Made by a program: the position numbers and the translations under genes. 64,000 nt of DNA from IMG/VR virus record IMGVR_UViG_3300045988_054045; one strand, given 5' to 3'. The notes under the pieces were generated by a model, which worked only from the letters and a program-made list of their open reading frames with translations, made no database searches and was not told the origin of the DNA. Each line of letters starts with the position of its first letter. Positions within the stretch are counted from its first letter, which is position 1. The stretch comes from a virus. Below are positions 1 to 64,000 of this stretch, piece after piece.

Positions 1-494
1 CTGACAGTACTTTTAAACAGAGTGCTGTCAGAATTATGGATATTCGTCAGGGATATGTAGGAACTTCTAGCAATGGAGAAGCTAGAGTATCTATAAGAGA
101 TGAGAAAGCATGGGTTATCATAAAGTCCAACGGATGTTTAGCAAGATTGGAGTATGAAATTCCAATTCCTAAAAAGGATGCAGAAGAATTACTTTCATTC
201 ACTTGCGACAGAGTAATCCATAAAACTCGTTATATTATTCCGTGTGAGGATAGTATGCTTAAATGGGAAGTTGATGAGTTTCATGGTGAGGATGAAGGAT
301 TAATCATTGCTGAGATAGAGTTACCACGCAAGGATATGCCATTTGAAAAACCTCAATGGCTTGGTAAAGAAGTAACACAAGATACTACTTATTATAACTC
401 TACACTCTCTAAAACGTCTTGGAAAGCTATTCAGAAGTCTCGTGCTGAAGCTAAAGCTTGGGATGATTGGAGGGACTCATTAGTTAAGAAATGA
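1..494 (+). CDS. CYTH-domain (CyaB/thiamine-triphosphatase-like triphosphate tunnel) protein; 5' end cut by the window edge
   Basis: The frame is open from nt 3 with no stop before the first ATG at 36, so the true N-terminus lies upstream. CYTH-like motifs are IRQGY, RVSIRD, KTRYII and [21 protein letters not shown]. The stop overlaps the next start (ATGA at 491). Confidence 0.65.
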
Positions 495-757
495 AATATA
501 GGAAAAAACCAGTAATCATTGAAGCTATACAATTCATAGATAATGCTGACCGCATTATAGAAATTCAAGAGTTTCTAGGAGGAGATACCATAGTGATAAG
601 CTATGAGGATGCAGACAATCCTTATATGTATATTGAAACTCTTGAAGGTACTATGAAAGCCTCTGTAGGAGATTATATCATTAAGGGAGTGAATGGAGAG
701 TTCTATCCTTGTAAGCCAGATATATTTGAGAAAACTTACGAAGAGGTAGCTGAATGA
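491..757 (+). CDS. Hypothetical small protein (88 aa)
   Basis: ATG-initiated ORF with ATGA overlaps to both neighbours. The sequence [11 protein letters not shown]...[23 protein letters not shown] resembles small conserved phage proteins, but I cannot name a family. Confidence 0.5.
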
Positions 758-1665
758 GACTGATAAAACCATCATTTGAAATACTAGAACAAAAGCCTGG
801 ATTAGATGGGCTGTTACAACATATAGAAAGATGTGGTAGGACTTGTTATAAGTCAGAAGACAAGATTACTGAAGAAAGTGCTCCTAAGTTTGTGGATATG
901 CTTGTCAAACGTGGTCATACTGCAATGGTTGAGCATGGTACTGTATACCTAAAGTATAGTATAACATTGGAAGGCTCCATGAATATGGCTAACAAATATC
1001 ATTTCAATAAGTACTCTACAGTAACTATAGGTAATGAGCCTTTATGTGGTGGTGAGCCACAGGAATATAAGGATAAGTTCGATGGGCATACGTGTGCATA
1101 TATTACTACTAATTACAGAGTATTATTGCAAAATGATTGGCTTGATGACCTTAAATACCAATGTGAACCAACAGAGCACCACGTTAAACGTATAACTGTT
1201 AAGTTTACTTGTGATAGGGGAGTTAGTCATGAGTTTGTAAGGCATAGGGTATTTAGTTTTGCCCAGGAAAGTACTAGGTATTGTAACTATAATAAAGATA
1301 AGTTCGGAAATGAATGTACGTTCATCATACCTAGTTGGCTAGACTACGAGGAACAACAATTCACTGATAAGAACGATTCTTCTTGCAGCATTAGAACTGA
1401 CTTATCTGAGCATGAGTATTTTATAGACTTACTATTAGAGGCTGAAAGAACTTACAATTTCTTGGTTCAATACTGTGGTTGGAAACCTCAGCAGGCTAGA
1501 GCAGTTCTTCCCAACAGTTTAAAGACCGAGTTAATTATGACTGGTACTATTGAACAGTGGGAAGGGTTCTTTAAGCTAAGAGATGCTAATGATGCACATC
1601 CTCAAGCAAGAGAGTTAGCTGCACCATTACATGAGGAATTTATCAGAAGAGGTTTATTGCAATGA
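754..1665 (+). CDS. thyX: FAD-dependent thymidylate synthase ThyX
   Basis: [14 protein letters not shown] is a perfect match to the ThyX signature RHRxxSxxxxSxRY. The protein is 303 aa and translationally coupled to both neighbours. Confidence 0.9.
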
Positions 1666-2348
1666 AAGCAGAGGAGTACTTTGGAGACTGGATTGATGTT
1701 ATTGATAAGCAAGAACTACGTAAAGTAGTAACTTGGATTAATAAGACTAATTCAGCCACTCTATGCCCTTCTCCTAAAAACATATTCAGAGCATTTAGGG
1801 CTTGTCCATATGAAGACTGCAAGGTAGTTTTCTTAGGGCAAGACCCCTACCCACAGAAGGGAGTAGCTACTGGAATATTATTCGGTAACTCCGAAGATAC
1901 TCCAGAAGATAGGTTATCTCCTTCGCTTCAAATAGTTAAAGAGGCAGCTATTAATTATGAAATTCCCCATAACCGAATAGAATTTGACAACACGTTGGAA
2001 TCTTGGGCTAAACAGGGAATATTAATGATTAATACTGCCCTTACTTGTGAAGTAGGAAGAGTTGGGTCACACTTTGAGTTATGGAAGCCGTTTGTGTCTA
2101 AACTAATTCACAATCTTAGTTATAAGAACAATGGCATAGTTTATGTCTTATTTGGTAGTCAAGCACAGCTATTTAAGAATGATATAGTAGATAGTTTAAA
2201 GACTATTGAAGTATATCACCCTGCGTACTTCTCTAGAAAGGGTACTAAGATGCCCTCTAGTGTATTTACTGATATTAATGAGGTATTAAAGAAGCAGTAT
2301 AACTATCAAATAGAGTTTTATAAGGAGACAGAATATGGAATTTGCTGA
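1662..2348 (+). CDS. ung: Uracil-DNA glycosylase, family-1-like
   Basis: VVFLGQDPYPQKGVATGILF corresponds to the GQDPY water-activating loop. ILMINTALTCEVGRVGSHFELWKPF corresponds to the LLLN..LTV...SH..GW block. VYHPAYFSRKG sits in the position of the HPSPLS DNA-intercalation loop. Confidence 0.8.
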   Translation: MKAEEYFGDWIDVIDKQELRKVVTWINKTNSATLCPSPKNIFRAFRACPYEDCKVVFLGQDPYPQKGVATGILFGNSEDTPEDRLSPSLQIVKEAAINYEIPHNRIEFDNTLESWAKQGILMINTALTCEVGRVGSHFELWKPFVSKLIHNLSYKNNGIVYVLFGSQAQLFKNDIVDSLKTIEVYHPAYFSRKGTKMPSSVFTDINEVLKKQYNYQIEFYKETEYGIC

Positions 2349-2538
2349 GAGAAAGTCAGTCAATGACAAGTTAAGGAAATATGACCATCTAGCTAAGGAT
2401 GGTGACTTCATAGAGATTACTGAGTGGACTAATGGTGAAGGTTGGGATGTTACTATTAACGAGAAGCAATTACTCCTAACCAGAGGAGAATTGGAGGCTA
2501 TCGAGTACCTAACTAGGAGTCTAGACCATAAGAGCTAA
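2335..2538 (+). CDS. Hypothetical protein (67 aa)
   Basis: ATG ORF that overlaps the ung end by 14 nt and fills the gap to the next gene. No motif recognised. Confidence 0.4.
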   Translation: MEFAERKSVNDKLRKYDHLAKDGDFIEITEWTNGEGWDVTINEKQLLLTRGELEAIEYLTRSLDHKS

Positions 2539-2542
2539 CTTT

Positions 2543-3220
2543 ATGTACCTAAACATTAAGATAAAGGAAGATTTCAGAACCTTGAAGAAGGATACTGAAT
2601 ATAAGTTTGACTTTACTAATCAAGATAGGTATCTGATAGTTGGTCCGAATGGTTGTGGTAAGTCTACACTTATTAATATCATACGTAGCTTTCAGTGCGA
2701 CAATGCTAGCGACAGCCGTCAGGATAAACTTGGATATGCAGGGATTAGTGGTATGAAAGATAAGGCAGAAATTGACACTGACTTTGAGAAGTTTTACTTT
2801 ATTAGTTCTGAATTTGATGACCCATTATCATTAGACAACATGGCAACAGCAGAAGCAGCTATTACAAATGGTGGATTCTATTGGAAACGTAAGTCTAATG
2901 GTGAACGTCAGTTACAGAATCTAGGTAAGTGGGTTCAAGAGAACCAAGATAACTGGAATGAGAAGTGCCTATTGATTCTTGACGAAGCTGATAAGGGCTT
3001 CGATTTAAGGTATCAAGTAGGATTACACAATATGCTTATTAACATTCCAGCTAAGAATAATGTGAAATTTCTAGTTGTATCTCACACTCTAATTCCGATA
3101 TTGTTAGAGGACAAAGTTTATGCCTTCCAATATAGAAGGATACTCAGTCCGTCTACATATATATTTGTAGAAACTGGTTACGATATAAAAATTGATAAAG
3201 ATGAAAGAACAGAAGTTTGA
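2543..3220 (+). CDS. Compact ABC/SMC-head-type ATPase with no coiled coil
   Basis: Motifs present are Walker A (VGPNGCGKSTL), an ABC-signature-like KSNGERQ, Walker B/D-loop (LLILDEADKGFD) and an H-loop (VVSH). The N-terminal NIKIKEDFRTLKK...F is typical of AAA_15/21/23-like heads. Confidence 0.7.
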   Translation: MYLNIKIKEDFRTLKKDTEYKFDFTNQDRYLIVGPNGCGKSTLINIIRSFQCDNASDSRQDKLGYAGISGMKDKAEIDTDFEKFYFISSEFDDPLSLDNMATAEAAITNGGFYWKRKSNGERQLQNLGKWVQENQDNWNEKCLLILDEADKGFDLRYQVGLHNMLINIPAKNNVKFLVVSHTLIPILLEDKVYAFQYRRILSPSTYIFVETGYDIKIDKDERTEV

Positions 3221-3845
3221 ATTTAATCCTGAAAAGACTTTCTTCACGTCCGATACACATTTTGGTCATGCTAACATAATTAGATTATGTAATAGACCAT
3301 TTAAAGATGTAGAGGAGATGAATGAAAAGTTGATTGAGAACTGGAATAAAGTAGTTCCAGAGGACGGTACAGTCTTCCATTTAGGAGATTTTGCCTTCGG
3401 TGGTAGTGCACTATGGAATAGCGTTATCCCTCGTCTAAACGGACAAATCTACTTGATTATTGGTAATCACGATAGGAAGAATCTAAGACAAGGTTATATG
3501 GATAAATTTGCGGCTGTAATACCTCAAATGCAAATTCAGATAGAGAAAAGAAGTATCTATTTGAACCATTATCCATTCTTGTGCTATGGTGGCTCTTATC
3601 GTAATGAAGCTGATGCTGTATGGCAGTTGTTTGGTCATGTTCATTCTGGACCCACTAGTTCTGGTTTGGATTGTGATAGGTTGTGTAATCTATTCCCATA
3701 TCAATATGATGTTGGCGTAGATAACAATAACTACACTCCAATCTCTTGGGAAGAGGTGAAGAAAAAGATTCAAAACCAAATAGATAATGGAGTGGAGAAA
3801 TCTGTCAAGGAACATACAATTCCCGACGAAATATACAAACTATAA
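3201..3845 (+). CDS. Calcineurin-like metallophosphoesterase (COG4186-like phage phosphoesterase)
   Basis: Motifs are SDTHFGH, RPF...EMNEKLIENWN, HLGDF, GNHD and GHVH. The ORF-track start at 3192 is TTG and the first ATG is at 3201. Overlaps the ATPase gene by 20 nt. Confidence 0.8.
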   Translation: MKEQKFEFNPEKTFFTSDTHFGHANIIRLCNRPFKDVEEMNEKLIENWNKVVPEDGTVFHLGDFAFGGSALWNSVIPRLNGQIYLIIGNHDRKNLRQGYMDKFAAVIPQMQIQIEKRSIYLNHYPFLCYGGSYRNEADAVWQLFGHVHSGPTSSGLDCDRLCNLFPYQYDVGVDNNNYTPISWEEVKKKIQNQIDNGVEKSVKEHTIPDEIYKL

Positions 3846-4063
3846 TGACTAAATTGACTTTAGAAATCGACGGAATTATCTGTTCTATGGAGATACCTTA
3901 TAATGATGTAAGTGCTACTGAACTAATTAAGGGATTTGGTTCCTTAATGATTGGTCAGACATTTCTTGCTTGCACTGTTAAAGAGGCTCTAGAAGAGGTA
4001 GCCGAAGATTATGAAGACGAACTAAGAGTAGGTTATGAATCCCAACACACTGAGGAAGATTAA
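3845..4063 (+). CDS. Hypothetical protein (72 aa) with an acidic C-terminus
   Basis: ATG ORF with a TAATG junction to the upstream gene. No motif recognised. Confidence 0.4.
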   Translation: MTKLTLEIDGIICSMEIPYNDVSATELIKGFGSLMIGQTFLACTVKEALEEVAEDYEDELRVGYESQHTEED

Positions 4064-4358
4064 AAGGTTAGAAGCTGGTGAATCATTTATCACCAGTGAG
4101 CCTGGGAACTCTATGCTTCCGTTATATAAGAGTAATGAGAAGCATAGGGTTACTCCAATAAAATGGGAAGATTGTAAGGTGGGCGATGTAGTATTCTGTA
4201 AGGTTAGAGGTTCATGTGTAACTCACAAAGTCTATGCAGTAGATAGTGAGAAAGGTTGTCTAATAGGCAATAATAAAGGACACATGAATGGATGGACTAA
4301 GAATGTGTATGGCAAAGCCCACAAAATTGACCAATCGTTAAAAACTAAGAAGCCTTGA
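4035..4358 (+). CDS. Possible S24/S26-type (LexA or signal-peptidase-like) serine peptidase domain protein
   Basis: GNSMLP resembles the catalytic-Ser motif G-x-SM-x-P. It is followed by VGDVVF and THKV, where a Lys candidate sits. At 107 aa the assignment is tentative. Confidence 0.4.
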   Translation: MNPNTLRKIKRLEAGESFITSEPGNSMLPLYKSNEKHRVTPIKWEDCKVGDVVFCKVRGSCVTHKVYAVDSEKGCLIGNNKGHMNGWTKNVYGKAHKIDQSLKTKKP

Positions 4359-5047
4359 GAATTTGTGTAACGTCCGATTTACATGGCATTCTTCCTAAAA
4401 TAGAAGAGCCGTGTACAGCAGTATTGATATGCGGAGATATTATGCCATTACGTATGCAGAGAAACATTCCTCAGAGTGAGAAATGGTTAAAGACTGAATT
4501 TGCAGAATGGGTTAATAATCTTCCGTGTGAGTCTGTTATTATGGTAGGAGGCAATCATGACTTTGCTTTAGCTAATATGTACAGACAACCTTTAAAGATT
4601 AACTCAATCTTAACGCAGCCAACTAATGGTAAACTTGAGTTGTTAGATAATGAAGAGACTTGTATTATTGATGAGAGTGGAAAATGCTATTTAGTATGGG
4701 GAACTCCATATTGTAAAATCTTTGGCAATTGGGCTTATATGTATGAGCCTGAAACTCTAATCAAGGCATATAAATCTATGCCAGCAGAGTGTGATATTGT
4801 TATATCTCACGATGCTCCTAAATTATGCGGTCTTGGTGTTATCCACCAGAGATTTAACCAAGAGGATGCTGGTAATCCTTGGCTGGCTGACGAGATGCTT
4901 CGTAAACATCCTAAATATACATTCTGTGGACATATCCATAGTGGGGAACATAATCTGCAAACCCTTGATGATATGAAGATGGCTAATGTGTCTTTAGTAG
5001 ATGAAACGTATACAGAAACGTTTAAACCTTTATATCTCGATGTCTAA
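4355..5047 (+). CDS. Calcineurin-like metallophosphoesterase (second copy, different subfamily)
   Basis: Motifs are SDLHG, CGDI, GGNHD, SHDAP and CGHIHSG. The start is a TTG overlapping the upstream TGA, and no ATG lies upstream of the DLHG motif. Confidence 0.75.
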   Translation: MRICVTSDLHGILPKIEEPCTAVLICGDIMPLRMQRNIPQSEKWLKTEFAEWVNNLPCESVIMVGGNHDFALANMYRQPLKINSILTQPTNGKLELLDNEETCIIDESGKCYLVWGTPYCKIFGNWAYMYEPETLIKAYKSMPAECDIVISHDAPKLCGLGVIHQRFNQEDAGNPWLADEMLRKHPKYTFCGHIHSGEHNLQTLDDMKMANVSLVDETYTETFKPLYLDV

Positions 5048-5222
5048 AGTTGCAACAAGGGGAGGTATAGGCTTCTTCCCTCTACTGTTTATAGTACTAC
5101 TAGCCTGTAAGTTATTTGGAGCTAATATAACTTGGTTCTGGGTTATTGCTCCTTTATGGATGCCTCTTGTAGTAGTGCTAGTAATTGCTGTATTATTACT
5201 TATTATAAGTTCAATAAGATGA
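5040..5222 (+). CDS. Small membrane protein with two predicted TM helices (60 aa)
   Basis: The product MSKVATRGGIGFFPLLFIVLLACKLF...WFWVIAPLWMPLVVVLVIAVLLLII is almost entirely hydrophobic. I prefer the ATG at 5040 over the track start at 5001. The stop overlaps the pncA start (ATGA). Confidence 0.5.
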   Translation: MSKVATRGGIGFFPLLFIVLLACKLFGANITWFWVIAPLWMPLVVVLVIAVLLLIISSIR

Positions 5223-5800
5223 AAGAAAAAGTAACCCTAGTAGTTGTGGACTTCCAGTATGACTTCTGTCTGCTGGGAGCACCACTCTATGTTCCAGGGT
5301 CTGATAAGGCTCTGTGGAACATCTCTCATTTAATTGAGAATAACAAAGTTGGTCGGGTGATATTTACTGCCGATTGGCATCCATCTAACCATTGTTCCTT
5401 TAAGAAGAATGGTGGTCAGTGGAATGAGCATTGTGTGCAGTTCTCTAAGGGTGCGGCTATACATGATTTATTACTGTATGGTTGTATTGGTGCTGGAATA
5501 CCTTATGAAGTAATTACTAAAGGTACTCTATCACTTTCAGAAGAATATGGAATAAAGGTTGCTCCAGCTAATGCTAAAGTCCAGTACCATACTATCTATA
5601 GTTCATCGGTAGGAGTTGACGTTCAGCCAGATGAGCAAGTAGTGATTTGTGGTTTGGCAGGAGACTTCTGCGTACTTGAAACTTTGAAGAACCTAGCCCC
5701 TGTTAACCCTATGATATTCCTTGATGGTGTAGCTTCCCTAGATGGAGGAGTTAAACTCAATGAATATGTAGAAAGTAATGGAGTTAGGGTATGGTCATAA
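5219..5800 (+). CDS. pncA: Nicotinamidase (isochorismatase-family, PncA)
   Basis: Motifs are VVDFQYDFC (DxQxDF), ADWHPSNHCSF (metal and substrate site D-x-H-P..H-x-SF) and ICGLAGDFCV (catalytic Cys block). The start is set at the internal ATG 5219, because the 29 upstream codons of the track ORF overlap the membrane-protein gene. Confidence 0.8.
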   Translation: MKEKVTLVVVDFQYDFCLLGAPLYVPGSDKALWNISHLIENNKVGRVIFTADWHPSNHCSFKKNGGQWNEHCVQFSKGAAIHDLLLYGCIGAGIPYEVITKGTLSLSEEYGIKVAPANAKVQYHTIYSSSVGVDVQPDEQVVICGLAGDFCVLETLKNLAPVNPMIFLDGVASLDGGVKLNEYVESNGVRVWS

Positions 5801-6027
5801 AAATTATCATACTAGTACTAGTTCACTTATCAATATCAGCAATAGCTATTCTTATGGGTAAGTACTTACCTAACATGGTACACAAGGAGAATGAACGTGA
5901 AGTATTCTCATTCATTTATTGTTGTCTTCTTCCCATAATGAATATAATTGTTGTTTGCATTGGTTTATGTGAGTTAGTTGATGTAGTAATGCATAAAATT
6001 ATAAAATATATAAAGAGATGGTTGTAA
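5791..6027 (+). CDS. Small membrane protein with two predicted TM helices (78 aa)
   Basis: Hydrophobic segments are IIILVLVHLSISAIAILMG and FIYCCLLPIMNIIVVCIGLC. Overlaps both pncA and pncB by 10 nt. Confidence 0.5.
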   Translation: MVIKIIILVLVHLSISAIAILMGKYLPNMVHKENEREVFSFIYCCLLPIMNIIVVCIGLCELVDVVMHKIIKYIKRWL

Positions 6028-7184
6028 AATCTATTTTAGATACGGACTTGTATAAATTTACAACTTCGTATGCCTATATGAAACTATTCCCTTATTCTAT
6101 TGGAACATTTGAGTTCTTTGATAGGGATAGTACAGAATATTCCGATGAATTTCTGGAAAACTTGAGAATTGAGTTATGTAACTTAGGTTCTCTTAAACTT
6201 ACTAAGGATGAACAGGAGTTTATGGCTAATAACTGTAGGTTCATTCCTCCCATGTATTGGGAATGGTTATCTGGGACAAGACTTGATGCTGGAAAAGTAA
6301 GAGTGTGGTTGGATGAAGAAAAGCATCTGCACATCACAGTTACAGATTATCTGTATAGAGTAACTCTGTATGAAGTACCTATCCTGGCTATCGTGTCTCA
6401 GTTAAGAAACCATATGCTAAACCACTGTATTGATATGCAGCTAGTTATTGGAAAGTTAGCTCCTAAGATTAGTCTGTCTAATAAGAGTGGTATTCCATTC
6501 TCTGAGTTCGGCACTCGTAGAAGATATTCATTCAATGTTCAGGATGAAGTTATTAAATACATCAAAGAACATTCTATTTACTGCACAGGAACATCAAATT
6601 GTTACTTTGCAATGAAATATGATATGAAGATGATGGGAACTCATCCACATGAATGGTTTATGTTTCATGGTGCTATGTATGGCTATAAGCAAGCTAACTA
6701 CATGGCTTTGGAGAACTGGACTAATGTATATGATGGTGATTTGGGTATTGCATTAACTGATACCTATACTACAGATGTATTCTTTAAGAATCTATCTCGT
6801 AAGCAGGCTAAGTTATTTGATGGTATTAGGCAGGATAGTGGAGATGAATTCCAATTTGTAATGAAGGCTATTGCCAGATACAAAGAACTTGGAATTGACC
6901 CATCTACTAAGACTATTATCTTCAGCAATGCACTGACATTCGATAAGGCGGAAGAAATTCAGGAATATTGTAGAGGTAGAATCCGATGTGCGTTCGGTAT
7001 AGGTACTAACCTTACTAATGACACTGGATTTAAACCATCTAATATTGTTATGAAGCTGACTTCTTGTCGTATGAATAAGAACCAACCAGTATTCAACTGT
7101 GTGAAACTATCTGATGATTTAGGGAAACATACTGGTGATACTGAAGAGGTTAAGCACTGTATTCAAACTATTAGTAAGTTTTAA
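6018..7184 (+). CDS. pncB: Nicotinate phosphoribosyltransferase (PncB)
   Basis: The N-terminal ILDTDLYKFT, EFGTRRR and GIGTNLTND are the canonical NAPRTase blocks. The protein is 388 aa. Confidence 0.9.
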   Translation: MVVKSILDTDLYKFTTSYAYMKLFPYSIGTFEFFDRDSTEYSDEFLENLRIELCNLGSLKLTKDEQEFMANNCRFIPPMYWEWLSGTRLDAGKVRVWLDEEKHLHITVTDYLYRVTLYEVPILAIVSQLRNHMLNHCIDMQLVIGKLAPKISLSNKSGIPFSEFGTRRRYSFNVQDEVIKYIKEHSIYCTGTSNCYFAMKYDMKMMGTHPHEWFMFHGAMYGYKQANYMALENWTNVYDGDLGIALTDTYTTDVFFKNLSRKQAKLFDGIRQDSGDEFQFVMKAIARYKELGIDPSTKTIIFSNALTFDKAEEIQEYCRGRIRCAFGIGTNLTNDTGFKPSNIVMKLTSCRMNKNQPVFNCVKLSDDLGKHTGDTEEVKHCIQTISKF

Positions 7185-7188
7185 GTAA

Positions 7189-7344
7189 ATGCCAACCTGG
7201 CGATATGCACTAAAATCTAGTATTTCCAAACTTACCCCCAAAGAGCTAAATGCTTATGGGGATAAGGGTTGGGAATTAGTATCTGTGGTATATGTTGAAC
7301 TAGTGGGATTCATATATTACTTTAAAAAAGAATTAAAAGTATGA
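7189..7344 (+). CDS. Small DUF4177-like protein (51 aa; below the ORF-track size cutoff)
   Basis: I translated the product by hand as MPTWRYALKSSISKLTPKELNAYGDKGWELVSVVYVELVGFIYYFKKELKV. The LN..G..GWELVSV....Y.FK pattern matches DUF4177. The ORF fills the pncB-nadE gap exactly and its stop overlaps the nadE ATG (ATGA). Confidence 0.45.
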   Translation: MPTWRYALKSSISKLTPKELNAYGDKGWELVSVVYVELVGFIYYFKKELKV

Positions 7345-8285
7345 ACAGATTAAATTATGAAAAAGTTTTCAAAACCCTCGTTGAGGAGACTGGAAATTAT
7401 CTTGTTAATCATAGTCTTCGCGCTATGGTTCTTGGGGTTAGTGGCGGCATTGACTCCACTGTTGTAGCTGCTATTTGTTGTGAGGTAAACAAACAAACTA
7501 ATATTCCTCTAATTGGACGGAGTTTGCCAATTAAGAATAAGAAGGATGAGTTTGATGTATCTAAACTAGTAGGAGAGGCATTCTGTAATAACTTTGATGT
7601 TGCGAATCTGTATGATGAGTATAAATGCTTTCTGAGTGGGTTAGTATGGAGGGAAGAGAGAATTGATTTATTGGATGATACTGAAACCATGCACCCAGAG
7701 AAGTCCAAACAACAAACTCTTATAGCTAATGGTAATATCCAAGCTAGGCTCAGAATGATATATCTCTACAATCTTGCTTCCATTCATAATGGGTTAGTAA
7801 TGTCTACTGATAATCAGACTGAGTATCAGCTAGGATTCTGGACTATTCATGGTGATGTGGGTGACTTTGACCCAATTCAGGACTTGTGGAAGACAGAAGT
7901 TTATGGGCTGGCTGGATATCTATTTCATAAATATGATATGAAGGCTAAAGCTACCAGCCTGTTTTACGGAAAGGAATCTAAAGAATGTAAAGATGCTATA
8001 GCTAAGGCTACAGCTATACATAGGTCTATAGCCTTAACTCCTACCGATGGTCTTGGTATTAGTAATAGTGACTTAGACCAGATTGGTGCAAAGAGCTATA
8101 ACGATGTTGATAGGGTGTTACAAACTTTAGTCTGTCCTGCTTCTCCTGAGAATGACAGAGTGCAAGATGCTTTAACTGTTGAAATAGGTCCAGAGATTAT
8201 AGATAAGATTATCAAAAGACGTCGTAACTCTAGGTTTAAGCGTGAAAAGTCTCCTATCTATATATCTAGGGATAGGTATGAATAA
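7341..8285 (+). CDS. nadE: NH3-dependent NAD+ synthetase (NadE)
   Basis: Contains the PP-loop VLGVSGGIDSTVVA and the downstream block TDNQTEYQLGFWTIHGDVGDFDPIQDLWKTEVYGLA, which is typical of NadE. Confidence 0.9.
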   Translation: MNRLNYEKVFKTLVEETGNYLVNHSLRAMVLGVSGGIDSTVVAAICCEVNKQTNIPLIGRSLPIKNKKDEFDVSKLVGEAFCNNFDVANLYDEYKCFLSGLVWREERIDLLDDTETMHPEKSKQQTLIANGNIQARLRMIYLYNLASIHNGLVMSTDNQTEYQLGFWTIHGDVGDFDPIQDLWKTEVYGLAGYLFHKYDMKAKATSLFYGKESKECKDAIAKATAIHRSIALTPTDGLGISNSDLDQIGAKSYNDVDRVLQTLVCPASPENDRVQDALTVEIGPEIIDKIIKRRRNSRFKREKSPIYISRDRYE

Positions 8286-8296
8286 AATTGTTTGAA

Positions 8297-8548
8297 ATGA
8301 AGTTATATTATTTATTTTTATTAGTAATGTTCCTATTGATGGGTTGTACTAACTCATCTAACATTAGTGGTCCTAATACTATAGGAACGTCTAAGGTACA
8401 TGGAGATGTGTACAGCTATGTTATTGATGGACATGAATACATAAAGTTAGGTAATGGCTTTGCACATTCTGGTACTTGCAAGAAATGTAAGGCAGATTTG
8501 GAAAGTATTATCCGTAAAGTAGTTAAGGAGGAACGTTCACAATGGTAG
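8297..8548 (+). CDS. Putative lipoprotein (83 aa)
   Basis: The signal peptide MKLYYLFLLVMFLLMGC carries an L-M-G-C lipobox. The mature part contains a CKKCK pair. The track start at 8288 is TTG and the first ATG is at 8297. Confidence 0.55.
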   Translation: MKLYYLFLLVMFLLMGCTNSSNISGPNTIGTSKVHGDVYSYVIDGHEYIKLGNGFAHSGTCKKCKADLESIIRKVVKEERSQW

Positions 8549-9102
8549 GGATATTCTTTGGGTCTTTTGACCCTCCGCACATAGGTCATGTTAATGTAGT
8601 CACAGCTGCTCTAAACTCTGGTAAAGTTGATAAAGTAATTGTAGTTCCTGCATATAAGAGTGTATGGAAGAATACTGAAACCAAATGGGAGTATAGGCTT
8701 GCTATGGCTAAGGAAACATTTGACAATATTCCTGGAGTAGTTGTAGATGGTATAGAATACCGCATATCTAATGGTGAGCCTTTACCCACTTATAAGACTA
8801 TAGAAGCATTAAAGGAGATATATGGAGAGTTTACTATTGTTACATCTGCAGAAACCTATAAGGAAATTCCTAGATGGCAGCATGGTGAAGAAATACTAAA
8901 GAATAATAAATTCTTAGTAGTTGATGTGGCTCATTTTGACAGTGAAGATATATCTTCGGATGATGTTGATATTGTATATGCTCCAGATATTACTATATGT
9001 TCTACAGCTATCCGAATGTGGGTTGATAACGGGGAGATTATATTACCATTTGTAACAGATGCAGTTAATTCAATAATCAGAAAACTTGGGCTATATAAAT
9101 GA
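8542..9102 (+). CDS. nadD: Nicotinate/nicotinamide mononucleotide adenylyltransferase (NadD-type)
   Basis: GIFFGSFDPPHIGHVNVV is the GxFxPxHxGH nucleotidyltransferase motif. The C-terminal ICSTAIRMWV corresponds to the ISSTxIR motif. Confidence 0.85.
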   Translation: MVGIFFGSFDPPHIGHVNVVTAALNSGKVDKVIVVPAYKSVWKNTETKWEYRLAMAKETFDNIPGVVVDGIEYRISNGEPLPTYKTIEALKEIYGEFTIVTSAETYKEIPRWQHGEEILKNNKFLVVDVAHFDSEDISSDDVDIVYAPDITICSTAIRMWVDNGEIILPFVTDAVNSIIRKLGLYK

Positions 9103-9617
9103 ACCAAATCTATGTTTCAGGTCCTTGGTCTTTTTCCTCTGGAGTACTTCAAGTAGTTAAGAGTATAAAGACTAAATCAAAAGATAAGGTAGTTTATAGT
9201 GAGAAGGGAGAAGATTATCAATTCTCTAAACTTGAACAATCTAACTATGTCGTATTCGTATTAGATGGATTTGCATGGCAACAAAAACTTGAGAATATAT
9301 CAAGAGGTATGCTCTCAGAATTACTGTGGTGCATAAATCATAGGATTCCCATGTTTTTAGCTTATAAATCTGCTAATGGATTAGGCATATATGGAACGGA
9401 AATAGATGACAATTTAAACTTTAAGGGAGTTGCTGGGACTGCGGATAACTTCTACCAGATTATAAGTGGACAATTTGGAAACATTGTTGCTGATGATTCT
9501 GTGTTCCTAAAAGGATTTAGAATATCAGACGTAGGAAACGTATATCTAAAAGGAGAAATGCTCGCAGACCCATTGGACTATCTTAATGTTGAACAACCTA
9601 AGAGTTATTTTTATTAA
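9099..9617 (+). CDS. Hypothetical protein, possibly with a nucleoside 2-deoxyribosyltransferase-like (NDT/Rcl-like) fold
   Basis: Three segments fit the NDT pattern. QIYVSGPW resembles the IYLAGP N-terminus, YVVFVLDG resembles the 'D.vva.ldG' segment, and RGMLSELLWCINHRIPMFL resembles the GTxFEIGyA..lgKPv catalytic-Glu segment. This is pattern-level similarity only. Confidence 0.35.
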   Translation: MNQIYVSGPWSFSSGVLQVVKSIKTKSKDKVVYSEKGEDYQFSKLEQSNYVVFVLDGFAWQQKLENISRGMLSELLWCINHRIPMFLAYKSANGLGIYGTEIDDNLNFKGVAGTADNFYQIISGQFGNIVADDSVFLKGFRISDVGNVYLKGEMLADPLDYLNVEQPKSYFY

Positions 9618-9618
9618 C

Positions 9619-10155
9619 ATGAAGAACTTTCCAATATTAGACGAAAATGGCAAGGAATGGTGGATAAGCCGTTCTATTGCAGTAACTGGATGTATATTTA
9701 CATTTCTGAATGGTAAGTGGTGTGTATTAGCCAATAAAAGAGGTGAGGGCACACCTGACTTTCAGGGAATGTGGAATATGCCCTGTGGTTATTTGGACTT
9801 CAATGAAACTACGGCTGAAGCAGTAATAAGAGAAGTCTATGAAGAAACTGGAGTTAAAGTCAATCCTGATTATCTTCATTTCTGGTGTTTCAATGATTCT
9901 CCAACTCAAAACAGGCAGAATGTATCCTTTAGGTATTATGCCTTAGTCGATGCACAGCCTGGAAATATTAGTGTCGGAACTGGTAATGATAGAGGTGGAG
10001 AAGAGGATGAAGTAGAAGCTATAGGATGGATTCCAGTAGATACCGTTGATAATTATAAGTGGGCATTTGGTCACGATGAAATTATCAAGGACTTTGTGGA
10101 ATGGATGCACCTGGAAGATGACTATTTTGATGACATTGACCAGGACTCAGAATGA
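9619..10155 (+). CDS. Nudix hydrolase
   Basis: GYLDFNETTAEAVIREVYEETGV is a perfect Nudix box (Gx5Ex7REUxEExGU). The start is set at ATG 9619, 1 nt after the upstream TAA. The track start at 9586 would overlap the upstream gene. Confidence 0.85.
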   Translation: MKNFPILDENGKEWWISRSIAVTGCIFTFLNGKWCVLANKRGEGTPDFQGMWNMPCGYLDFNETTAEAVIREVYEETGVKVNPDYLHFWCFNDSPTQNRQNVSFRYYALVDAQPGNISVGTGNDRGGEEDEVEAIGWIPVDTVDNYKWAFGHDEIIKDFVEWMHLEDDYFDDIDQDSE

Positions 10156-10529
10156 TTTACTTTATAAGTGGACATAGAGACCTAACATGGGAGGAGTTTG
10201 CCAAATGGTACGCTCCTGCCATTAGTAGGACACTCAGTACGGATAATGGAGCAATGTTTGTAGTAGCTGAATGTGACGGTGCTGACAGAATGGCTCAGGA
10301 CTATTTGCTAGCCTGTGGTGTTGCTCCAAAGAGTATCAATGTATACCATATGCTAAAAGCACCTAGGTATTTAGCTAATCACAATATACCCACTATAGGT
10401 GGCTATACATCCGATTTGCAGAGGGATGAAGCTATGACTAGGAACTCTGACTATGACATTGCTTTTATCCGTAAGGGTAAAGAAACCTCTGGAACTGCTC
10501 AAAACATTTTAAGGAGATGGACAAAGTAA
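10152..10529 (+). CDS. SLOG-superfamily / DUF2493-like protein
   Basis: Three segments follow the DUF2493 pattern. They are ISGHRDL (compare itGsRdw), FVVAECDGADRMAQDYL (compare vvhGGA.GADrlA..wA) and RDEAMTRNSDYDIAFI..GKETSGTAQNI (compare RN..M....d..iaf....S.GT). Confidence 0.5.
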   Translation: MIYFISGHRDLTWEEFAKWYAPAISRTLSTDNGAMFVVAECDGADRMAQDYLLACGVAPKSINVYHMLKAPRYLANHNIPTIGGYTSDLQRDEAMTRNSDYDIAFIRKGKETSGTAQNILRRWTK

Positions 10530-10678
10530 AAGAAACTGAAAAGGAGAAGTTTGAGAGATTAAGACTACACTTTACTAGTTTGTTTTTACAGCATCCCAAG
10601 ATGTTAGAGGTTCTTACTTATAAGGATATTGTAGTTAAGGCTAAGGAGTTTACTAAAGAATATCTAAAGCATGAATAA
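10517..10678 (+). CDS. Possible small ORF (53 aa; below the track cutoff)
   Basis: I translated the product by hand as MDKVKETEKEKFERLRLHFTSLFLQHPKMLEVLTYKDIVVKAKEFTKEYLKHE. It fills the otherwise empty 10530-10670 gap and overlaps its neighbours by 13 nt and 8 nt. Confidence 0.3.
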   Translation: MDKVKETEKEKFERLRLHFTSLFLQHPKMLEVLTYKDIVVKAKEFTKEYLKHE

Positions 10679-11162
10679 GTTTATATTCCTAGATATAGAC
10701 GGGGTTATGAATAGTAACCTTTTCTATTCTGAAAGAACCCAAGATAAGAGATATGATGAATGGATTAAAGACCATCCTCAGCATATAGCTTGGGGTGCTT
10801 GCAACATTGACCCAAGAGCAGTAAAGAGGTTAAATAGAATAACGGATGCTACTAAGGCTAAGATTGTAGTTTCCTCTACTTGGAGAAGTGATAGTAACCT
10901 CCAAGAGGTATTTACTTTAGTTGGCATTAAAGAGCCTATATATGATGTTACACCTTATATGAGGAGTAGACATAGAGGTTCCGAAATACAGGAGTGGTTG
11001 GATAAGCAAACTGAGCCTTATAGGTATATTATTCTTGACGATGATAGTGATATGTTAGACTGTCAGTTACCTTACTTTATCCAAACTGACTGGTTGAAAT
11101 GGGGTTTAAGTGATGAAGATGTCGAACAAGCAATACATATTCTAAATGATACAGCCGCTTAG
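10671..11162 (+). CDS. HAD-superfamily phosphatase-like protein
   Basis: Motifs are FLDIDGVM (motif I, DxDG), VVSSTWR (motif II) and IILDDDSD (motif IV). The layout resembles the small HAD domains found in phage and RNA-repair contexts. Confidence 0.65.
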   Translation: MNKFIFLDIDGVMNSNLFYSERTQDKRYDEWIKDHPQHIAWGACNIDPRAVKRLNRITDATKAKIVVSSTWRSDSNLQEVFTLVGIKEPIYDVTPYMRSRHRGSEIQEWLDKQTEPYRYIILDDDSDMLDCQLPYFIQTDWLKWGLSDEDVEQAIHILNDTAA

Positions 11163-11325
11163 ACATATCTATAATGACCCAACCCTAGACAGAGAGTTAC
11201 TTCTTCGTAAGTTAACCTCTCTAAGGATTAAGGGTGTAATTAGTATTGAAGAATACGAGTATTTAAAACATTTAATAAGAAAGGAGAACGAAAATGCTCA
11301 GAGAGCAAATGGATGCACTTATTAA
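11146..11325 (+). CDS. Possible small ORF (59 aa; below the track cutoff)
   Basis: I translated the product by hand as MIQPLRHIYNDPTLDRELLLRKLTSLRIKGVISIEEYEYLKHLIRKENENAQRANGCTY. It spans the 11163-11293 gap but overlaps yqeY by 32 nt, so it is uncertain. Confidence 0.25.
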   Translation: MIQPLRHIYNDPTLDRELLLRKLTSLRIKGVISIEEYEYLKHLIRKENENAQRANGCTY

Positions 11326-11770
11326 GCAATCAATGCTTGATAAGAACACAAAGAGAACTGATGTACTAAGAGCTATTAAGAATGAGTTCTTAGTGTTTCA
11401 AACAGCTAAAAATGCTAAGCCTTTAGATGATGCAGCTGAGTTTACTATTCTTCGTAAGATGGTTAAGCAAAGACTTGATAGTAGAGACCAATATATTGCA
11501 GCAGGAAGGAAAGACCTAGCCGATAATGAATCTAAAGAGATTCTAGTGCTGGAGTCTTTCCTTCCGCGAGAAGCCACGATTGAGGACATCAATAAGGCAA
11601 TCTATGAAATCTGTACGGAGAAGGGATGGTACATACCGCAGAGTGAAGACACAATCTGCCCAGAAATCCCGAAAAAGTCTATGGGAGAAGCTATTAAGGT
11701 GGTCAAGGGAAAGCTTGATAATGTAGATGGTAAATTGCTTGCTGATACTATTAAATCATTCCTTGTATGA
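11294..11770 (+). CDS. GatB/YqeY-domain protein
   Basis: The protein is collinear with YqeY. Matching segments are KRTDVLRAIKNEF, ILRKMVKQRLDSRDQYIAAGRKDLADNESKEILVLESFLP and MGEAIKVVKGKLDNVDGKLLADTIKSFL. A roughly 20-aa insert (EKGWYIPQSEDTICPEIPKK) is present. Confidence 0.75.
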   Translation: MLREQMDALIKQSMLDKNTKRTDVLRAIKNEFLVFQTAKNAKPLDDAAEFTILRKMVKQRLDSRDQYIAAGRKDLADNESKEILVLESFLPREATIEDINKAIYEICTEKGWYIPQSEDTICPEIPKKSMGEAIKVVKGKLDNVDGKLLADTIKSFLV

Positions 11771-12003
11771 CACTAAAGGAAATAGTAACTCTTCCGAGCG
11801 AAGCAAAGTTTGTTCATGCAATAGCTGGAACTCTATATTATAGAATCATAACAGATGATGTAATTGTAGAGTTTCCTATTGACATGAATGATAAGGATGA
11901 TGTTGGTACTACCACATTTGTAGCTTCCTATAAGCCTATTACATTAATGAGGTATATTAGGAAGGCTATTGATAATGAGAGTATAATAATCATCCACAGA
12001 TAA
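11767..12003 (+). CDS. Hypothetical protein (78 aa); last gene of the enzyme operon
   Basis: ATG ORF with an ATGA overlap to yqeY. No motif recognised. Confidence 0.45.
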   Translation: MTLKEIVTLPSEAKFVHAIAGTLYYRIITDDVIVEFPIDMNDKDDVGTTTFVASYKPITLMRYIRKAIDNESIIIIHR

Positions 12004-12080
12004 GATGTAAGTAGTTGTACTATGTGATATTTGACTTTTAAATCAAACTCTAATCTATTTTCATGAAATTCATAAATTGA

Positions 12081-12112
12081 TTTGGTGATGCAGCTTATAA
12101 TGCTTATATTTG
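12081..12112 (+). promoter_or_regulatory. Bacteroidota-type promoter (-33 TTTG, -7 TAnnTTTG)
   Basis: TTTG lies at 12081-12084 and TATATTTG at 12105-12112, with a 20-nt spacer. The site sits in the only sizeable intergenic gap of the + strand (12004-12151), 40 nt upstream of the 12152 ATG. Confidence 0.5.
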
Positions 12113-12151
12113 CAGAAATTAAGTGGTTAAACTGTTTAAACGTATTAATTT

Positions 12152-12466
12152 ATGAAAATCGAAGAGAAATTTAGAAAATTCCAGCAAGGTGGTGCTGCAC
12201 CTCAACCTGGTGCTGAACCAGCAGGCGGAGCACCAGCAGAAGGAGCACCTGCTGAGGGTGGTGCGCCTGCTGAAGGGGGACAAGACCCAATGGCACAGAT
12301 TCTACAAGTAGCTGCACAAGCAGTTCAGACTCAGAATTGTGAGGCTGCAATGGCTGTATGTCAAGCTCTAATGCAAATCGCTCAAGGTGGTGCTGCTCAA
12401 GAACAAGCTCCTCAAGAGGAACCAACTTTTGCAAGAAAAGGTGCTAGACTAGTAAGAGTAAGATAA
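12152..12466 (+). CDS. Low-complexity Ala/Pro/Gly/Glu/Gln-rich small protein (104 aa); candidate virion cargo or internal protein
   Basis: The N-terminus is MKIEEKFRKFQQGG. Degenerate GAPAEG-type repeats follow, then a Gln/Ala-rich helix-like part and a basic tail ARKGARLVRVR. The gene has its own promoter and terminator. It is locally GC-rich in an AT-rich genome. Confidence 0.6.
   Translation: MKIEEKFRKFQQGGAAPQPGAEPAGGAPAEGAPAEGGAPAEGGQDPMAQILQVAAQAVQTQNCEAAMAVCQALMQIAQGGAAQEQAPQEEPTFARKGARLVRVR
12188..12289 (+). repeat. Degenerate in-frame tandem repeat encoding (G)GAPAEG-like units
   Basis: The peptide is GGAAPQPGAEPAGGAPAEGAPAEGGAPAEGGQDP. The DNA shows repeated gcacc(a/t)gc(a/t)ga(a/g)gg units. 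Confidence 0.6.
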
Positions 12467-12485
12467 TTAGTCAACAAGGTAAGAA

Positions 12486-12516
12486 GGGGCGTATATTAAT
12501 TATATGCTCCTTTTTT
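12486..12516 (+). terminator. Intrinsic terminator after the 104-aa gene
   Basis: GGGGCGTATA (12486-12495) pairs with TATATGCTCC (12501-12510) to form a 10-bp stem that includes two G-U pairs, with loop TTAAT. TTTTTT follows at 12511-12516. Confidence 0.55.
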
Positions 12517-12530
12517 ATTATACATAGTAT

Positions 12531-15500
12531 ATGTCACAAGTAATAAGAAAGTACAACTCTGGAGGTCAAACTGACAAACCTAAGCTTCTGAGTATAAAAG
12601 GGCTAGGCGACTTTAACCAAGATGACCTAATAAAGAGAGGTTATAGAGATGTGGATGAATATACCTCATCTAAGGGGTTAAAGAATGCTGCTGCAGCTGA
12701 TTTTAGGAATGCTGTGCAATATATGCTTGAGGGAATGAACAATGGCACTATAACTATGGATGCTATGGGCAACTTTCAAGATGCAACGGGTCAAAAATCA
12801 AGTACTGGTGAGTTAGATAGAAAGAAATTCTTGGGTATAAAAACAGGGGTTAAGAATACTGAGAATAATGCCTATGGATTAGCTGCTGATTATCTATACA
12901 ACATCATTAAAGGAGCACCGCAGTATAAGCAGCCTGAGGTAAAGGCTGAGAAATTTAACACCAATGACTATCTAACTAAGGAGATTTCAAAAAGATGGTA
13001 TGGAGGAAACAATATAGATTTTGGCAACTGGTTTAAAAACAGGTCAGAGAAAGACCGTAATGCACTCATAGCTGACATCTTTAATAGTGCGGATTATAAT
13101 AAATTGTATCAAGAGCACGATTGGACCGATACTGGTATCAATAGCGTAGAAGACTTAATGGCTCGTGGAAGGGCATTTGGCTCTGCTATTTCTAATAATA
13201 AACTAGACAATGACGATTACAACACATTTGCCACACTAGGTGGTAGTGATTTAGATAAGTTCTTGAGGGAAGCCTCAGTAGAGACTGAGTCTACTCCAGA
13301 ACAGAGTAAAATGAAGGCGTGGGAAGCTGAGGCAGAAGCAGCTGGAGCAACCACTCCTGAAGCTAAGGCTGCATTCATTCAAAGAAAGCAGCGAGAAGAA
13401 GCTGACAGAAATGAAGCTATTATTAAGGCTAACCAACAAGAAATATACGAGAGGGAGAGAAATAAATTCTTCAACGATTATGCTACTCGGAATCCATTTA
13501 AGGAATCCATTCAGTCAGGATATGTCCCTAGCTCTGTATCATATAAACCAGAAGACTATGATAAACCAATAAAGGACTTCTATAATAATAATATTGACCA
13601 ATACTTAAACGATAACCTATCTAGAGATTGGTTTAGAGCTGGTAATACCCAACATATTGCCAATCACATGGATTATCTAATTAATCACTTGAAGATGAGT
13701 CTTCCAGACGCAGGTGATGGGTTTGTGGCAATTCCTTCAACGTTTGATTATAATAACTACACTACAATGGTATATAATCCAACTACTAGACAATATAGAG
13801 AATCATCTATGCTAGTGAATGATGCCTTAAGACGTCTTGCAAATGCTCATTATGATAGTACTCGTACATCTAAGAAGGAAAATGGTGGTGTACTCTATAT
13901 GCAGTTTGGAGGAACGTATAGTGCTGGGGCTAATTACAGTAGCTACCAACAACAGAGAGCACAAGAGAAGAAAACCAAAGAAGAGGAAACCGTTAGACAG
14001 AAAGCTGAATCTAAAGGAAGGACTACTGAGGAGCAGAAGGTAGCTGATAGAAAGCCTGGAAGCATCACTAGTGGTGACTGGACTGGGGCTGATTATACTA
14101 GACTAGCATCTATAGTTGCTGATATTGGTTCTTTGGGTGCAGCATATGTGCCTGTCTATGGTACTGCTGCTTCAGCAGTGTTGGGTGTAGGTAGTTCTCT
14201 AGCCAATTATGGAGCGGATGTGTCTGAGAATGGATTTAAATGGGGTGACTTAGGTAGCTTGGCTATGAACTTAGGCTTAGATACAGTGGGTCTGATTCCA
14301 GGATTGGGAACAGCCGCGAAGGGTAGTAAGATGCTTAAAACAGCTGTTAAGTATATACCTAAAACATTGTCCCTATTAGCTGCATATAACTACACGGGTC
14401 CAGCCATAGAATCCATGAAAAAGGCTATGACACCAGGTGCTGACTTAACAGTGGATGACTGGAGAAATATTGCAGAAGGTTTTAAGATGGTGTTACAAGG
14501 AGGTAAGGGTGTCAAGAGAACTGTTCAAGCTCGTAATCTCAAAAAAGACCTAGCAACAGGTAATAAAGTGCTTACTACGCTAGGTGGTAAAGAAGTATCT
14601 GTAACCCCAGCTCAGTTATCTGAGATACGTTCTCATAGAAAATTGGAAGACCAAGAAGCAGCACTGCAACTGTTACTGAAAGATGATAATTTGAGACTAG
14701 CTGGGGACTTAAATAAAAGGTGGTTTAACCCTTCTCGCTATCTTCCTGATTCCAATATCAGAAATGAGTATGATTTTAACAAGAAAGTGAAGAAGAGAAC
14801 CTCTCAAGGATGGATAGAAGTACCTAGAGTCTATAGTAACTCTGATAAATACATCGCTGCTACTATGCAGCAGAACGTTGCTAAGATTCCAGGTGTTGAT
14901 GAGCTATCAATGAAGTATAATGATTGGAAGTACAGGGTAGAAAAGAGTCCAAAAAGTAATAAGGGTAAAAAGCCAAGCTCACAAAAGGAAGCTCCTAAGG
15001 AAATGCTAGCTTTACCAGCCCCAGGTCAAACACATAGAGTATTTCACATGGGTTCTGGACAACCTAAGGTACCTCAAGATGTAACAAATCCATCTAACCT
15101 TAGTAAACCAGGAACATATCAGGATAGAGCTGTCCATGTAGGAGGTACTCCAGTTGAGTCTCCAAATGCTAATGCAGTAAGGACAGTTAGGACTATAAAT
15201 TCTATTTTAGAGCCATTCGTTCCTAAGACTACAAACTTGCCAGCTGTCATCCCTGCATCTAGAAATGCTAACAAGGTAGTTGCTTCACAAACTATACAAC
15301 CTTCACAGAGGTTAGACCAGTTTATTGAAGGGCAAATACCAGGAGGAAGGCAGTTTGGTAAACAAAGAGCTAAAACTGAGAGGGAATATAGAGATGTATT
15401 CCATCCTGTAGCAGAACGTGAGTATAATGCAGTTTGGGATGAAGCAGTTAGAAATAGGAAGGACTTTGGATATGAAGAAGTCTTCCCTAAGAGAAGTCCT

Positions 15501-17249
15501 TATGCTCCTCCTACTCCTACAGAGGTATATGTAGTACCAGAAGGTGCTATGAAAGACCCTAATGCAAGGTATCTTTGGGAACTTATAAACAAGAAACCTA
15601 ATACTAACCATACTAAGAGGGCAGACTTACCTCATAAGAAGTCAAATAAAAAGAAGAAAACTTCTAAAGATGATAGAGTTACTAAGAAAGCAGAGGGCGG
15701 ATTAATTCAATTCTTACAAGGTGGTGATACAGTAGGAAGAATCAAGGCTAAAGATATGTCTAACTGGAATAGAGCATCTGCTCTGGCTAACTATGATTGG
15801 GTAGCTGATATTGATAGGTGGAAAGCTTCACATACTGGACCAGATGATTGGCGTTCTTCTTATATGCTCTCTTTTAATGGCGGAGAAGATATATATGACC
15901 AATTAACTGATAAGACTGGAGATTACTTCGGTGGTAAGTATAATTACTCAGTACAAGACCCATTAGCTAAACAAAGACAAATTACCTTTAGAGGAACTAA
16001 TCAAGGCTTTGATGACCTAATTAGAAATGGTATCGTAGGCTATGGTACTACAGAAGGTACAACTGGATTTGACGTGTATGCTGGTGATAGAACTGGTAAC
16101 AGAACGCTTGCCCGTGGAATGACTCCCGAAGACGTTGCTCGCTTTAATAAGCAATTAGCAACCAGAGGAATGGAGTTATATGACAAGGGTAATGGAACCT
16201 ATCGACTAAGAGCACTTCAGGAACCGACTCAACACCTAGACGAGGTTGTAGTTACAGCTCCTAAAGTAGCAGCTAGTGATACAACTAACCCATCTGGTAT
16301 AAAGCGTGTAACAAGTACTCCTAAGAAGAAGCTTAAACTTAATGTAGCTCCAGAGGAAGTATTAGCTTTAGGTAGAATGGTTGGTGGTTTGGCAGCTAAC
16401 AACAGGGCAGCTAAAGTATATAAGGAAGGACTAAAGCCAACCTTATTAGATACATTTGAGAATACTGTTCCACTTCAAGGTAATTTCCAAGCTAAGACCA
16501 ATGCAGAGCAACAAGCAGGTAATTTAGAATCTGTAGCTGCAAGACCTAGAACTTCTGATGCTTCACTACAGTTAGCTGGAGAGTTAGAGGCTAGTGATAG
16601 AGCAGGACAAGCTAGATTCCAAGGTGGTCTTCAAGATGCTGAAATGTTCTATAAAACTAGGATGTTAGGACAACAAGAATCTGATGCTGCTAAGGCAAGA
16701 AGAGTAGAGGTTGCTAACAGGAATAGAGCTTCAATGAATGCTATAGATGCAGCTAAGAAGCAGATTGATGCTGGAAGAATAACTGCTAATTATCAGCAAG
16801 TTATTGCTCCTTATTTAGCTGGTGTAGAGAATAGATTCAGACAAGCTAGAGGTATGAAGAATCAGTTAGCTTTAGAGTCTTATCTAAACAGAGTTGGTTC
16901 AGAATACGATACTGAATTAGCTAAGATTGGAGAGACTTACAAGAATGACCCAGTAGGGGCACAAAGAGAAATATCTAAATTACGCTCCAAGTATCAGTCA
17001 GATGCACTGAAAGAAAGAACATCACTGATAGATACTCCCTGGTTAGTTAGATTTAGTGGAAAGGGTTCTAAGCTGTCCTATGCTGAAAAAGCTATGCTTC
17101 AAAGGGCTAAGGATTTCAATAAGAGACTATCAGATGATAATAAACAATTTCATAAAGATATAATGGAATCTAAGAGGGAGCATAACAAGATGATTGCAAA
17201 TATGTCTGCTCTCACTGCTGCACTTATAAAGAAAGGAATGCAACTATGA
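12531..17249 (+). CDS. Giant protein (1572 aa); candidate ejected or internal virion (cargo) protein with a Gly-zipper hydrophobic region and a coiled-coil-like C-terminal part
   Basis: Uninterrupted 4.7-kb ORF with N-terminus MSQVIRKYNSGG. Internal KKENGGVLYMQFGG (aa 448-461) and KKAEGGLIQFLQGG (aa 1052-1065) are present. A Gly/Ala-rich hydrophobic stretch, ASIVADIGSLGAAYVPVYGTAASAVLGVGS...GLIPGLGTAAKG, is also present. No enzymatic motif recognised. Confidence 0.6.
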   Translation: MSQVIRKYNSGGQTDKPKLLSIKGLGDFNQDDLIKRGYRDVDEYTSSKGLKNAAAADFRNAVQYMLEGMNNGTITMDAMGNFQDATGQKSSTGELDRKKFLGIKTGVKNTENNAYGLAADYLYNIIKGAPQYKQPEVKAEKFNTNDYLTKEISKRWYGGNNIDFGNWFKNRSEKDRNALIADIFNSADYNKLYQEHDWTDTGINSVEDLMARGRAFGSAISNNKLDNDDYNTFATLGGSDLDKFLREASVETESTPEQSKMKAWEAEAEAAGATTPEAKAAFIQRKQREEADRNEAIIKANQQEIYERERNKFFNDYATRNPFKESIQSGYVPSSVSYKPEDYDKPIKDFYNNNIDQYLNDNLSRDWFRAGNTQHIANHMDYLINHLKMSLPDAGDGFVAIPSTFDYNNYTTMVYNPTTRQYRESSMLVNDALRRLANAHYDSTRTSKKENGGVLYMQFGGTYSAGANYSSYQQQRAQEKKTKEEETVRQKAESKGRTTEEQKVADRKPGSITSGDWTGADYTRLASIVADIGSLGAAYVPVYGTAASAVLGVGSSLANYGADVSENGFKWGDLGSLAMNLGLDTVGLIPGLGTAAKGSKMLKTAVKYIPKTLSLLAAYNYTGPAIESMKKAMTPGADLTVDDWRNIAEGFKMVLQGGKGVKRTVQARNLKKDLATGNKVLTTLGGKEVSVTPAQLSEIRSHRKLEDQEAALQLLLKDDNLRLAGDLNKRWFNPSRYLPDSNIRNEYDFNKKVKKRTSQGWIEVPRVYSNSDKYIAATMQQNVAKIPGVDELSMKYNDWKYRVEKSPKSNKGKKPSSQKEAPKEMLALPAPGQTHRVFHMGSGQPKVPQDVTNPSNLSKPGTYQDRAVHVGGTPVESPNANAVRTVRTINSILEPFVPKTTNLPAVIPASRNANKVVASQTIQPSQRLDQFIEGQIPGGRQFGKQRAKTEREYRDVFHPVAEREYNAVWDEAVRNRKDFGYEEVFPKRSPYAPPTPTEVYVVPEGAMKDPNARYLWELINKKPNTNHTKRADLPHKKSNKKKKTSKDDRVTKKAEGGLIQFLQGGDTVGRIKAKDMSNWNRASALANYDWVADIDRWKASHTGPDDWRSSYMLSFNGGEDIYDQLTDKTGDYFGGKYNYSVQDPLAKQRQITFRGTNQGFDDLIRNGIVGYGTTEGTTGFDVYAGDRTGNRTLARGMTPEDVARFNKQLATRGMELYDKGNGTYRLRALQEPTQHLDEVVVTAPKVAASDTTNPSGIKRVTSTPKKKLKLNVAPEEVLALGRMVGGLAANNRAAKVYKEGLKPTLLDTFENTVPLQGNFQAKTNAEQQAGNLESVAARPRTSDASLQLAGELEASDRAGQARFQGGLQDAEMFYKTRMLGQQESDAAKARRVEVANRNRASMNAIDAAKKQIDAGRITANYQQVIAPYLAGVENRFRQARGMKNQLALESYLNRVGSEYDTELAKIGETYKNDPVGAQREISKLRSKYQSDALKERTSLIDTPWLVRFSGKGSKLSYAEKAMLQRAKDFNKRLSDDNKQFHKDIMESKREHNKMIANMSALTAALIKKGMQL

Positions 17250-19084
17250 AATTAATTGATAAGCTACAACAAGGCGGGGGTATGCCCGCCTTTGTTAGCT
17301 ACACTAATGTACCCCAACCTCAAGTAGCTGCTCCCTATTCACCTGCAACAACTAGTAAGGAGGAATCAGACGGTTCTGTTGGGCTACTAGACAAGAATAT
17401 GGTAAAATTTTTATATGAGAATGGTATACCTAGTGATGTTGAAGCATTTATAGAAACTTCAGGTATATTCTCAGATAATATATATAAAAACCCCTTTAAG
17501 AAGGAAGATGCCACCGTCCAATATAAGACAATATTGAAAATGCTTCCTAGAATAAAGGCAGAAAATGAAAGATTTAAAAGTGCTATGACACAGGCGGACA
17601 AAAATGGTGGACTTGGAGAAATTGCAGTGACTGACGGTGGTCATGTAATTACGGTTAATGCTGAAGGCAAGTTACAGAAGAAGTCATTAAATGATGTAGA
17701 CCTCAATTCTGAACAAATATTAACTAATTCTGAGTTAGCTAACTATCGTGCCAATAGTGTTAGTGCAGCCTTTAATACTGACCTAACAAGTATTATAAAT
17801 AATGCTATAGGTGTTCCTAAAATCACCGAGTATATACAGTCAGTAATTAATAAGCTGGGAACTACCTCTATGTCCAGAGAGGGGTATGTAGGGCAGCAAT
17901 CTGGAAAAATATTGAAAGGTATAGAGTATCTAACTGCTTTGCAGCCAAGTAGGGAAGACCTATCTGGAATGTCAGTAGATGGTCTTTATAAGATGTCTAG
18001 CTTAGACAAGTCCCAGCAGGCTCAAGCTAATCAAGCATTAGGCTACTTGTTAGCTTCCTTGCCAAGAAATATGAGGACGGTTTTACAAGCTAAGGCAGCT
18101 ATGTACTTAGGAGATAATTCTGGAGAAGGGGTTAAGAAATTGTTGATGTCCTTAACTCAATCAGCATTGAGTGGGGAACATACTATAAAACTAGACCTAC
18201 AAGAGAAAATGGATGCTAAGGGGAATACCAAATCATCTGGTAGTAAGGATAACAATATTACAGACCCTGCTAAAGCATTCCTACTGGGATTGGGTGAGAT
18301 TAAGAACCATAAGATTAACAATGGAAATTCTTATAGTTTAAATCTTCCTGGTAATAGTGCCCCAATGGTCGATACATCTGGTAAGACTATAGGAAGTGCT
18401 ACGTTAGAGGATGCTGCAAGGAGTACATTCTCTGGAGTATTAGATTTTAAGAATGCTACAATGGGAGGACAGTTATTAAACTCTTCACAAAGGAGTAGGG
18501 TAGCTATAGATGGCTCAAATGTGGTGGCTGTAGACCTACCTATTGACGTAGAGGCGTTACAGTCTGGAGTTCTTAAACCTGATATAGATTCTTTAAAGAG
18601 ATTAGAATTAGCTGAAAATGAGATTAGAGAGGGAGATATAAAGGACGAAGCTCAGAAAAATGAGATTTATGCTAAGTATAAATTGCCTTACAAATATGTA
18701 AATGGTCAAATTAATACTTCTGCTTACGGAAGATTTGCTATATTAGACGCATCAGCTGATGAATCTGCATTTGCGGAAGACCCAACAATGGATGATACAC
18801 TTAGTGAGGTTACTGACATTAATGAAAGAGAAAGTATAGAAAGAATACTAAAAGCTGCTGATGCATCATTTAAGATGAGTCAGCCAGGTCTATTCTCCAG
18901 TGGTAACAACGTATATTCTGGTTCAGTTTATATTCCTGTGAGACAGAATCTTATTAATGCCTCTCTTGGCTCTGGTCATTATCCAACAATGCAGGGTAAT
19001 GATGCTATGGATATAGAAGCTAAGGAGCAACAAAAGCAAAAGTTACAAACCTATGTGCCAAGTCCTTCTCTATCTACACTATAA
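17246..19084 (+). CDS. Hypothetical protein (612 aa); candidate virion cargo protein
   Basis: ATGA overlap with the upstream giant ORF. The N-terminus MKLIDKLQQGGGMP shares the K-x-Q-x-G-G motif. No enzymatic motif recognised. Confidence 0.55.
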   Translation: MKLIDKLQQGGGMPAFVSYTNVPQPQVAAPYSPATTSKEESDGSVGLLDKNMVKFLYENGIPSDVEAFIETSGIFSDNIYKNPFKKEDATVQYKTILKMLPRIKAENERFKSAMTQADKNGGLGEIAVTDGGHVITVNAEGKLQKKSLNDVDLNSEQILTNSELANYRANSVSAAFNTDLTSIINNAIGVPKITEYIQSVINKLGTTSMSREGYVGQQSGKILKGIEYLTALQPSREDLSGMSVDGLYKMSSLDKSQQAQANQALGYLLASLPRNMRTVLQAKAAMYLGDNSGEGVKKLLMSLTQSALSGEHTIKLDLQEKMDAKGNTKSSGSKDNNITDPAKAFLLGLGEIKNHKINNGNSYSLNLPGNSAPMVDTSGKTIGSATLEDAARSTFSGVLDFKNATMGGQLLNSSQRSRVAIDGSNVVAVDLPIDVEALQSGVLKPDIDSLKRLELAENEIREGDIKDEAQKNEIYAKYKLPYKYVNGQINTSAYGRFAILDASADESAFAEDPTMDDTLSEVTDINERESIERILKAADASFKMSQPGLFSSGNNVYSGSVYIPVRQNLINASLGSGHYPTMQGNDAMDIEAKEQQKQKLQTYVPSPSLSTL

Positions 19085-19095
19085 AATCTAGTAAT

Positions 19096-22000
19096 ATGAC
19101 AAATTCAAAGGAAAATGATTGGCTGTTGAATAGAGTATCTAATCCTACCTTTTCTATCTCTGATTTTAAGGCAGTAGGATTAGATGCCACAAACACTTCA
19201 TTAGAAGATGCAAGTGTTTATAAGAACATTCCACAAATTCAAGATAATCCTGCATTTCAAACTGACGGCAAATTTGATGAAGCCAAGTTTGATAATATAT
19301 ATAAATACATGGCTGAGACTTACAACCAGTTGGCTGATGAGTCATATCAGGAGGATATTGTAAGCCAAGCTACGTTCCATAGAGATAATATCTTTGCAGA
19401 ACCTGAACAAAGAAGGAAAGGTCCAGATATTTATCTATCTAGGGAGGCTAACCCTCTTAGACAAAAGAGGGGGGTTAGAAGGTTGAACTTGTTGGACGCT
19501 CCAACTATGTCAGCGGATGAAGTTGCCCAAACCCAAAAAGTATTGGCTAATCCTATAGGAGCATCCAACGGTGCTAGCCCAGTGTGGCATGATTCTCCGA
19601 ATGATTCATTCTGGACTGATTTCTGGGATACTAGGGTCATGGCACAATGGGATGAAGATGGAGAACACGTAGACCCAATATCTAAAGAGCTAGTTAAACA
19701 CAAGAAGGGTGAATTAAAGCTAAATGAAAATGGAACCTACTATTATGAGAATTTAGACGGACGTGATGTTTATGGAAGGAGAGTTTTATCTAAGCTGAAT
19801 ACTCTAACTACTGATGGGTCTGCAATTAATAAATATGACTTCTTCGACTCAGACGGAATTGATAAAAGCGTTGCTGGCTCTCTAGCTAGGAATGCAATTT
19901 CAATCCTTCCTATGTTTATTCCTGGTATTAGTCCCTGGTATATAGGTGCAGGAATTGCCTTAGAAACAACTAAGGTTCTAGCTACTCTAGGTAAAGTGTT
20001 TTCTGGAAGTGACAATAAGTTCCTTTCATCTGTAGAGGGATTTACTAAGTCCTTAGAGCCTACAACCTCTGAATATGGTCAAAGCAATGCCTGGTCTATG
20101 GAGAACTTTATTAACCTGGCTGGGGATGTATTTAAGCAGCTATATGAACAGAGGTGGATATTTAAGTATGCTCCAGCTATAGTAAAAGGTAATCTAATGG
20201 ATGAAGCTGGAATAGCTAAGAAAGAATTGGAGTTCCAAAAAAAATGGGCTACATTGCAGGATTACACCAAACTGTCTCAAAAGGATATAGCTAAACTAGG
20301 TCGACAATTAGAAGAGCTTAAAGCTGTTACAGCATTAAAGGCTCAGAATGATTTAGAGAACTATATGAAGGGCTATAACAAGATAGGAGAAATTCTATCT
20401 AAGGCATATATGACTAGCATTACAGTTCAAGATGCCTATGGTGAAGCTAAGGAGCAGGGTGCTACTGACATGGAAGCAGCACTACTTACACTAGGATACG
20501 CTGCGGGTGAGTATGCTATTATTAATAGTAAGCTAGGAGAATGGATACTTCCAGAACTTAGGATGGATAAAGAGCAGATGAAGCAGGTAGTTAAAACTTT
20601 AACAGAAGGTTCTAGAAAAACTATTGATAATGCTTCTAAGGTTCAGAAAACTGAATGGATGAAGAAAATATTTAAGCTAGGTAAGGATGTTGCCCAAGCT
20701 AATTATTCAATAGGGAAGAGTGGACTAAAGGCTACTGCTGCAAATGCTCTTGGTGAAGGTATAGAAGAAGTATCTGAGGAAGTATTATATGATTTTGCTA
20801 AATCTGTTACCAATCTCGGTATGTGGTTAGCTGGTAGTGATACTCCTCCTTTACAAGCATGGGATAATATGCTAGACAGATATGGTATGTCCTTCGTCGG
20901 AGGTATGCTAGGTGGTGCTATGTTTGATGCCTTACCTAATCTTAGGGCAGCTAGGCAGCTTGGAAGTATGGATAGCAAGCAAGCTATGCAACAACTTGTT
21001 TATATGGCTAGAAATGGTAAAATGAATGATTTCTTAAAGCTGGTAAACAAGATGGAGCTTGGAAACAAGTACTTATCTGCCACTAAACTTGTAGATGGTG
21101 TAGATGGTAAGAAAATATGGGCACAGGGCACAGACTCTGATAATCAAGACCTTGCTGCTAAATCTGAGGTTAGGAGAATAGCTAAATTTGTTACTGATAC
21201 ATTAGCTGCACAAGGAGCTACTATTAGTGATGATGCTTTCTTTGACACACAAACACTTAATGACCTTAGGTTTTCTGCACTAAGAAATAGTAGTGTAGCT
21301 GCTAGTTACCTACAGGATTATAATAGCGTTTGTGAGAAGATTGTAACCCTGACCAATCAGCTTAACTCTCTTGGGGGAACTCAGGAAAGAATGGAAAATG
21401 GAGGTCCCACAGATGCACAAGTAAAAGAAAATGGTGATGAAGCAACTAAGGCTGAGAGAAGCAGACTAGAAGGAGAACTTAAGGCAGCTATTGAGAGAAA
21501 AGAGGCATATATGAAAGGAGAACTAGCTCCTCAGCTTATATATGAGTCTTTATTCGAGATGTCTACCGCTGTTAGTAGTGCATATCTATCTCCAACTCTT
21601 ATACAGTATGCTGAGAATAAAACTGGTAAGAAAGTAACAGATATTCCGAAAAACGAGTTAGAGGAAATATCCAAGGAGTACGAGGGGTGGAAGAACTCTG
21701 GATTTAAAGATGCAGTACGTACTGCCGCTTCCATCCATAAGTCTATAGCTAAAGTAATTGCTCCACTATTTCAAAATCATAGCTTAAAATACTATGAAAG
21801 TTTTGATGAAAATCTGCACTCTACATTAAGTGTCTTACAATCAGGATTGAATGAGTATGTTAATAGGCTTAACGAAACTAAAGACTCAGAGTCATTCTCA
21901 GAAGAGATGTCTCAGTTCAATGTACATTCATCAATGGGTATTATAAGCCCATTATTAGCTACTTTTGGAACTGAATCTGAGAAGTCTACGTTCACCGATA

Positions 22001-25000
22001 TTATAAATACTCCAATAACTGAGGATTATACAGCAGAGGTACAAGCGGAGCAGTATAACAAGTTGGTAGGTAAGTTCTTAGTGTCTCACATAGAGGCTAT
22101 TACTAAGCCTATTATAAATCAAGGTTACATTAATCCAGAACTAAAGAGAGTACTGAGCAGTACCCTAAATTCAGCATATTGGTACTTTATTAATCAGGCT
22201 GAATACTATGGGGATGAGAACAGTTATATAGATGCAACCAAGATGGAAGCAGCTAAAGCTCAAATTGATAAGTTGAAGCATTCAAATATCATTGAACTTT
22301 TAGACCAATTCTCTTTAAGTACTGCCGACTCAGATGTTAAAGTATCAAGTATTCTTGAAGAAACAGATGCTTCTTTAAAGGAGCATATGGAAGACCTATC
22401 TAACTTTAACCTAAATAATGAGAGGTTAGACCAAATTACTGAAGCTCTTTCAGTGATTAACATATTTAAGGCTCAGCTACTTAGTGCTAGAGTAGACAAC
22501 GCCGATTTATCTAATCTTTATGGTATGAATGTTACTATAAATGAGTTAGACTCTGAGGCTAACCTTGCTGAACTGCAATCAAATGTAGCTGACGCAATGA
22601 TGCAAGATTTGGAAGGTATTGAACTACGTCTTAAAACATTCCAAAAAATTATTGCTGCTAACAACGCTCAGAAATTAGGGGAACAAACTAGAACTGCTAA
22701 CAATAAGAATATACTTATCTATGATAGGATAAAAAGATTTATTCTTAGCATCCCTAATGACTGGTCTGGAAGGGCTGAGTTTGAGAGTGTAGTGAGTAGT
22801 CTAAGTAAATTAGAGGAAATATCTGCTGCTAAGAAGGTTAATCTTAATAAGGAGGAGAGGTTCCAAGTTGAATCAGAAATAGTTAAGTTAGATGATGCCA
22901 TATATGATTTCTTTAAAGCTAATAGCGATAAAGTAAAAAATCCAGAAGCTCTATCTAAGCTTATTAGTGTTGACAACTTTGGACTTATAACCCTAAATGA
23001 TAGTATAGAATCTCTAAACTCTAAGTCTACTAGTATAGATGATAATGCTATAGTTTGGTACATCGCCTCTAGAGCCGCAGTTCGAGCTTCTGATTTCTAT
23101 GAAGAATACAGGTCTATTATCAGTGATAAGATTGCACCTATTCCAACTCAGGAATTAGCTACTTATTTGGGATATGCATCTATACTTAATGGAGGTGTGA
23201 TAGAGAACTTCTGTGATGCTGTAAATACCTCCCTAAAGAACCACGCGGATTCTATGACTAATTCTGAGTGGGAGTCTAAGTATGGTAGAGGTATACCAAG
23301 AGAAGGTATATTAGATTCTTTAGTATCTCCAAGATTTGCTAGGGTTGCATTTATTGAGGGTATTCCTGGCAGTGGAAAGACTACTGGAGTATTTAATAAT
23401 CTTATAGTATTATTAAAGAAATATCATCCAGAAGTTCTTAAGAATGTTTGGATAGTTCATGCTACTGAAGATAGTGCTAAAGACCTTGCGAAGAACCTAG
23501 GTCTTGATACAGCAACAACTTTGGACAGGGAGCATTATATGAGAAAAATATCTCAAGAGTGGAAGGATTTCAAAGATTATCCGCAGAAGTCATCTAAAGA
23601 GGTAGACCCAACTTGGGAAGAAGACATTATGGTGTCTATAGTTGACGATGATATATACTTCGATGATAACAATATCACAAGGTCAAACTTCAAAATTAAT
23701 GAGATTTCTGAAGCACCTTCCCTAATCCTTATTGATGAAGTATCAAGACATACAGTTGTCGATATGGACTTAACTAATAGGTTCTCACAGAAGTATGGTA
23801 CTCCAGTGGTTGCAGCGGGAGACTTTGACCAAAGTAAAGCTATTGGTAGACACCTGATTAACTTCAAGGGAACAAATGTTAAGAATACCATACAACTAGC
23901 GCGTCGAAACTTTGTGAGATGTCCTAAGTTGGGAGTATCAATGAGAGCCAATAATCAGCAAGTAACAGTCAATCTTAACAACCTTAAGAGTATTCTGTCA
24001 GACCTAAGAAGCAATAATTATGGCTCTGACATAACGATGCATTACTACCAAGACAATTCTGGACTATTTGGAACTAAAGTCTATAATAGTAAAGACGTAA
24101 ATGGTTCTGTACCATATAGCATAGAATTAGTTAAGGCTGATATTGACCTTATGATTAGTAGTATGAATCCTGATGAGAAGATAGGATTTATCTATTATGA
24201 TACTGATACTGAAATATATAAGTTACTTTCAAGTGCTACTTATAAGGATAGAATAGACTTTAAACAAGGTAACTCTTCACAAGGTCTTGAAGGTAAGTAT
24301 TATATAATTGATGATTCTGCTGGTTTGGAAAACGAAGAGTACTGGGACGACCTTTATACTGGTATCTCTAGAGCTATACAGGGAAGTATCGTTCTACATA
24401 CTAAGGACAACTATAGAACCAGTAACTCTAATCAATTAGCCTCTATTCAAGATTCTTCTACTAGTGTCAGCGAATTGTCTAGGGATGGAATTAAAACATT
24501 CTCCTCTGAAAGAAGGGATATGTTAAATAGGCTTACTTTAGATAGTAAACCCACTGAACTAATTAAGAGAGAGAAAGATACTACTATACCCTCTGTTACT
24601 GTGGTTCCAGAAGTGGGATTAACCTCAGAGACTGCTACAACAGTAACTGATGACGGTACTAAGGAAACAGTGATTATCACAAATAACGGACTTCCAACCG
24701 AGAAAGATATAAGGGATAAGACCTTGGCGTCTAGTGAGGATACAACTCCACCCCCTGTACCTGCAACAAGTGTTAGCCACACCTCTAGTACTAAGACTGA
24801 AGCTATACTTGACTTACTAATGTACACATTCCCGACATTTGAATCTGGAACTACATTTGATGAGAAAGGTAATTTAATAGTAACTCCAGAAAATAGTAAG
24901 AGGTTAGATAGTTATTTCGGATTAAATAGGCTACCTGGAATCCAAGTAAAGAACAAGGAGACTTTTGATGAAGTAATAGGTAATCTAAGAAGTATTATAT

Positions 25001-27168
25001 TTAATACCTCTGACAAGGGAGACCTTATTAAAAAGGTCAAGACTTTGTTAGGTCTGGGTAATGATGTCTACTGTACATTCGCATTTAAGAGTTCAGCAAG
25101 TACTTTCAATAATGCTGAATGGGGCAGGTTTAGAAAGGATACTGGCTCAGAATCTCTAAGCTATATGTTCTCTGAAGATGAAGAGAGCAAGAACATTAAA
25201 TTGAAGACTCTATCTATTATTATAGGAGAGGGTACTAATGATGTATTAGAGCTACCTCTAGCCATTCTACCTAACCCTGTGACTGTGTTTAAGAATGATA
25301 AGTTTAAGGCAATTAGAGATGAGTATAATGAAATCTCAAGGAGAGACCCTAGTGCTACTATGTTTGATAGGTTCAATGAACTTATTAAGTTTATACAAGC
25401 TAATCCATCTATCGAGGGGGGAAGTGCTCTAGTGAACTTTTTGAAAGTATATACCTTTAACTCAAATGGTATATTCTACATAGAGGACAATAACTGGACA
25501 TTAGCTGGAGGACTAAAATCACAAGGTCCAACTATAACTAACGTCCTTAAAGGTATGGATTATGAGTATAATGGAAACTTGAAGTATGAGGGTAAATGGA
25601 TAACACTCGACGAATTATCGAAAGTTCCAGGCATGACCATCTCTAAAGTAAAGTTATCACCTAAAGGTGTGTACACATTCGGTGGAAAGACTATCAATTT
25701 TGCCAAGCCAGGACATCCTTTTGTATTTGTTAGCAATGATATAATGTTACAGGGTTCAGACCTTGAAACTTACTACTATAAACAACTTGAGGATGGCTCT
25801 GTAGAGAAGAAGGTAAAGCTAGTATATGTAGTTCCTCCAAAAGCATCAGTTAAGGAATATTTTGACAACTTGCTAAGCATAGTTTCTGGAGATAAGAACT
25901 CTATCAAAAGAATAGGTAATGACTTTACTGCTTATAGAATTATCAACATATTATCTGCTCAACCAGAGTTTGAGAAAAGTGACCTAAACTACAATACTAC
26001 CGCGTATGAAGGTATCATGCAGTTAATTGGGAAGCTTAATAATGCAGAAGGAGATACTAAAGCCCAAATGGCAATCCTTAATGACCCAGTGGATATTAAA
26101 GGTTTGAATGCCAACATTACAGGTAGACAAGCTCTTCAAAATTATCTATTAGGTTCTGTATATCCGCCAAATGCTGATAATACCAGTAGGGTGTTTAAGG
26201 AAGCTAACTTACGTTCTGTAGAACATATTCTAGGTCAAAACAAGATTCCTGGAATATTCTACAATATACAATACGATAAGTCTTCTACAGATGCTATTGC
26301 ATTGGATGCAGTATATGATGTAGGTAACTATTCTATTGACAATAATCCATTTATGGTGAATGGTAAGATAGACAGTCCTTCATTTTATGGTAATGTAAGC
26401 CCACTACTAGAAACGATAGTCAATAAAATGACTGATAAAGGTAGTTTTAAGGGTAGTAAAGATAATAGTAAGTATCTAGCTGGACACTCCCGTATAGGAG
26501 TAATTTCTAAACCAACAGTTGATACTGTCTTTAAGTCAATGAATATTAAGGCATCTACCTCTGTCATGTCAGAAATGGATATAGATACCTTACAAACACT
26601 ATCTAAGGAGCAGATTTTGGATGCGTATAGGAAGACAAACCATCTGGTAATACCTATAGGTTCTGACATCTATATAAGTGCAAAATCTACAAACCTTGAT
26701 GTGTCTAACTCTGTTGTTTCAGATATTTCCCAAATAGGTTTAAATATTCACAAATTTACCTTAACTTTGGGGAATGAAATCTTTAGTGCAGAGCTAAATC
26801 TAAGCGATAATGAGATTACCTTAATAAAGCAGGCGGATGCAACTACAGGAACTCCGCTTATTTCATTCAGTGTAAACTCACTGTCAGAAGTTGCAGAATA
26901 TAAAAACATCCTTAGTGTATTTAACTTTGCCACGCTTGGTAAGGTTCAATCTGCAAAGGGTGTGGAAGCATTTAATAAAGAAGTTAATGCTATGAGAGCA
27001 ACTTCTAAAATGATAAAAAGGATGAGTGAGGAAATCGACCAATTCGAGGGGTCTCAGAGAGACATGCTTAAGAATTTGGTAGATTTCTTGCAGTCTAAGC
27101 AAGATGAAAAGGCTCGTCTAAACACTACTGACAATTCATGTCCAATAACCATAAAAATTAAATTATAA
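19096..27168 (+). CDS. Giant protein (2690 aa) with an embedded SF1 (RecD/Pif1/viral-helicase-like) helicase core
   Basis: Motif I is GIPGSGKTT (aa 1422-1430). Motif II is LILIDEVS (D1547, E1548). Motif III is AAGDFDQS (aa 1573-1580). Motif V is SSQGLEGKYYII (aa 1727 onward). Motif VI is LYTGISRAIQGSIVL. The N-terminal third has Gly-rich hydrophobic segments, and the remainder was not recognised. Confidence 0.7.
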   Translation: MTNSKENDWLLNRVSNPTFSISDFKAVGLDATNTSLEDASVYKNIPQIQDNPAFQTDGKFDEAKFDNIYKYMAETYNQLADESYQEDIVSQATFHRDNIFAEPEQRRKGPDIYLSREANPLRQKRGVRRLNLLDAPTMSADEVAQTQKVLANPIGASNGASPVWHDSPNDSFWTDFWDTRVMAQWDEDGEHVDPISKELVKHKKGELKLNENGTYYYENLDGRDVYGRRVLSKLNTLTTDGSAINKYDFFDSDGIDKSVAGSLARNAISILPMFIPGISPWYIGAGIALETTKVLATLGKVFSGSDNKFLSSVEGFTKSLEPTTSEYGQSNAWSMENFINLAGDVFKQLYEQRWIFKYAPAIVKGNLMDEAGIAKKELEFQKKWATLQDYTKLSQKDIAKLGRQLEELKAVTALKAQNDLENYMKGYNKIGEILSKAYMTSITVQDAYGEAKEQGATDMEAALLTLGYAAGEYAIINSKLGEWILPELRMDKEQMKQVVKTLTEGSRKTIDNASKVQKTEWMKKIFKLGKDVAQANYSIGKSGLKATAANALGEGIEEVSEEVLYDFAKSVTNLGMWLAGSDTPPLQAWDNMLDRYGMSFVGGMLGGAMFDALPNLRAARQLGSMDSKQAMQQLVYMARNGKMNDFLKLVNKMELGNKYLSATKLVDGVDGKKIWAQGTDSDNQDLAAKSEVRRIAKFVTDTLAAQGATISDDAFFDTQTLNDLRFSALRNSSVAASYLQDYNSVCEKIVTLTNQLNSLGGTQERMENGGPTDAQVKENGDEATKAERSRLEGELKAAIERKEAYMKGELAPQLIYESLFEMSTAVSSAYLSPTLIQYAENKTGKKVTDIPKNELEEISKEYEGWKNSGFKDAVRTAASIHKSIAKVIAPLFQNHSLKYYESFDENLHSTLSVLQSGLNEYVNRLNETKDSESFSEEMSQFNVHSSMGIISPLLATFGTESEKSTFTDIINTPITEDYTAEVQAEQYNKLVGKFLVSHIEAITKPIINQGYINPELKRVLSSTLNSAYWYFINQAEYYGDENSYIDATKMEAAKAQIDKLKHSNIIELLDQFSLSTADSDVKVSSILEETDASLKEHMEDLSNFNLNNERLDQITEALSVINIFKAQLLSARVDNADLSNLYGMNVTINELDSEANLAELQSNVADAMMQDLEGIELRLKTFQKIIAANNAQKLGEQTRTANNKNILIYDRIKRFILSIPNDWSGRAEFESVVSSLSKLEEISAAKKVNLNKEERFQVESEIVKLDDAIYDFFKANSDKVKNPEALSKLISVDNFGLITLNDSIESLNSKSTSIDDNAIVWYIASRAAVRASDFYEEYRSIISDKIAPIPTQELATYLGYASILNGGVIENFCDAVNTSLKNHADSMTNSEWESKYGRGIPREGILDSLVSPRFARVAFIEGIPGSGKTTGVFNNLIVLLKKYHPEVLKNVWIVHATEDSAKDLAKNLGLDTATTLDREHYMRKISQEWKDFKDYPQKSSKEVDPTWEEDIMVSIVDDDIYFDDNNITRSNFKINEISEAPSLILIDEVSRHTVVDMDLTNRFSQKYGTPVVAAGDFDQSKAIGRHLINFKGTNVKNTIQLARRNFVRCPKLGVSMRANNQQVTVNLNNLKSILSDLRSNNYGSDITMHYYQDNSGLFGTKVYNSKDVNGSVPYSIELVKADIDLMISSMNPDEKIGFIYYDTDTEIYKLLSSATYKDRIDFKQGNSSQGLEGKYYIIDDSAGLENEEYWDDLYTGISRAIQGSIVLHTKDNYRTSNSNQLASIQDSSTSVSELSRDGIKTFSSERRDMLNRLTLDSKPTELIKREKDTTIPSVTVVPEVGLTSETATTVTDDGTKETVIITNNGLPTEKDIRDKTLASSEDTTPPPVPATSVSHTSSTKTEAILDLLMYTFPTFESGTTFDEKGNLIVTPENSKRLDSYFGLNRLPGIQVKNKETFDEVIGNLRSIIFNTSDKGDLIKKVKTLLGLGNDVYCTFAFKSSASTFNNAEWGRFRKDTGSESLSYMFSEDEESKNIKLKTLSIIIGEGTNDVLELPLAILPNPVTVFKNDKFKAIRDEYNEISRRDPSATMFDRFNELIKFIQANPSIEGGSALVNFLKVYTFNSNGIFYIEDNNWTLAGGLKSQGPTITNVLKGMDYEYNGNLKYEGKWITLDELSKVPGMTISKVKLSPKGVYTFGGKTINFAKPGHPFVFVSNDIMLQGSDLETYYYKQLEDGSVEKKVKLVYVVPPKASVKEYFDNLLSIVSGDKNSIKRIGNDFTAYRIINILSAQPEFEKSDLNYNTTAYEGIMQLIGKLNNAEGDTKAQMAILNDPVDIKGLNANITGRQALQNYLLGSVYPPNADNTSRVFKEANLRSVEHILGQNKIPGIFYNIQYDKSSTDAIALDAVYDVGNYSIDNNPFMVNGKIDSPSFYGNVSPLLETIVNKMTDKGSFKGSKDNSKYLAGHSRIGVISKPTVDTVFKSMNIKASTSVMSEMDIDTLQTLSKEQILDAYRKTNHLVIPIGSDIYISAKSTNLDVSNSVVSDISQIGLNIHKFTLTLGNEIFSAELNLSDNEITLIKQADATTGTPLISFSVNSLSEVAEYKNILSVFNFATLGKVQSAKGVEAFNKEVNAMRATSKMIKRMSEEIDQFEGSQRDMLKNLVDFLQSKQDEKARLNTTDNSCPITIKIKL

Positions 27169-27170
27169 TC

Positions 27171-30100
27171 ATGGGTAAATGTAAATTTAACAAGAATGAT
27201 TCCAACTTAGATTTACAAGATGTATTGCAAGATACATTAGAGGAAATTTGGGAGGAAAAAGACGAATTTAGTAGAAAGGCGATGTTTATTAATAGTCTGA
27301 AAGAGATTGGAGAGGGGTATGACATCACATCCCTCTCCGACCTTGCGGACTTTATTGATGCATTCGTTATGGAGATTGCTCCAGCATTACATGATGTTGT
27401 TCCATCTAATATGACTACTTACCTTTCTGGCAATAGTAGTAATATTGATGATACTGCTGAGGAAAATCCTACAAAACTGGATGCCTTAGATGACCCTGAG
27501 GGTAATGCTGATGCAAAACAAAGAATTAGAGGATTCATAGTAACTAATTATGGTACTGCAACTGAAATTGCTTCTGCAATGGAAGCTAGTGTTGTTGATA
27601 ATATAGTTAAATGTTTCCTTGTAGACAGAGAAGCTGGTAAAGTTATAAAAACTGAACATGAAATCAATGAGGCACTTAGGAATTACCAAGAAACCCTTCT
27701 ACAAGATGTAGTTGCTTATTTAAAGGATGTATACTCTAAACTTCCATCTAAAGATGCCCAAAGTGCTCTTGAGAAGTTATCTAATCTTACCATGTGGAAG
27801 GATGGAGTGTATCTAAATGCAGTGGGAGAACTTAATGCTGTAGGTGAAAGGTTTCTTCATCATTCACACTTCACAGCTGACGACCTTAGGAGGATATATT
27901 CTAGAAATAGGATTATTGATAAAAAGTTTATTAAAGCCTATAATAGCTTAGTTATCCTGAATCACTTCGATGACTTACTTAGTTCCAAGTTGGGAAAGGT
28001 TCTTAAAATTAATGAGAACTTCCCTAAATACAGTCCAGAGGATAGATATTCTCTTACTGGTACTGGAGCAAACAATAGTAGGAACTGGGGTGACAAGGAG
28101 AAGGATGTAAATATGAATGACCATGTATCTGATGTAACTAAGTTACTGGTTGAGACTACTCCTGTATACACTTGGGGAAGTAGTACGCCTGTTGCCGATA
28201 AAAAGGTTAAGTTGGATGCATTCAATTATATCATATCCAAGATTAAGGGATTGGCTAATTCTCCTGATATTCATAACCCTGCACTCACGTTTGATGGAAT
28301 GTTCTTCCTTAAATACCCTCAATTTGAGCATTTACGCTCTTCAATTGGAGGTAAGTCTTTTTATACACTACTATCTTCTGCTAGTACTGGTAATGTGCTT
28401 GAAAACTATCACGCTTTGTTCGAATTACTGAGTGATGAGTCTTTCTTTAATAGCAATTATGAGTTACTTAGAGGATTCAAGAGTATAGAAAAGAACCTAG
28501 TATATTCACTGAGGCAGGGCATCTTTAGTAGTGATACCCACTCCTTATTTGGGATTTACAAGAATAATATTCTTGACACTAACTATTACTCATTTATCTG
28601 CCAGCTAGTGGCAACTGCTAGTCCTCTTGACTTTGTGCAATATAGGATTAACGAGGATGGGGAGATAGTCAGAGCAACTTTGAGAGATAATCTTAATAGA
28701 CAATTAAGAAATCAACTTGAGAGAAGTATTTCTTCTGCATTAAGTATTACAGCTCCTACACAGTATGAGCCTAAAGTTGCTAAGTATAATCCCAGATATG
28801 AAGAGGATAAGGTTACGGATGCAAAAGAAGGATTGAGAACTGTTTCTGTGTTTAGATTCCAGATACCAGAGTTAAATATATCTGTTCAATTTAACCCAAA
28901 GGCGAAGAGGTCTAATGCTTTTTCAATATCTAGAGATGGAAAGCCTTTAACAACCTTTAATGGTAAGGAGGATTGGGAAAAAGCACTTCCTTTCTTTAAA
29001 GAGTTCCTATATCTAGATTTTGTTTCGGATGGACCTTTAGTTGAAAGTTATCTTGCTCTGAAGACAAAAAATGGTAATATCCAGTACGAGTCAGCTATTA
29101 GTGATTTACTTCAACTTAGTACAAGTATCTTCTTCAACTCATACTTCTCCCATAATTTAGTTCCAAAGGAAACTAGTACTCAGGAATTTAGAAGGAGACA
29201 AGAAGAAGTATTTGGTGCTGAGAATCTAACTTCTATAAAAAGAGGTTCTAAGGATATTGGTATTCTTCTACCTAGCTATGTGCCAGTAATGGAAGATGTT
29301 GCAGCAGCCTATGCTATGACCACCGATGCTTATGTAAGTGGCATCGCTAGGGATGGTGAGGGTCGTGCACTATCTGGAGTTGCTATGTCTATGCTTGGCA
29401 CTAATTATAGAAACCAATGGGTAAATCAGTGCATGAATCCAGGTTCTGCCACTAATGCCTTCTCCCTTTTAAATAGCTCTTTCCTTCATAGAGGAATGGT
29501 AGTGTCAAGAGAGTACAAGGGTAAAATAGGTAGCAAGAAGCACATTGACTTCAATATGTCAGAGTCTTTCTATACTGCATTTGTAAGTAATTATTTATGT
29601 AATATAGTAGGTAATACAGATGCAGCATTCTTACCTTCTGTTATCTCAGATAAATCCTCTCTGATTCACATGGTTGAAAATCTAAAGTCTACTAGTGGAT
29701 TAGACAAGCCCTACGCGAACCTAACTAAGGATGAAACCATAGCTATTATAAACAAGGAGCTTGGAGATTGTTATGTAAAGATAATAAACTCTATAACCTC
29801 AGAGTGGGAACAATTAAACTCTGCTCTTAGGAGTATTGATACTTCTTTAGTGTTTAACAATCCAGTTCAGTATCCGTTGTTGGCAAGTAAGAAGGTAATT
29901 CCTGTATTTAACCCAATGACTAACTTTGCGGAAGTGAATGCAGTCTATGGGAATGATTCAAGAAAGGTTCTTGAAGAGGTATTGAGAGTATATCAAAACA
30001 TTGTTAGGGGTAAAGACCTTGAAATTAAGGATGAAGTATCATTCCAAGGTAGCAAAACTTTATCATTCAACAGAACTTTAATATCTCTTACTAATAGGTT

Positions 30101-33100
30101 TAATCCAGAGTATTTTACTAGAGCTGGTCTTAACGTAGAAGAAGTATTTGGTAAGCTTACTAACAGTGAGGACTTTTGGAGGATTAAAGAGGTAGAGTTA
30201 TTAACTGACCTACTTGACAATGATTTCATGATTGAAACCACTGATGAAAGAGGTAATGCTCTTACCACTCCAGAGGTAGCATATCTAGCTAAGAACAAGG
30301 ATTGGATAAAGTTCTCTACCAAAAGAGTAATATTGGCTAAGTATACTAATTTTGGTAAAACTTTTGACATTACTAAATGGTCAGACCTATATTCCATAGG
30401 AGGTTACACCGAGAATGGAATAACTTATAATTGGGGAACTCCTGGATTTAGTTTTTCTAAATTCCTAGAGATAAGAGGAGGAGAACTACAATTACATCCT
30501 GATTTGGCTAGATTTAACGTAATGGACTATCTACTTAGCCAAGAGTACGTACTCTCTACCGTTGGAACTCATGCTAATCATCCAGCTAAGAAGGCTACTT
30601 CAAGCCCAAATGACTTAGTAGAAGAAGCTGCAAGATATATTGCTCAGCATAAGAGAAATGTATCATACACAGCTGCCAAGCAAGTTATGATTCAAGGTCT
30701 AATAAATGGTATATTACCTGAGTATACAATTGCTGTAATTGAGGATGATACCGCCCCAACCTATAATCCTATGGGAGACCATGATGAGCATGGAGTTAAG
30801 CAATATGATGGTAGTACATTTGTATCCCCTGAGACAATGTATCTGGAGAATAATTCTCTTGGTGGTGCTAAGGTGGGTGTGGATAAGAAACCATTTATTC
30901 ACTTCTACAAGGAAGGTAGTGCTACTGGTGGTATTATTAAAACTGCTGGATTTGCCTTAACCAACTTTACTATGCGAAATAGCAAGTTCTATCAGAGAAT
31001 GGTAAAGAAGATGTGGGGCAAAACATGGGAATTTGAGGGTTCTCTGTTTAATGATAATGTATTGGTAGATTTCCAGGGTAATCTCATACCTTATGAGGAT
31101 GTTTATTACAAAGGAACTGATGGTAAATTTTATATGATTAATAGTATTACATATGTGCCAGAGGACGGTACATATATGATTATTAAATCTGAAGTTGAAC
31201 CTGATGGTACTATTGTAAGACAACTTCCAGCTGAGATTACTCCCAAACCTGGAGAAGGTCCGAGAGTTACAGCTAGTGGAACAACTCTTTATCCAGTAAC
31301 AACCAACTTTGGCTTATATCAAATGTTTGGAGGCTGGAACTCCTATTCTAAATCAGAAGATGGTTTAATTCCATCTGAGGTTTCAGTAAGGAATGTTGTT
31401 AAAGCCGTTAACGGTGTGGGAGTTAAAGTGTCTGATTCCGTTGTTTCCCAATCGGATGTGGTTCAGCCATTAAAATGGGCATCTATTCAATACGTGGTAA
31501 CAGCAGGTGCTATTAAGCAAGGTGCAGCTAATGTTAATTTGAAGCATGCTTATTTTGATGATAATCCATATCTGACTATGAAGTTTAAGACTACTGATAT
31601 TGGTATTCAGCTAGATGCAGAACATAATGCTGATGAATCTACGCTGTCTATTATGACTCAGGTAGTTAATGCTTTGTCTTCTAGAGGTTACACTTCAGAG
31701 CAAGCTGGAGAAGTTTATGAAGCTATGTTTGCCCTAACTGAGGCTGGAATCAACGATTACGTTGAAGGATTTAGACAATACATGGATGATAGTGACCCTA
31801 CTAAGTTCAAGGATGCTATAATCTCTACAATAGTTAAGTCTATTCAGAATAGTACTAGCAGAGATGGAAATCTTATGCAGGCTGTTATGGATACATTAAT
31901 ATCTGATACTAAGGCAGGTAAACTGGTAAAGTATAAGAATGTTGAGGGGGTAATTCCATTTAGTGACCCAAGCATCTTTAATGGACTTTGTTCTGCTATA
32001 TCGTCCACTTTAACTAAGGCAGCTATTAGATTACAATTTAATGGTAGCCTTGCTGTATTGAATCCTTCTCATAAGATTTGGAAGCTGTATGGTGATAGAA
32101 TGTATGATTCTTTTAATAATGATGAAGAAATTCAGAAGTTACAGGAATTGTATAACTCTAAGCCTATAACTAACCTGTCGGAGTTGAGACTTGGTAGACA
32201 CTATACAATTACTGTGGGTGATACTACATCTACAGAATTTATAGAAACTCCTCAGCAGTACTGGGATTTAAGAAGCAGACTAACTCAGTCCGAACTAATG
32301 GGAATACCATTTAGTATTGTTGAAAACATTACAGCAGGTCGTGATTTAGCATCTTATAACTTCACGTTCAAGGACGTAGATGGAAACCTCTACAATATGT
32401 GGGATTTAGATGTAGTTAAAAATCTTTACTCTACCACTGACTCTAAAGAAAGAATACTCCTAAGAAGAGAGCTTCAGAATGCTTTGGGTGCAGTTAGTAA
32501 TGGTAGGCTTGATTCTGTGTCCATTAATGGGGCAATAGTACAAGTAGATAAATCTTCTCTACAAACTCAGCCATTTGAGCTAATAATGCCTAAGATTTAC
32601 GCTAGTAGATTCGGGCTGAAGAGAGGTGATAGTCTAGCAACCATTAAAAATGATGACACATTCTTCCTAAAGAGGATGTTATCAAATTGGGAAAGTAAAG
32701 TTAATGATGCTGATTTCGACATTGAACTGAAGAGGTTAAATGGTAAGCACGTATATCTAGTAGACAAGAGAGTTTATAAAGATACTCACTTGACTCCTGT
32801 GGAAATTGAGACTAGGTGGGATGGAGCTAAGCTTTACAGAGTTAATAGCTCTGGAGAGAAGCTACACAGACTATCTGATGAATCAGATAGAATATACACT
32901 GATGTTAATGGTAATGAAGTAATTGTTACTAATAATACTCAGTTCTATATTGATTCATTTAATTACCACACTATAAAGGTATCTAATAGTGCTGCTATGA
33001 GTAAGGATATTAGTAAGATTATTCAGCCTATACTAAGCTCAAAGTCTAAGGTGGCGAGTAGATTCGCCAAGTATATAGGTAAGAATGACCCTACTGATAT

Positions 33101-36100
33101 TATAACTTATGTGAATAAGCTATACTCAGAAAGTATTAGTAAGTTGAGAATTAATCCTAGAGCTAAGATAGAAGACCCAAGTATTGATGCAATCAGAGAT
33201 TCTGCTGCTGAATTACATACGTCTTTTATTAAATCTTTGGATGTTCTAGCTGCTCGTATCCCTGCTCAGTCTATGCAATCATTTATGCCTATGAGAGTAG
33301 TGGGATTTGACGAGACTGACACAAACTCCGCCTACGTTAATTACTTCCAGTTTTGGCTACAGGGTTCTGACTTGGATATTGATAAAGTTTCCTTGTTAGG
33401 ATATTCATTTGACAGGACAGGTAAGTATGTTGGATGGAGTCCATACTTTAATTTGAGTTCTCAGAGTGCATTAGTGGAATCTGAGAAGCTGCCATTCCCT
33501 ACAAATAAAGAGTTAGAGTTGGTTGAGACTGATGATACAGCATTGACTAATTGGGCTTATGATTTTGTAGGTTCAGGGAAATTGTTTAACTTTAGTGGTT
33601 CAAAAGTTCTATTCCTGCCAGAATATGACTTGGACAATTCTTTAGGTTCAATACAATCTTTATCGAACTTCTTAAGAATGATTAAGAAAAACGGCGGTAA
33701 ATTGTATATCCCTAAAGGTTCTAGGCTTCCTTTTAACGAAATGAAGGAGTTGATTGACCGACACAATTTATACGTAAGGAACTCTAGTAACCCAGAGGAT
33801 ATGATTAAGAACTTCATATCTTCTTATATGTTCAAGATTAGTGATAATCCTATTAATTTAATGCAATCACAATCATCTATTGATGATGCTGTGGCATTGT
33901 TAAAGGATATAGCTAAAGGGTCAACAGAAGGTCAGAGAACTCTACAATTTACTCCAGGTAATGTAGTAAATAAGTATGAGTCTATGTATGATTTTCAATC
34001 TGGTAAGAAGAACGTTGGTATAGTTGCATCTGCTATTAAAGTGTATGATGGTCTAACCCATTATTATAACACTACACTAGGTAGCGGTGATGTAATGAAG
34101 CAATCTGGACTATTATTCAACAGAGTTGTTTGTGGTAAAACTTTTAGACTGTTAGCTAACTCATATACTAGTAATCTAGAATCCGTAAGAAATCCCGAAG
34201 TATTAGATGCGTTACAGAACGTAGATAATGACACTGATGCTAAGTTAGTATTCTCTGCATTAATGTCTGCTGCAACTGATAATGCTAAAGACCCGATATT
34301 GGCTAAAATCAATGCTGGTCCTAACATGATGGGATTATATACTTATGGTACAGCTATTGGTATTCCTTTAAATGATTTAGCTGGTACTATGATGTCTAAG
34401 ACTGCTCGTATCCTTTCTAAGCTTATGGACTCTAATGTATTTAATAGGAAAGATGGTATGTCAATTACCAGTGCTATTAAGTATATCGAAAATGGTCCTA
34501 GCATTGGGGAATTAGACCCTGAATTCATCTCTATACTAAAGAAGGAGTTTGGGTCTGGCACAGATGCATCTGACTTCGTAATTGGTAAGATGTTACAATA
34601 TAGACTCTCTGACTTATCTAAAGGTCACGAATTGATTGATAGCTTAAGAAAGAGAATAAGGTCTATGGAGGCGTCTATGAACAAGGTTTCAATGTATAAG
34701 TTTCTAGAAGAGTTATCTGATTATATTAGATTCGTCTATATCATAAATAATGATGTAATCACTAACTCTGAAGGGGTACAATACAGAGCCATTGATTCGA
34801 TAAAACAATTAGTTCAGGGTGCATCTGAGATGGGTAGGTTAAGGAGTATATATGCTCTTAATCAAGGTCTTCCTAACAAAGTAGAGGATAAATTTAAGTT
34901 TATCGATAAATTTGAAAGTATCTTCGAGGATAGAATAAGGGAGATTTCAGGTGAAGAGAAGGAATCAACTGTAATGGTTAATGGAATGGTTATGAAAGTT
35001 TCTGACGTTATCTCAAAGCTAAGGAATCTAACTAACGATGAAAGTAATCCATACAGAATTTCTTTCAGCAGATTCATGTCTGACGAAGAGTATAGAAATA
35101 CCTTAATTGCTCTATATGGAGGATTAAAGCATTCATTCAATGTGTTAGATGCAGCTTGGTCAGTACCTCACTACAGGGGCTACTTAGAAACTTTCCATAT
35201 GGATATGGAAGGTAATTACATGATTATGTCTAAGTACAGAATGATGAGGGATTTAGGTCCTAGAATCATCAAAGATGGTAGCTTCTATAGCAGTAAGGAA
35301 AGGTCTAATGTTTATAAGAAGCTTCAATCATTCTGTGATATGACTCTTAGAAACACTTGGATGAAAACTTCTGAAAAGGTAATTACAGTCCCAGCAGGTG
35401 TAACTATTATGAATAGTATTGGTAATACCTTTACTACTCAAGGTGATACCCCTATTATGTTAGGAACGAGGTGGGGTAATGAGTCATTTAAGATGTGGAT
35501 GGATTCTGTGGTGATTCCCGAATTAAAGGATATAGAACCTAATGAATTTATTCAATCTCTAAGTCCTATTAGATTAGATAGAACACTTAGTGGTAACTCT
35601 GCATTTGTGTATTCTTTACCAACTAATATGTTGCCTAAGTCTACATCAGAGATAGAGCGTTTAAACAGATATAAGAGAGCCTTTAATCAATTACAAGGTG
35701 CTCCTACATATCAAGGTTATCCACTAACTGATTTATTCTTCTATTATAATCTGATAAACTTTAACAACACTGTCTCTCAAAGTTCTTTGACTACAATCTT
35801 TGAGGACATCATTAGAACAAAGTCATCCCCACTGGTTGAGGAATTTCATAAATTCACATCAGTGTTAGATTCTAACTCAGAGTTAGTTGAGGGGGTAGAT
35901 TTCTCTTATGAAGAAGCTCAAAAGTGGTGTGCCCCTATTGAGGATACTAATTATTCTACTAGTTATTATGTCAGAGACTATAACAACGCAGATATGAAGT
36001 ATCATCTATTTGTAAGAAAATCTAACTCTGCTGACGTTGGTGAGGTAGATGGAGATTTTGACTATGATTCCGATTATATGGATTGGGTTGGAGATGATTA

Positions 36101-36464
36101 TGATAATGGAGACATGGGTGGACGTCAATATGGTCCTAACCTAGAGGATTATACAAAGGTTATTGAAAATACCAACTATACTAATCCCTGGGATACAGCT
36201 GACATATATAATGACTACAACATAAGAATTGACTCAAATTCTGTAATTAATCTTGATGCTGACAAGAAGCTAAAATCTATAAGCTATAAGGGTAAAACCT
36301 ATAGTAAGGAGGTTCTAGTGAGTCTAGCTAAATCACTAGGTGGCTCTGAATCAGATTTAGATATACCTTATGTAACCAGAGTTGTTGATGGCATAAACGT
36401 GAAAGCTATTGATGGCTTACAGTATTCTGCAATCATAACTCAACTATTAGACAATCCTTGTTAA
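27171..36464 (+). CDS. Giant protein (3097 aa); crAss-type virion-packaged single-polypeptide RNA polymerase candidate (two-barrel / DPBB class)
   Basis: AARIPAQSMQSFMPMRVVGF...FWLQGSDLDIDKV contains the RxPxxxxxS element followed by DLDID (aa 2067-2071, nt 33369-33383). This mirrors the NRAPTLH...NADFDGD arrangement of the beta-prime and QDE-1 catalytic double-psi beta-barrel. Size and genomic context fit crAss-like vRNAP genes. Confidence 0.65.
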   Translation: MGKCKFNKNDSNLDLQDVLQDTLEEIWEEKDEFSRKAMFINSLKEIGEGYDITSLSDLADFIDAFVMEIAPALHDVVPSNMTTYLSGNSSNIDDTAEENPTKLDALDDPEGNADAKQRIRGFIVTNYGTATEIASAMEASVVDNIVKCFLVDREAGKVIKTEHEINEALRNYQETLLQDVVAYLKDVYSKLPSKDAQSALEKLSNLTMWKDGVYLNAVGELNAVGERFLHHSHFTADDLRRIYSRNRIIDKKFIKAYNSLVILNHFDDLLSSKLGKVLKINENFPKYSPEDRYSLTGTGANNSRNWGDKEKDVNMNDHVSDVTKLLVETTPVYTWGSSTPVADKKVKLDAFNYIISKIKGLANSPDIHNPALTFDGMFFLKYPQFEHLRSSIGGKSFYTLLSSASTGNVLENYHALFELLSDESFFNSNYELLRGFKSIEKNLVYSLRQGIFSSDTHSLFGIYKNNILDTNYYSFICQLVATASPLDFVQYRINEDGEIVRATLRDNLNRQLRNQLERSISSALSITAPTQYEPKVAKYNPRYEEDKVTDAKEGLRTVSVFRFQIPELNISVQFNPKAKRSNAFSISRDGKPLTTFNGKEDWEKALPFFKEFLYLDFVSDGPLVESYLALKTKNGNIQYESAISDLLQLSTSIFFNSYFSHNLVPKETSTQEFRRRQEEVFGAENLTSIKRGSKDIGILLPSYVPVMEDVAAAYAMTTDAYVSGIARDGEGRALSGVAMSMLGTNYRNQWVNQCMNPGSATNAFSLLNSSFLHRGMVVSREYKGKIGSKKHIDFNMSESFYTAFVSNYLCNIVGNTDAAFLPSVISDKSSLIHMVENLKSTSGLDKPYANLTKDETIAIINKELGDCYVKIINSITSEWEQLNSALRSIDTSLVFNNPVQYPLLASKKVIPVFNPMTNFAEVNAVYGNDSRKVLEEVLRVYQNIVRGKDLEIKDEVSFQGSKTLSFNRTLISLTNRFNPEYFTRAGLNVEEVFGKLTNSEDFWRIKEVELLTDLLDNDFMIETTDERGNALTTPEVAYLAKNKDWIKFSTKRVILAKYTNFGKTFDITKWSDLYSIGGYTENGITYNWGTPGFSFSKFLEIRGGELQLHPDLARFNVMDYLLSQEYVLSTVGTHANHPAKKATSSPNDLVEEAARYIAQHKRNVSYTAAKQVMIQGLINGILPEYTIAVIEDDTAPTYNPMGDHDEHGVKQYDGSTFVSPETMYLENNSLGGAKVGVDKKPFIHFYKEGSATGGIIKTAGFALTNFTMRNSKFYQRMVKKMWGKTWEFEGSLFNDNVLVDFQGNLIPYEDVYYKGTDGKFYMINSITYVPEDGTYMIIKSEVEPDGTIVRQLPAEITPKPGEGPRVTASGTTLYPVTTNFGLYQMFGGWNSYSKSEDGLIPSEVSVRNVVKAVNGVGVKVSDSVVSQSDVVQPLKWASIQYVVTAGAIKQGAANVNLKHAYFDDNPYLTMKFKTTDIGIQLDAEHNADESTLSIMTQVVNALSSRGYTSEQAGEVYEAMFALTEAGINDYVEGFRQYMDDSDPTKFKDAIISTIVKSIQNSTSRDGNLMQAVMDTLISDTKAGKLVKYKNVEGVIPFSDPSIFNGLCSAISSTLTKAAIRLQFNGSLAVLNPSHKIWKLYGDRMYDSFNNDEEIQKLQELYNSKPITNLSELRLGRHYTITVGDTTSTEFIETPQQYWDLRSRLTQSELMGIPFSIVENITAGRDLASYNFTFKDVDGNLYNMWDLDVVKNLYSTTDSKERILLRRELQNALGAVSNGRLDSVSINGAIVQVDKSSLQTQPFELIMPKIYASRFGLKRGDSLATIKNDDTFFLKRMLSNWESKVNDADFDIELKRLNGKHVYLVDKRVYKDTHLTPVEIETRWDGAKLYRVNSSGEKLHRLSDESDRIYTDVNGNEVIVTNNTQFYIDSFNYHTIKVSNSAAMSKDISKIIQPILSSKSKVASRFAKYIGKNDPTDIITYVNKLYSESISKLRINPRAKIEDPSIDAIRDSAAELHTSFIKSLDVLAARIPAQSMQSFMPMRVVGFDETDTNSAYVNYFQFWLQGSDLDIDKVSLLGYSFDRTGKYVGWSPYFNLSSQSALVESEKLPFPTNKELELVETDDTALTNWAYDFVGSGKLFNFSGSKVLFLPEYDLDNSLGSIQSLSNFLRMIKKNGGKLYIPKGSRLPFNEMKELIDRHNLYVRNSSNPEDMIKNFISSYMFKISDNPINLMQSQSSIDDAVALLKDIAKGSTEGQRTLQFTPGNVVNKYESMYDFQSGKKNVGIVASAIKVYDGLTHYYNTTLGSGDVMKQSGLLFNRVVCGKTFRLLANSYTSNLESVRNPEVLDALQNVDNDTDAKLVFSALMSAATDNAKDPILAKINAGPNMMGLYTYGTAIGIPLNDLAGTMMSKTARILSKLMDSNVFNRKDGMSITSAIKYIENGPSIGELDPEFISILKKEFGSGTDASDFVIGKMLQYRLSDLSKGHELIDSLRKRIRSMEASMNKVSMYKFLEELSDYIRFVYIINNDVITNSEGVQYRAIDSIKQLVQGASEMGRLRSIYALNQGLPNKVEDKFKFIDKFESIFEDRIREISGEEKESTVMVNGMVMKVSDVISKLRNLTNDESNPYRISFSRFMSDEEYRNTLIALYGGLKHSFNVLDAAWSVPHYRGYLETFHMDMEGNYMIMSKYRMMRDLGPRIIKDGSFYSSKERSNVYKKLQSFCDMTLRNTWMKTSEKVITVPAGVTIMNSIGNTFTTQGDTPIMLGTRWGNESFKMWMDSVVIPELKDIEPNEFIQSLSPIRLDRTLSGNSAFVYSLPTNMLPKSTSEIERLNRYKRAFNQLQGAPTYQGYPLTDLFFYYNLINFNNTVSQSSLTTIFEDIIRTKSSPLVEEFHKFTSVLDSNSELVEGVDFSYEEAQKWCAPIEDTNYSTSYYVRDYNNADMKYHLFVRKSNSADVGEVDGDFDYDSDYMDWVGDDYDNGDMGGRQYGPNLEDYTKVIENTNYTNPWDTADIYNDYNIRIDSNSVINLDADKKLKSISYKGKTYSKEVLVSLAKSLGGSESDLDIPYVTRVVDGINVKAIDGLQYSAIITQLLDNPC

Positions 36465-36465
36465 T

Positions 36466-37551
36466 ATGGCAGTATGTCTTAATAAAAATTCAGTAGAGTA
36501 CCAGACATTGTTGAAGATGTCTGGTCTCTCTGAATTTAAATTTAATGCTTTTACATCTACATTTGTAGATAAATTTGGTAGGTATCCAGAACTCGATGAG
36601 ATACCTGGGGCTGACTCTAGACCTTATCTGAATAACTCTTTGTCAGTCAAAACAATAGATGATACGAGTTTCGTAAAGAATGATAAGATATTTTCTCAAA
36701 CTGGCACAACAGATGTCAAAGAGGCTAATATTAGGATAAATAACACGTATCGAGACTTGGAGGTTAAGCTAACCCCTTCTAGTGAGGTGTCTACGATACA
36801 AGTTAGGAAACGCCCAAATAAATGGGACAATGTATATGAGGGGGGAATAATTATTGATGACTCCACATCTTCCTCTAGGAATGTTGGAGTTTTTAATAGT
36901 ATATTAGAGAAATTAGCAAACCTCTATGGTATTAATTTTATTAGCATTACTAACGGGGAACTATCCTCAGAACAATGGAAGGGAGTCGTAGATGATGCTA
37001 AAACAACTAACGCTTTCGTCTACAATGGTAATATATACATTAATATAGATAATTCTAGCATTGATGCTCCATTGCACGAAATGTTACACCTATTCTTGGG
37101 TTCAGTTAGGTACAGTGACCCTCAACTATATTTTTCAATGGTGGAGGCTATGAATGAATTACCTAACAAAGCACTATTGGCTAGAAATTATAAGGACAGA
37201 ACAGATTCTGACATAAATGAGGAATTGTTGGTGTTGGAGTTTTCAAAATATGTAACTGGACAAGATAGTATTATTAGTAAGTTGCCAGTTAATGTGCTAC
37301 ATAAAACATTCTACAATATGGGTAGAGTGTTAGACTCTATCTTATTTGGAGAGCAGAGTATAGCTACTATGGACACAAAGAGTCTATTCAACTCCTCTTT
37401 AGTAAAACTGTCTGAATATCTAGGTTCTGCACTAACTAATAATCAATATTCAGGAACCTTTAATGTTAAGTCAGCTGAGGTTCACAGAGTATTAGCTAAC
37501 GTTAAATCAGATTTAATGAAGAATAAAGACCTAAAAGAATTTTGTGGATAA
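36466..37551 (+). CDS. Putative zincin-type metallopeptidase (361 aa)
   Basis: There is a single HExxH, in APLHEMLHLFLGS (H204-H208, nt 37075-37089), in a hydrophobic helix context. The gene lies 1 nt after the RNAP gene and overlaps the next gene (TAATG). Confidence 0.4.
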   Translation: MAVCLNKNSVEYQTLLKMSGLSEFKFNAFTSTFVDKFGRYPELDEIPGADSRPYLNNSLSVKTIDDTSFVKNDKIFSQTGTTDVKEANIRINNTYRDLEVKLTPSSEVSTIQVRKRPNKWDNVYEGGIIIDDSTSSSRNVGVFNSILEKLANLYGINFISITNGELSSEQWKGVVDDAKTTNAFVYNGNIYINIDNSSIDAPLHEMLHLFLGSVRYSDPQLYFSMVEAMNELPNKALLARNYKDRTDSDINEELLVLEFSKYVTGQDSIISKLPVNVLHKTFYNMGRVLDSILFGEQSIATMDTKSLFNSSLVKLSEYLGSALTNNQYSGTFNVKSAEVHRVLANVKSDLMKNKDLKEFCG

Positions 37552-40500
37552 TGGGATGCATTTATGATTACAAAGGACATATCTTCCAATCTGAATTAGA
37601 ATTAGATGATTTCTTACTTGAAAGGGGACATTTAGTATCTAAGTATGGGGACATTGTGTTTAGTAAAAGCAATAGGGCTATCCAGACTTATGACTCCGTA
37701 ATGAACTTAAAGATGGATACTGAGGCTCTTAAAGCAAGTAAGATAATCTCTGAGGTTGAAGATGGAAAAAATGATATTGAAAACATTAATGTATCTGGAA
37801 ATGGATATATTGGTGTGAATAAGTTTCTACAAGGTCTTAGAAACTTGGAGGGGGACTTATTATTCCCAGAATTTAGACCTGAAAATTATTGGAAGGAGAT
37901 TAAGCCAAGATGGGCAGGAGGCAAGTTTGACAAAGAGGAGGCTGATGCAATATTTGGTGAGGGAGTAGAAACTAGACCTATTGTAAGTGATGAGGAGTTT
38001 GCTAGAGCAAGAGAGGTTATTGAAAACAAATGGAAAGCTCAGGGTAAAATTGGTACTGAACTGCATAAGGCAATACAAAAGTATTTCAGTGAATCAAAGA
38101 GTGGTAGGAATATAAGGGAATCAGATGATAACTTCCTAATCAATACGTATTTCCCATCTATATTAGACACTAAGCTAGTTCCAAGCAAGGTTATTGCAGA
38201 AACCGTCAAATACTGTAGAGACCTAGAGAAATCATTACAGAGAGAATTTGGTGAAGACTTGATATACCTTCCAGAAGTTGCAGTTTCTGGAACTACTTCT
38301 CAAATAGGAGAATCTGGAAATCCCAATAAGCTATTAGGAGTTATTGACTTACTAGTAATTGATGGAAGGGGAAATGCCCACATTATTGACTACAAGACAT
38401 CACCCAGACCATATGTAGGAACTGCTTCTGAAGCTGGGTATGATTCTGCTAAAATCTTGACCTTCAAATACCAGCTAGGTGTGTATGAGCGTCTATTAAG
38501 AAAATATGGAATAAACACTAGCGGTTCTAGGTTGTTTGTAGCCCCCATTCAGCTGTCAGATTTTAAGAGAGAAGGTGACGATTGGGTATACAGTGGTATA
38601 AAAGAATATTCAGGTCATGTAGAAGACTTGACTCAAGATATTAAGACAAATATTAATATACAAGAGAATATTGACGAATTCCTTCCAGCACCGTTTGTTA
38701 CTAAAGCTACAACGGAAAACCTACTCCAAACTGTAACCAGTGTAATGTCAAAGTGGTTCCCTAAATATGATAGCGTTCCAGGAGAAATCACGGATGATAT
38801 GGTAGCTGAAACTATAAAAGAAGGGAAGGGTGATAAGCCTAACCCTGAAACAGGTAAGTATGTATACTCTCCAAAAGGCAATGGGTATCCTCTTAAGGGA
38901 GATACATATGAGGAGCTATTTGTAAAGGTAAAAAGAAGGATGAATAGTATAGCCAACAATAAGATAAACACCACTCAGGTTATTAAGGAGGGTTTAATAA
39001 AGGCTATAGAGGATGAGAATCCGTACTATGAGTTTACAAAAGCACAAATTCCAGACAATCCTAGTGGAGTTAATGGATGGTTTCAAAGAAGAATGTCTAG
39101 ATATTGTAACCGTAATTGGGAAGTGGTCGACTGTGAACCTGCAGAATATCTAGGGTGCATACTACTCAGAAATAAATTTACTAATCAAATAGATGTAGTG
39201 AAAATTAGTACATCAATGCTAAAAAGGTCTAGAGAGTTAGTAAAGGGAAGACATGGTCTTACTGGAGCATTCGAAAGTGATATTATATCGCAGAATAAAC
39301 CTAACTCTTTGATGATGGAAAGTGTTAATGGTAATATAGAACTAATGGAAGCTATGTTAGTGCTTAATAATTTACCTAGTCTGTTTGAGGAGAACGCTAT
39401 AGTAGGAGAAGTTAGTGTATATAACCCATTTAGAGAGGAGGGTATATCTGCAGACAATAAACAGCTGTTATACTGCTTCAATGAGTTGGACAAGCTGTCT
39501 CCTATTGGCGTAAATAACATGAAGGGAAGAAACGCTGCTGTTAAGATGGCGAATAGGTATGATATATTCTATAACAGGTTTAGGGAGATTATATCTAATG
39601 TTAAGGATGATACTAAGATAAACAAGAAGTGGAGAAAGTTTACTGAATCTACCAGTGCTCTAGATGCTTGCATTGGAGACCCAACCCAGCTTAGACTAGA
39701 GCTTCTTAACCTTAGAAAAGAGTTTTTGGAAGCATTTCCTAACGTTAATGATACTAGACCTAACGATGATGTAATAGGTATGCCTCACGTCCAAGTATAC
39801 AGGATGCTAGAAATGGCTATTGGTGAAATAGACGGTCTTGACTTCAGACAGCAGCTTAGTGACCATGATAAGTGGTTAGAATCAATTTATGTATGGAAAG
39901 CTGGTATGGAAGGTACATATCTTGATAATCCTGGTAATATGAAGAGTCCTATCCTAAATAAGTTGACCTCTTTAGTAACTGTGGCTTATCAGAATATCAG
40001 GGATACCGTAAATAGGTCTCAGGGAGAAATCAGGAATTTAGTCAATGAATTAAAGAAGGACCAGAACTTCACCTATTTAAAGGAGAGGACAATAGGTAAT
40101 CAGGCTACTCTATACAGAGATATGATAGTATATACAGATGATGGTGATATACTACTAAAGAATCCAGACGACCCAACAACTGGGCTATCTGAGGCACAGA
40201 GGAAATTTCTGAAGTATTTTCTTAAAACGGTTAATTCCAACAGATTTAAGAATATGACTGAGGAAGAATTAGAGGAACTAAGGTTGTCAGGCGATGTTAG
40301 GTATTACAGGCTACCTCTAGCTGCTGGTAATGCTACATCTATTGCCTCAAGTAAGGGACTATTATCTGCAATAAAAGACAAGCTCCAGGATTGGAATCCA
40401 AAGAAGGCTGTAGAAAGGGCTAAAACAAAGGTAGAGGGCTTCTTAGACCCAACTGACGTTAAAATTGAGAAAGTCCGTAAGGGTGAGCTATGGGAGATGA

Positions 40501-42251
40501 CCAACTCATTTGATATTGGTGAAAAGGGTTCAGAGATACGATTAAGTCTAATAGAGGACAGGAAGCCAGAGTTCTTTGAAGCAAACCTTGAAACCCTGTT
40601 ACTTAAACATATTACTGCATACTCAGCTAAGGAACACTTAGATGAAATCTTCCCATCACTTCAAGCTCTAGCTATCCATTTAAGTGACATGGGTACTATT
40701 CTGAATGATAAGTTTGAAGATGATTTAAAGTATTTAAGTGACTACGTTAGAAATAAGATATTTAATCAATCTCTAATTTCTGACGACCGTAAACCTTTAG
40801 CGGCAATAACTGGAGGATTGATGGGATTTGCATCAAAGATTGCATTAGCATTCTCTCCAGTTCAAATGTATCAGCATTTAGATGGAATCTGGAAGGATAT
40901 ATCATTGGTAATAAGAAAACCAGATGGAGGTTTAGCTTTTACTAAGGAGAATATGACTAAGGCTTATAAGTATGCTATAGCTGATGCTATTCATTATGGT
41001 AATACCAAATCCATGTCAGAGTTATTAAATGAACAATATGGTCTTAATGATATGGACATGAATACTTATGCTGATAAGATAAAGTCAGACCAAGCAGGTA
41101 TATGGAACTTTTGGGCTTCAGCATTTAGATTTGCATCAAGACCTGACTTCTATAACAGAATGACTATATTCGGAGCACAAATGAGGGGTGACGGATGTTG
41201 GGAAGCACACTCTGTGGTGAATGGTAAGTTAGTTTATGACTGGAAGAAGGATAGTAGATTTAGTGCATATGCTAATGGTAATACGTCTAGTCCCGATTAC
41301 AAAAAGCAAGAAGCACTGTACTACACTATGGCACACCAGTTAGTTAAGGAGCACACTAGGAATGCAGATGGCTCATTATTCAGAGTGGGTGACGCTCTAC
41401 CAAAGGCATACACCGTTCAACAATCGGAGAGCCATAAGGCTTTAGCTGACTCTATATATGGATATTATTCTCATGAGAAGAAATCTATGTTTCAAAGTAC
41501 TCTAATTGGAGGTCTATTCTTCCAAATGTGCACATATTGGTCTTCTAAGAAGAATCAATATCTAGCCCCTGAAGGTATAAAACTACAGGGCAGACTAGTC
41601 CACTACGAAGAGAATGGTCAAAAGTATTATCACAAATTAGATGATAAGGGACAGCTTACAGATGAAGCAACTACTGAAGATACAGGATTTCCATTTTATA
41701 AATGGGAAGGACGATTTGAGGAAGGTATCTTATTGACTTTCACTAAGGTTTTAAATGACTTAGTAGTAGGTTCTTATAAAAAGGGTAGTATAAGAGAGGG
41801 ATGGAAACTAATGACTAATGACATCTGGAATAATGAAGATGAGAATCTTAGAAGGGCGTATAGGTCTAATTTACGTCAATTGTTCTATGACTTGTTCATG
41901 TTATTATTCGTTGGGGCAGTAGTCAGTGGCTCTTTGGCAGAATTTGTTAAGGATGATATTAAGGAGAGAGGTAATGATACCATGAATGATGCTGTAATAA
42001 ACACAACTCTATCTCTTGGTAGTAAGATACTTACCAACTCTGCTTATGACTTTAACTTCCTTGATGCTATTGCTGGACGAGGAACACAATGGACTCCATT
42101 CTCATTTGAAACACTTAACAGAACAGTAGATACATTCTCAAGTGTAATATCAGGAGATAAGTCTTTGTATCAGGGTTTAATTAATACTGTGGCAGCTACT
42201 AGAGCTACTAAGCCAATCTGGGATTATATAGACCCAACTAAGGAAGAATAG
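37551..42251 (+). CDS. Giant protein (1566 aa from ATG 37551) with an N-terminal RecB/Cas4-type PD-(D/E)xK nuclease domain
   Basis: All four RecB-family motifs are present. GTELHKAIQKY fits the G...H motif. GVIDLLVID contains motif II Asp (D266 or D271). AHIIDYKTS is the (D/E)xK motif (D280, K282). KYQLGVYERLL is QxxxY (Q308, Y312). The track start at 37542 is TTG, and ATG 37551 overlaps the upstream TAA. The C-terminal part has predicted TM-like segments (LFYDLFMLLFVGAVVSGSL). Confidence 0.7.
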   Translation: MGCIYDYKGHIFQSELELDDFLLERGHLVSKYGDIVFSKSNRAIQTYDSVMNLKMDTEALKASKIISEVEDGKNDIENINVSGNGYIGVNKFLQGLRNLEGDLLFPEFRPENYWKEIKPRWAGGKFDKEEADAIFGEGVETRPIVSDEEFARAREVIENKWKAQGKIGTELHKAIQKYFSESKSGRNIRESDDNFLINTYFPSILDTKLVPSKVIAETVKYCRDLEKSLQREFGEDLIYLPEVAVSGTTSQIGESGNPNKLLGVIDLLVIDGRGNAHIIDYKTSPRPYVGTASEAGYDSAKILTFKYQLGVYERLLRKYGINTSGSRLFVAPIQLSDFKREGDDWVYSGIKEYSGHVEDLTQDIKTNINIQENIDEFLPAPFVTKATTENLLQTVTSVMSKWFPKYDSVPGEITDDMVAETIKEGKGDKPNPETGKYVYSPKGNGYPLKGDTYEELFVKVKRRMNSIANNKINTTQVIKEGLIKAIEDENPYYEFTKAQIPDNPSGVNGWFQRRMSRYCNRNWEVVDCEPAEYLGCILLRNKFTNQIDVVKISTSMLKRSRELVKGRHGLTGAFESDIISQNKPNSLMMESVNGNIELMEAMLVLNNLPSLFEENAIVGEVSVYNPFREEGISADNKQLLYCFNELDKLSPIGVNNMKGRNAAVKMANRYDIFYNRFREIISNVKDDTKINKKWRKFTESTSALDACIGDPTQLRLELLNLRKEFLEAFPNVNDTRPNDDVIGMPHVQVYRMLEMAIGEIDGLDFRQQLSDHDKWLESIYVWKAGMEGTYLDNPGNMKSPILNKLTSLVTVAYQNIRDTVNRSQGEIRNLVNELKKDQNFTYLKERTIGNQATLYRDMIVYTDDGDILLKNPDDPTTGLSEAQRKFLKYFLKTVNSNRFKNMTEEELEELRLSGDVRYYRLPLAAGNATSIASSKGLLSAIKDKLQDWNPKKAVERAKTKVEGFLDPTDVKIEKVRKGELWEMTNSFDIGEKGSEIRLSLIEDRKPEFFEANLETLLLKHITAYSAKEHLDEIFPSLQALAIHLSDMGTILNDKFEDDLKYLSDYVRNKIFNQSLISDDRKPLAAITGGLMGFASKIALAFSPVQMYQHLDGIWKDISLVIRKPDGGLAFTKENMTKAYKYAIADAIHYGNTKSMSELLNEQYGLNDMDMNTYADKIKSDQAGIWNFWASAFRFASRPDFYNRMTIFGAQMRGDGCWEAHSVVNGKLVYDWKKDSRFSAYANGNTSSPDYKKQEALYYTMAHQLVKEHTRNADGSLFRVGDALPKAYTVQQSESHKALADSIYGYYSHEKKSMFQSTLIGGLFFQMCTYWSSKKNQYLAPEGIKLQGRLVHYEENGQKYYHKLDDKGQLTDEATTEDTGFPFYKWEGRFEEGILLTFTKVLNDLVVGSYKKGSIREGWKLMTNDIWNNEDENLRRAYRSNLRQLFYDLFMLLFVGAVVSGSLAEFVKDDIKERGNDTMNDAVINTTLSLGSKILTNSAYDFNFLDAIAGRGTQWTPFSFETLNRTVDTFSSVISGDKSLYQGLINTVAATRATKPIWDYIDPTKEE

Positions 42252-42255
42252 GATA

Positions 42256-42798
42256 ATGTTAATAGGAATTTCTGGTAAGAAACAGTGTGGTAAAGATACT
42301 ATATGCAAAATAATTAAAGCATTAGATGAAAGATGGGTAAAACATGCATTTGCAGATAAGCTAAAACAAGCTTTAGCTGTAATACTTGATGTAAAGGTGG
42401 AAGCTTTTGAAGATAATATATTCAAAATGTCAGATAGCACTATTGCTAAGCCAGAGGGAGGATTCTATACATATAGAGAATTGCTACAGAAGTTTGGAAC
42501 TGAGGTCGGAAGAAACATTAGCCCTAATGTATGGGTAGATGCTTTATTTTCCAACTATTCCTTAGAAGACGACTTTTGGGTTGTAACGGATGTAAGATTT
42601 CCGTCTGAAGCAGATGCTATCAGAGAACATGGTGGTATATTAATAAGGGTGAACAGAGACACAGGATACGTGGATAACCATCCGTCTGAAACCGCATTGG
42701 ATGATTATATGGACTTTGACTATATTATAACCAATGATAATTTAGATGATACTATTGAAAAAGTAAAAAACATAATGAAGGAAAACTACTTCATATAA
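42256..42798 (+). CDS. Deoxynucleoside monophosphate kinase-like P-loop kinase
   Basis: Motifs are GISGKKQCGKDT (P-loop), FADKLKQAL, LQKFGTEVGR and VTDVRFPSEADAIREHGGILIRVNR. The layout is that of phage dNMP kinases. Confidence 0.6.
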   Translation: MLIGISGKKQCGKDTICKIIKALDERWVKHAFADKLKQALAVILDVKVEAFEDNIFKMSDSTIAKPEGGFYTYRELLQKFGTEVGRNISPNVWVDALFSNYSLEDDFWVVTDVRFPSEADAIREHGGILIRVNRDTGYVDNHPSETALDDYMDFDYIITNDNLDDTIEKVKNIMKENYFI

Positions 42799-42804
42799 AC
42801 AATT

Positions 42805-42851
42805 AGGGCGATACTGGTGATTAATTTCACTGGTATCGCCCTTATTTTTTT
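42805..42851. terminator. Bidirectional intrinsic terminator at the convergence point of the + and - modules
   Basis: AGGGCGATACTGGTG (42805-42819) pairs with CACTGGTATCGCCCT (42828-42842) to form a 15-bp stem. It contains 2 G-U pairs in the + RNA, which become a 2x2 internal loop in the - RNA. TATTTTTTTT follows on the + strand. The - strand has an A-tract upstream and TTGTTTAT downstream. Confidence 0.7.
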
Positions 42852-42852
42852 C

Positions 42853-43416
42853 TTAATCCTTCTTTTCTACATATTCAGGTTCTCTTTCGTCCTGTTGCTT
42901 TAGATAAGTAAACATCTTCTTACCTAATGCTTTGTAATCTTTATCTTCTTTAGATTTAGAAGCTCTCTTAGCCATTCTAATTAATGTTCTCGTATTCTTT
43001 CTACTAAAGATTCTCTCCCCACCTTCTAATTCCATTTGAGTAGAACCATCAGGTGCAATTACCTTCATCTTAGGTAATTCCTCGTCCTCTTCAATATCGA
43101 GTTCATCTCCCTCTTCGATTCCAGAGCCTTGATTAACCTCTAATACAAACTTAACATTATCTTCTTCAGCTATATTCTCATTCTCAGGTTCTCCCTGATA
43201 TACTGATATTACTTCCATATCTTCACTAATAAAGATAATATCTAAAGGAACTTTAGTATCTTTCATCCAAAATCCTACAGTCTGAGGTCCTTCGAAGAAG
43301 AATAGCATACCCTCATCATCTTTTAGTTCTGTGACTCCCTGTAATCCCTTGATTCTTTCCTCCTCAGTCCTAGCACAAGTCACATTATATTCCTTGTCTC
43401 CTATTTCAATTTTCAT
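42853..43416 (-). CDS. DUF192-domain protein with an acidic linker and a basic C-terminal extension
   Basis: CARTEEERIKGLQGVTELKDDEGMLFFFEGPQTVGFWMKDTKVPLDIIFISED matches the DUF192 pattern A.T..ER..GLM....L....GMLF.f.....fWMknT..pLDiiF. The extra 80 aa, ...EEDEELPKMKVIAPDGSTQMELEGGERIF..., lies outside the domain. Confidence 0.65.
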   Translation of the reverse strand: MKIEIGDKEYNVTCARTEEERIKGLQGVTELKDDEGMLFFFEGPQTVGFWMKDTKVPLDIIFISEDMEVISVYQGEPENENIAEEDNVKFVLEVNQGSGIEEGDELDIEEDEELPKMKVIAPDGSTQMELEGGERIFSRKNTRTLIRMAKRASKSKEDKDYKALGKKMFTYLKQQDEREPEYVEKKD

Positions 43417-44672
43417 TACTCAACTGTCTTTAATAATCCTGTGTTATCAACTGTATTCTCTAGAATCTCGTGTACAAGTAACTTACCTGCTTCAATAGCA
43501 GCCTCATCGGAACCATCTTGCATTAACTTTTCTAATTGCTTAGTAACATCAAGATTAAAGATGATTTCTTCTCTTTCTACCTCAGCGTGTTGCTTTATAT
43601 CACCACCCTTTTCCTCAGTAATAACTGGAATACCTTTAGTAGTTACTTCCTCAAACTTTCCATCTACATCCTCTAAATGGTGTTTATGAGCGTGCAATGC
43701 TCCGTCTGGTATTACATTAACAGCTCCACCATTTTTGAAGCCAGCCACCTCTTCCATTCTAACTTCCTCTTGGATTTTCTTAGCTTTGCTTTTCTTTCCA
43801 TTGGATAACTTAATTACCCTCTTAGCAAACTCTCTATCCATTTTAAGTCCAGATTTACCAGCTCTTACAGCACTTTGCTGATAACCTCCATTTAGTTGAA
43901 GCTGAGTGCCCAATCCTATTAGTGGATTGTTAGAAGCAGTAAATGCCATCTGTGCTTCATCAGCTATGTTACTCATTTTTGACTGCTGCATTTGGGCATT
44001 ATGTATTTGCTGGTTAGCCTTGTTTCTAGCTTTCCCACTAAGTAGACCATACTTCTTTCCACTCTTGGTAAGAGCATCATCTACTGTGGCTTGAGTTCCT
44101 CCATATGATGAACCTACCTGTTCAAATGCTTCATTATCTTTAGTAATAGTATCTGCCTTTTTAGCTCCTATTGCATTTACTAATCCCAGAGGAGTCAGTT
44201 TAAGGAACTTGCTGTCCAATATCTTATCTGCTGTAGTCATTTGGTCAGTACCAACTCCCAAAGCTGTTAATCCATCAGATAGCATACCACCTACCTTCAT
44301 AGCACCACCAATAATAGTACCAACTCCAGGAATAGCCATTGCAGCGTTAGCAGCAGCATCATAACCTTGATTTAGACCTTCTGTAAGAGCTGATTGCTCT
44401 GTCTTTGGAATTAAACTTCCAGCTACGTCAGCTATACTTCCCGCAATACCAAACCCCTTATTAAGATTAGCTTTCTTTGTGTATGCTCTCTGTATCTTAG
44501 AGGCTTGATTCTGGTTCCATTGTTTTACACTATCTGGAAGCTCTAGGGTAGTGGGAAATGAAGGAGTCTGAATCATAGATGTAAGACTAGCAGGTTGAGG
44601 TAAAGGAGGAGTTAGATTACTCCCCCCTGTTAATACCCCTGAATTTTGATATTTCTGTATACGTTTACGCAT
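43416..44672 (-). CDS. Gly-zipper cargo or ejection-like virion protein (418 aa)
   Basis: The N-terminus is MRKRIQKYQNSG. GSIADVAGSLIP...AIPGVGTIIGGAMKVGGML is paralogous to a segment of the 1572-aa protein. The C-terminus carries FKNGGAVNVIPDGALHAHKHH. The gene is the second-to-last of the virion module, directly after the largest tail protein. Confidence 0.5.
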   Translation of the reverse strand: MRKRIQKYQNSGVLTGGSNLTPPLPQPASLTSMIQTPSFPTTLELPDSVKQWNQNQASKIQRAYTKKANLNKGFGIAGSIADVAGSLIPKTEQSALTEGLNQGYDAAANAAMAIPGVGTIIGGAMKVGGMLSDGLTALGVGTDQMTTADKILDSKFLKLTPLGLVNAIGAKKADTITKDNEAFEQVGSSYGGTQATVDDALTKSGKKYGLLSGKARNKANQQIHNAQMQQSKMSNIADEAQMAFTASNNPLIGLGTQLQLNGGYQQSAVRAGKSGLKMDREFAKRVIKLSNGKKSKAKKIQEEVRMEEVAGFKNGGAVNVIPDGALHAHKHHLEDVDGKFEEVTTKGIPVITEEKGGDIKQHAEVEREEIIFNLDVTKQLEKLMQDGSDEAAIEAGKLLVHEILENTVDNTGLLKTVE

Positions 44673-47600
44673 AACTTACAATATATAATGTTTTTAAAGC
44701 TGTTATTATAGCTAACTCATCACCAGTATACCTCACCTTAATCTTTACATATTTATCCCTAATTCTAGTTTCTTTCCTTTCATTAGACCATTTATTAACA
44801 TCTAATGACAAGAAATTAGCACTATAACCTCGGTCTCTTAATTCAGATGGAATATCAGAATCACTAGTAATGTTAAGAGCAGTCATACTCTCTGGTAATG
44901 GATTATTAACTAGGTTAAGAGGGGGATAAGTATTACCATCCTTATCTTTAACAGTCCAAGCTAATTCATTCTTAGCCCAGTAAGTTATAGAAGGAATTTG
45001 AATATCCCATTTATCCTCTAGGTAGTCCATGTTACCATTTATTCTACCATATTCCATAACCTCATACCATTTACCATTTTGAACTAGTACATTTGTATAT
45101 CCAGCTGATACAAGTGAGCTATATCTATCTTGAGTTATCTCTTGTAAATATCTCTTCTTAAAAGGACATGCTTTGATATGAGTAGCTATCTTAAATTCAT
45201 TTAGTTGTTTATCATGCACAATTTCTGAACCAGATATGTATTGATAGTCTCTACCTGCTGAGGTTACAGACTGATAGTGGTCTTCAATCTCATTCAGACT
45301 ATCTACCCTTGAATAGAATAGTGGGAACATAATTGACATATCTTTATACTTAGTAGTACTGTATAATATGTCTCTTTGTTCGGGTATAATATCCAAATAG
45401 TCGTGATTATAAACTATATCTGCACCATTGTATTGGTATAGATGTTTAGTAGCCTCTTGCCTAAAATAAGCATTCCTTTTATCGTTGGCAAAGTTATATA
45501 CTTCTCCGACAACTTCAAAATGGAAGGATTCAGGTTGAGTCTTATTGCTTATAATCTGCAGATTATTGAAGATTTTATGTACAGATGGATTATCAACCAC
45601 AATAAATTCAAACTCAAACGGATGTTGCTTTCCATACCAGTAGCAAGAACTAATAGGTTTCTTAGTAGTCATTAGTCCAGCTTGACCATGTTTCCAGAAT
45701 GAAGTAGTAAGTAAATCATATCTCATCTTAGTAACTACAGTTACATTAGAATACAATGTTTTTACTATGTTCTTAACTTCACCTTCAACTAAGTCAGTTC
45801 CCTGATTATAAACAACAGCTTTAATAGGTATTGTCCATCTACTATCTCCTACAGAGTTAGCATTAACAGATACTTGATTACCATTGGTAATAAAGAACTT
45901 GTTTCTAACCCTATCATCAGCAATGCTATATTCAATACTAGAACCACTAATATCTAGATTTAATTGAAGATTTCCCAGTTTTGCCTTACCGTCTACAACT
46001 GTTAGTACATTATCAACTATTGCCCCTCCTTGCATACCAATAAGAGGATAGTTAGAAGTTAGCTTAGTAATAGTCTTAGATGTATCTCTGTCAAAACTAA
46101 AGAATATATTATCAATATTTTCAGAATATGATGGCACCCATGAGTAGAATGTAACAAACTTTTGCATAACTTCATTATAACATAAGTTCCAAACATTCTC
46201 TTCTAATGTATTAATATCATCATAGAACGTGAACATTACATCCTGCTTAAACCTGTTATAATGTGTTTTTACGTTCCTAATACCAATAATAGGAGTCTTT
46301 TCCTTCTCCGTAAGCGAGATATTATCATTTAAGAACTTCTGTACCTTAAAATCTGAGATAACTTCAAAGGTCTGTCCATTAGTTCTCCAAATCTTCTTCC
46401 CAACGGTATCCACTCCATAAACGTAATAGGGAGTTTTTATGACACTTTCACCCCACTGAGTACCGAATGTATCACTGAGCATTTTTGGATTCTCTGGCAG
46501 CACGTTAGAGGTGTTTATGAAGATATTTCCGCCTGCACCTTCCCCTGCAACGGCTCTTTCATTGACTGGTATCAAAGCAACACCATGTTCAAATACGCAG
46601 ATAATGTTACCAAACCATTCAACTAGCTTTACAATACTACCATAGGTTAGAGGATAATCCCTATAATGAGTTAATTTAAATACTCTATATCCATTTTTAA
46701 ATGAATCATTTACATTAATGTCAGAGTACATAACTCTAATATGGAATTTATTCTTAATAGCTGGAACATTAGGTAGTTCATAATAATACTTATCAGATGT
46801 TGTGCTGTTAATACCAGCATTTGTAACAAATGATTCAGGTATTTTTGATTCTCCAGTTACTGACATGGCTTGCAATGGATAGAACCCTCTAGCTTTACCA
46901 GTAAGCCCCAATTCAGAAGTATAAGACATATCAATGCTTCTCATGGATAAATTAACATTGCTACATACTTTTATAGTAACCCAGTGTCCCATCTTAATAG
47001 CATTAACATCACCTCTATTGATTTTACCATTTTTCTCACTATCTCCAATAGTATAATTGTCTTTCCACGACATTTGGTCTACAATATCATCATTGATAGG
47101 AGCTGATGAGTCCTGGAAGTTCCTACACATTCTGTGTGTATAGTTACCTATATAACAATCACCTCTAAATAGGTTTTTAGCTATCATAGTATTCTCATCT
47201 TCATCCAAATCATCCCACAACATTCTGTTACAGATTGCATAGAAAGCAGAGGAATCCTCATATCTGATTTCGAAGTACGTGTCTAACAGGTTCTCCTCAT
47301 AGTTAGGAATTTTAATATCAATAAGACTCATCTTATTAGTATTATAACCCTCTAAGCCTATATAGGGTCCCCAACTACCTCTTAATAGATTCCTTGCATT
47401 AGAAGACTTATTAGTGTAGTTGTAGTAAGAAACTCTCCATGCTTCTTCTGCTTCTCCAGCTCTGGCACTAAATAGTTGTTTCTTACCCTTTAATGCCTTA
47501 ACATTATCACCAATAGCCATAATGTTATATGTTTCATCTTGGGTAGAATCATTAGTAGTATATGACAGATTGTAGAAATGTGTACCACTTCTATCAAAGT

Positions 47601-49356
47601 ACTTCTTACTAAACTGAGATTTAGCCATCTTAACCTCAAACTGAGTACCAGTAAACAGCTGATTAAAATAAGACTGTCTTAATTCAAATTCTGGACATAG
47701 AGCTGCATATCCTTCTAATACATTATCCTTTTCGATGTCTTCACACCTTCTATCAAAGTCATGTGTTAGAACTCCATCATTGTCCAAGAATCTCTCTACC
47801 CTATACTTATCATTTCCAGATGGAAGAACTGGTAAATGACTTGTGTTCTCTAATCCTATGGTTACAGCTTGGGCTAGTGTAGTAGGGATTCTCTTTTGTC
47901 TTACAAAGAAGAATCCTTTAGTATATCTCTTCAATTCTCTAACAGCGTCCTTACTGATTTTAATGTCAAATCCGATAGGAATTGTACCACTCTCAGCTAA
48001 TTGATTACCGTTATACTTAATTTTGATTACACCCTTAGAATTCTCATTCTGACTGTCTAACTTACTTGTCTCCTTATTGATAGGAATATATTCCCTATTT
48101 GCTTGGATAACAGCTATATTAGTAGTACTATTGGGGTCAAATCCTTCCTTAAACAAAGGATAGTCTTCCCAGGGTATTCTATCTGGGTCTCCAGGTACAG
48201 TTAATCTGCTAACACCTCTAATGTTGAATACTGGAGATAATGTATAATCATTAAGGATATATACTACCCCTAGCCTATATATTTCATCATTCCAGTATCC
48301 TAACCTATTATAGATGTTCATCACATTATAATACTCATACTGTCCTGATTCATCCTTATAGTCCTTATCTACCCTACCTATGTTATTCTCTACATTCAAT
48401 TCAGGTAGAAAATGCAGAGATAGGTCAGTAAGCTCCTTATATTCAATATCTGGATTAGCTACATTACCTAAGAATAACATATTCTGACAAGTAGTTTGTG
48501 CAGCTGCACTATTAACTACATTGTAAGCTACATTAATATCGTTGATACTAACTGCCTGAACTGTTTCAAATCCAGTAATACTAATCTTAGCTACATTGTT
48601 ATATACAGCAAACTGTTTCATAATCTTGAATGAAGTAGTCATTTCATTTCCATCAATATCTGATGTACTCCTTGTATAATAGACTACTACATTATTATAA
48701 GATGAATCTATATTAGTTAACAAGAATGAAGCTGATTTATAACTGTTCTCATCTCTAATTCCACCTTGTATAGAGGATGGGTCATTCAAATTACCAACAT
48801 GGCAAGTTACTATGCCTGACTCAGCTATAAAATCTGTCTCATTCCCATCTGAATCTGATAACTTAAAGTAAAACACATAATTACCAACTCTTAAATTACC
48901 ACTGGTATTCAATCCCATAAATGTAAGATTGGCTATGTTATTAGTTTTCTTATAAAGAGATATATCAGACTCAAAGGAATCTATATCGTATATATTGGTG
49001 TCATTATCTCCTTCTCTGTCTACAATCTGATAAGTATTCATACCTGTAGATGAGAATCTTGTGTTTATTAGCTTAGGATAGTTACTTCCATCATTAAGGA
49101 TAAGATTTACCGAACCATCATAAGATTGCTGCGTTACAATATCAATAGGATGGTTTAGGTCGAAGCTAAGTAATTCTGTATCTAAGTTAATTAAACTACC
49201 CTTTGGATACAGAATTACTCCATCTTCTACTATATCTTCATTAGTTCTGAGTACTCTTAAAGGATTATACTCATACACTAAAGCTCCTTTTTGTTGAAGT
49301 TGATTCAATCCTAAGTCAAGGTCTAATACCTTACCACTTAGTGATTTGAAATTCAT
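44665..49356 (-). CDS. Very large virion or tail structural protein (1563 aa)
   Basis: Uninterrupted 4.7-kb ORF inside the structural module. Its composition is beta-rich and Asn/Tyr/Ser-rich, which is typical of tail hub or muzzle-type proteins. No enzymatic motif recognised. The function is inferred from position only. Confidence 0.5.
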   Translation of the reverse strand: MNFKSLSGKVLDLDLGLNQLQQKGALVYEYNPLRVLRTNEDIVEDGVILYPKGSLINLDTELLSFDLNHPIDIVTQQSYDGSVNLILNDGSNYPKLINTRFSSTGMNTYQIVDREGDNDTNIYDIDSFESDISLYKKTNNIANLTFMGLNTSGNLRVGNYVFYFKLSDSDGNETDFIAESGIVTCHVGNLNDPSSIQGGIRDENSYKSASFLLTNIDSSYNNVVVYYTRSTSDIDGNEMTTSFKIMKQFAVYNNVAKISITGFETVQAVSINDINVAYNVVNSAAAQTTCQNMLFLGNVANPDIEYKELTDLSLHFLPELNVENNIGRVDKDYKDESGQYEYYNVMNIYNRLGYWNDEIYRLGVVYILNDYTLSPVFNIRGVSRLTVPGDPDRIPWEDYPLFKEGFDPNSTTNIAVIQANREYIPINKETSKLDSQNENSKGVIKIKYNGNQLAESGTIPIGFDIKISKDAVRELKRYTKGFFFVRQKRIPTTLAQAVTIGLENTSHLPVLPSGNDKYRVERFLDNDGVLTHDFDRRCEDIEKDNVLEGYAALCPEFELRQSYFNQLFTGTQFEVKMAKSQFSKKYFDRSGTHFYNLSYTTNDSTQDETYNIMAIGDNVKALKGKKQLFSARAGEAEEAWRVSYYNYTNKSSNARNLLRGSWGPYIGLEGYNTNKMSLIDIKIPNYEENLLDTYFEIRYEDSSAFYAICNRMLWDDLDEDENTMIAKNLFRGDCYIGNYTHRMCRNFQDSSAPINDDIVDQMSWKDNYTIGDSEKNGKINRGDVNAIKMGHWVTIKVCSNVNLSMRSIDMSYTSELGLTGKARGFYPLQAMSVTGESKIPESFVTNAGINSTTSDKYYYELPNVPAIKNKFHIRVMYSDINVNDSFKNGYRVFKLTHYRDYPLTYGSIVKLVEWFGNIICVFEHGVALIPVNERAVAGEGAGGNIFINTSNVLPENPKMLSDTFGTQWGESVIKTPYYVYGVDTVGKKIWRTNGQTFEVISDFKVQKFLNDNISLTEKEKTPIIGIRNVKTHYNRFKQDVMFTFYDDINTLEENVWNLCYNEVMQKFVTFYSWVPSYSENIDNIFFSFDRDTSKTITKLTSNYPLIGMQGGAIVDNVLTVVDGKAKLGNLQLNLDISGSSIEYSIADDRVRNKFFITNGNQVSVNANSVGDSRWTIPIKAVVYNQGTDLVEGEVKNIVKTLYSNVTVVTKMRYDLLTTSFWKHGQAGLMTTKKPISSCYWYGKQHPFEFEFIVVDNPSVHKIFNNLQIISNKTQPESFHFEVVGEVYNFANDKRNAYFRQEATKHLYQYNGADIVYNHDYLDIIPEQRDILYSTTKYKDMSIMFPLFYSRVDSLNEIEDHYQSVTSAGRDYQYISGSEIVHDKQLNEFKIATHIKACPFKKRYLQEITQDRYSSLVSAGYTNVLVQNGKWYEVMEYGRINGNMDYLEDKWDIQIPSITYWAKNELAWTVKDKDGNTYPPLNLVNNPLPESMTALNITSDSDIPSELRDRGYSANFLSLDVNKWSNERKETRIRDKYVKIKVRYTGDELAIITALKTLYIVSYA

Positions 49357-49357
49357 A

Positions 49358-52300
49358 TTATGTGTATATAGATTTATTACTCTTCAGAACATTCACTGCC
49401 AAATCTGGAGCATGACTATCTTTACCTTTCTTCCAAGTTCCTAGACGAGTATCTAACGTCTTAACTAAGATTTCATTATAGTAACCATCAGGTATTTCTC
49501 CAGATAGATTCTCATACGCATAGGAAGTGACAAATACATCATTAAATGTTCTATCAAACGTCCAGGTGCTACCCGTCCAGTCAATCATAGTCTTAACAGA
49601 TAAGGCTTTCGGCTTTATAGAGTTGAATGTTATACTACCATCTGCATTTACTGTATAACCAACACTAGAATCAGCAATATAAATCTTGCCCTTATCTACT
49701 CCAGACAATGAATCAGAAGTTATAGTATATGCAGAGTATGCGTTAGTGTAACAGTTAAGAATGTCAGCATCCTTAGAATAGTCCAAATCATCACCAATAG
49801 AAACTACGGTAGACATTGACTGATTCTTATGGATATTAAATATAGGTAGGTAATTATTTAGCCCTTCTACAGCAGCCATCCATCTTGTCATGTGAGTTTC
49901 TATAGGGGTAGTATCACCTCCCAAATAGAAATTTACATCCACATTGGTACCACCATTCGGAATATTAATATTTATAGTACATAAGGTATCAGAAGCTACA
50001 TGGTATACATAGTCGAGATTATTTGGACCTACAAAATAAACAGTTCTGTTTCCTTTCTGAAGTATTAACAGCTGACTTAGTAGGCATCTAACCATCTTAT
50101 CTACCCTAATGAGGTTTCTACTACTTGTTGAAGTACTTTCAGTACGTCTAGAAGCAAGATTAACTGGATGATGAACTCCGCTTGTGTCTTTCCATGTCGC
50201 AAATAGGAAGTTATCTCCTCCATCAACCTCATTCTTACTACAACTCCAGCCATTATATGTCCTCCTTGTAGCATTGTACCATAATGAAGCACTGTCTCCA
50301 TCCTTACCTCCGAATATACCTACAGTACCGTTACCCATGTTTGATAAGCTAGTTTGGAGTCCTGTATCATCAACTCCAGCACCACTATTTTGACCACTAC
50401 CTACAGCAGCACCACTGGCAGTTACAGAACAGTTATACTCCATATTCTTATCACTAGCAAGTACACACCTAAGATTACCATTCTCTTCTCCAAATGAGAA
50501 TAACTTCTCCTTTTGAGTCAAGTCCATAGATGGCTTATATGCTTGGTCAAGTACCTCCTGACTAAAGGTTTTGGAAGCTACAGCTCCAGCGTTTGAGTAA
50601 ATATATCTTGTAGTAGATAGCTGACCTACTAACTGATTATTAGTCCAAGAGAATCTAGTAGCTATTTTAGATGTAGGGTCTGATATACTGGCAGTTAGAG
50701 TAGAATTGTTATTAGTAGTTACTTCTGAATGGTCAAAATCACAAGAAGACACACTTGGAGTAGTTCCGAAATAGTTATCAACAATTTTAGCATCTGGAAC
50801 ACCAGCATACATCTTCTTATCATAATCATATCCAGCAGCAGGTGTTACTTTGACTTCATAAGTTCCAGTTTTACCTACCTCATATTTATAGTTTGATACG
50901 TCTGTATCTAATGAGGGCACTTCTGAAATAAATTGGGATGTATTTACCCTTGTAATAGAAGAGTGTGATGTAGCTGTTCCTGCCTTCAATGTTAAAGAAG
51001 GAGTTCCTACCTTTTTCACTAATGAATTTACTTCACTCTTAACTTCTAGCAATACCTTCTGCCTTGCACTTCCACTAGGTAAACCAGTATTGAAGTCTGG
51101 CACTTCTTCGTAAAACTCATTGAAATAACCTCCAGTGTAAACTAGTTTATATCCTACAGTTTTTTTAACACCAGCCACATATCTATCAATTCTGACTATA
51201 TAAATCCAATTCTTCTGTATTGTACTATCATCAAATGGAATGATTTCTTCGAAACTTCCATTATAATACTCTTTAGAAATTGCATATTTATAGGCACCAT
51301 TTAAGTTAGCGGCATCTTTTGCATTAGCTGAATCAGTAAGACTTATAAATGTAAACTCTATCTTTTCTATATCAGAATCCTCATTAAGGTTGTAATAGTC
51401 ATATCCCCAACCTATCTTTAGATACGTATCAGTAACATAAAAACGCCACTCTCCTAATACTTCCGAATTAGTTCTAATGGCGTCAAAGTCAATAGTGCCA
51501 CTTTTAGCCATCCTTTCAAGAACTCCATAAGGGCAAGCTGGCATAATCTTGTATTGAGTTTTGCCTGTTTTACCACTCTTAACAATAGTAGATTGAACAG
51601 AGGAAGAATCAGCTTCAATTAATCCTACTTCATCTGGATTGTTTTTAGTCGTCCCTTTGAACACTCCAGTAGTTTCTCCAGAAAATTCTACACTAATAAC
51701 CTTTGATTCATCATTACATGAATACTTTCTAATGAGGTTAAATGTATCGAAAGTCTTTAGTTCAACTACTAATATTAAAGCTCCAGATGACTTAGCACTA
51801 AATACCTGTACTAACTCTTTGGATTTTATAACATCCACCATAGGGGTGTTACTATTCTCATAAATCCATAGACCATTCTTATATATCTTTAGATTCTTCT
51901 CATCTATATAATCAATGCTTCCACTACTATTTATAACACCCAATCTAAGTTTAATTACTCCCTTATTAATAGCTCCTTTAATAGCCGAGTCTATCGCATT
52001 AGTAACTATTACAAATCTATCTCCTGGATGAAATATCTTAACTTCATCAGAGTTATTAACTTGGAATAGTTTTTGTTTCTGGTATTCTAACTCTATATAA
52101 GGAACACTTCCCTTCATCGTTATAAAATCAGAAAATTCAACTTCAATCGGAGTAACGTTTAAATCCTCTCCCTCATATAATTGCTGGGGAGATGGGAATG
52201 AGCCTATTTGACTCTTACCTGTAATTGGGTTATGAGCTGCAACGTAAATAATACCTCCATGTTCCTTCATTCCTACAGGTACATATCCTTTATCAAGATA

Positions 52301-52471
52301 AGCTGTATGAACTTCTCCATTTCCCATATCATTCTGTAACACAAACTCATTACCATTATATGTTATTATAGTACCATTTAAGCAGTTTGTTAATACATTG
52401 CTGGGAGTGGTTAATGGGTGTAAATCCATTATTAAACCCTCACCAAAGGTATTAATTGCTTCTTTTCTCAT
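49358..52471 (-). CDS. Large virion or tail structural protein (1037 aa)
   Basis: 3.1-kb ORF lying 1 nt upstream of the 1563-aa gene with similar beta-rich composition. The function is inferred from position. Confidence 0.5.
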   Translation of the reverse strand: MRKEAINTFGEGLIMDLHPLTTPSNVLTNCLNGTIITYNGNEFVLQNDMGNGEVHTAYLDKGYVPVGMKEHGGIIYVAAHNPITGKSQIGSFPSPQQLYEGEDLNVTPIEVEFSDFITMKGSVPYIELEYQKQKLFQVNNSDEVKIFHPGDRFVIVTNAIDSAIKGAINKGVIKLRLGVINSSGSIDYIDEKNLKIYKNGLWIYENSNTPMVDVIKSKELVQVFSAKSSGALILVVELKTFDTFNLIRKYSCNDESKVISVEFSGETTGVFKGTTKNNPDEVGLIEADSSSVQSTIVKSGKTGKTQYKIMPACPYGVLERMAKSGTIDFDAIRTNSEVLGEWRFYVTDTYLKIGWGYDYYNLNEDSDIEKIEFTFISLTDSANAKDAANLNGAYKYAISKEYYNGSFEEIIPFDDSTIQKNWIYIVRIDRYVAGVKKTVGYKLVYTGGYFNEFYEEVPDFNTGLPSGSARQKVLLEVKSEVNSLVKKVGTPSLTLKAGTATSHSSITRVNTSQFISEVPSLDTDVSNYKYEVGKTGTYEVKVTPAAGYDYDKKMYAGVPDAKIVDNYFGTTPSVSSCDFDHSEVTTNNNSTLTASISDPTSKIATRFSWTNNQLVGQLSTTRYIYSNAGAVASKTFSQEVLDQAYKPSMDLTQKEKLFSFGEENGNLRCVLASDKNMEYNCSVTASGAAVGSGQNSGAGVDDTGLQTSLSNMGNGTVGIFGGKDGDSASLWYNATRRTYNGWSCSKNEVDGGDNFLFATWKDTSGVHHPVNLASRRTESTSTSSRNLIRVDKMVRCLLSQLLILQKGNRTVYFVGPNNLDYVYHVASDTLCTININIPNGGTNVDVNFYLGGDTTPIETHMTRWMAAVEGLNNYLPIFNIHKNQSMSTVVSIGDDLDYSKDADILNCYTNAYSAYTITSDSLSGVDKGKIYIADSSVGYTVNADGSITFNSIKPKALSVKTMIDWTGSTWTFDRTFNDVFVTSYAYENLSGEIPDGYYNEILVKTLDTRLGTWKKGKDSHAPDLAVNVLKSNKSIYT

Positions 52472-53054
52472 ATTTTATAAGTTCATAGTTGTTACTACTA
52501 ATAAGTATGTCCTTGAACGTACTTGGATTATCTCTCACTAATGCAATTTCTAAATCATTGCATTTCATTTTATCTTTAAAGAATGTATATCCCATATCCG
52601 TAACATATCTAAACCTTACAATGTATTTAGACCAACTATAGAACACCTTAGCCTCATCAAAGACCTTCATTCCAAGTTTATTATAGAATGTGAAATTCTT
52701 CTTCTTTCTTCCTCTTCCAGTGGTTGACTTAATAACAGAAGCATATTCTTCCTCAGTCAATCCTATATAATAGTATCCGTCCCACTCTGTAACTTTCTTA
52801 GAGTATAATACTCTTAGCTTTCTTCTTAACATTCTTCTATAATAATTATAGTGTTTTATAGAATCACGTGTAAGCTGTCCACAGTAGAACCAGTATCTAT
52901 ACTTAGTACTACTAATAAGAGTATCACATCCTCTAAGATTGTAATAGTATAGCATTCTCCATCCATACTCAACAGCTCGTTTAACATCTTCTGGAGGTAC
53001 AGTGGGAAATTGGGCTATTAGGTCGGGTAAATAATCATTGACACGTTTAAGCAT
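52452..53054 (-). CDS. Basic hypothetical protein (200 aa) in the structural module
   Basis: The protein is Arg/Lys/Tyr-rich (YYRRMLRRKLRVLY, GRGRKKKNF). crAss-like structural modules are reported to contain HU/IHF-like genes, but I cannot verify that fold from the sequence. Confidence 0.4.
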   Translation of the reverse strand: MLKRVNDYLPDLIAQFPTVPPEDVKRAVEYGWRMLYYYNLRGCDTLISSTKYRYWFYCGQLTRDSIKHYNYYRRMLRRKLRVLYSKKVTEWDGYYYIGLTEEEYASVIKSTTGRGRKKKNFTFYNKLGMKVFDEAKVFYSWSKYIVRFRYVTDMGYTFFKDKMKCNDLEIALVRDNPSTFKDILISSNNYELIKYEKRSN

Positions 53055-53494
53055 TAATAATATTGTTTACCTTGATTAGTATATTCTAACACTCTATCTC
53101 TATGCTCAGGGTCAAGATATATTAGTTTTTCTCTCATAACCCCCTTAGATTGGAAGTGAAATACCATCTGGTATGCACAGAAATTAGATGCTAGGAAATC
53201 TACTTTAGCCCACTTACCATTTCTTCTTGCCTTAGAGAACTCATCCCTTTCAAATCTCTTCATTTTTAGTTCAGCTCTCTTAGACCGAGTTGGGAGAATA
53301 AATGTAGCATTATTTTCAATTATATCTTCTAAAACCATATTTAAGGCACTCTTAAATATCTTCTTAGCGATAACTTCCTTGTGCCTATTACCTATTAATT
53401 CCTCACACGCCTTTGATGTCATCTTCATCTTCTTAGTAGGAAATGAGATAAACAATTCGTCTATATTCATGGCGTATCCTGTAGCATAATTCAT
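53054..53494 (-). CDS. Hypothetical protein (146 aa); possible small DNA-binding protein
   Basis: The first ATG is at 53494, forming a TAATG junction with the upstream gene, whereas the track start at 53512 is TTG. The segment KKIFKSALNMVLEDIIENNATFILPT...KMKRF is loosely HU/IHF-like. This is unverified. Confidence 0.35.
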   Translation of the reverse strand: MNYATGYAMNIDELFISFPTKKMKMTSKACEELIGNRHKEVIAKKIFKSALNMVLEDIIENNATFILPTRSKRAELKMKRFERDEFSKARRNGKWAKVDFLASNFCAYQMVFHFQSKGVMREKLIYLDPEHRDRVLEYTNQGKQYY

Positions 53495-54183
53495 TACTTT
53501 CCAAATTTCCAAGTTTTGTTAAATATCTTCCTATTCCAGCTAGTCTTAGCATCTAGGATTTCATTCATATCATTCTGATTAATATACATTGGAACTCTAG
53601 CAGCATCACATAGTTTATACCATCTTTGCTCAAGAAGTTGTGCCTCCTGTAGCATATTCTGGCTATGTGTAATCCACCCCTCTTTAAATCTCTTAGTGTA
53701 AGCACAATAGCAAGCTATTGCATCTTTCTCTTTTTCATTTAAATAGGGAAGACCATCATCGTCTAGTAGTATTCCCTTATATAGTATATTGACAGAGCCG
53801 TAGTCCTTATCAAAATAAAGAGTATCATTTACTCTTTCATACTTTGCCAACTTACCACTAATATATAAAGGATTACTATATAGCTTCCGCCCCTCTATAT
53901 AGTTCTCAATAAATTGTGATTGGTAATCTCCATTAACTGTATCATTAGTAGTATATTTCCAATCCTCAAAATCATATGTTACAGCCTCTACAAAGTCACA
54001 ATTACAAGGTAGAGTAACAGTAAGTGTCTCGCAATCTATCTTACATCTATATCTATATAATTTAGTTTGTCTATTACCTATTTTATTCCAGGCAATCAGA
54101 CCTATTTCTTCGAACTCTTCTGGAGCTAATTCTATTCCATATAATAGGTTAGCCTGAGCGTATGCTGATTGAAAGTTTTCCAT
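53494..54183 (-). CDS. Hypothetical virion-module protein (229 aa)
   Basis: ATG ORF translationally coupled on both sides (TAATG junctions). No motif recognised. Confidence 0.5.
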   Translation of the reverse strand: MENFQSAYAQANLLYGIELAPEEFEEIGLIAWNKIGNRQTKLYRYRCKIDCETLTVTLPCNCDFVEAVTYDFEDWKYTTNDTVNGDYQSQFIENYIEGRKLYSNPLYISGKLAKYERVNDTLYFDKDYGSVNILYKGILLDDDGLPYLNEKEKDAIACYCAYTKRFKEGWITHSQNMLQEAQLLEQRWYKLCDAARVPMYINQNDMNEILDAKTSWNRKIFNKTWKFGK

Positions 54184-54857
54184 TATTTAGGAGTTTGGTC
54201 ATTAGGTAATATTGGAGCAGCTAACTGTCTGTAATAACGTAGCTTCTTCTCTGTCAATCTCTTCTTTATTTCTGCATCAATGAAAGTCATATTATTAATG
54301 TCTAATGCTGAACAACATCCGTATGTTTGTAACTGTCTTGGGTCTTTAAATATACCGACTACAGATACTTGCTTAATAACAGGAAGATTGAATATCCAGC
54401 AGTCATACATATTGTTAGCATTTGGAGTTACATCCACATATACATAAGGCTTGTTCTTAGCCCTCTTCCTATATTTATGATACTGCATCACAGTAGGACT
54501 TACATACCATATAAATGGCTGACCTTTATCCACAGAACCAATATATTCAATTCCACCATCAAATTCGGTTATTAGTTGTGGTATTTCAAAATGGAATGTA
54601 GGAGTACCATCCGCCTTATTTCCACACGTACAGTTCTCTATATCCTTACAATCAACGTTTATACAGTTTATAGACATTAATAAATCCCTTTTAGGAATAA
54701 GTCCCTTCATGGAATATTCCTTAATGATTTGAAGTCTTTCATCTACAATGTCATCTTCTAATTGTTCTATTGATAATGTATTGGAAGTGGTATATCCTCT
54801 AAGTCCAGATACTATATCGTTATAGATTGCAGATGCTAATTTAAAATAATATCCCAT
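54183..54857 (-). CDS. Hypothetical virion-module protein (224 aa)
   Basis: ATG ORF and the first gene after the 54861-54901 terminator. It has a Cys-rich patch (CINVDCKDIENCTCGNK). No family recognised. Confidence 0.5.
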   Translation of the reverse strand: MGYYFKLASAIYNDIVSGLRGYTTSNTLSIEQLEDDIVDERLQIIKEYSMKGLIPKRDLLMSINCINVDCKDIENCTCGNKADGTPTFHFEIPQLITEFDGGIEYIGSVDKGQPFIWYVSPTVMQYHKYRKRAKNKPYVYVDVTPNANNMYDCWIFNLPVIKQVSVVGIFKDPRQLQTYGCCSALDINNMTFIDAEIKKRLTEKKLRYYRQLAAPILPNDQTPK

Positions 54858-54860
54858 AAA

Positions 54861-54901
54861 TACAAAATAAAAAAGGCGAAGGCTTAATTTGCCCTCGCCT
54901 T
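54861..54901 (-). terminator. Intrinsic terminator (minus strand) after the 290-aa gene
   Basis: The minus-strand RNA reads AAGGCGAGGGC-AAATTAA-GCCTTCGCCTT, giving an 11-bp stem with one G-U. TTTTTTATTTTGTATTT follows. On the + strand the same position would be an A-C mismatch, so the structure is strand-specific. Confidence 0.7.
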
Positions 54902-54918
54902 CGTATTAGTAGTCTATA

Positions 54919-55791
54919 TTAAGCTACTGGAGCGTTCTCTGCACCTGGTTTCTTGATTTCTGTAATAGTACCAAGAACTTTCAGAGCAGTCTCAAATCCA
55001 GTTGCTAATGAATCTAGTACATAGAATACGTGAGTAGTCTTTGATGTTACTTGCTGACCTACAGCTGCACCACCGAATAGACCTCTATCAACCTTATACT
55101 CAATGATGTACTGGTTGTACTTAGCTCCTGGAACAGGAAGCTCTTCTTGATTAACAGCCTCGAACTTTCTAGCTTCGATAGTAGGTAATCTAAGGTCTTT
55201 TAGGATATGAGTATAAGTACCGAATCCTTCTACACTCTTAGTGATTGTACCTTCAATAACATCCTCAAATACTTCATTAGTAAGTGGGTTGTTAGCTGCT
55301 GTGTTAAGTTTTTGAATCTTAGCTTCAGTGAATAGTTGATACTCGTCGACTCCATGAATTGTTAGTTTAGCGTCAGATGTCTCAACTTTAATATACTTGT
55401 CGCCATAGAAAGCCTGAATCTTGTCAATAACCCTCTTAATTTCCTTTGCTACATCAGCAGCTTCTGTGCTTGCAGAAGTAATTCTGAACTCATAAACAAA
55501 AGGCTTACCTTTGAATACGAAGTCATTAGCATAGTAAGAGTTTTGGCTTCCAGATAATCTCATGTATAACTTCAACCTATAGATGCCTACGCCTGGGTTA
55601 GTAATAGTAAACTCTGCCTTACCAATCACTGGGTCAGAAGCAGCTCTCTTGTACATTGCGCTTACATTGCTCTTTAGGTACTTGTTAACACGTCTAACTT
55701 CAACGTAGTCAGAACCTTTAACAATCTTATCTAAACCAGTGGTTACATCTTTCAGTGAGTTTAATACAATAGTGTTAGTGTACTGAAACAT
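54919..55791 (-). CDS. Virion structural protein (290 aa), probably abundant
   Basis: This is the third gene downstream of the putative MCP and is followed by the strongest terminator of the module. No motif recognised. Confidence 0.5.
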   Translation of the reverse strand: MFQYTNTIVLNSLKDVTTGLDKIVKGSDYVEVRRVNKYLKSNVSAMYKRAASDPVIGKAEFTITNPGVGIYRLKLYMRLSGSQNSYYANDFVFKGKPFVYEFRITSASTEAADVAKEIKRVIDKIQAFYGDKYIKVETSDAKLTIHGVDEYQLFTEAKIQKLNTAANNPLTNEVFEDVIEGTITKSVEGFGTYTHILKDLRLPTIEARKFEAVNQEELPVPGAKYNQYIIEYKVDRGLFGGAAVGQQVTSKTTHVFYVLDSLATGFETALKVLGTITEIKKPGAENAPVA

Positions 55792-55798
55792 AAATTAA

Positions 55799-56749
55799 TT
55801 AATTTTTTGATTGTGACTGTTGCTGAACTGGATTTGCAATAGTCTGATTAACTGCTAAATTAGTTTGAAGCCTTGGGTCACCTGCGTTCTCCAATAATAG
55901 CTTTGCCAGTTCATTTATAATCTCTTGACACACATAATCTGGAAACTCCATGACTTGTGATGTATCTTCAACCATTTCTATCTGGTCTTGTGTAAGTCTA
56001 ATTTTTTGAGGAGTCTTAATGTAATCAACGAATATATCAGTTAATTGAAATACAGAAGAATCCTTGCCATACCTAATTTCAAGTCTAACTTGAGATGGAT
56101 TTCCATACCTATTAACTCCTGGCTGTTCTACTAAATCGACTGATTTACCTCCAATAGTAATCTTTGTTGGAAGTGAGCCATCTGTACCAGTAGTTTGTTG
56201 AATAGTTGTGTTTGCTGATATACTTCCCTCACCAGCAGTAAGTCTAACTGGATTAGTAGGCATCGTTGTAGCACTATTTACGTTGTGTATGAAGTAATAA
56301 GGATTTCTATAAGAGGGTTGCATATAGAAGTTCCTTATTATCTGCGACCATAAATCTGAGGTTAATCTCTTAGCACCTATTTGTACATAAGTACCAGCAT
56401 CATAACACTCATAAGTCTTTACTACTTTGAAATTGCATACACAATTCAAAATATGTAAATAGTCCAGTGGTAGATTTACTTCATAAACAGCACCATACAA
56501 TGAGTTAGTTTGGGAACTAACAGCAGCGTATGTGTTTGTAGCCAGAGTAGGCTGGAGGATGGCAGTAGATTTTAAAACTCTAATGTCATCAGTTGATTGT
56601 TGATTTACATCATAAATGTTATACTTCTTATTAATGTATTGGTATATAGCCTTATTTAATAAGTAGTTAAAGTCCTCAAGTAAAATACTAGGAGCAGCAG
56701 TTTTATTCATTTCAACTAGTGCTCCACGGTACACTTGTTTTGCTGTCAT
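55799..56749 (-). CDS. Hypothetical virion-module protein (316 aa)
   Basis: ATG ORF lying 7 nt upstream of the 290-aa gene. No motif recognised. Confidence 0.5.
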   Translation of the reverse strand: MTAKQVYRGALVEMNKTAAPSILLEDFNYLLNKAIYQYINKKYNIYDVNQQSTDDIRVLKSTAILQPTLATNTYAAVSSQTNSLYGAVYEVNLPLDYLHILNCVCNFKVVKTYECYDAGTYVQIGAKRLTSDLWSQIIRNFYMQPSYRNPYYFIHNVNSATTMPTNPVRLTAGEGSISANTTIQQTTGTDGSLPTKITIGGKSVDLVEQPGVNRYGNPSQVRLEIRYGKDSSVFQLTDIFVDYIKTPQKIRLTQDQIEMVEDTSQVMEFPDYVCQEIINELAKLLLENAGDPRLQTNLAVNQTIANPVQQQSQSKN

Positions 56750-56759
56750 TTAGGTAATG

Positions 56760-57596
56760 TTATTTCTTTGATGTACCTTCTTCTAAGTACATATCAGGAT
56801 AAGTATCTCTCTTGATAAGTTCAAGCACCTTACTGTTAGTAGGGTTCTTCATCCATGTGATAACTGCATCATCAGTTGCACCTAGTACAATGCTATCACC
56901 ATATAGATAAACCTTGTTCTTAACATATATGACGTTTTTGTCTTTAGCGTCAATAAACATCAATCTCAGATTAATATCACCACCTGTGTACAGGTCAATA
57001 ATCTTCTCTGGAGATTTATGTGAAATTTCAAGTAAGTAGTCTGTAATGTCTGCGTCTGGTGCATTACGCATATTCTTACCAAGTAATCTAGCTTTAAGTG
57101 CTCTACCTTCTGCACCTTTAGGGTCTCCATATATGTAAGAGTCAGCATCATGGATAAGTTTCTTCTTAGAAATCCTCTTAGCAGTATCATATCCAGGTCT
57201 TTCTACATATAGTTCAGCAGTACCATAACGTGCACGAGCCTTACCTTCAGCTATTTCTCCGTCAATTAGTAGATTACCTTTAGAATCCCTTGCATCTCTA
57301 GATAGAGCAATGAGAGGGCAATGTTGGATTGAGTGCCACTCAGCAGCTTGCCATTCATCGTTAAGGTTAAATGTAGTTCCATCTTCAATAATGAAGACCT
57401 TATTCTCAGGGATTAGGGGTTTGCCTTCATTTCTATCCTTATCAGAGATAATCATATCACCCTTGCTATCAACTGGTCTAACGCAATCAGGGAATCTACC
57501 AGTTTTTGGGTCTCTTACAGGATTCATAAAGTATTTCTGTCCGACTTTACCGAACACACTTCTCAAAATAATTATATCGTCTAAAACATCAGCCAT
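56760..57596 (-). CDS. Hypothetical virion-module protein (278 aa)
   Basis: ATG ORF immediately downstream of the MCP candidate. No motif recognised. Confidence 0.5.
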   Translation of the reverse strand: MADVLDDIIILRSVFGKVGQKYFMNPVRDPKTGRFPDCVRPVDSKGDMIISDKDRNEGKPLIPENKVFIIEDGTTFNLNDEWQAAEWHSIQHCPLIALSRDARDSKGNLLIDGEIAEGKARARYGTAELYVERPGYDTAKRISKKKLIHDADSYIYGDPKGAEGRALKARLLGKNMRNAPDADITDYLLEISHKSPEKIIDLYTGGDINLRLMFIDAKDKNVIYVKNKVYLYGDSIVLGATDDAVITWMKNPTNSKVLELIKRDTYPDMYLEEGTSKK

Positions 57597-57645
57597 ATTA
57601 ATTCTTATTTTTGTTGTATATCATACACTATCTTTATAATGAGTA

Positions 57646-57672
57646 TGAGAGGGACTATATTAGCCCCTCCCA
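57646..57672 (-). terminator. Strand-specific stem-loop just after the MCP candidate stop (attenuator or RNA-stability element; weak terminator)
   Basis: The minus RNA TGGGAGGGGC-TAATATA-GTCCCTCTCA forms a 10-bp stem with two G-U pairs, which would be A-C mismatches on the + strand. No clear U-tract follows. Confidence 0.3.
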
Positions 57673-57698
57673 ACACATCTTGATTTTTATGTTATTTA

Positions 57699-59120
57699 TT
57701 AGGCTTCTTTCATAATGAAGCTTCTGTATGGAGAGAATACTCCAACACCAGAATAACCCCAGTTGATAACCTTAGATGCAGCTGTAGTACTTGAAACAAT
57801 ACCAGAGCTTAGACCATCTAGACCACCCACACCTGGGTACTTATTAGTAATGAAGTCACCACCCTTTAATGTGAACATTTGGATAGCTGGTTCACCACTA
57901 GTCTTATCAGCAGTAAGGTCAAGCATTAGACCAAAGCCTTTCTCAGAACCCCATTCACGAGAGAATGTTCTATCAACCTTGAATGAAATAGTGTTACCAC
58001 CGATTTCATAGCTATTGAATGTAGCACCAACGTCTACATATCCATTAGCCTTCTTAGACCATAGATAAGTTCCACAAGTTTTGAATCTAGCAAGCCACTC
58101 TGATAGACAGCTCTGAATGTCATTCCACATCTTTTCGTTGCAGATGAATACGTACTTGTTACCTGTTGGGTTCTCACTCTTTTCATTCATCATAGCCATA
58201 GCAGTAGTGAATGCTTCTGGAGTAAGTTTGTTATATACGTACTTAGATGCAAATCTCTCGATTTGTGGGATGATACCGTCACCAATATAGATTGGACGAC
58301 CAGTGTCAGGGTCAGAGATTGTTGGTTTACCGTTCTTATCTACGTTAGTCTTATTGAATAATAGACCTTGATTACGAACTTCCAAGAAGTTTCTTAATAG
58401 ATTCTTCTCAAGAGTATCCATCTTATACATTGTCTCTTTTACAGCACCATTACCTTCACCCTTACCAATGCTGATGAATGTTTGCTCAAGTGGCTTGAAT
58501 AGAGAAGTATAGCTATCATCAACACGGTGTGTAGTGATGTAACCTCTGTGTCTTTCAATGTTAGATTGATACTTAACATATCCCTCTTCATGTGCTTCAG
58601 GCATAGCGTTAGATTGGAAACGAGTAGTGTCACCAATTTGGCATCCGTCTAAGTCTAGGATTGAAGAATAGTCGTTATCAATTAGTCTTACCTCAACTGT
58701 CCAATAGTTATCTGCAACTCTTGTAGGTCTGGAGATAACTTGGCATTGCTGCATAGTCTTGTCAATCTTGAAAATGTCATACTTCTGGTAATAGTTCTCT
58801 TTGAACGCCATTACGATGGTTGTACCACCTTCACCATTAGTTGCTGGAACATCTGCGAACTCAACTCTCTTAATGTAGTTAGTTTCAACTTCCCACTCGA
58901 AGTACATACTATCAATGCTTCTGTACTTGCTATTTGATTTAGAATCCATGTAGAAGATATTTCTTAGAGATTCTGTTAAGTAAGAAGCAGTTAAGTTAGG
59001 GTAGAGTCTTGAAACTATACCAAGTCTAGTTGGTTTTGTGCCTAAGAACTTATAGAAATCTTCATAAGTTCTAGTTTCGCTCATTGTAGGGCGATTGGTT
59101 ACGAAATTTGCTACTATCAT
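57699..59120 (-). CDS. Putative major capsid protein (473 aa)
   Basis: The call rests on position and size. The gene directly follows an acidic coiled-coil scaffold-like gene and lies downstream of a host-type promoter. It is preceded by fibre and lysin genes and followed by small structural genes, matching the gene order reported for crAss-like phages. The fold is not verifiable by eye. Confidence 0.5.
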   Translation of the reverse strand: MIVANFVTNRPTMSETRTYEDFYKFLGTKPTRLGIVSRLYPNLTASYLTESLRNIFYMDSKSNSKYRSIDSMYFEWEVETNYIKRVEFADVPATNGEGGTTIVMAFKENYYQKYDIFKIDKTMQQCQVISRPTRVADNYWTVEVRLIDNDYSSILDLDGCQIGDTTRFQSNAMPEAHEEGYVKYQSNIERHRGYITTHRVDDSYTSLFKPLEQTFISIGKGEGNGAVKETMYKMDTLEKNLLRNFLEVRNQGLLFNKTNVDKNGKPTISDPDTGRPIYIGDGIIPQIERFASKYVYNKLTPEAFTTAMAMMNEKSENPTGNKYVFICNEKMWNDIQSCLSEWLARFKTCGTYLWSKKANGYVDVGATFNSYEIGGNTISFKVDRTFSREWGSEKGFGLMLDLTADKTSGEPAIQMFTLKGGDFITNKYPGVGGLDGLSSGIVSSTTAASKVINWGYSGVGVFSPYRSFIMKEA

Positions 59121-59137
59121 ACTTTATAATTTAAATT

Positions 59138-60229
59138 TTAATCTAAATCATCGATTGTTAATACTTTTTTAGCAGGAGCAGCTTTACCACCTGCTGGTTT
59201 CTTGACTACTGTCTTAGCTGCATTAGGGGCTTTACCACCCTTAGCATCTTCAAATCCCTTATTATAATTGTATTTGGATGCTTCTGTAATCTTCTGTTTG
59301 TAATAATCAGTAATTTGACTAAATGCCTCTTGTCCCTTCAGTGCATACCAAACCATTCCCACTAAGGTTTTAGGGTCATTCAACGCTTTAGCGATGTGTC
59401 TCACTCCTGTAACATCTGAATCTAAGATAAAGCTAGCAATTTCATTCATATCGTCCTCAGACAAGGTTAGTGAGGACTCACCCAAATCAATGGTATCATT
59501 CTCTTGAATTGCAGCTACAATAGTATCTTCGAACTCTTGAGCAGCTTTTTCAGCAGCTAATCTTTGTTCTTCTTCCTCTTGTTGAGCTAGCAACTCTTCT
59601 TTCTTCTTATATTCGTTGCGGATACCTTGAACCTTTTTCTGATATAGAGTCTCATTCTGCTTAGCTAATTCTAACTCAGCAGCAGCATCTTCATCAGTAA
59701 GTTCTGGGATTTTAGCTTTTAAATCTATAAGATACAGTTCATCATCTGGAATAGAATCAACCTCATACACAGGAGTGTCTTCTTGGTTATTAGCTAAGTA
59801 GTCTTGAATGGCTTGCTGAGCAATATATTTCTTATATTCCTCTACGTTTAGATTATTTTCTCTAAGCTCATTAATAAGAGAAATCTCATCCTCTCCTAAC
59901 CCATAATCGTCGTTTGACTCATTATAGTTTAGGATTTGTAATTGTTCCTCTCTTGAAAGCTCATCAAAACTCTTTTCCTCAATCTCTCCTGCCTCGTTCT
60001 CAAACTTGATTGCTTTAGGATTGATTCCTTTATCTTTTAGTAGACTAGAAATGAGGTCATCATCCTCTGGCTCGTCTGAAGGTTCACCATTATCAGGCTC
60101 TGGGTCTTGAGGTACAGAACCATCAAGCCAGGGCTTTTCATAGGTCTCTTCATCGAACTCTTCTTGAGGGGTTACGTCTTCGTCTAATCCTACATCGTCA
60201 ATGTCTAAATCCTCTAATTTCATACTCAT
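59138..60229 (-). CDS. Acidic coiled-coil protein; scaffolding-protein candidate (363 aa)
   Basis: The start is set at ATG 60229 (MSMKLEDLDIDD...), because the upstream 30 codons of the track ORF cover the promoter region. The protein is extremely Asp/Glu-rich and has heptad-like stretches (LLAQQEEEEQRLAAEKAAQEFE). The gene lies 17 nt upstream of the MCP candidate. Confidence 0.45.
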   Translation of the reverse strand: MSMKLEDLDIDDVGLDEDVTPQEEFDEETYEKPWLDGSVPQDPEPDNGEPSDEPEDDDLISSLLKDKGINPKAIKFENEAGEIEEKSFDELSREEQLQILNYNESNDDYGLGEDEISLINELRENNLNVEEYKKYIAQQAIQDYLANNQEDTPVYEVDSIPDDELYLIDLKAKIPELTDEDAAAELELAKQNETLYQKKVQGIRNEYKKKEELLAQQEEEEQRLAAEKAAQEFEDTIVAAIQENDTIDLGESSLTLSEDDMNEIASFILDSDVTGVRHIAKALNDPKTLVGMVWYALKGQEAFSQITDYYKQKITEASKYNYNKGFEDAKGGKAPNAAKTVVKKPAGGKAAPAKKVLTIDDLD

Positions 60230-60253
60230 ATTATTCCCTTTTAAAGTTATTTG

Positions 60254-60284
60254 CAAAATTAAGGAATTTTTAGGGTGTCCCAAA
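60254..60284 (-). promoter_or_regulatory. Bacteroidota-type promoter (minus strand) for the scaffold and capsid genes
   Basis: On the minus strand, TTTG occupies plus-strand coordinates 60284-60281 and TAATTTTG occupies 60261-60254, with a 19-nt spacer. The site lies about 25 nt upstream of ATG 60229. Confidence 0.5.
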
Positions 60285-60328
60285 ATGAAAGATTGAAATT
60301 CCTTAATATTTAAGGACACCCTTAGTTA

Positions 60329-60922
60329 TTATCCCTGTATTGCCTTGATGTAATCCAATATACCCTCTATGTGTAGGCGAGCTATAGTTGCTCTACCTTC
60401 ATCTGATAGTAGATATTCTACGTCCTCTTTATTATCTTGAAACAGATTCTCAGTTAAAACTGCTGGGCACTTAGTCTCCCTGCATATAGCTAAATTCTGT
60501 TTCCAATATACTTGTGTTTGTGAATATTTCCTTAGTGCTAAACCCTCTTTACGTGCTGCTTCGAACAAGCACTCTGCCAGTTTCTTACTCTTACTTGAGC
60601 TATTGTTGGAGACAAATACACTCCAGCCTTTAGCATTCATCCAATCTGCCCCGCTACCAGCAGCATTACAGTGAATCGACACCAATACAGTATTAGCTTT
60701 TCCATGTTTATCACAGTATTGGTTTACTATTCGGCATCTCTGCATCAGTGGTACATCAGTATCATCTGTAACTACCAATTCTACATCGAAACCTTTATCC
60801 ATTAATTGTTTCTTTACTTCGTTAGCAATCTCTCTACAGTATTTATACTCTCTAAGCCTTCCATCTGGACTTCTTTTTCCAGATGTAGACTCTCCATGAC
60901 CTGCATCCAATAGAATTATCAT
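60329..60922 (-). CDS. N-acetylmuramoyl-L-alanine amidase (Amidase_3-type endolysin)
   Basis: Motifs are IILLDAGHGESTSG, VLVSIHCNAAG and AVLTENLFQDNKEDVEYL, giving the Zn-ligand pattern H...E...H plus the catalytic E of the Amidase_3 family. No signal peptide is present. Confidence 0.85.
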   Translation of the reverse strand: MIILLDAGHGESTSGKRSPDGRLREYKYCREIANEVKKQLMDKGFDVELVVTDDTDVPLMQRCRIVNQYCDKHGKANTVLVSIHCNAAGSGADWMNAKGWSVFVSNNSSSKSKKLAECLFEAARKEGLALRKYSQTQVYWKQNLAICRETKCPAVLTENLFQDNKEDVEYLLSDEGRATIARLHIEGILDYIKAIQG

Positions 60923-61233
60923 AGTTTACTAAATTTTAGACAAGTATCAAGAGTTGATAATGTTATCTTTCCTTCACTGTCAAGCTCTTGTATTCTCTTC
61001 TTTATAATCCCAAGCTGAGAATAGTTAATATCTATTTCCTTTTGTATATCTTTACTTGGATTCCATCTAATTTGACCACCATCTTCTTTATATTGTATCT
61101 CATCTTTCTCTTCATCTGTGAATCTTAGTGACTTCACTAACTCTACAATTTCAACTAAGTCACTCATATTGCCTGCTGTAGGAAGCATGGCAATTATAGT
61201 TAATCTGTCTCTAATACCTAAGTTTACAACCAT
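60919..61233 (-). CDS. Hypothetical protein (104 aa from ATG 61233; an alternative ATG 61266 would overlap the fibre gene by 29 nt)
   Basis: ATGA overlap with the amidase gene. There is no TM segment, so it is not an obvious holin. It could be a fibre-assembly or accessory protein, by position only. Confidence 0.45.
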   Translation of the reverse strand: MVVNLGIRDRLTIIAMLPTAGNMSDLVEIVELVKSLRFTDEEKDEIQYKEDGGQIRWNPSKDIQKEIDINYSQLGIIKKRIQELDSEGKITLSTLDTCLKFSKL

Positions 61234-61237
61234 AATA

Positions 61238-64000
61238 TTATGTATGAAAATCCATAACCAACCCATCTCTTACTGTAAGATAAACGTGCCCTCTACCAGA
61301 CACCTTATATGTACCAGAACGGGGAATATTTAGCTTAGGTGTACCATTCGCCTCATAACCTTCCACAAACCCAAATCCTTCAGCATACGTTCTTTTGGTA
61401 CTAAGGGAGAATCCATCGAACCACGCTGCCCATACTTCACCCTTACCTGGATATCTAGCAGTCTTTTCTGAATTTACTGATGTAAATATTCCTGCACCCA
61501 TCATGGTAAACACCATAATAGGCATAGCCCATACTCCAGTCTGTATTTTGATGCAGGTTTCCCAGTCACTTCCAATCCAACTATAATTAACAGATGCCCA
61601 TCCAAGCTCTATCTTCTTGTCCGTACCACCTCCATAGTCAAATGTCTCCCACTCCAATCTGTTACTTCCATCCTTATTAAGCTTGAACCCACCAATCTGA
61701 CCATCATAAGCTGTAATATTCCAGCACTGAATATCAGTTGCCCTAACCTTCTTAAAATCACAATCTTGTGCCCATATATTCCCATATTTACTAACTGTAA
61801 AGAATGGCTGAAACTTGCCATCGACCTCATGACCTACACTCAACCCCCTCGACTGAATCCAACCATTAACATCTAATAAAGCATCTTGGAATTGTCCCTT
61901 ATCATTAAACAATCCGCTCAGTTTCATAGCTGGATTGCCTGCAATACTAAACACAAACTGGTCTGCATTCATATAGATTTCAGTCTTATTTCTATATGTA
62001 GGATTACCATTCTCATCCAAGATAGGTTCTCCCTCCAGATTTAGAGCTGGAACTTGGTCGATAGTTCCATCTGCGTTTACAACATCTCTAATTTCTAAAC
62101 CAGCATTTCTAAACTTAAGTAACACACTCTCTTCTGAGAAATCAATAACTGAAGTACCATTATTAAGGTAGAACTCTCCAGTTAAGAATACATTCTCACC
62201 ATACAGACCATATCCGTAAGGTTGCTTAGTTCCAAAGATTTCGTTACGTATTCCAGATAAGTTACCAAGTCTTACTCTAGTAATCTTAGTATATGTACAC
62301 TTATACTCTTTATCCCTAAATACTATCGCAGAATCTTTAGTAGGAACTTCAGTTAGGAAGTAACCATATTCAGCTGGGTTATTAAGAATATCTTGTGTGA
62401 TTTGGGTATTTTCTCCATCATTTATAAGTACTGTATCCTTACCCTTAGTCTGTAAGAAGATTAATGGGTGCTTCTTATCAATATCGCCTCCGAAATTATC
62501 GGGATTTACACTACCTGGATTCACTGTTTGATAATAGAAATCACTGGCACTTTCTCTAACATATATATCACCTTTCTTCTTAATATTGGCTTTCTTAGTA
62601 GCCCATGTAGGTGTAATGTATAACGCAGAATAGTCAGGTCTATTAAGTCCCGATAATACATCTATATAAGGACCACAATCATCAGTAGAGGTAATATAAA
62701 CAGCATTCTGCCTTTCAATATTATAGATATTACCCATCTGAACCATATCATCATCCTTAGCTATATCGTCGAGTCTATCCTCTTTTGCAGTAGCATTACC
62801 ATCGGCTGTACCATTATCAGTTGTTCTTGCAGGTTCATACTCATTAGTATTCGAGTTGTATAATGTTTCAGTCTTATTATACTGAGTGTCATTATAACTC
62901 TGCTCAAAGTCAGTAAGCTTACCTTCATCATCATAGTGATACTCTGTATAAACATCAAATACTGATAAAGCCTTTTGCATTATATAAGTATAAGAATCCA
63001 CCTGAGAGGTAACTATAGCATCGTAGTATTTAATGTTTCCATTATTATACTTCTGACATCTAATTATATCTCCTGGCTTAAAATAAGGATAGTCTTCATT
63101 CTTACATTCTACTATCCATATATTAGATACTGAGGGTAGCTTAGAACTTGACCCTTCAAGTCCAAAGTACTTATAATAGGGATAGACACAGTATAAGTTA
63201 GAACCATCACTAGATGTCTTTCCATCCTTTTTATAGTTCACCTCTCTACTCTTAGGAACCATAAAAAACTTAGTTCTTTTATTAAAGGTGTCTATGTTTG
63301 CCCACTTTTTAGGAACTGTTCCTGCAAGAGGTCCTTCTCCCTCTGTATCCCATTCAGTTACTTCTCTTGACTTAGTAATAAATATTACTTTGATGTTGCC
63401 TTTATAAGTATTAAATTCCTTCTCAGTTATTCCAGAGCCTGGATTGCTAGCACTGTATTCTTCCCATGATTTGTCTAAAACATTCAAATCATATAAGCTA
63501 CTTGTGCCTTTAAATAGAGGACTATTTATTACTACGGTAATGTCTTTTATATAGATTATAAAGTTATAGTCCACGAAAGATTTAGCAGTATAACTACCAC
63601 TAGCATTAGCTAATTCCGTAGTGAAGGTTTCAGTTACAGTATAATTACTCTTTAAATCATTAAATAAGAAATAATTATTAGATGGCATTAATTTCTCAAG
63701 ATTACTTTTGGCATCCTCAGTTCCCCATGTACCAATCCCAGATAAATCATTCTGAGTTATAATTTTAGGCTGATATGCAGCTGTACACTTACTTGAGTTG
63801 CTAACCCAAAGGCTACCATTAGTTGCACTAATCTTATTAATAACCATCTCATATACTCTCATAGCCTTACGAACTACAAGATAATCCACAGTTAATGTAT
63901 TAGTATCAGCGTCCAATCTCCATCCATAACCACCAAATCCTGATGCAAATTCTGGAGAAGTAAGACTTCCGCTTGTTACTAAATCACCATACATACGAAC
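61238..64000 (-). CDS. Tail fibre or receptor-binding protein; N-terminus possibly beyond the window edge
   Basis: The frame stays open to nt 64000. SPEFASGFGGYGWRLDADTNTLTVDYLVVRKAMRVYEMVINKISATNGSLWVS matches the widespread fibre motif (F.SG..GW.i...G.ae...l.VRG). The remainder is beta-rich and Asn/Tyr/Gly-rich. Confidence 0.6.
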   Translation of the reverse strand, partial: VRMYGDLVTSGSLTSPEFASGFGGYGWRLDADTNTLTVDYLVVRKAMRVYEMVINKISATNGSLWVSNSSKCTAAYQPKIITQNDLSGIGTWGTEDAKSNLEKLMPSNNYFLFNDLKSNYTVTETFTTELANASGSYTAKSFVDYNFIIYIKDITVVINSPLFKGTSSLYDLNVLDKSWEEYSASNPGSGITEKEFNTYKGNIKVIFITKSREVTEWDTEGEGPLAGTVPKKWANIDTFNKRTKFFMVPKSREVNYKKDGKTSSDGSNLYCVYPYYKYFGLEGSSSKLPSVSNIWIVECKNEDYPYFKPGDIIRCQKYNNGNIKYYDAIVTSQVDSYTYIMQKALSVFDVYTEYHYDDEGKLTDFEQSYNDTQYNKTETLYNSNTNEYEPARTTDNGTADGNATAKEDRLDDIAKDDDMVQMGNIYNIERQNAVYITSTDDCGPYIDVLSGLNRPDYSALYITPTWATKKANIKKKGDIYVRESASDFYYQTVNPGSVNPDNFGGDIDKKHPLIFLQTKGKDTVLINDGENTQITQDILNNPAEYGYFLTEVPTKDSAIVFRDKEYKCTYTKITRVRLGNLSGIRNEIFGTKQPYGYGLYGENVFLTGEFYLNNGTSVIDFSEESVLLKFRNAGLEIRDVVNADGTIDQVPALNLEGEPILDENGNPTYRNKTEIYMNADQFVFSIAGNPAMKLSGLFNDKGQFQDALLDVNGWIQSRGLSVGHEVDGKFQPFFTVSKYGNIWAQDCDFKKVRATDIQCWNITAYDGQIGGFKLNKDGSNRLEWETFDYGGGTDKKIELGWASVNYSWIGSDWETCIKIQTGVWAMPIMVFTMMGAGIFTSVNSEKTARYPGKGEVWAAWFDGFSLSTKRTYAEGFGFVEGYEANGTPKLNIPRSGTYKVSGRGHVYLTVRDGLVMDFHT

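Follow-up and report, generated by a model that had tools for sequence, protein, structure and literature searches.

What does a complete helicase core do inside a giant phage protein whose gene directly precedes that of a putative virion RNA polymerase (RNAP)? The question is raised by the window analysed here, a stretch of 64,000 nucleotides from the IMG/VR virus record IMGVR_UViG_3300045988_054045. In the human gut, crAss-like phages dominate among the viruses; little is understood of how their infection begins. The sole crAss virion RNAP that has been studied biochemically copies single-stranded DNA (ssDNA) and hardly the duplex, which raises the question of how such an enzyme reaches the incoming genome in vivo. 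A helicase-bearing giant encoded just before the polymerase is a concrete candidate for this template access in one major crAss lineage, which makes up 13-18% of the crAss reads (Yutin et al.).

The Pfam matches of the muzzle and major capsid genes (Table 1) show that the window, judged by these genes, belongs to a divergent crAss-like phage (Crassvirales), as the preliminary description had proposed. The phage is most likely a member of the Zeta group (proposed Echekviridae), since its relatives lie on contigs of 150-190 kb and its gene order resembles that of Lera (Table S1), a metagenomic genome of a Zeta crAss-like phage (PV725988; Babkin et al. 2025, PMC12386605). The muzzle gene marks the end of the structural module, which is convergent with the block of giant genes. 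This block comes after nucleotide-metabolism genes on the same strand, and the spacing between its genes is only -10 to +11 nt. The two upstream ORFs have no recognisable domains in Pfam, PHROG or NCBIfam; the helicase giant and the putative RNAP come next, and an ORF with a RecB-family nuclease domain lies three genes downstream of the helicase giant in the same tightly packed block.

Table 1. Features of the giant gene block and the structural marker genes in the window (nucleotide positions of the window; aa, residues of the respective ORF).
Feature	Position	Strand	Evidence
Upstream ORF pair of the block, 1,572 aa and 612 aa	12531..19084	+	ORF list
Helicase-hosting giant ORF, 2,690 aa	19096..27168	+	ORF list and translation
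N-terminal region, aa 1-730, mostly alpha-helical	19096..21285	+	Conservation, AF2
Middle region, aa 731-1340, poorly conserved	21286..23115	+	Alignment, domain searches
SF1B-like helicase core, aa about 1341-1780	23116..24435	+	AF2, Foldseek PDB/BFVD, Pfam AAA_19/AAA_30
Motif I / Walker A GIPGSGKTT (K1428), aa 1422-1430	23359..23385	+	Sequence
Motif II / Walker B LILIDEVS (D1547, E1548), aa 1543-1550	23722..23745	+	Sequence
Motif III AAGDFDQS (GDxxQ), aa 1573-1580	23812..23835	+	Sequence
Motif IV region KLGVSMRANN (R1617)	23926..23955	+	Sequence, alignment
Motif V SSQGLEGKYYII, aa 1727-1738	24274..24309	+	Sequence; aligns to nsp13 motif V
Motif VI LYTGISRAIQGSIVL (arginine finger R1759), aa 1753-1767	24352..24396	+	Sequence; aligns to nsp13 motif VI
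Ser/Thr/Pro-rich variable linker, aa 1781-1890	24436..24765	+	Sequence, alignment
C-terminal region, aa 1891-2690	24766..27165	+	Alignment
Putative virion RNAP ORF, 3,097 aa	27171..36464	+	DxDxD motif; weak profile match
RNAP catalytic motif D-L-D-I-D, aa 2067-2071, in WLQGSDLDIDKVSLLGY	33369..33383	+	Family alignment
1,569-aa ORF with RecB-family PD-(D/E)XK nuclease domain	37542..42251	+	Pfam PDDEXK_1, E=7.3e-9, aa 163-370
Crassvirus muzzle protein gene	44665..49356	-	Pfam crAss_MUZ, E=3.5e-28
Crassvirus major capsid protein gene	57699..59120	-	Pfam Crass_capsid, E=1.2e-14; tblastn to annotated crAss-like major head proteins

Helicase motifs I, II, III, IV, V and VI are collinear within aa 1422-1767 of the giant (nt 23359-24396), and none of 5,000 composition-preserving shuffles of the protein reproduced the set. 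The preliminary description had quoted five of these strings in order, placed them at 23340-24400 (residues about 1415-1770) and read them as the RecD/Pif1/viral SF1 helicase signature. All five strings were located and the coordinates are accurate; however, the folded domain is larger (aa about 1341-1780). The signature is borne out by Pfam, by the profile match to nsp13 and by the SF1B matches of Foldseek, so SF1 helicases are recovered by both sequence profiles and structure comparison. In Pfam, AAA_19 (E=4.4e-8) and AAA_30 (E=1.4e-7), the latter a RecD/TraA-type model, match aa 1416-1585 above their curated cut-offs, and AAA_30 also matched each of the 17 diverse orthologues scanned. Taken alone, the 2A half stays below significance in Pfam (UvrD_C_2, E=0.24). 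In the profile-to-PDB search, MERS nsp13 was the best helicase match (E=3.6e-4), and motifs I, II and V/VI aligned to it in the same order.

The AlphaFold (AF2) model of the core (pLDDT 80) is composed of an N-terminal helical cap, a RecA-like domain 1A, a pair of beta-hairpins inserted between motif III and domain 2A, and a RecA-like domain 2A. The top Foldseek matches in the PDB are nsp13, SLFN11, RecD, RecD2, Upf1, Ighmbp2 and Sen1 (E 1e-7 to 1e-5); the alignments span about 400-510 columns of full SF1 helicase cores with a probability of 1.00, and Dda is found among the structural matches in BFVD. The core has the features of an SF1 helicase (Walker A and B, motifs III-VI in order, two tandem RecA-like domains), and by structure as well as by sequence it lies closest to SF1B enzymes. 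RecD/RecD2, Dda, Upf1 and nidovirus nsp13 share with it the two RecA-like domains and the motif order I-VI; whereas the sequence identity to SF1B helicases is only 11-15% and the TM-scores are about 0.3, which probably reflects another inter-domain pose and other accessory domains. Moreover, the core sits inside a 300-kDa protein; whereas its SF1B relatives are free-standing or part of RecBCD. No NCBIfam family was matched at E<=0.01, and the PDB RecD was reached by profile with E=0.11 only; on these comparisons 'RecD-like' is a generic label and not membership of RecD.

The regions of the giant are conserved to different degrees. The N-terminal 730 residues are the best-conserved part (mean pairwise identity 49%, 96 of 730 columns invariant), followed by the helicase core (41%, 31 of 440). 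The values are 32% for the middle region (16 of 610 columns invariant), 25% for the linker (0 of 110) and 29% for the C-terminal region. An alignment of 23 orthologues, with identities down to about 34%, has the invariant residues G1422, G1425, G1427, K1428, D1547, E1548, G1575, D1576 and Q1579 in motifs I-III, and G1613, R1617, Q1729, G1730, E1732, Y1754, T1755 and R1759 in motifs IV-VI; the conservation of the motifs among orthologues, which the preliminary description had named as a check, is thereby established. GVSMR or GVSLR of motif IV is kept in most IMG/VR relatives. The invariant catalytic residues and the rank of the core as the second most conserved region argue for retained enzymatic activity. 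The alignment and the model together show an SF1B-type helicase/translocase core that is predicted to be catalytically intact, with motifs I-VI including the arginine finger.

It is very improbable that the core is a catalytically dead relic, a helicase-derived fold kept as a structural or DNA-binding module only. The divergent 2A domain would suit such a relic, as would the failure of simple motif V and VI patterns in some distant relatives. On the other side, the Walker A Lys, the Walker B DE, GDxxQ, the motif IV Arg, QGxE and the motif VI Arg are all among the invariant positions, and motifs I, II, III and VI are present at nearly all of 54 IMG/VR loci; such conservation would be unexpected without catalysis.

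Outside the core, no domain was recognised in the about 1,340 residues on the N-terminal side or the 900 on the C-terminal side (Pfam, PHROG, PDB profile and Foldseek searches; 17 orthologues), in agreement with the roughly 1400 and 900 residues to which the preliminary description could assign no function. The AF2 model of the N-terminal 730 residues is helical (pLDDT 64), and neither Foldseek against the PDB at E<=0.001 nor the PDB profile search returned any match for them. A primase-helicase reading was rejected, since this modest helical model contains no primase or polymerase fold. The middle region also has no match in Pfam, PHROG or the PDB. For the giant as a whole, no match was found in PHROGs or PADLOC, by phmmer of the full protein against the PDB, or by megablast against phages; permissive tblastn with the helicase domain gave the unannotated MT835470 as the sole match.

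For the giant, over 1,163 homologues with a length of 2.6-3.1 kaa were found, and the same architecture is seen at the 54 IMG/VR loci. In an exhaustive search, 487 matches to the helicase clade were found among 1.84 billion (1.84e9) representative proteins. The best 150 of these 487 are almost all giants of 2.6-3.6 kaa, with the helicase at about aa 1,330-1,700; the others are shorter sequences that resemble pieces of the giant. The confinement of the clade to such giants suggests that the helicase co-evolved with the giant and is not a general replication helicase. A cellular origin or a prophage was also considered and rejected: among 185,579 species genomes only one contig matched, and it is probably mis-binned.

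This distribution bears on the idea that the helicase is not packaged at all and works inside the cell in replication, recombination or host-DNA degradation, possibly with the PD-(D/E)XK giant as a split RecBCD/AddAB-like pair. The RecB-family nuclease domain of that neighbouring giant, the presence of RecD and RecD2 among the best structural matches and the position of the block behind nucleotide-metabolism genes are consistent with it, and the annotators of Lera named the two genes 'RecD-like' and 'exonuclease V'. Nevertheless, we regard an intracellular helicase as unlikely. Embedding in giants, with no stand-alone form in the best 150 of 487 matches, is atypical for replication or recombination helicases; the N-terminal region has no primase or polymerase fold, and no NCBIfam RecD equivalog is matched. 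Furthermore, the Lera block belongs to a late structural operon downstream of the muzzle gene, and the replication helicases of crAss phages (DnaB, SNF2) are encoded in a separate replication block (Yutin et al.). If the protein were intracellular after all, it would be part of an unusual giant helicase-nuclease gene pair.

The gene also lies next to that of the putative polymerase. At all 25 IMG/VR loci whose 10-kb flank reaches far enough, and also in Lera, the helicase giant is followed by the RNAP; in the window, the 3,097-aa ORF begins 2 nt past the helicase stop codon. This ORF has GSDLDIDK at aa 2065-2072, with D2067, D2069 and D2071 nearly invariant in the family; the counterparts are GSDFDIDK in cr124_1, SGSDFDVDK in crAss001 gp50 and DFDID in phi14:2 gp66. 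All crAss RNAPs have I or V at position 4 of DxDxD (10.1101/2020.03.07.982082), and so does this ORF; past the motif the homology is weak. The pattern D.D[GAS]D occurs in the ORF only in an acidic tail, and the family motif has I at position 4. A weak collinear profile match to crAss001 gp50 was obtained; whereas Pfam, PHROG and PDB sequence searches gave no match, so the RNAP assignment is supported at the motif level only. The ORF directly downstream, which the preliminary description had taken for the virion RNAP gene, carries the conserved crAss catalytic motif.

Does the helicase accompany these polymerases in general? No P-loop was found in crAss001 gp44-gp50 (six muzzle, cargo and RNAP-associated proteins), and the profiles A1 and A2 had no meaningful match there. 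The helicase is also absent from both cr124_1 giants examined, and homology between these and the helicase giant was not detected. These comparisons suggest that the helicase core is a lineage-specific insertion into one giant of the crAss 'transcription gene block' in Zeta-type phages. The same RNAP occurs in other Crassvirales families without an SF1 helicase giant, which indicates that the helicase is not generally required for the virion RNAP.

Two cr124_1 proteins (NC_055899, delta group) were tried as precedents and rejected. The first, gp01, is named 'DNA helicase' in RefSeq; however, it has no P-loop and no A1 or A2 match. Read with TAG as Gln, it bears the RNAP motif given above, and judging from this motif it is a virion RNAP under a misleading name. 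The second, the adjacent gp02, has GHPGTGKT and a zincin HELAH; whereas AAA_22 is matched only weakly (E=0.06), and it was not accepted as an SF1 helicase. In BFVD, fragment 4 of a giant 'DNA helicase' from the crAss-like phage cr118_1 was also matched (E=1e-6), so that a second crAss family may have a helicase domain in a giant.

Giants of the same block are known from virions of cultured crassviruses. The crAss001 virions hold the RNAP-associated giants gp47, gp49 and gp50 (PMC10172136), and the phi14:2 virions hold gp65, gp66 and gp67. Like these proteins, the window protein is giant, largely alpha-helical and located beside a DxD[I/V]D RNAP; whereas phi14:2 gp65 has a zincin protease domain and no helicase, and the structural atlas of crAss001 nowhere mentions a helicase. 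No homology was detected between the giant and crAss001 gp45, gp46, gp47, gp49 or gp50. It is gene position that suggests the window giant to be virion cargo. The likeness to the crAss001 and cr124_1 giants is positional only.

Our best hypothesis, which is a tentative one and slightly less probable than not, is an ejected 5'-3' helicase that opens the incoming DNA for an ssDNA-preferring virion RNAP. The giant would travel in the virion and enter the cell by ejection, as is inferred from the block giants of cultured crassviruses. Once inside, it would move 5'-3' along one strand of the incoming genome at the expense of ATP, making or keeping ssDNA and clearing bound host proteins; the co-delivered RNAP from the next gene would then start early transcription. 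The N-terminal 730 residues and the variable C-terminal third might serve packaging, ejection or docking. The template preference was reported for phi14:2 gp66, which transcribes ssDNA or denatured DNA efficiently but not dsDNA (10.1101/2020.03.07.982082). Several points speak against the hypothesis: a folded helicase of 300 kDa would have to unfold and refold upon ejection, the block in the window converges with the structural module where that of Lera is co-directional with it, and other Crassvirales have the RNAP without such a giant.

Other viruses offer partial parallels. The virion RNAP gp50 of phage N4 is an injected giant and needs a non-duplex promoter template that is remodelled by accessory factors; however, N4 relies on the host gyrase and SSB and is not known to use a phage-borne helicase, and its RNAP is T7-like, not two-barrel. 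The nsp13 helicase works physically coupled to the viral polymerase, and poxvirus cores carry helicases for early transcription, which is a conceptual parallel to a machine that unwinds and transcribes. A more specific form of the hypothesis, in which Zeta-type crassviruses co-inject the SF1B helicase and the two-barrel RNAP as a self-sufficient 'unwind-and-transcribe' machine supplying its own ssDNA template, is doubtful at present. To our knowledge, the helicase would then be the first one delivered by virions that is shown to serve early transcription in a bacteriophage. No Zeta phage appears to be cultured.

An ejected motor need not serve the RNAP. It might instead track along the genome and protect it against restriction enzymes and other host nucleases, or displace these from it, in the manner of DarB. 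The DarB protein of phage P1 counters restriction; it is packaged into the virion and contains a dyad of a methylase and an SF2 helicase (Iyer et al. 2017, PMC5512222). It belongs with the 'polyvalent' proteins, which are packaged in the head, delivered with the DNA and act in the first moments of infection; giants delivered with phage DNA often bear helicase modules, and a few giants of plasmids contain UvrD-like SF1 helicases (PMC5512222). The window giant resembles them as a very large phage protein with a helicase module. The C-terminal third appears replaceable between lineages: in the MT835470 homologue, the A1 profile match ends at position 1863 and the C-terminal region is left uncovered. 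The capsid protein of MT835470 is 86% identical to that of the window; whereas the giant is only about 26% identical. The C-terminal swap and this gap in identity suggest arms-race evolution.

The other properties of the giant fit an anti-defence role less well, and we consider that role improbable. Only AAA_30/AAA_19 was found in the 17 orthologues, with no methylase, peptidase, ART or other polyvalent-protein domain; the helicase is SF1, whereas the DarB dyad combines an SF2 helicase with an adenine methylase; and PADLOC gave no match. The linkage to the RNAP gene is conserved, and the strong conservation of both the N-terminal 730 residues and the helicase is unlike a fast-diversifying effector. 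The window giant, if it were ejected cargo, would be an SF1 case among the few helicase-bearing proteins that may enter the cell along with phage DNA.

An ejected helicase could also be thought of as a DNA-entry motor, fixed to the envelope of the cell or to the tail channel, which reels the 185-kb genome into the cytoplasm. SF1B enzymes move processively along single strands, and the process would resemble the transcription-driven internalisation of the T7 genome, but with a dedicated translocase as the motor. Within the crAss-like phages, this lineage has the largest genomes (contigs of 150-190 kb), and the smaller genomes examined, crAss001 (102.7 kb) and cr124_1 (101.5 kb), are free of the helicase. 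However, SF1 helicases track single strands; whereas the entering DNA is duplex. In addition, no transmembrane segment is predicted in the giant (no 19-residue segment with a Kyte-Doolittle hydropathy >1.4), and an entry motor is considered highly improbable.

The preferred reading, a helicase opening the template for the virion RNAP, concerns a protein whose relatives have already been named in databases. The preliminary description had suspected that no such domain was described in crAss cargo proteins. This holds for the characterised crassviruses, as the P-loop search of crAss001 indicates; but it does not hold for annotation tables. In Lera, ORF191 (2,781 aa) is labelled 'RecD-like protein' (Babkin et al. 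2025, PMC12386605, Table S1), and relatives in UniProt and BFVD are named 'RecD-like protein' or 'Helicase', for example A0A8S5RTY8 (Siphoviridae sp. gcode 4). The best BFVD structural matches of the core (E=6.8e-20) are giants with these names. No functional analysis of the helicase giant was found in the literature. The domain is thus known at the annotation level and functionally unexplored; the published 'RecD-like' label is an automatic name given without analysis, and whichever role proves correct, it tells little about it.

The Lera locus resembles the window in size class and in the order of an ORF of ~620 aa, the helicase giant, the RNAP and later a PD-(D/E)XK 'exonuclease V' giant. 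By position and size, Lera ORF192 (628 aa) is the counterpart of the 612-aa ORF; by the annotation table, ORF186 ('exonuclease V') is syntenic with the PD-(D/E)XK ORF. The Lera block is co-directional with the muzzle gene and directly downstream of it; whereas the block in the window is convergent. Lera also differs by recoded stop codons and an intron-split RNAP. TAG must be read as sense in half of the IMG/VR relatives; the genes of the window are intact under the standard code.

The preliminary description had quoted five motif strings for the helicase giant, the 2,690-codon protein of the window. All five were found in canonical order and at their described positions, with the whole set spanning nt 23359-24396. 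A collinear set of even relaxed motifs was not recovered in any composition-preserving shuffle of the protein (0/5,000), and therefore the motif set is real and not a chance pattern.

Mapped features of the helicase giant (aa) and of the window (nt)
Feature	Position	Strand	Details
Helicase giant ORF	19096-27168	+	2,690 codons
Motif I	aa 1422-1430	+	GIPGSGKTT
Motif II	aa 1543-1550	+	LILIDEVS
Motif III	aa 1573-1580	+	AAGDFDQS
Motif IV arginine	R1617	+	KLGVSMR
Motif V	aa 1727-1738	+	SSQGLEGKYYII
Motif VI	aa 1753-1767	+	LYTGISRAIQGSIVL
N-terminal region	aa 1-730		mean pairwise identity 49%; 96/730 invariant columns
Middle region	aa 731-1340		32%; 16/610
Helicase region	aa 1341-1780		41%; 31/440
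Ser/Thr/Pro linker	aa 1781-1890		25%; 0/110
C-terminal region	aa 1891-2690		29%; 20/800
Nicotinamide phosphoribosyltransferase	6018-7184	+	PHROG
NAD synthetase	7341-8285	+	PHROG
Nicotinamide-nucleotide adenylyltransferase	8542-9102	+	PHROG
Nudix hydrolase	9586-10155	+	PHROG
361-aa ORF	36466-37551	+	HEMLH, aa 204
180-aa ORF	42256-42798	+	block end
Crassvirus muzzle protein	44665-49356	-	Pfam E=3.5e-28
Crassvirus major capsid protein	57699-59120	-	Pfam E=1.2e-14; tblastn to annotated crAss-like head proteins

Residues 1416-1585 matched the Pfam families AAA_19 (E=4.4e-8) and AAA_30 (E=1.4e-7) above the curated cut-offs, and the C-terminal half of the helicase domain was weakly matched by UvrD_C_2 (E=0.24). 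Database searches revealed more than 1,163 homologues of the giant, nearly all of 2.6-3.1 kaa. In an alignment of 23 sequences, with identities down to 34%, the expected catalytic residues of the helicase domain were all invariant (K1428, D1547/E1548, G1575/D1576/Q1579, R1617, Q1729/G1730/E1732 and Y1754/T1755/R1759), which contradicts the alternative that the domain is an inactive relic. AAA_30 was matched by 17/17 diverse orthologues scanned singly, and Pfam domains other than the helicase ones were found in none of them. Among PDB helicases, MERS-CoV nsp13 matched the domain profile best (E=3.6e-4), and the alignment kept the order of motifs I, II and V/VI. The AlphaFold model built from the orthologue alignment had a mean pLDDT of 80 in the helicase domain, and the top Foldseek ranks were nsp13, the SLFN11 helicase domain, RecD, RecD2, Upf1, Ighmbp2, Sen1 and arterivirus nsp10. 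These top matches showed E values of about 1e-7 to 1e-5 and a probability of 1.00; their low TM-scores (about 0.3) are attributed to differing relative poses of the RecA domains and differing accessory elements. Together, the Pfam matches, residue invariance, nsp13 profile match and structure model show that the helicase domain is a divergent but complete SF1 core, nearest to the SF1B branch. The SF1 reading of the preliminary description was thus borne out, and its motifs are conserved among orthologues; the core is conserved, SF1B-like and apparently catalytically competent.

Across the 54 IMG/VR loci (2 of them cut off by a contig end), the helicase was invariably placed at about aa 1,416-1,614 of an ORF of 2,687-3,222 aa, and the RNAP motif came after the giant in each locus with a long enough 10-kb flank. 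When 1.84 billion representative proteins were searched exhaustively with an HMM, only 487 matched at E<=0.001. Nearly all of the best 150 are giants of this kind, or shorter sequences resembling pieces of them; a set of 185,579 species genomes of bacteria and archaea contributed a single match. These results indicate that the helicase is a closed clade confined to the giant protein, in stable linkage with the crAss RNAP gene. The single match (CAZHBQ010000002.1; 35% identity over the helicase domain) is on a 78-kb contig in the MAG of an uncultured Methanobacteriaceae archaeon, which is probably a mis-binned crAss-like phage contig and less likely a hint to the host.

Homologous modules were also searched for in other crassviruses. 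The gp44-gp50 proteins of crAss001, which include virion cargo proteins and RNAP-associated giants detected by mass spectrometry, have no P-loop and no match to the helicase or full-length profiles. The gp01 of cr124_1 (NC_055899.1, 22-7902) is named 'DNA helicase' in RefSeq; however, it is actually a TAG-recoded virion RNAP with GSDFDIDK at aa 1604 and without a P-loop, and the name looks like a misannotation in this reference genome. The 'hypothetical' gp02 (7917-14123) was rejected as an SF1 candidate, showing a small P-loop (GHPGTGKT, aa 101), a zincin HELAH and a weak AAA_22 match. Since these crAss001 and cr124_1 proteins lack the SF1 core, the module is specific to the Zeta-type lineage among the genomes examined. 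Among BFVD structures, a giant of cr118_1 named 'DNA helicase' was also matched, in its fragment 4 (E=1e-6).

The domain had been suspected to be undescribed in crAss cargo proteins, and this held only in part. Full-text literature searches found no paper in which a helicase is discussed for the cargo or transcription-block proteins of crAss phages, and the word 'helicase' is absent from the crAss001 structural atlas. However, ORF191 (8,346 nt) of the metagenomic Zeta phage Lera is listed as 'RecD-like protein' (PMC12386605 Table S1). A 1,887-nt ORF comes before it; after it come a 6,321-nt ORF, a homing endonuclease, a 2,631-nt 'DNA-dependent RNA polymerase' and, further on, a 4,614-nt 'exonuclease V', in a block directly downstream of the muzzle gene and in the same direction (PMC12386605 Table S1); this order is that of the window. 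The top BFVD structural match is likewise a phage-giant fragment, from a 'RecD-like protein [Siphoviridae sp. gcode 4]' (E=6.8e-20); a 'Helicase [Podoviridae sp.]' fragment is another (E=2e-12). Annotation pipelines have thus already flagged the domain, which, as far as found in the literature, was never analysed. RecD family membership proper was rejected, with no NCBIfam match and RecD recovered by PDB profile at only E=0.11. The helicase forms a divergent SF1B clade, known to annotators as 'RecD-like', locked into a giant of the crAss transcription block.

The neighbouring 3,097-aa ORF begins 2 nt past the helicase ORF and has no match in Pfam, PHROG or PDB. In its family alignment a WLQGSD-x-D-I-D-K block is nearly invariant (window sequence GSDLDIDK, aa 2065-2072), with counterparts in the cr124_1 RNAP (GSDFDIDK), crAss001 gp50 (SGSDFDVDK) and the experimentally validated RNAP phi14:2 gp66 (DFDID), whose authors reported I or V at the fourth motif position in all crAss RNAPs. 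Profile searches gave a weak but collinear match to crAss001 gp50 and nothing for the cr124_1 RNAP. We accept the ORF as a virion-type RNAP on this motif-level support. The RNAP ORF of MT835470 (23877-30722) stops at profile position 2078, immediately ahead of the DxDxD catalytic motif, and the Lera gene is broken at the same place by a homing endonuclease (ORF190/189/188); unlike these, the window ORF is uninterrupted.

By analogy with crAss001 gp47/49/50 and phi14:2 gp65-67, and from the block position in the Lera late operon, we infer that the helicase giant is packaged in the virion. Transcription by phi14:2 gp66 is efficient on single-stranded or denatured templates but not on duplex DNA, which motivates the hypothesis that the ejected helicase would open the incoming genome for the RNAP. 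The giant would then be a concrete, testable candidate for starting a single-strand-preferring virion RNAP in one abundant crAss lineage. Against this reading, the giant shares no homology with proven cargo proteins, and other crass families do without a helicase of this kind. Alternatively, the giant might be a genome-entry motor, or a DarB-like anti-defence cargo in the 'polyvalent protein' framework (PMC5512222); however, a methylase or other effector domain is absent, and the helicase here is SF1, not SF2.

The helicase giant lies in a tightly packed block (12531-42798, gene spacings of -10 to +11 nt) of proteins of 1,572, 612, 2,690 (helicase), 3,097 (RNAP), 361, 1,569 (RecB-family PD-(D/E)XK nuclease, Pfam) and 180 aa. 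A non-packaged helicase might instead form a RecBCD-like machine with this PD-(D/E)XK giant. A primase-helicase reading gains no support, since the structure model and Foldseek showed no primase or polymerase fold in the N-terminal region. The major capsid proteins of MT835470 and the window share 86% identity (tblastn), whereas the helicase giants are only ~26% identical and their C-terminal thirds are different and not alignable; the giant block was either swapped between lineages or is evolving far faster than the capsid.

No close relative of the window was found among 50,697 phage records, and most window proteins have no PHROG match. The contigs that carry relatives of the giant ORFs reach 185-190 kb and include an IMG/VR contig of 185,565 bp (L003) identical to the window over the helicase domain. 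About half of the IMG/VR relatives (L028-L056) need TAG as a sense codon for the giant ORF; in the window and its close relatives the gene uses the standard code. Large contigs, variable recoding and RNAP genes interrupted in relatives fit the Zeta group, for which Yutin et al. describe genomes of large size, recoding that varies and interruptions in the RNAP genes (PMC7886860). ARAGORN found no tRNA genes in the 64-kb window, and the Zeta phage Lera was reported with 26; the tRNAs of the window phage, if present, must be elsewhere in the ~185 kb genome.

Several other genes of the window were also noted. Located between the RNAP and PD-(D/E)XK giants, the 361-aa ORF has an HExxH motif and no Pfam match; by this motif it may correspond to the zincin-like protease domain reported beside the RNAP in phi14:2 gp65, and to that in cr124_1 gp02. 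The 180-aa ORF shows weak nucleoside-monophosphate-kinase-like matches, all far below curated cut-offs (best, phosphomevalonate kinase, E=4e-5; guanylate kinase models, E about 0.004-0.006), and may be a dNMP kinase. The NAD-related run at 6018-10155 is a possible NAD-salvage or NAD-reconstitution module of the phage, such as those proposed to act against NAD-depleting defence systems. Upstream of it, 2543-3220 and 4355-5047 (+ strand) encode a P-loop protein, whose PHROG matches are SbcC-like and ABC-ATPase-like, and a metallophosphoesterase, a pair that might form an SbcCD-like nuclease.
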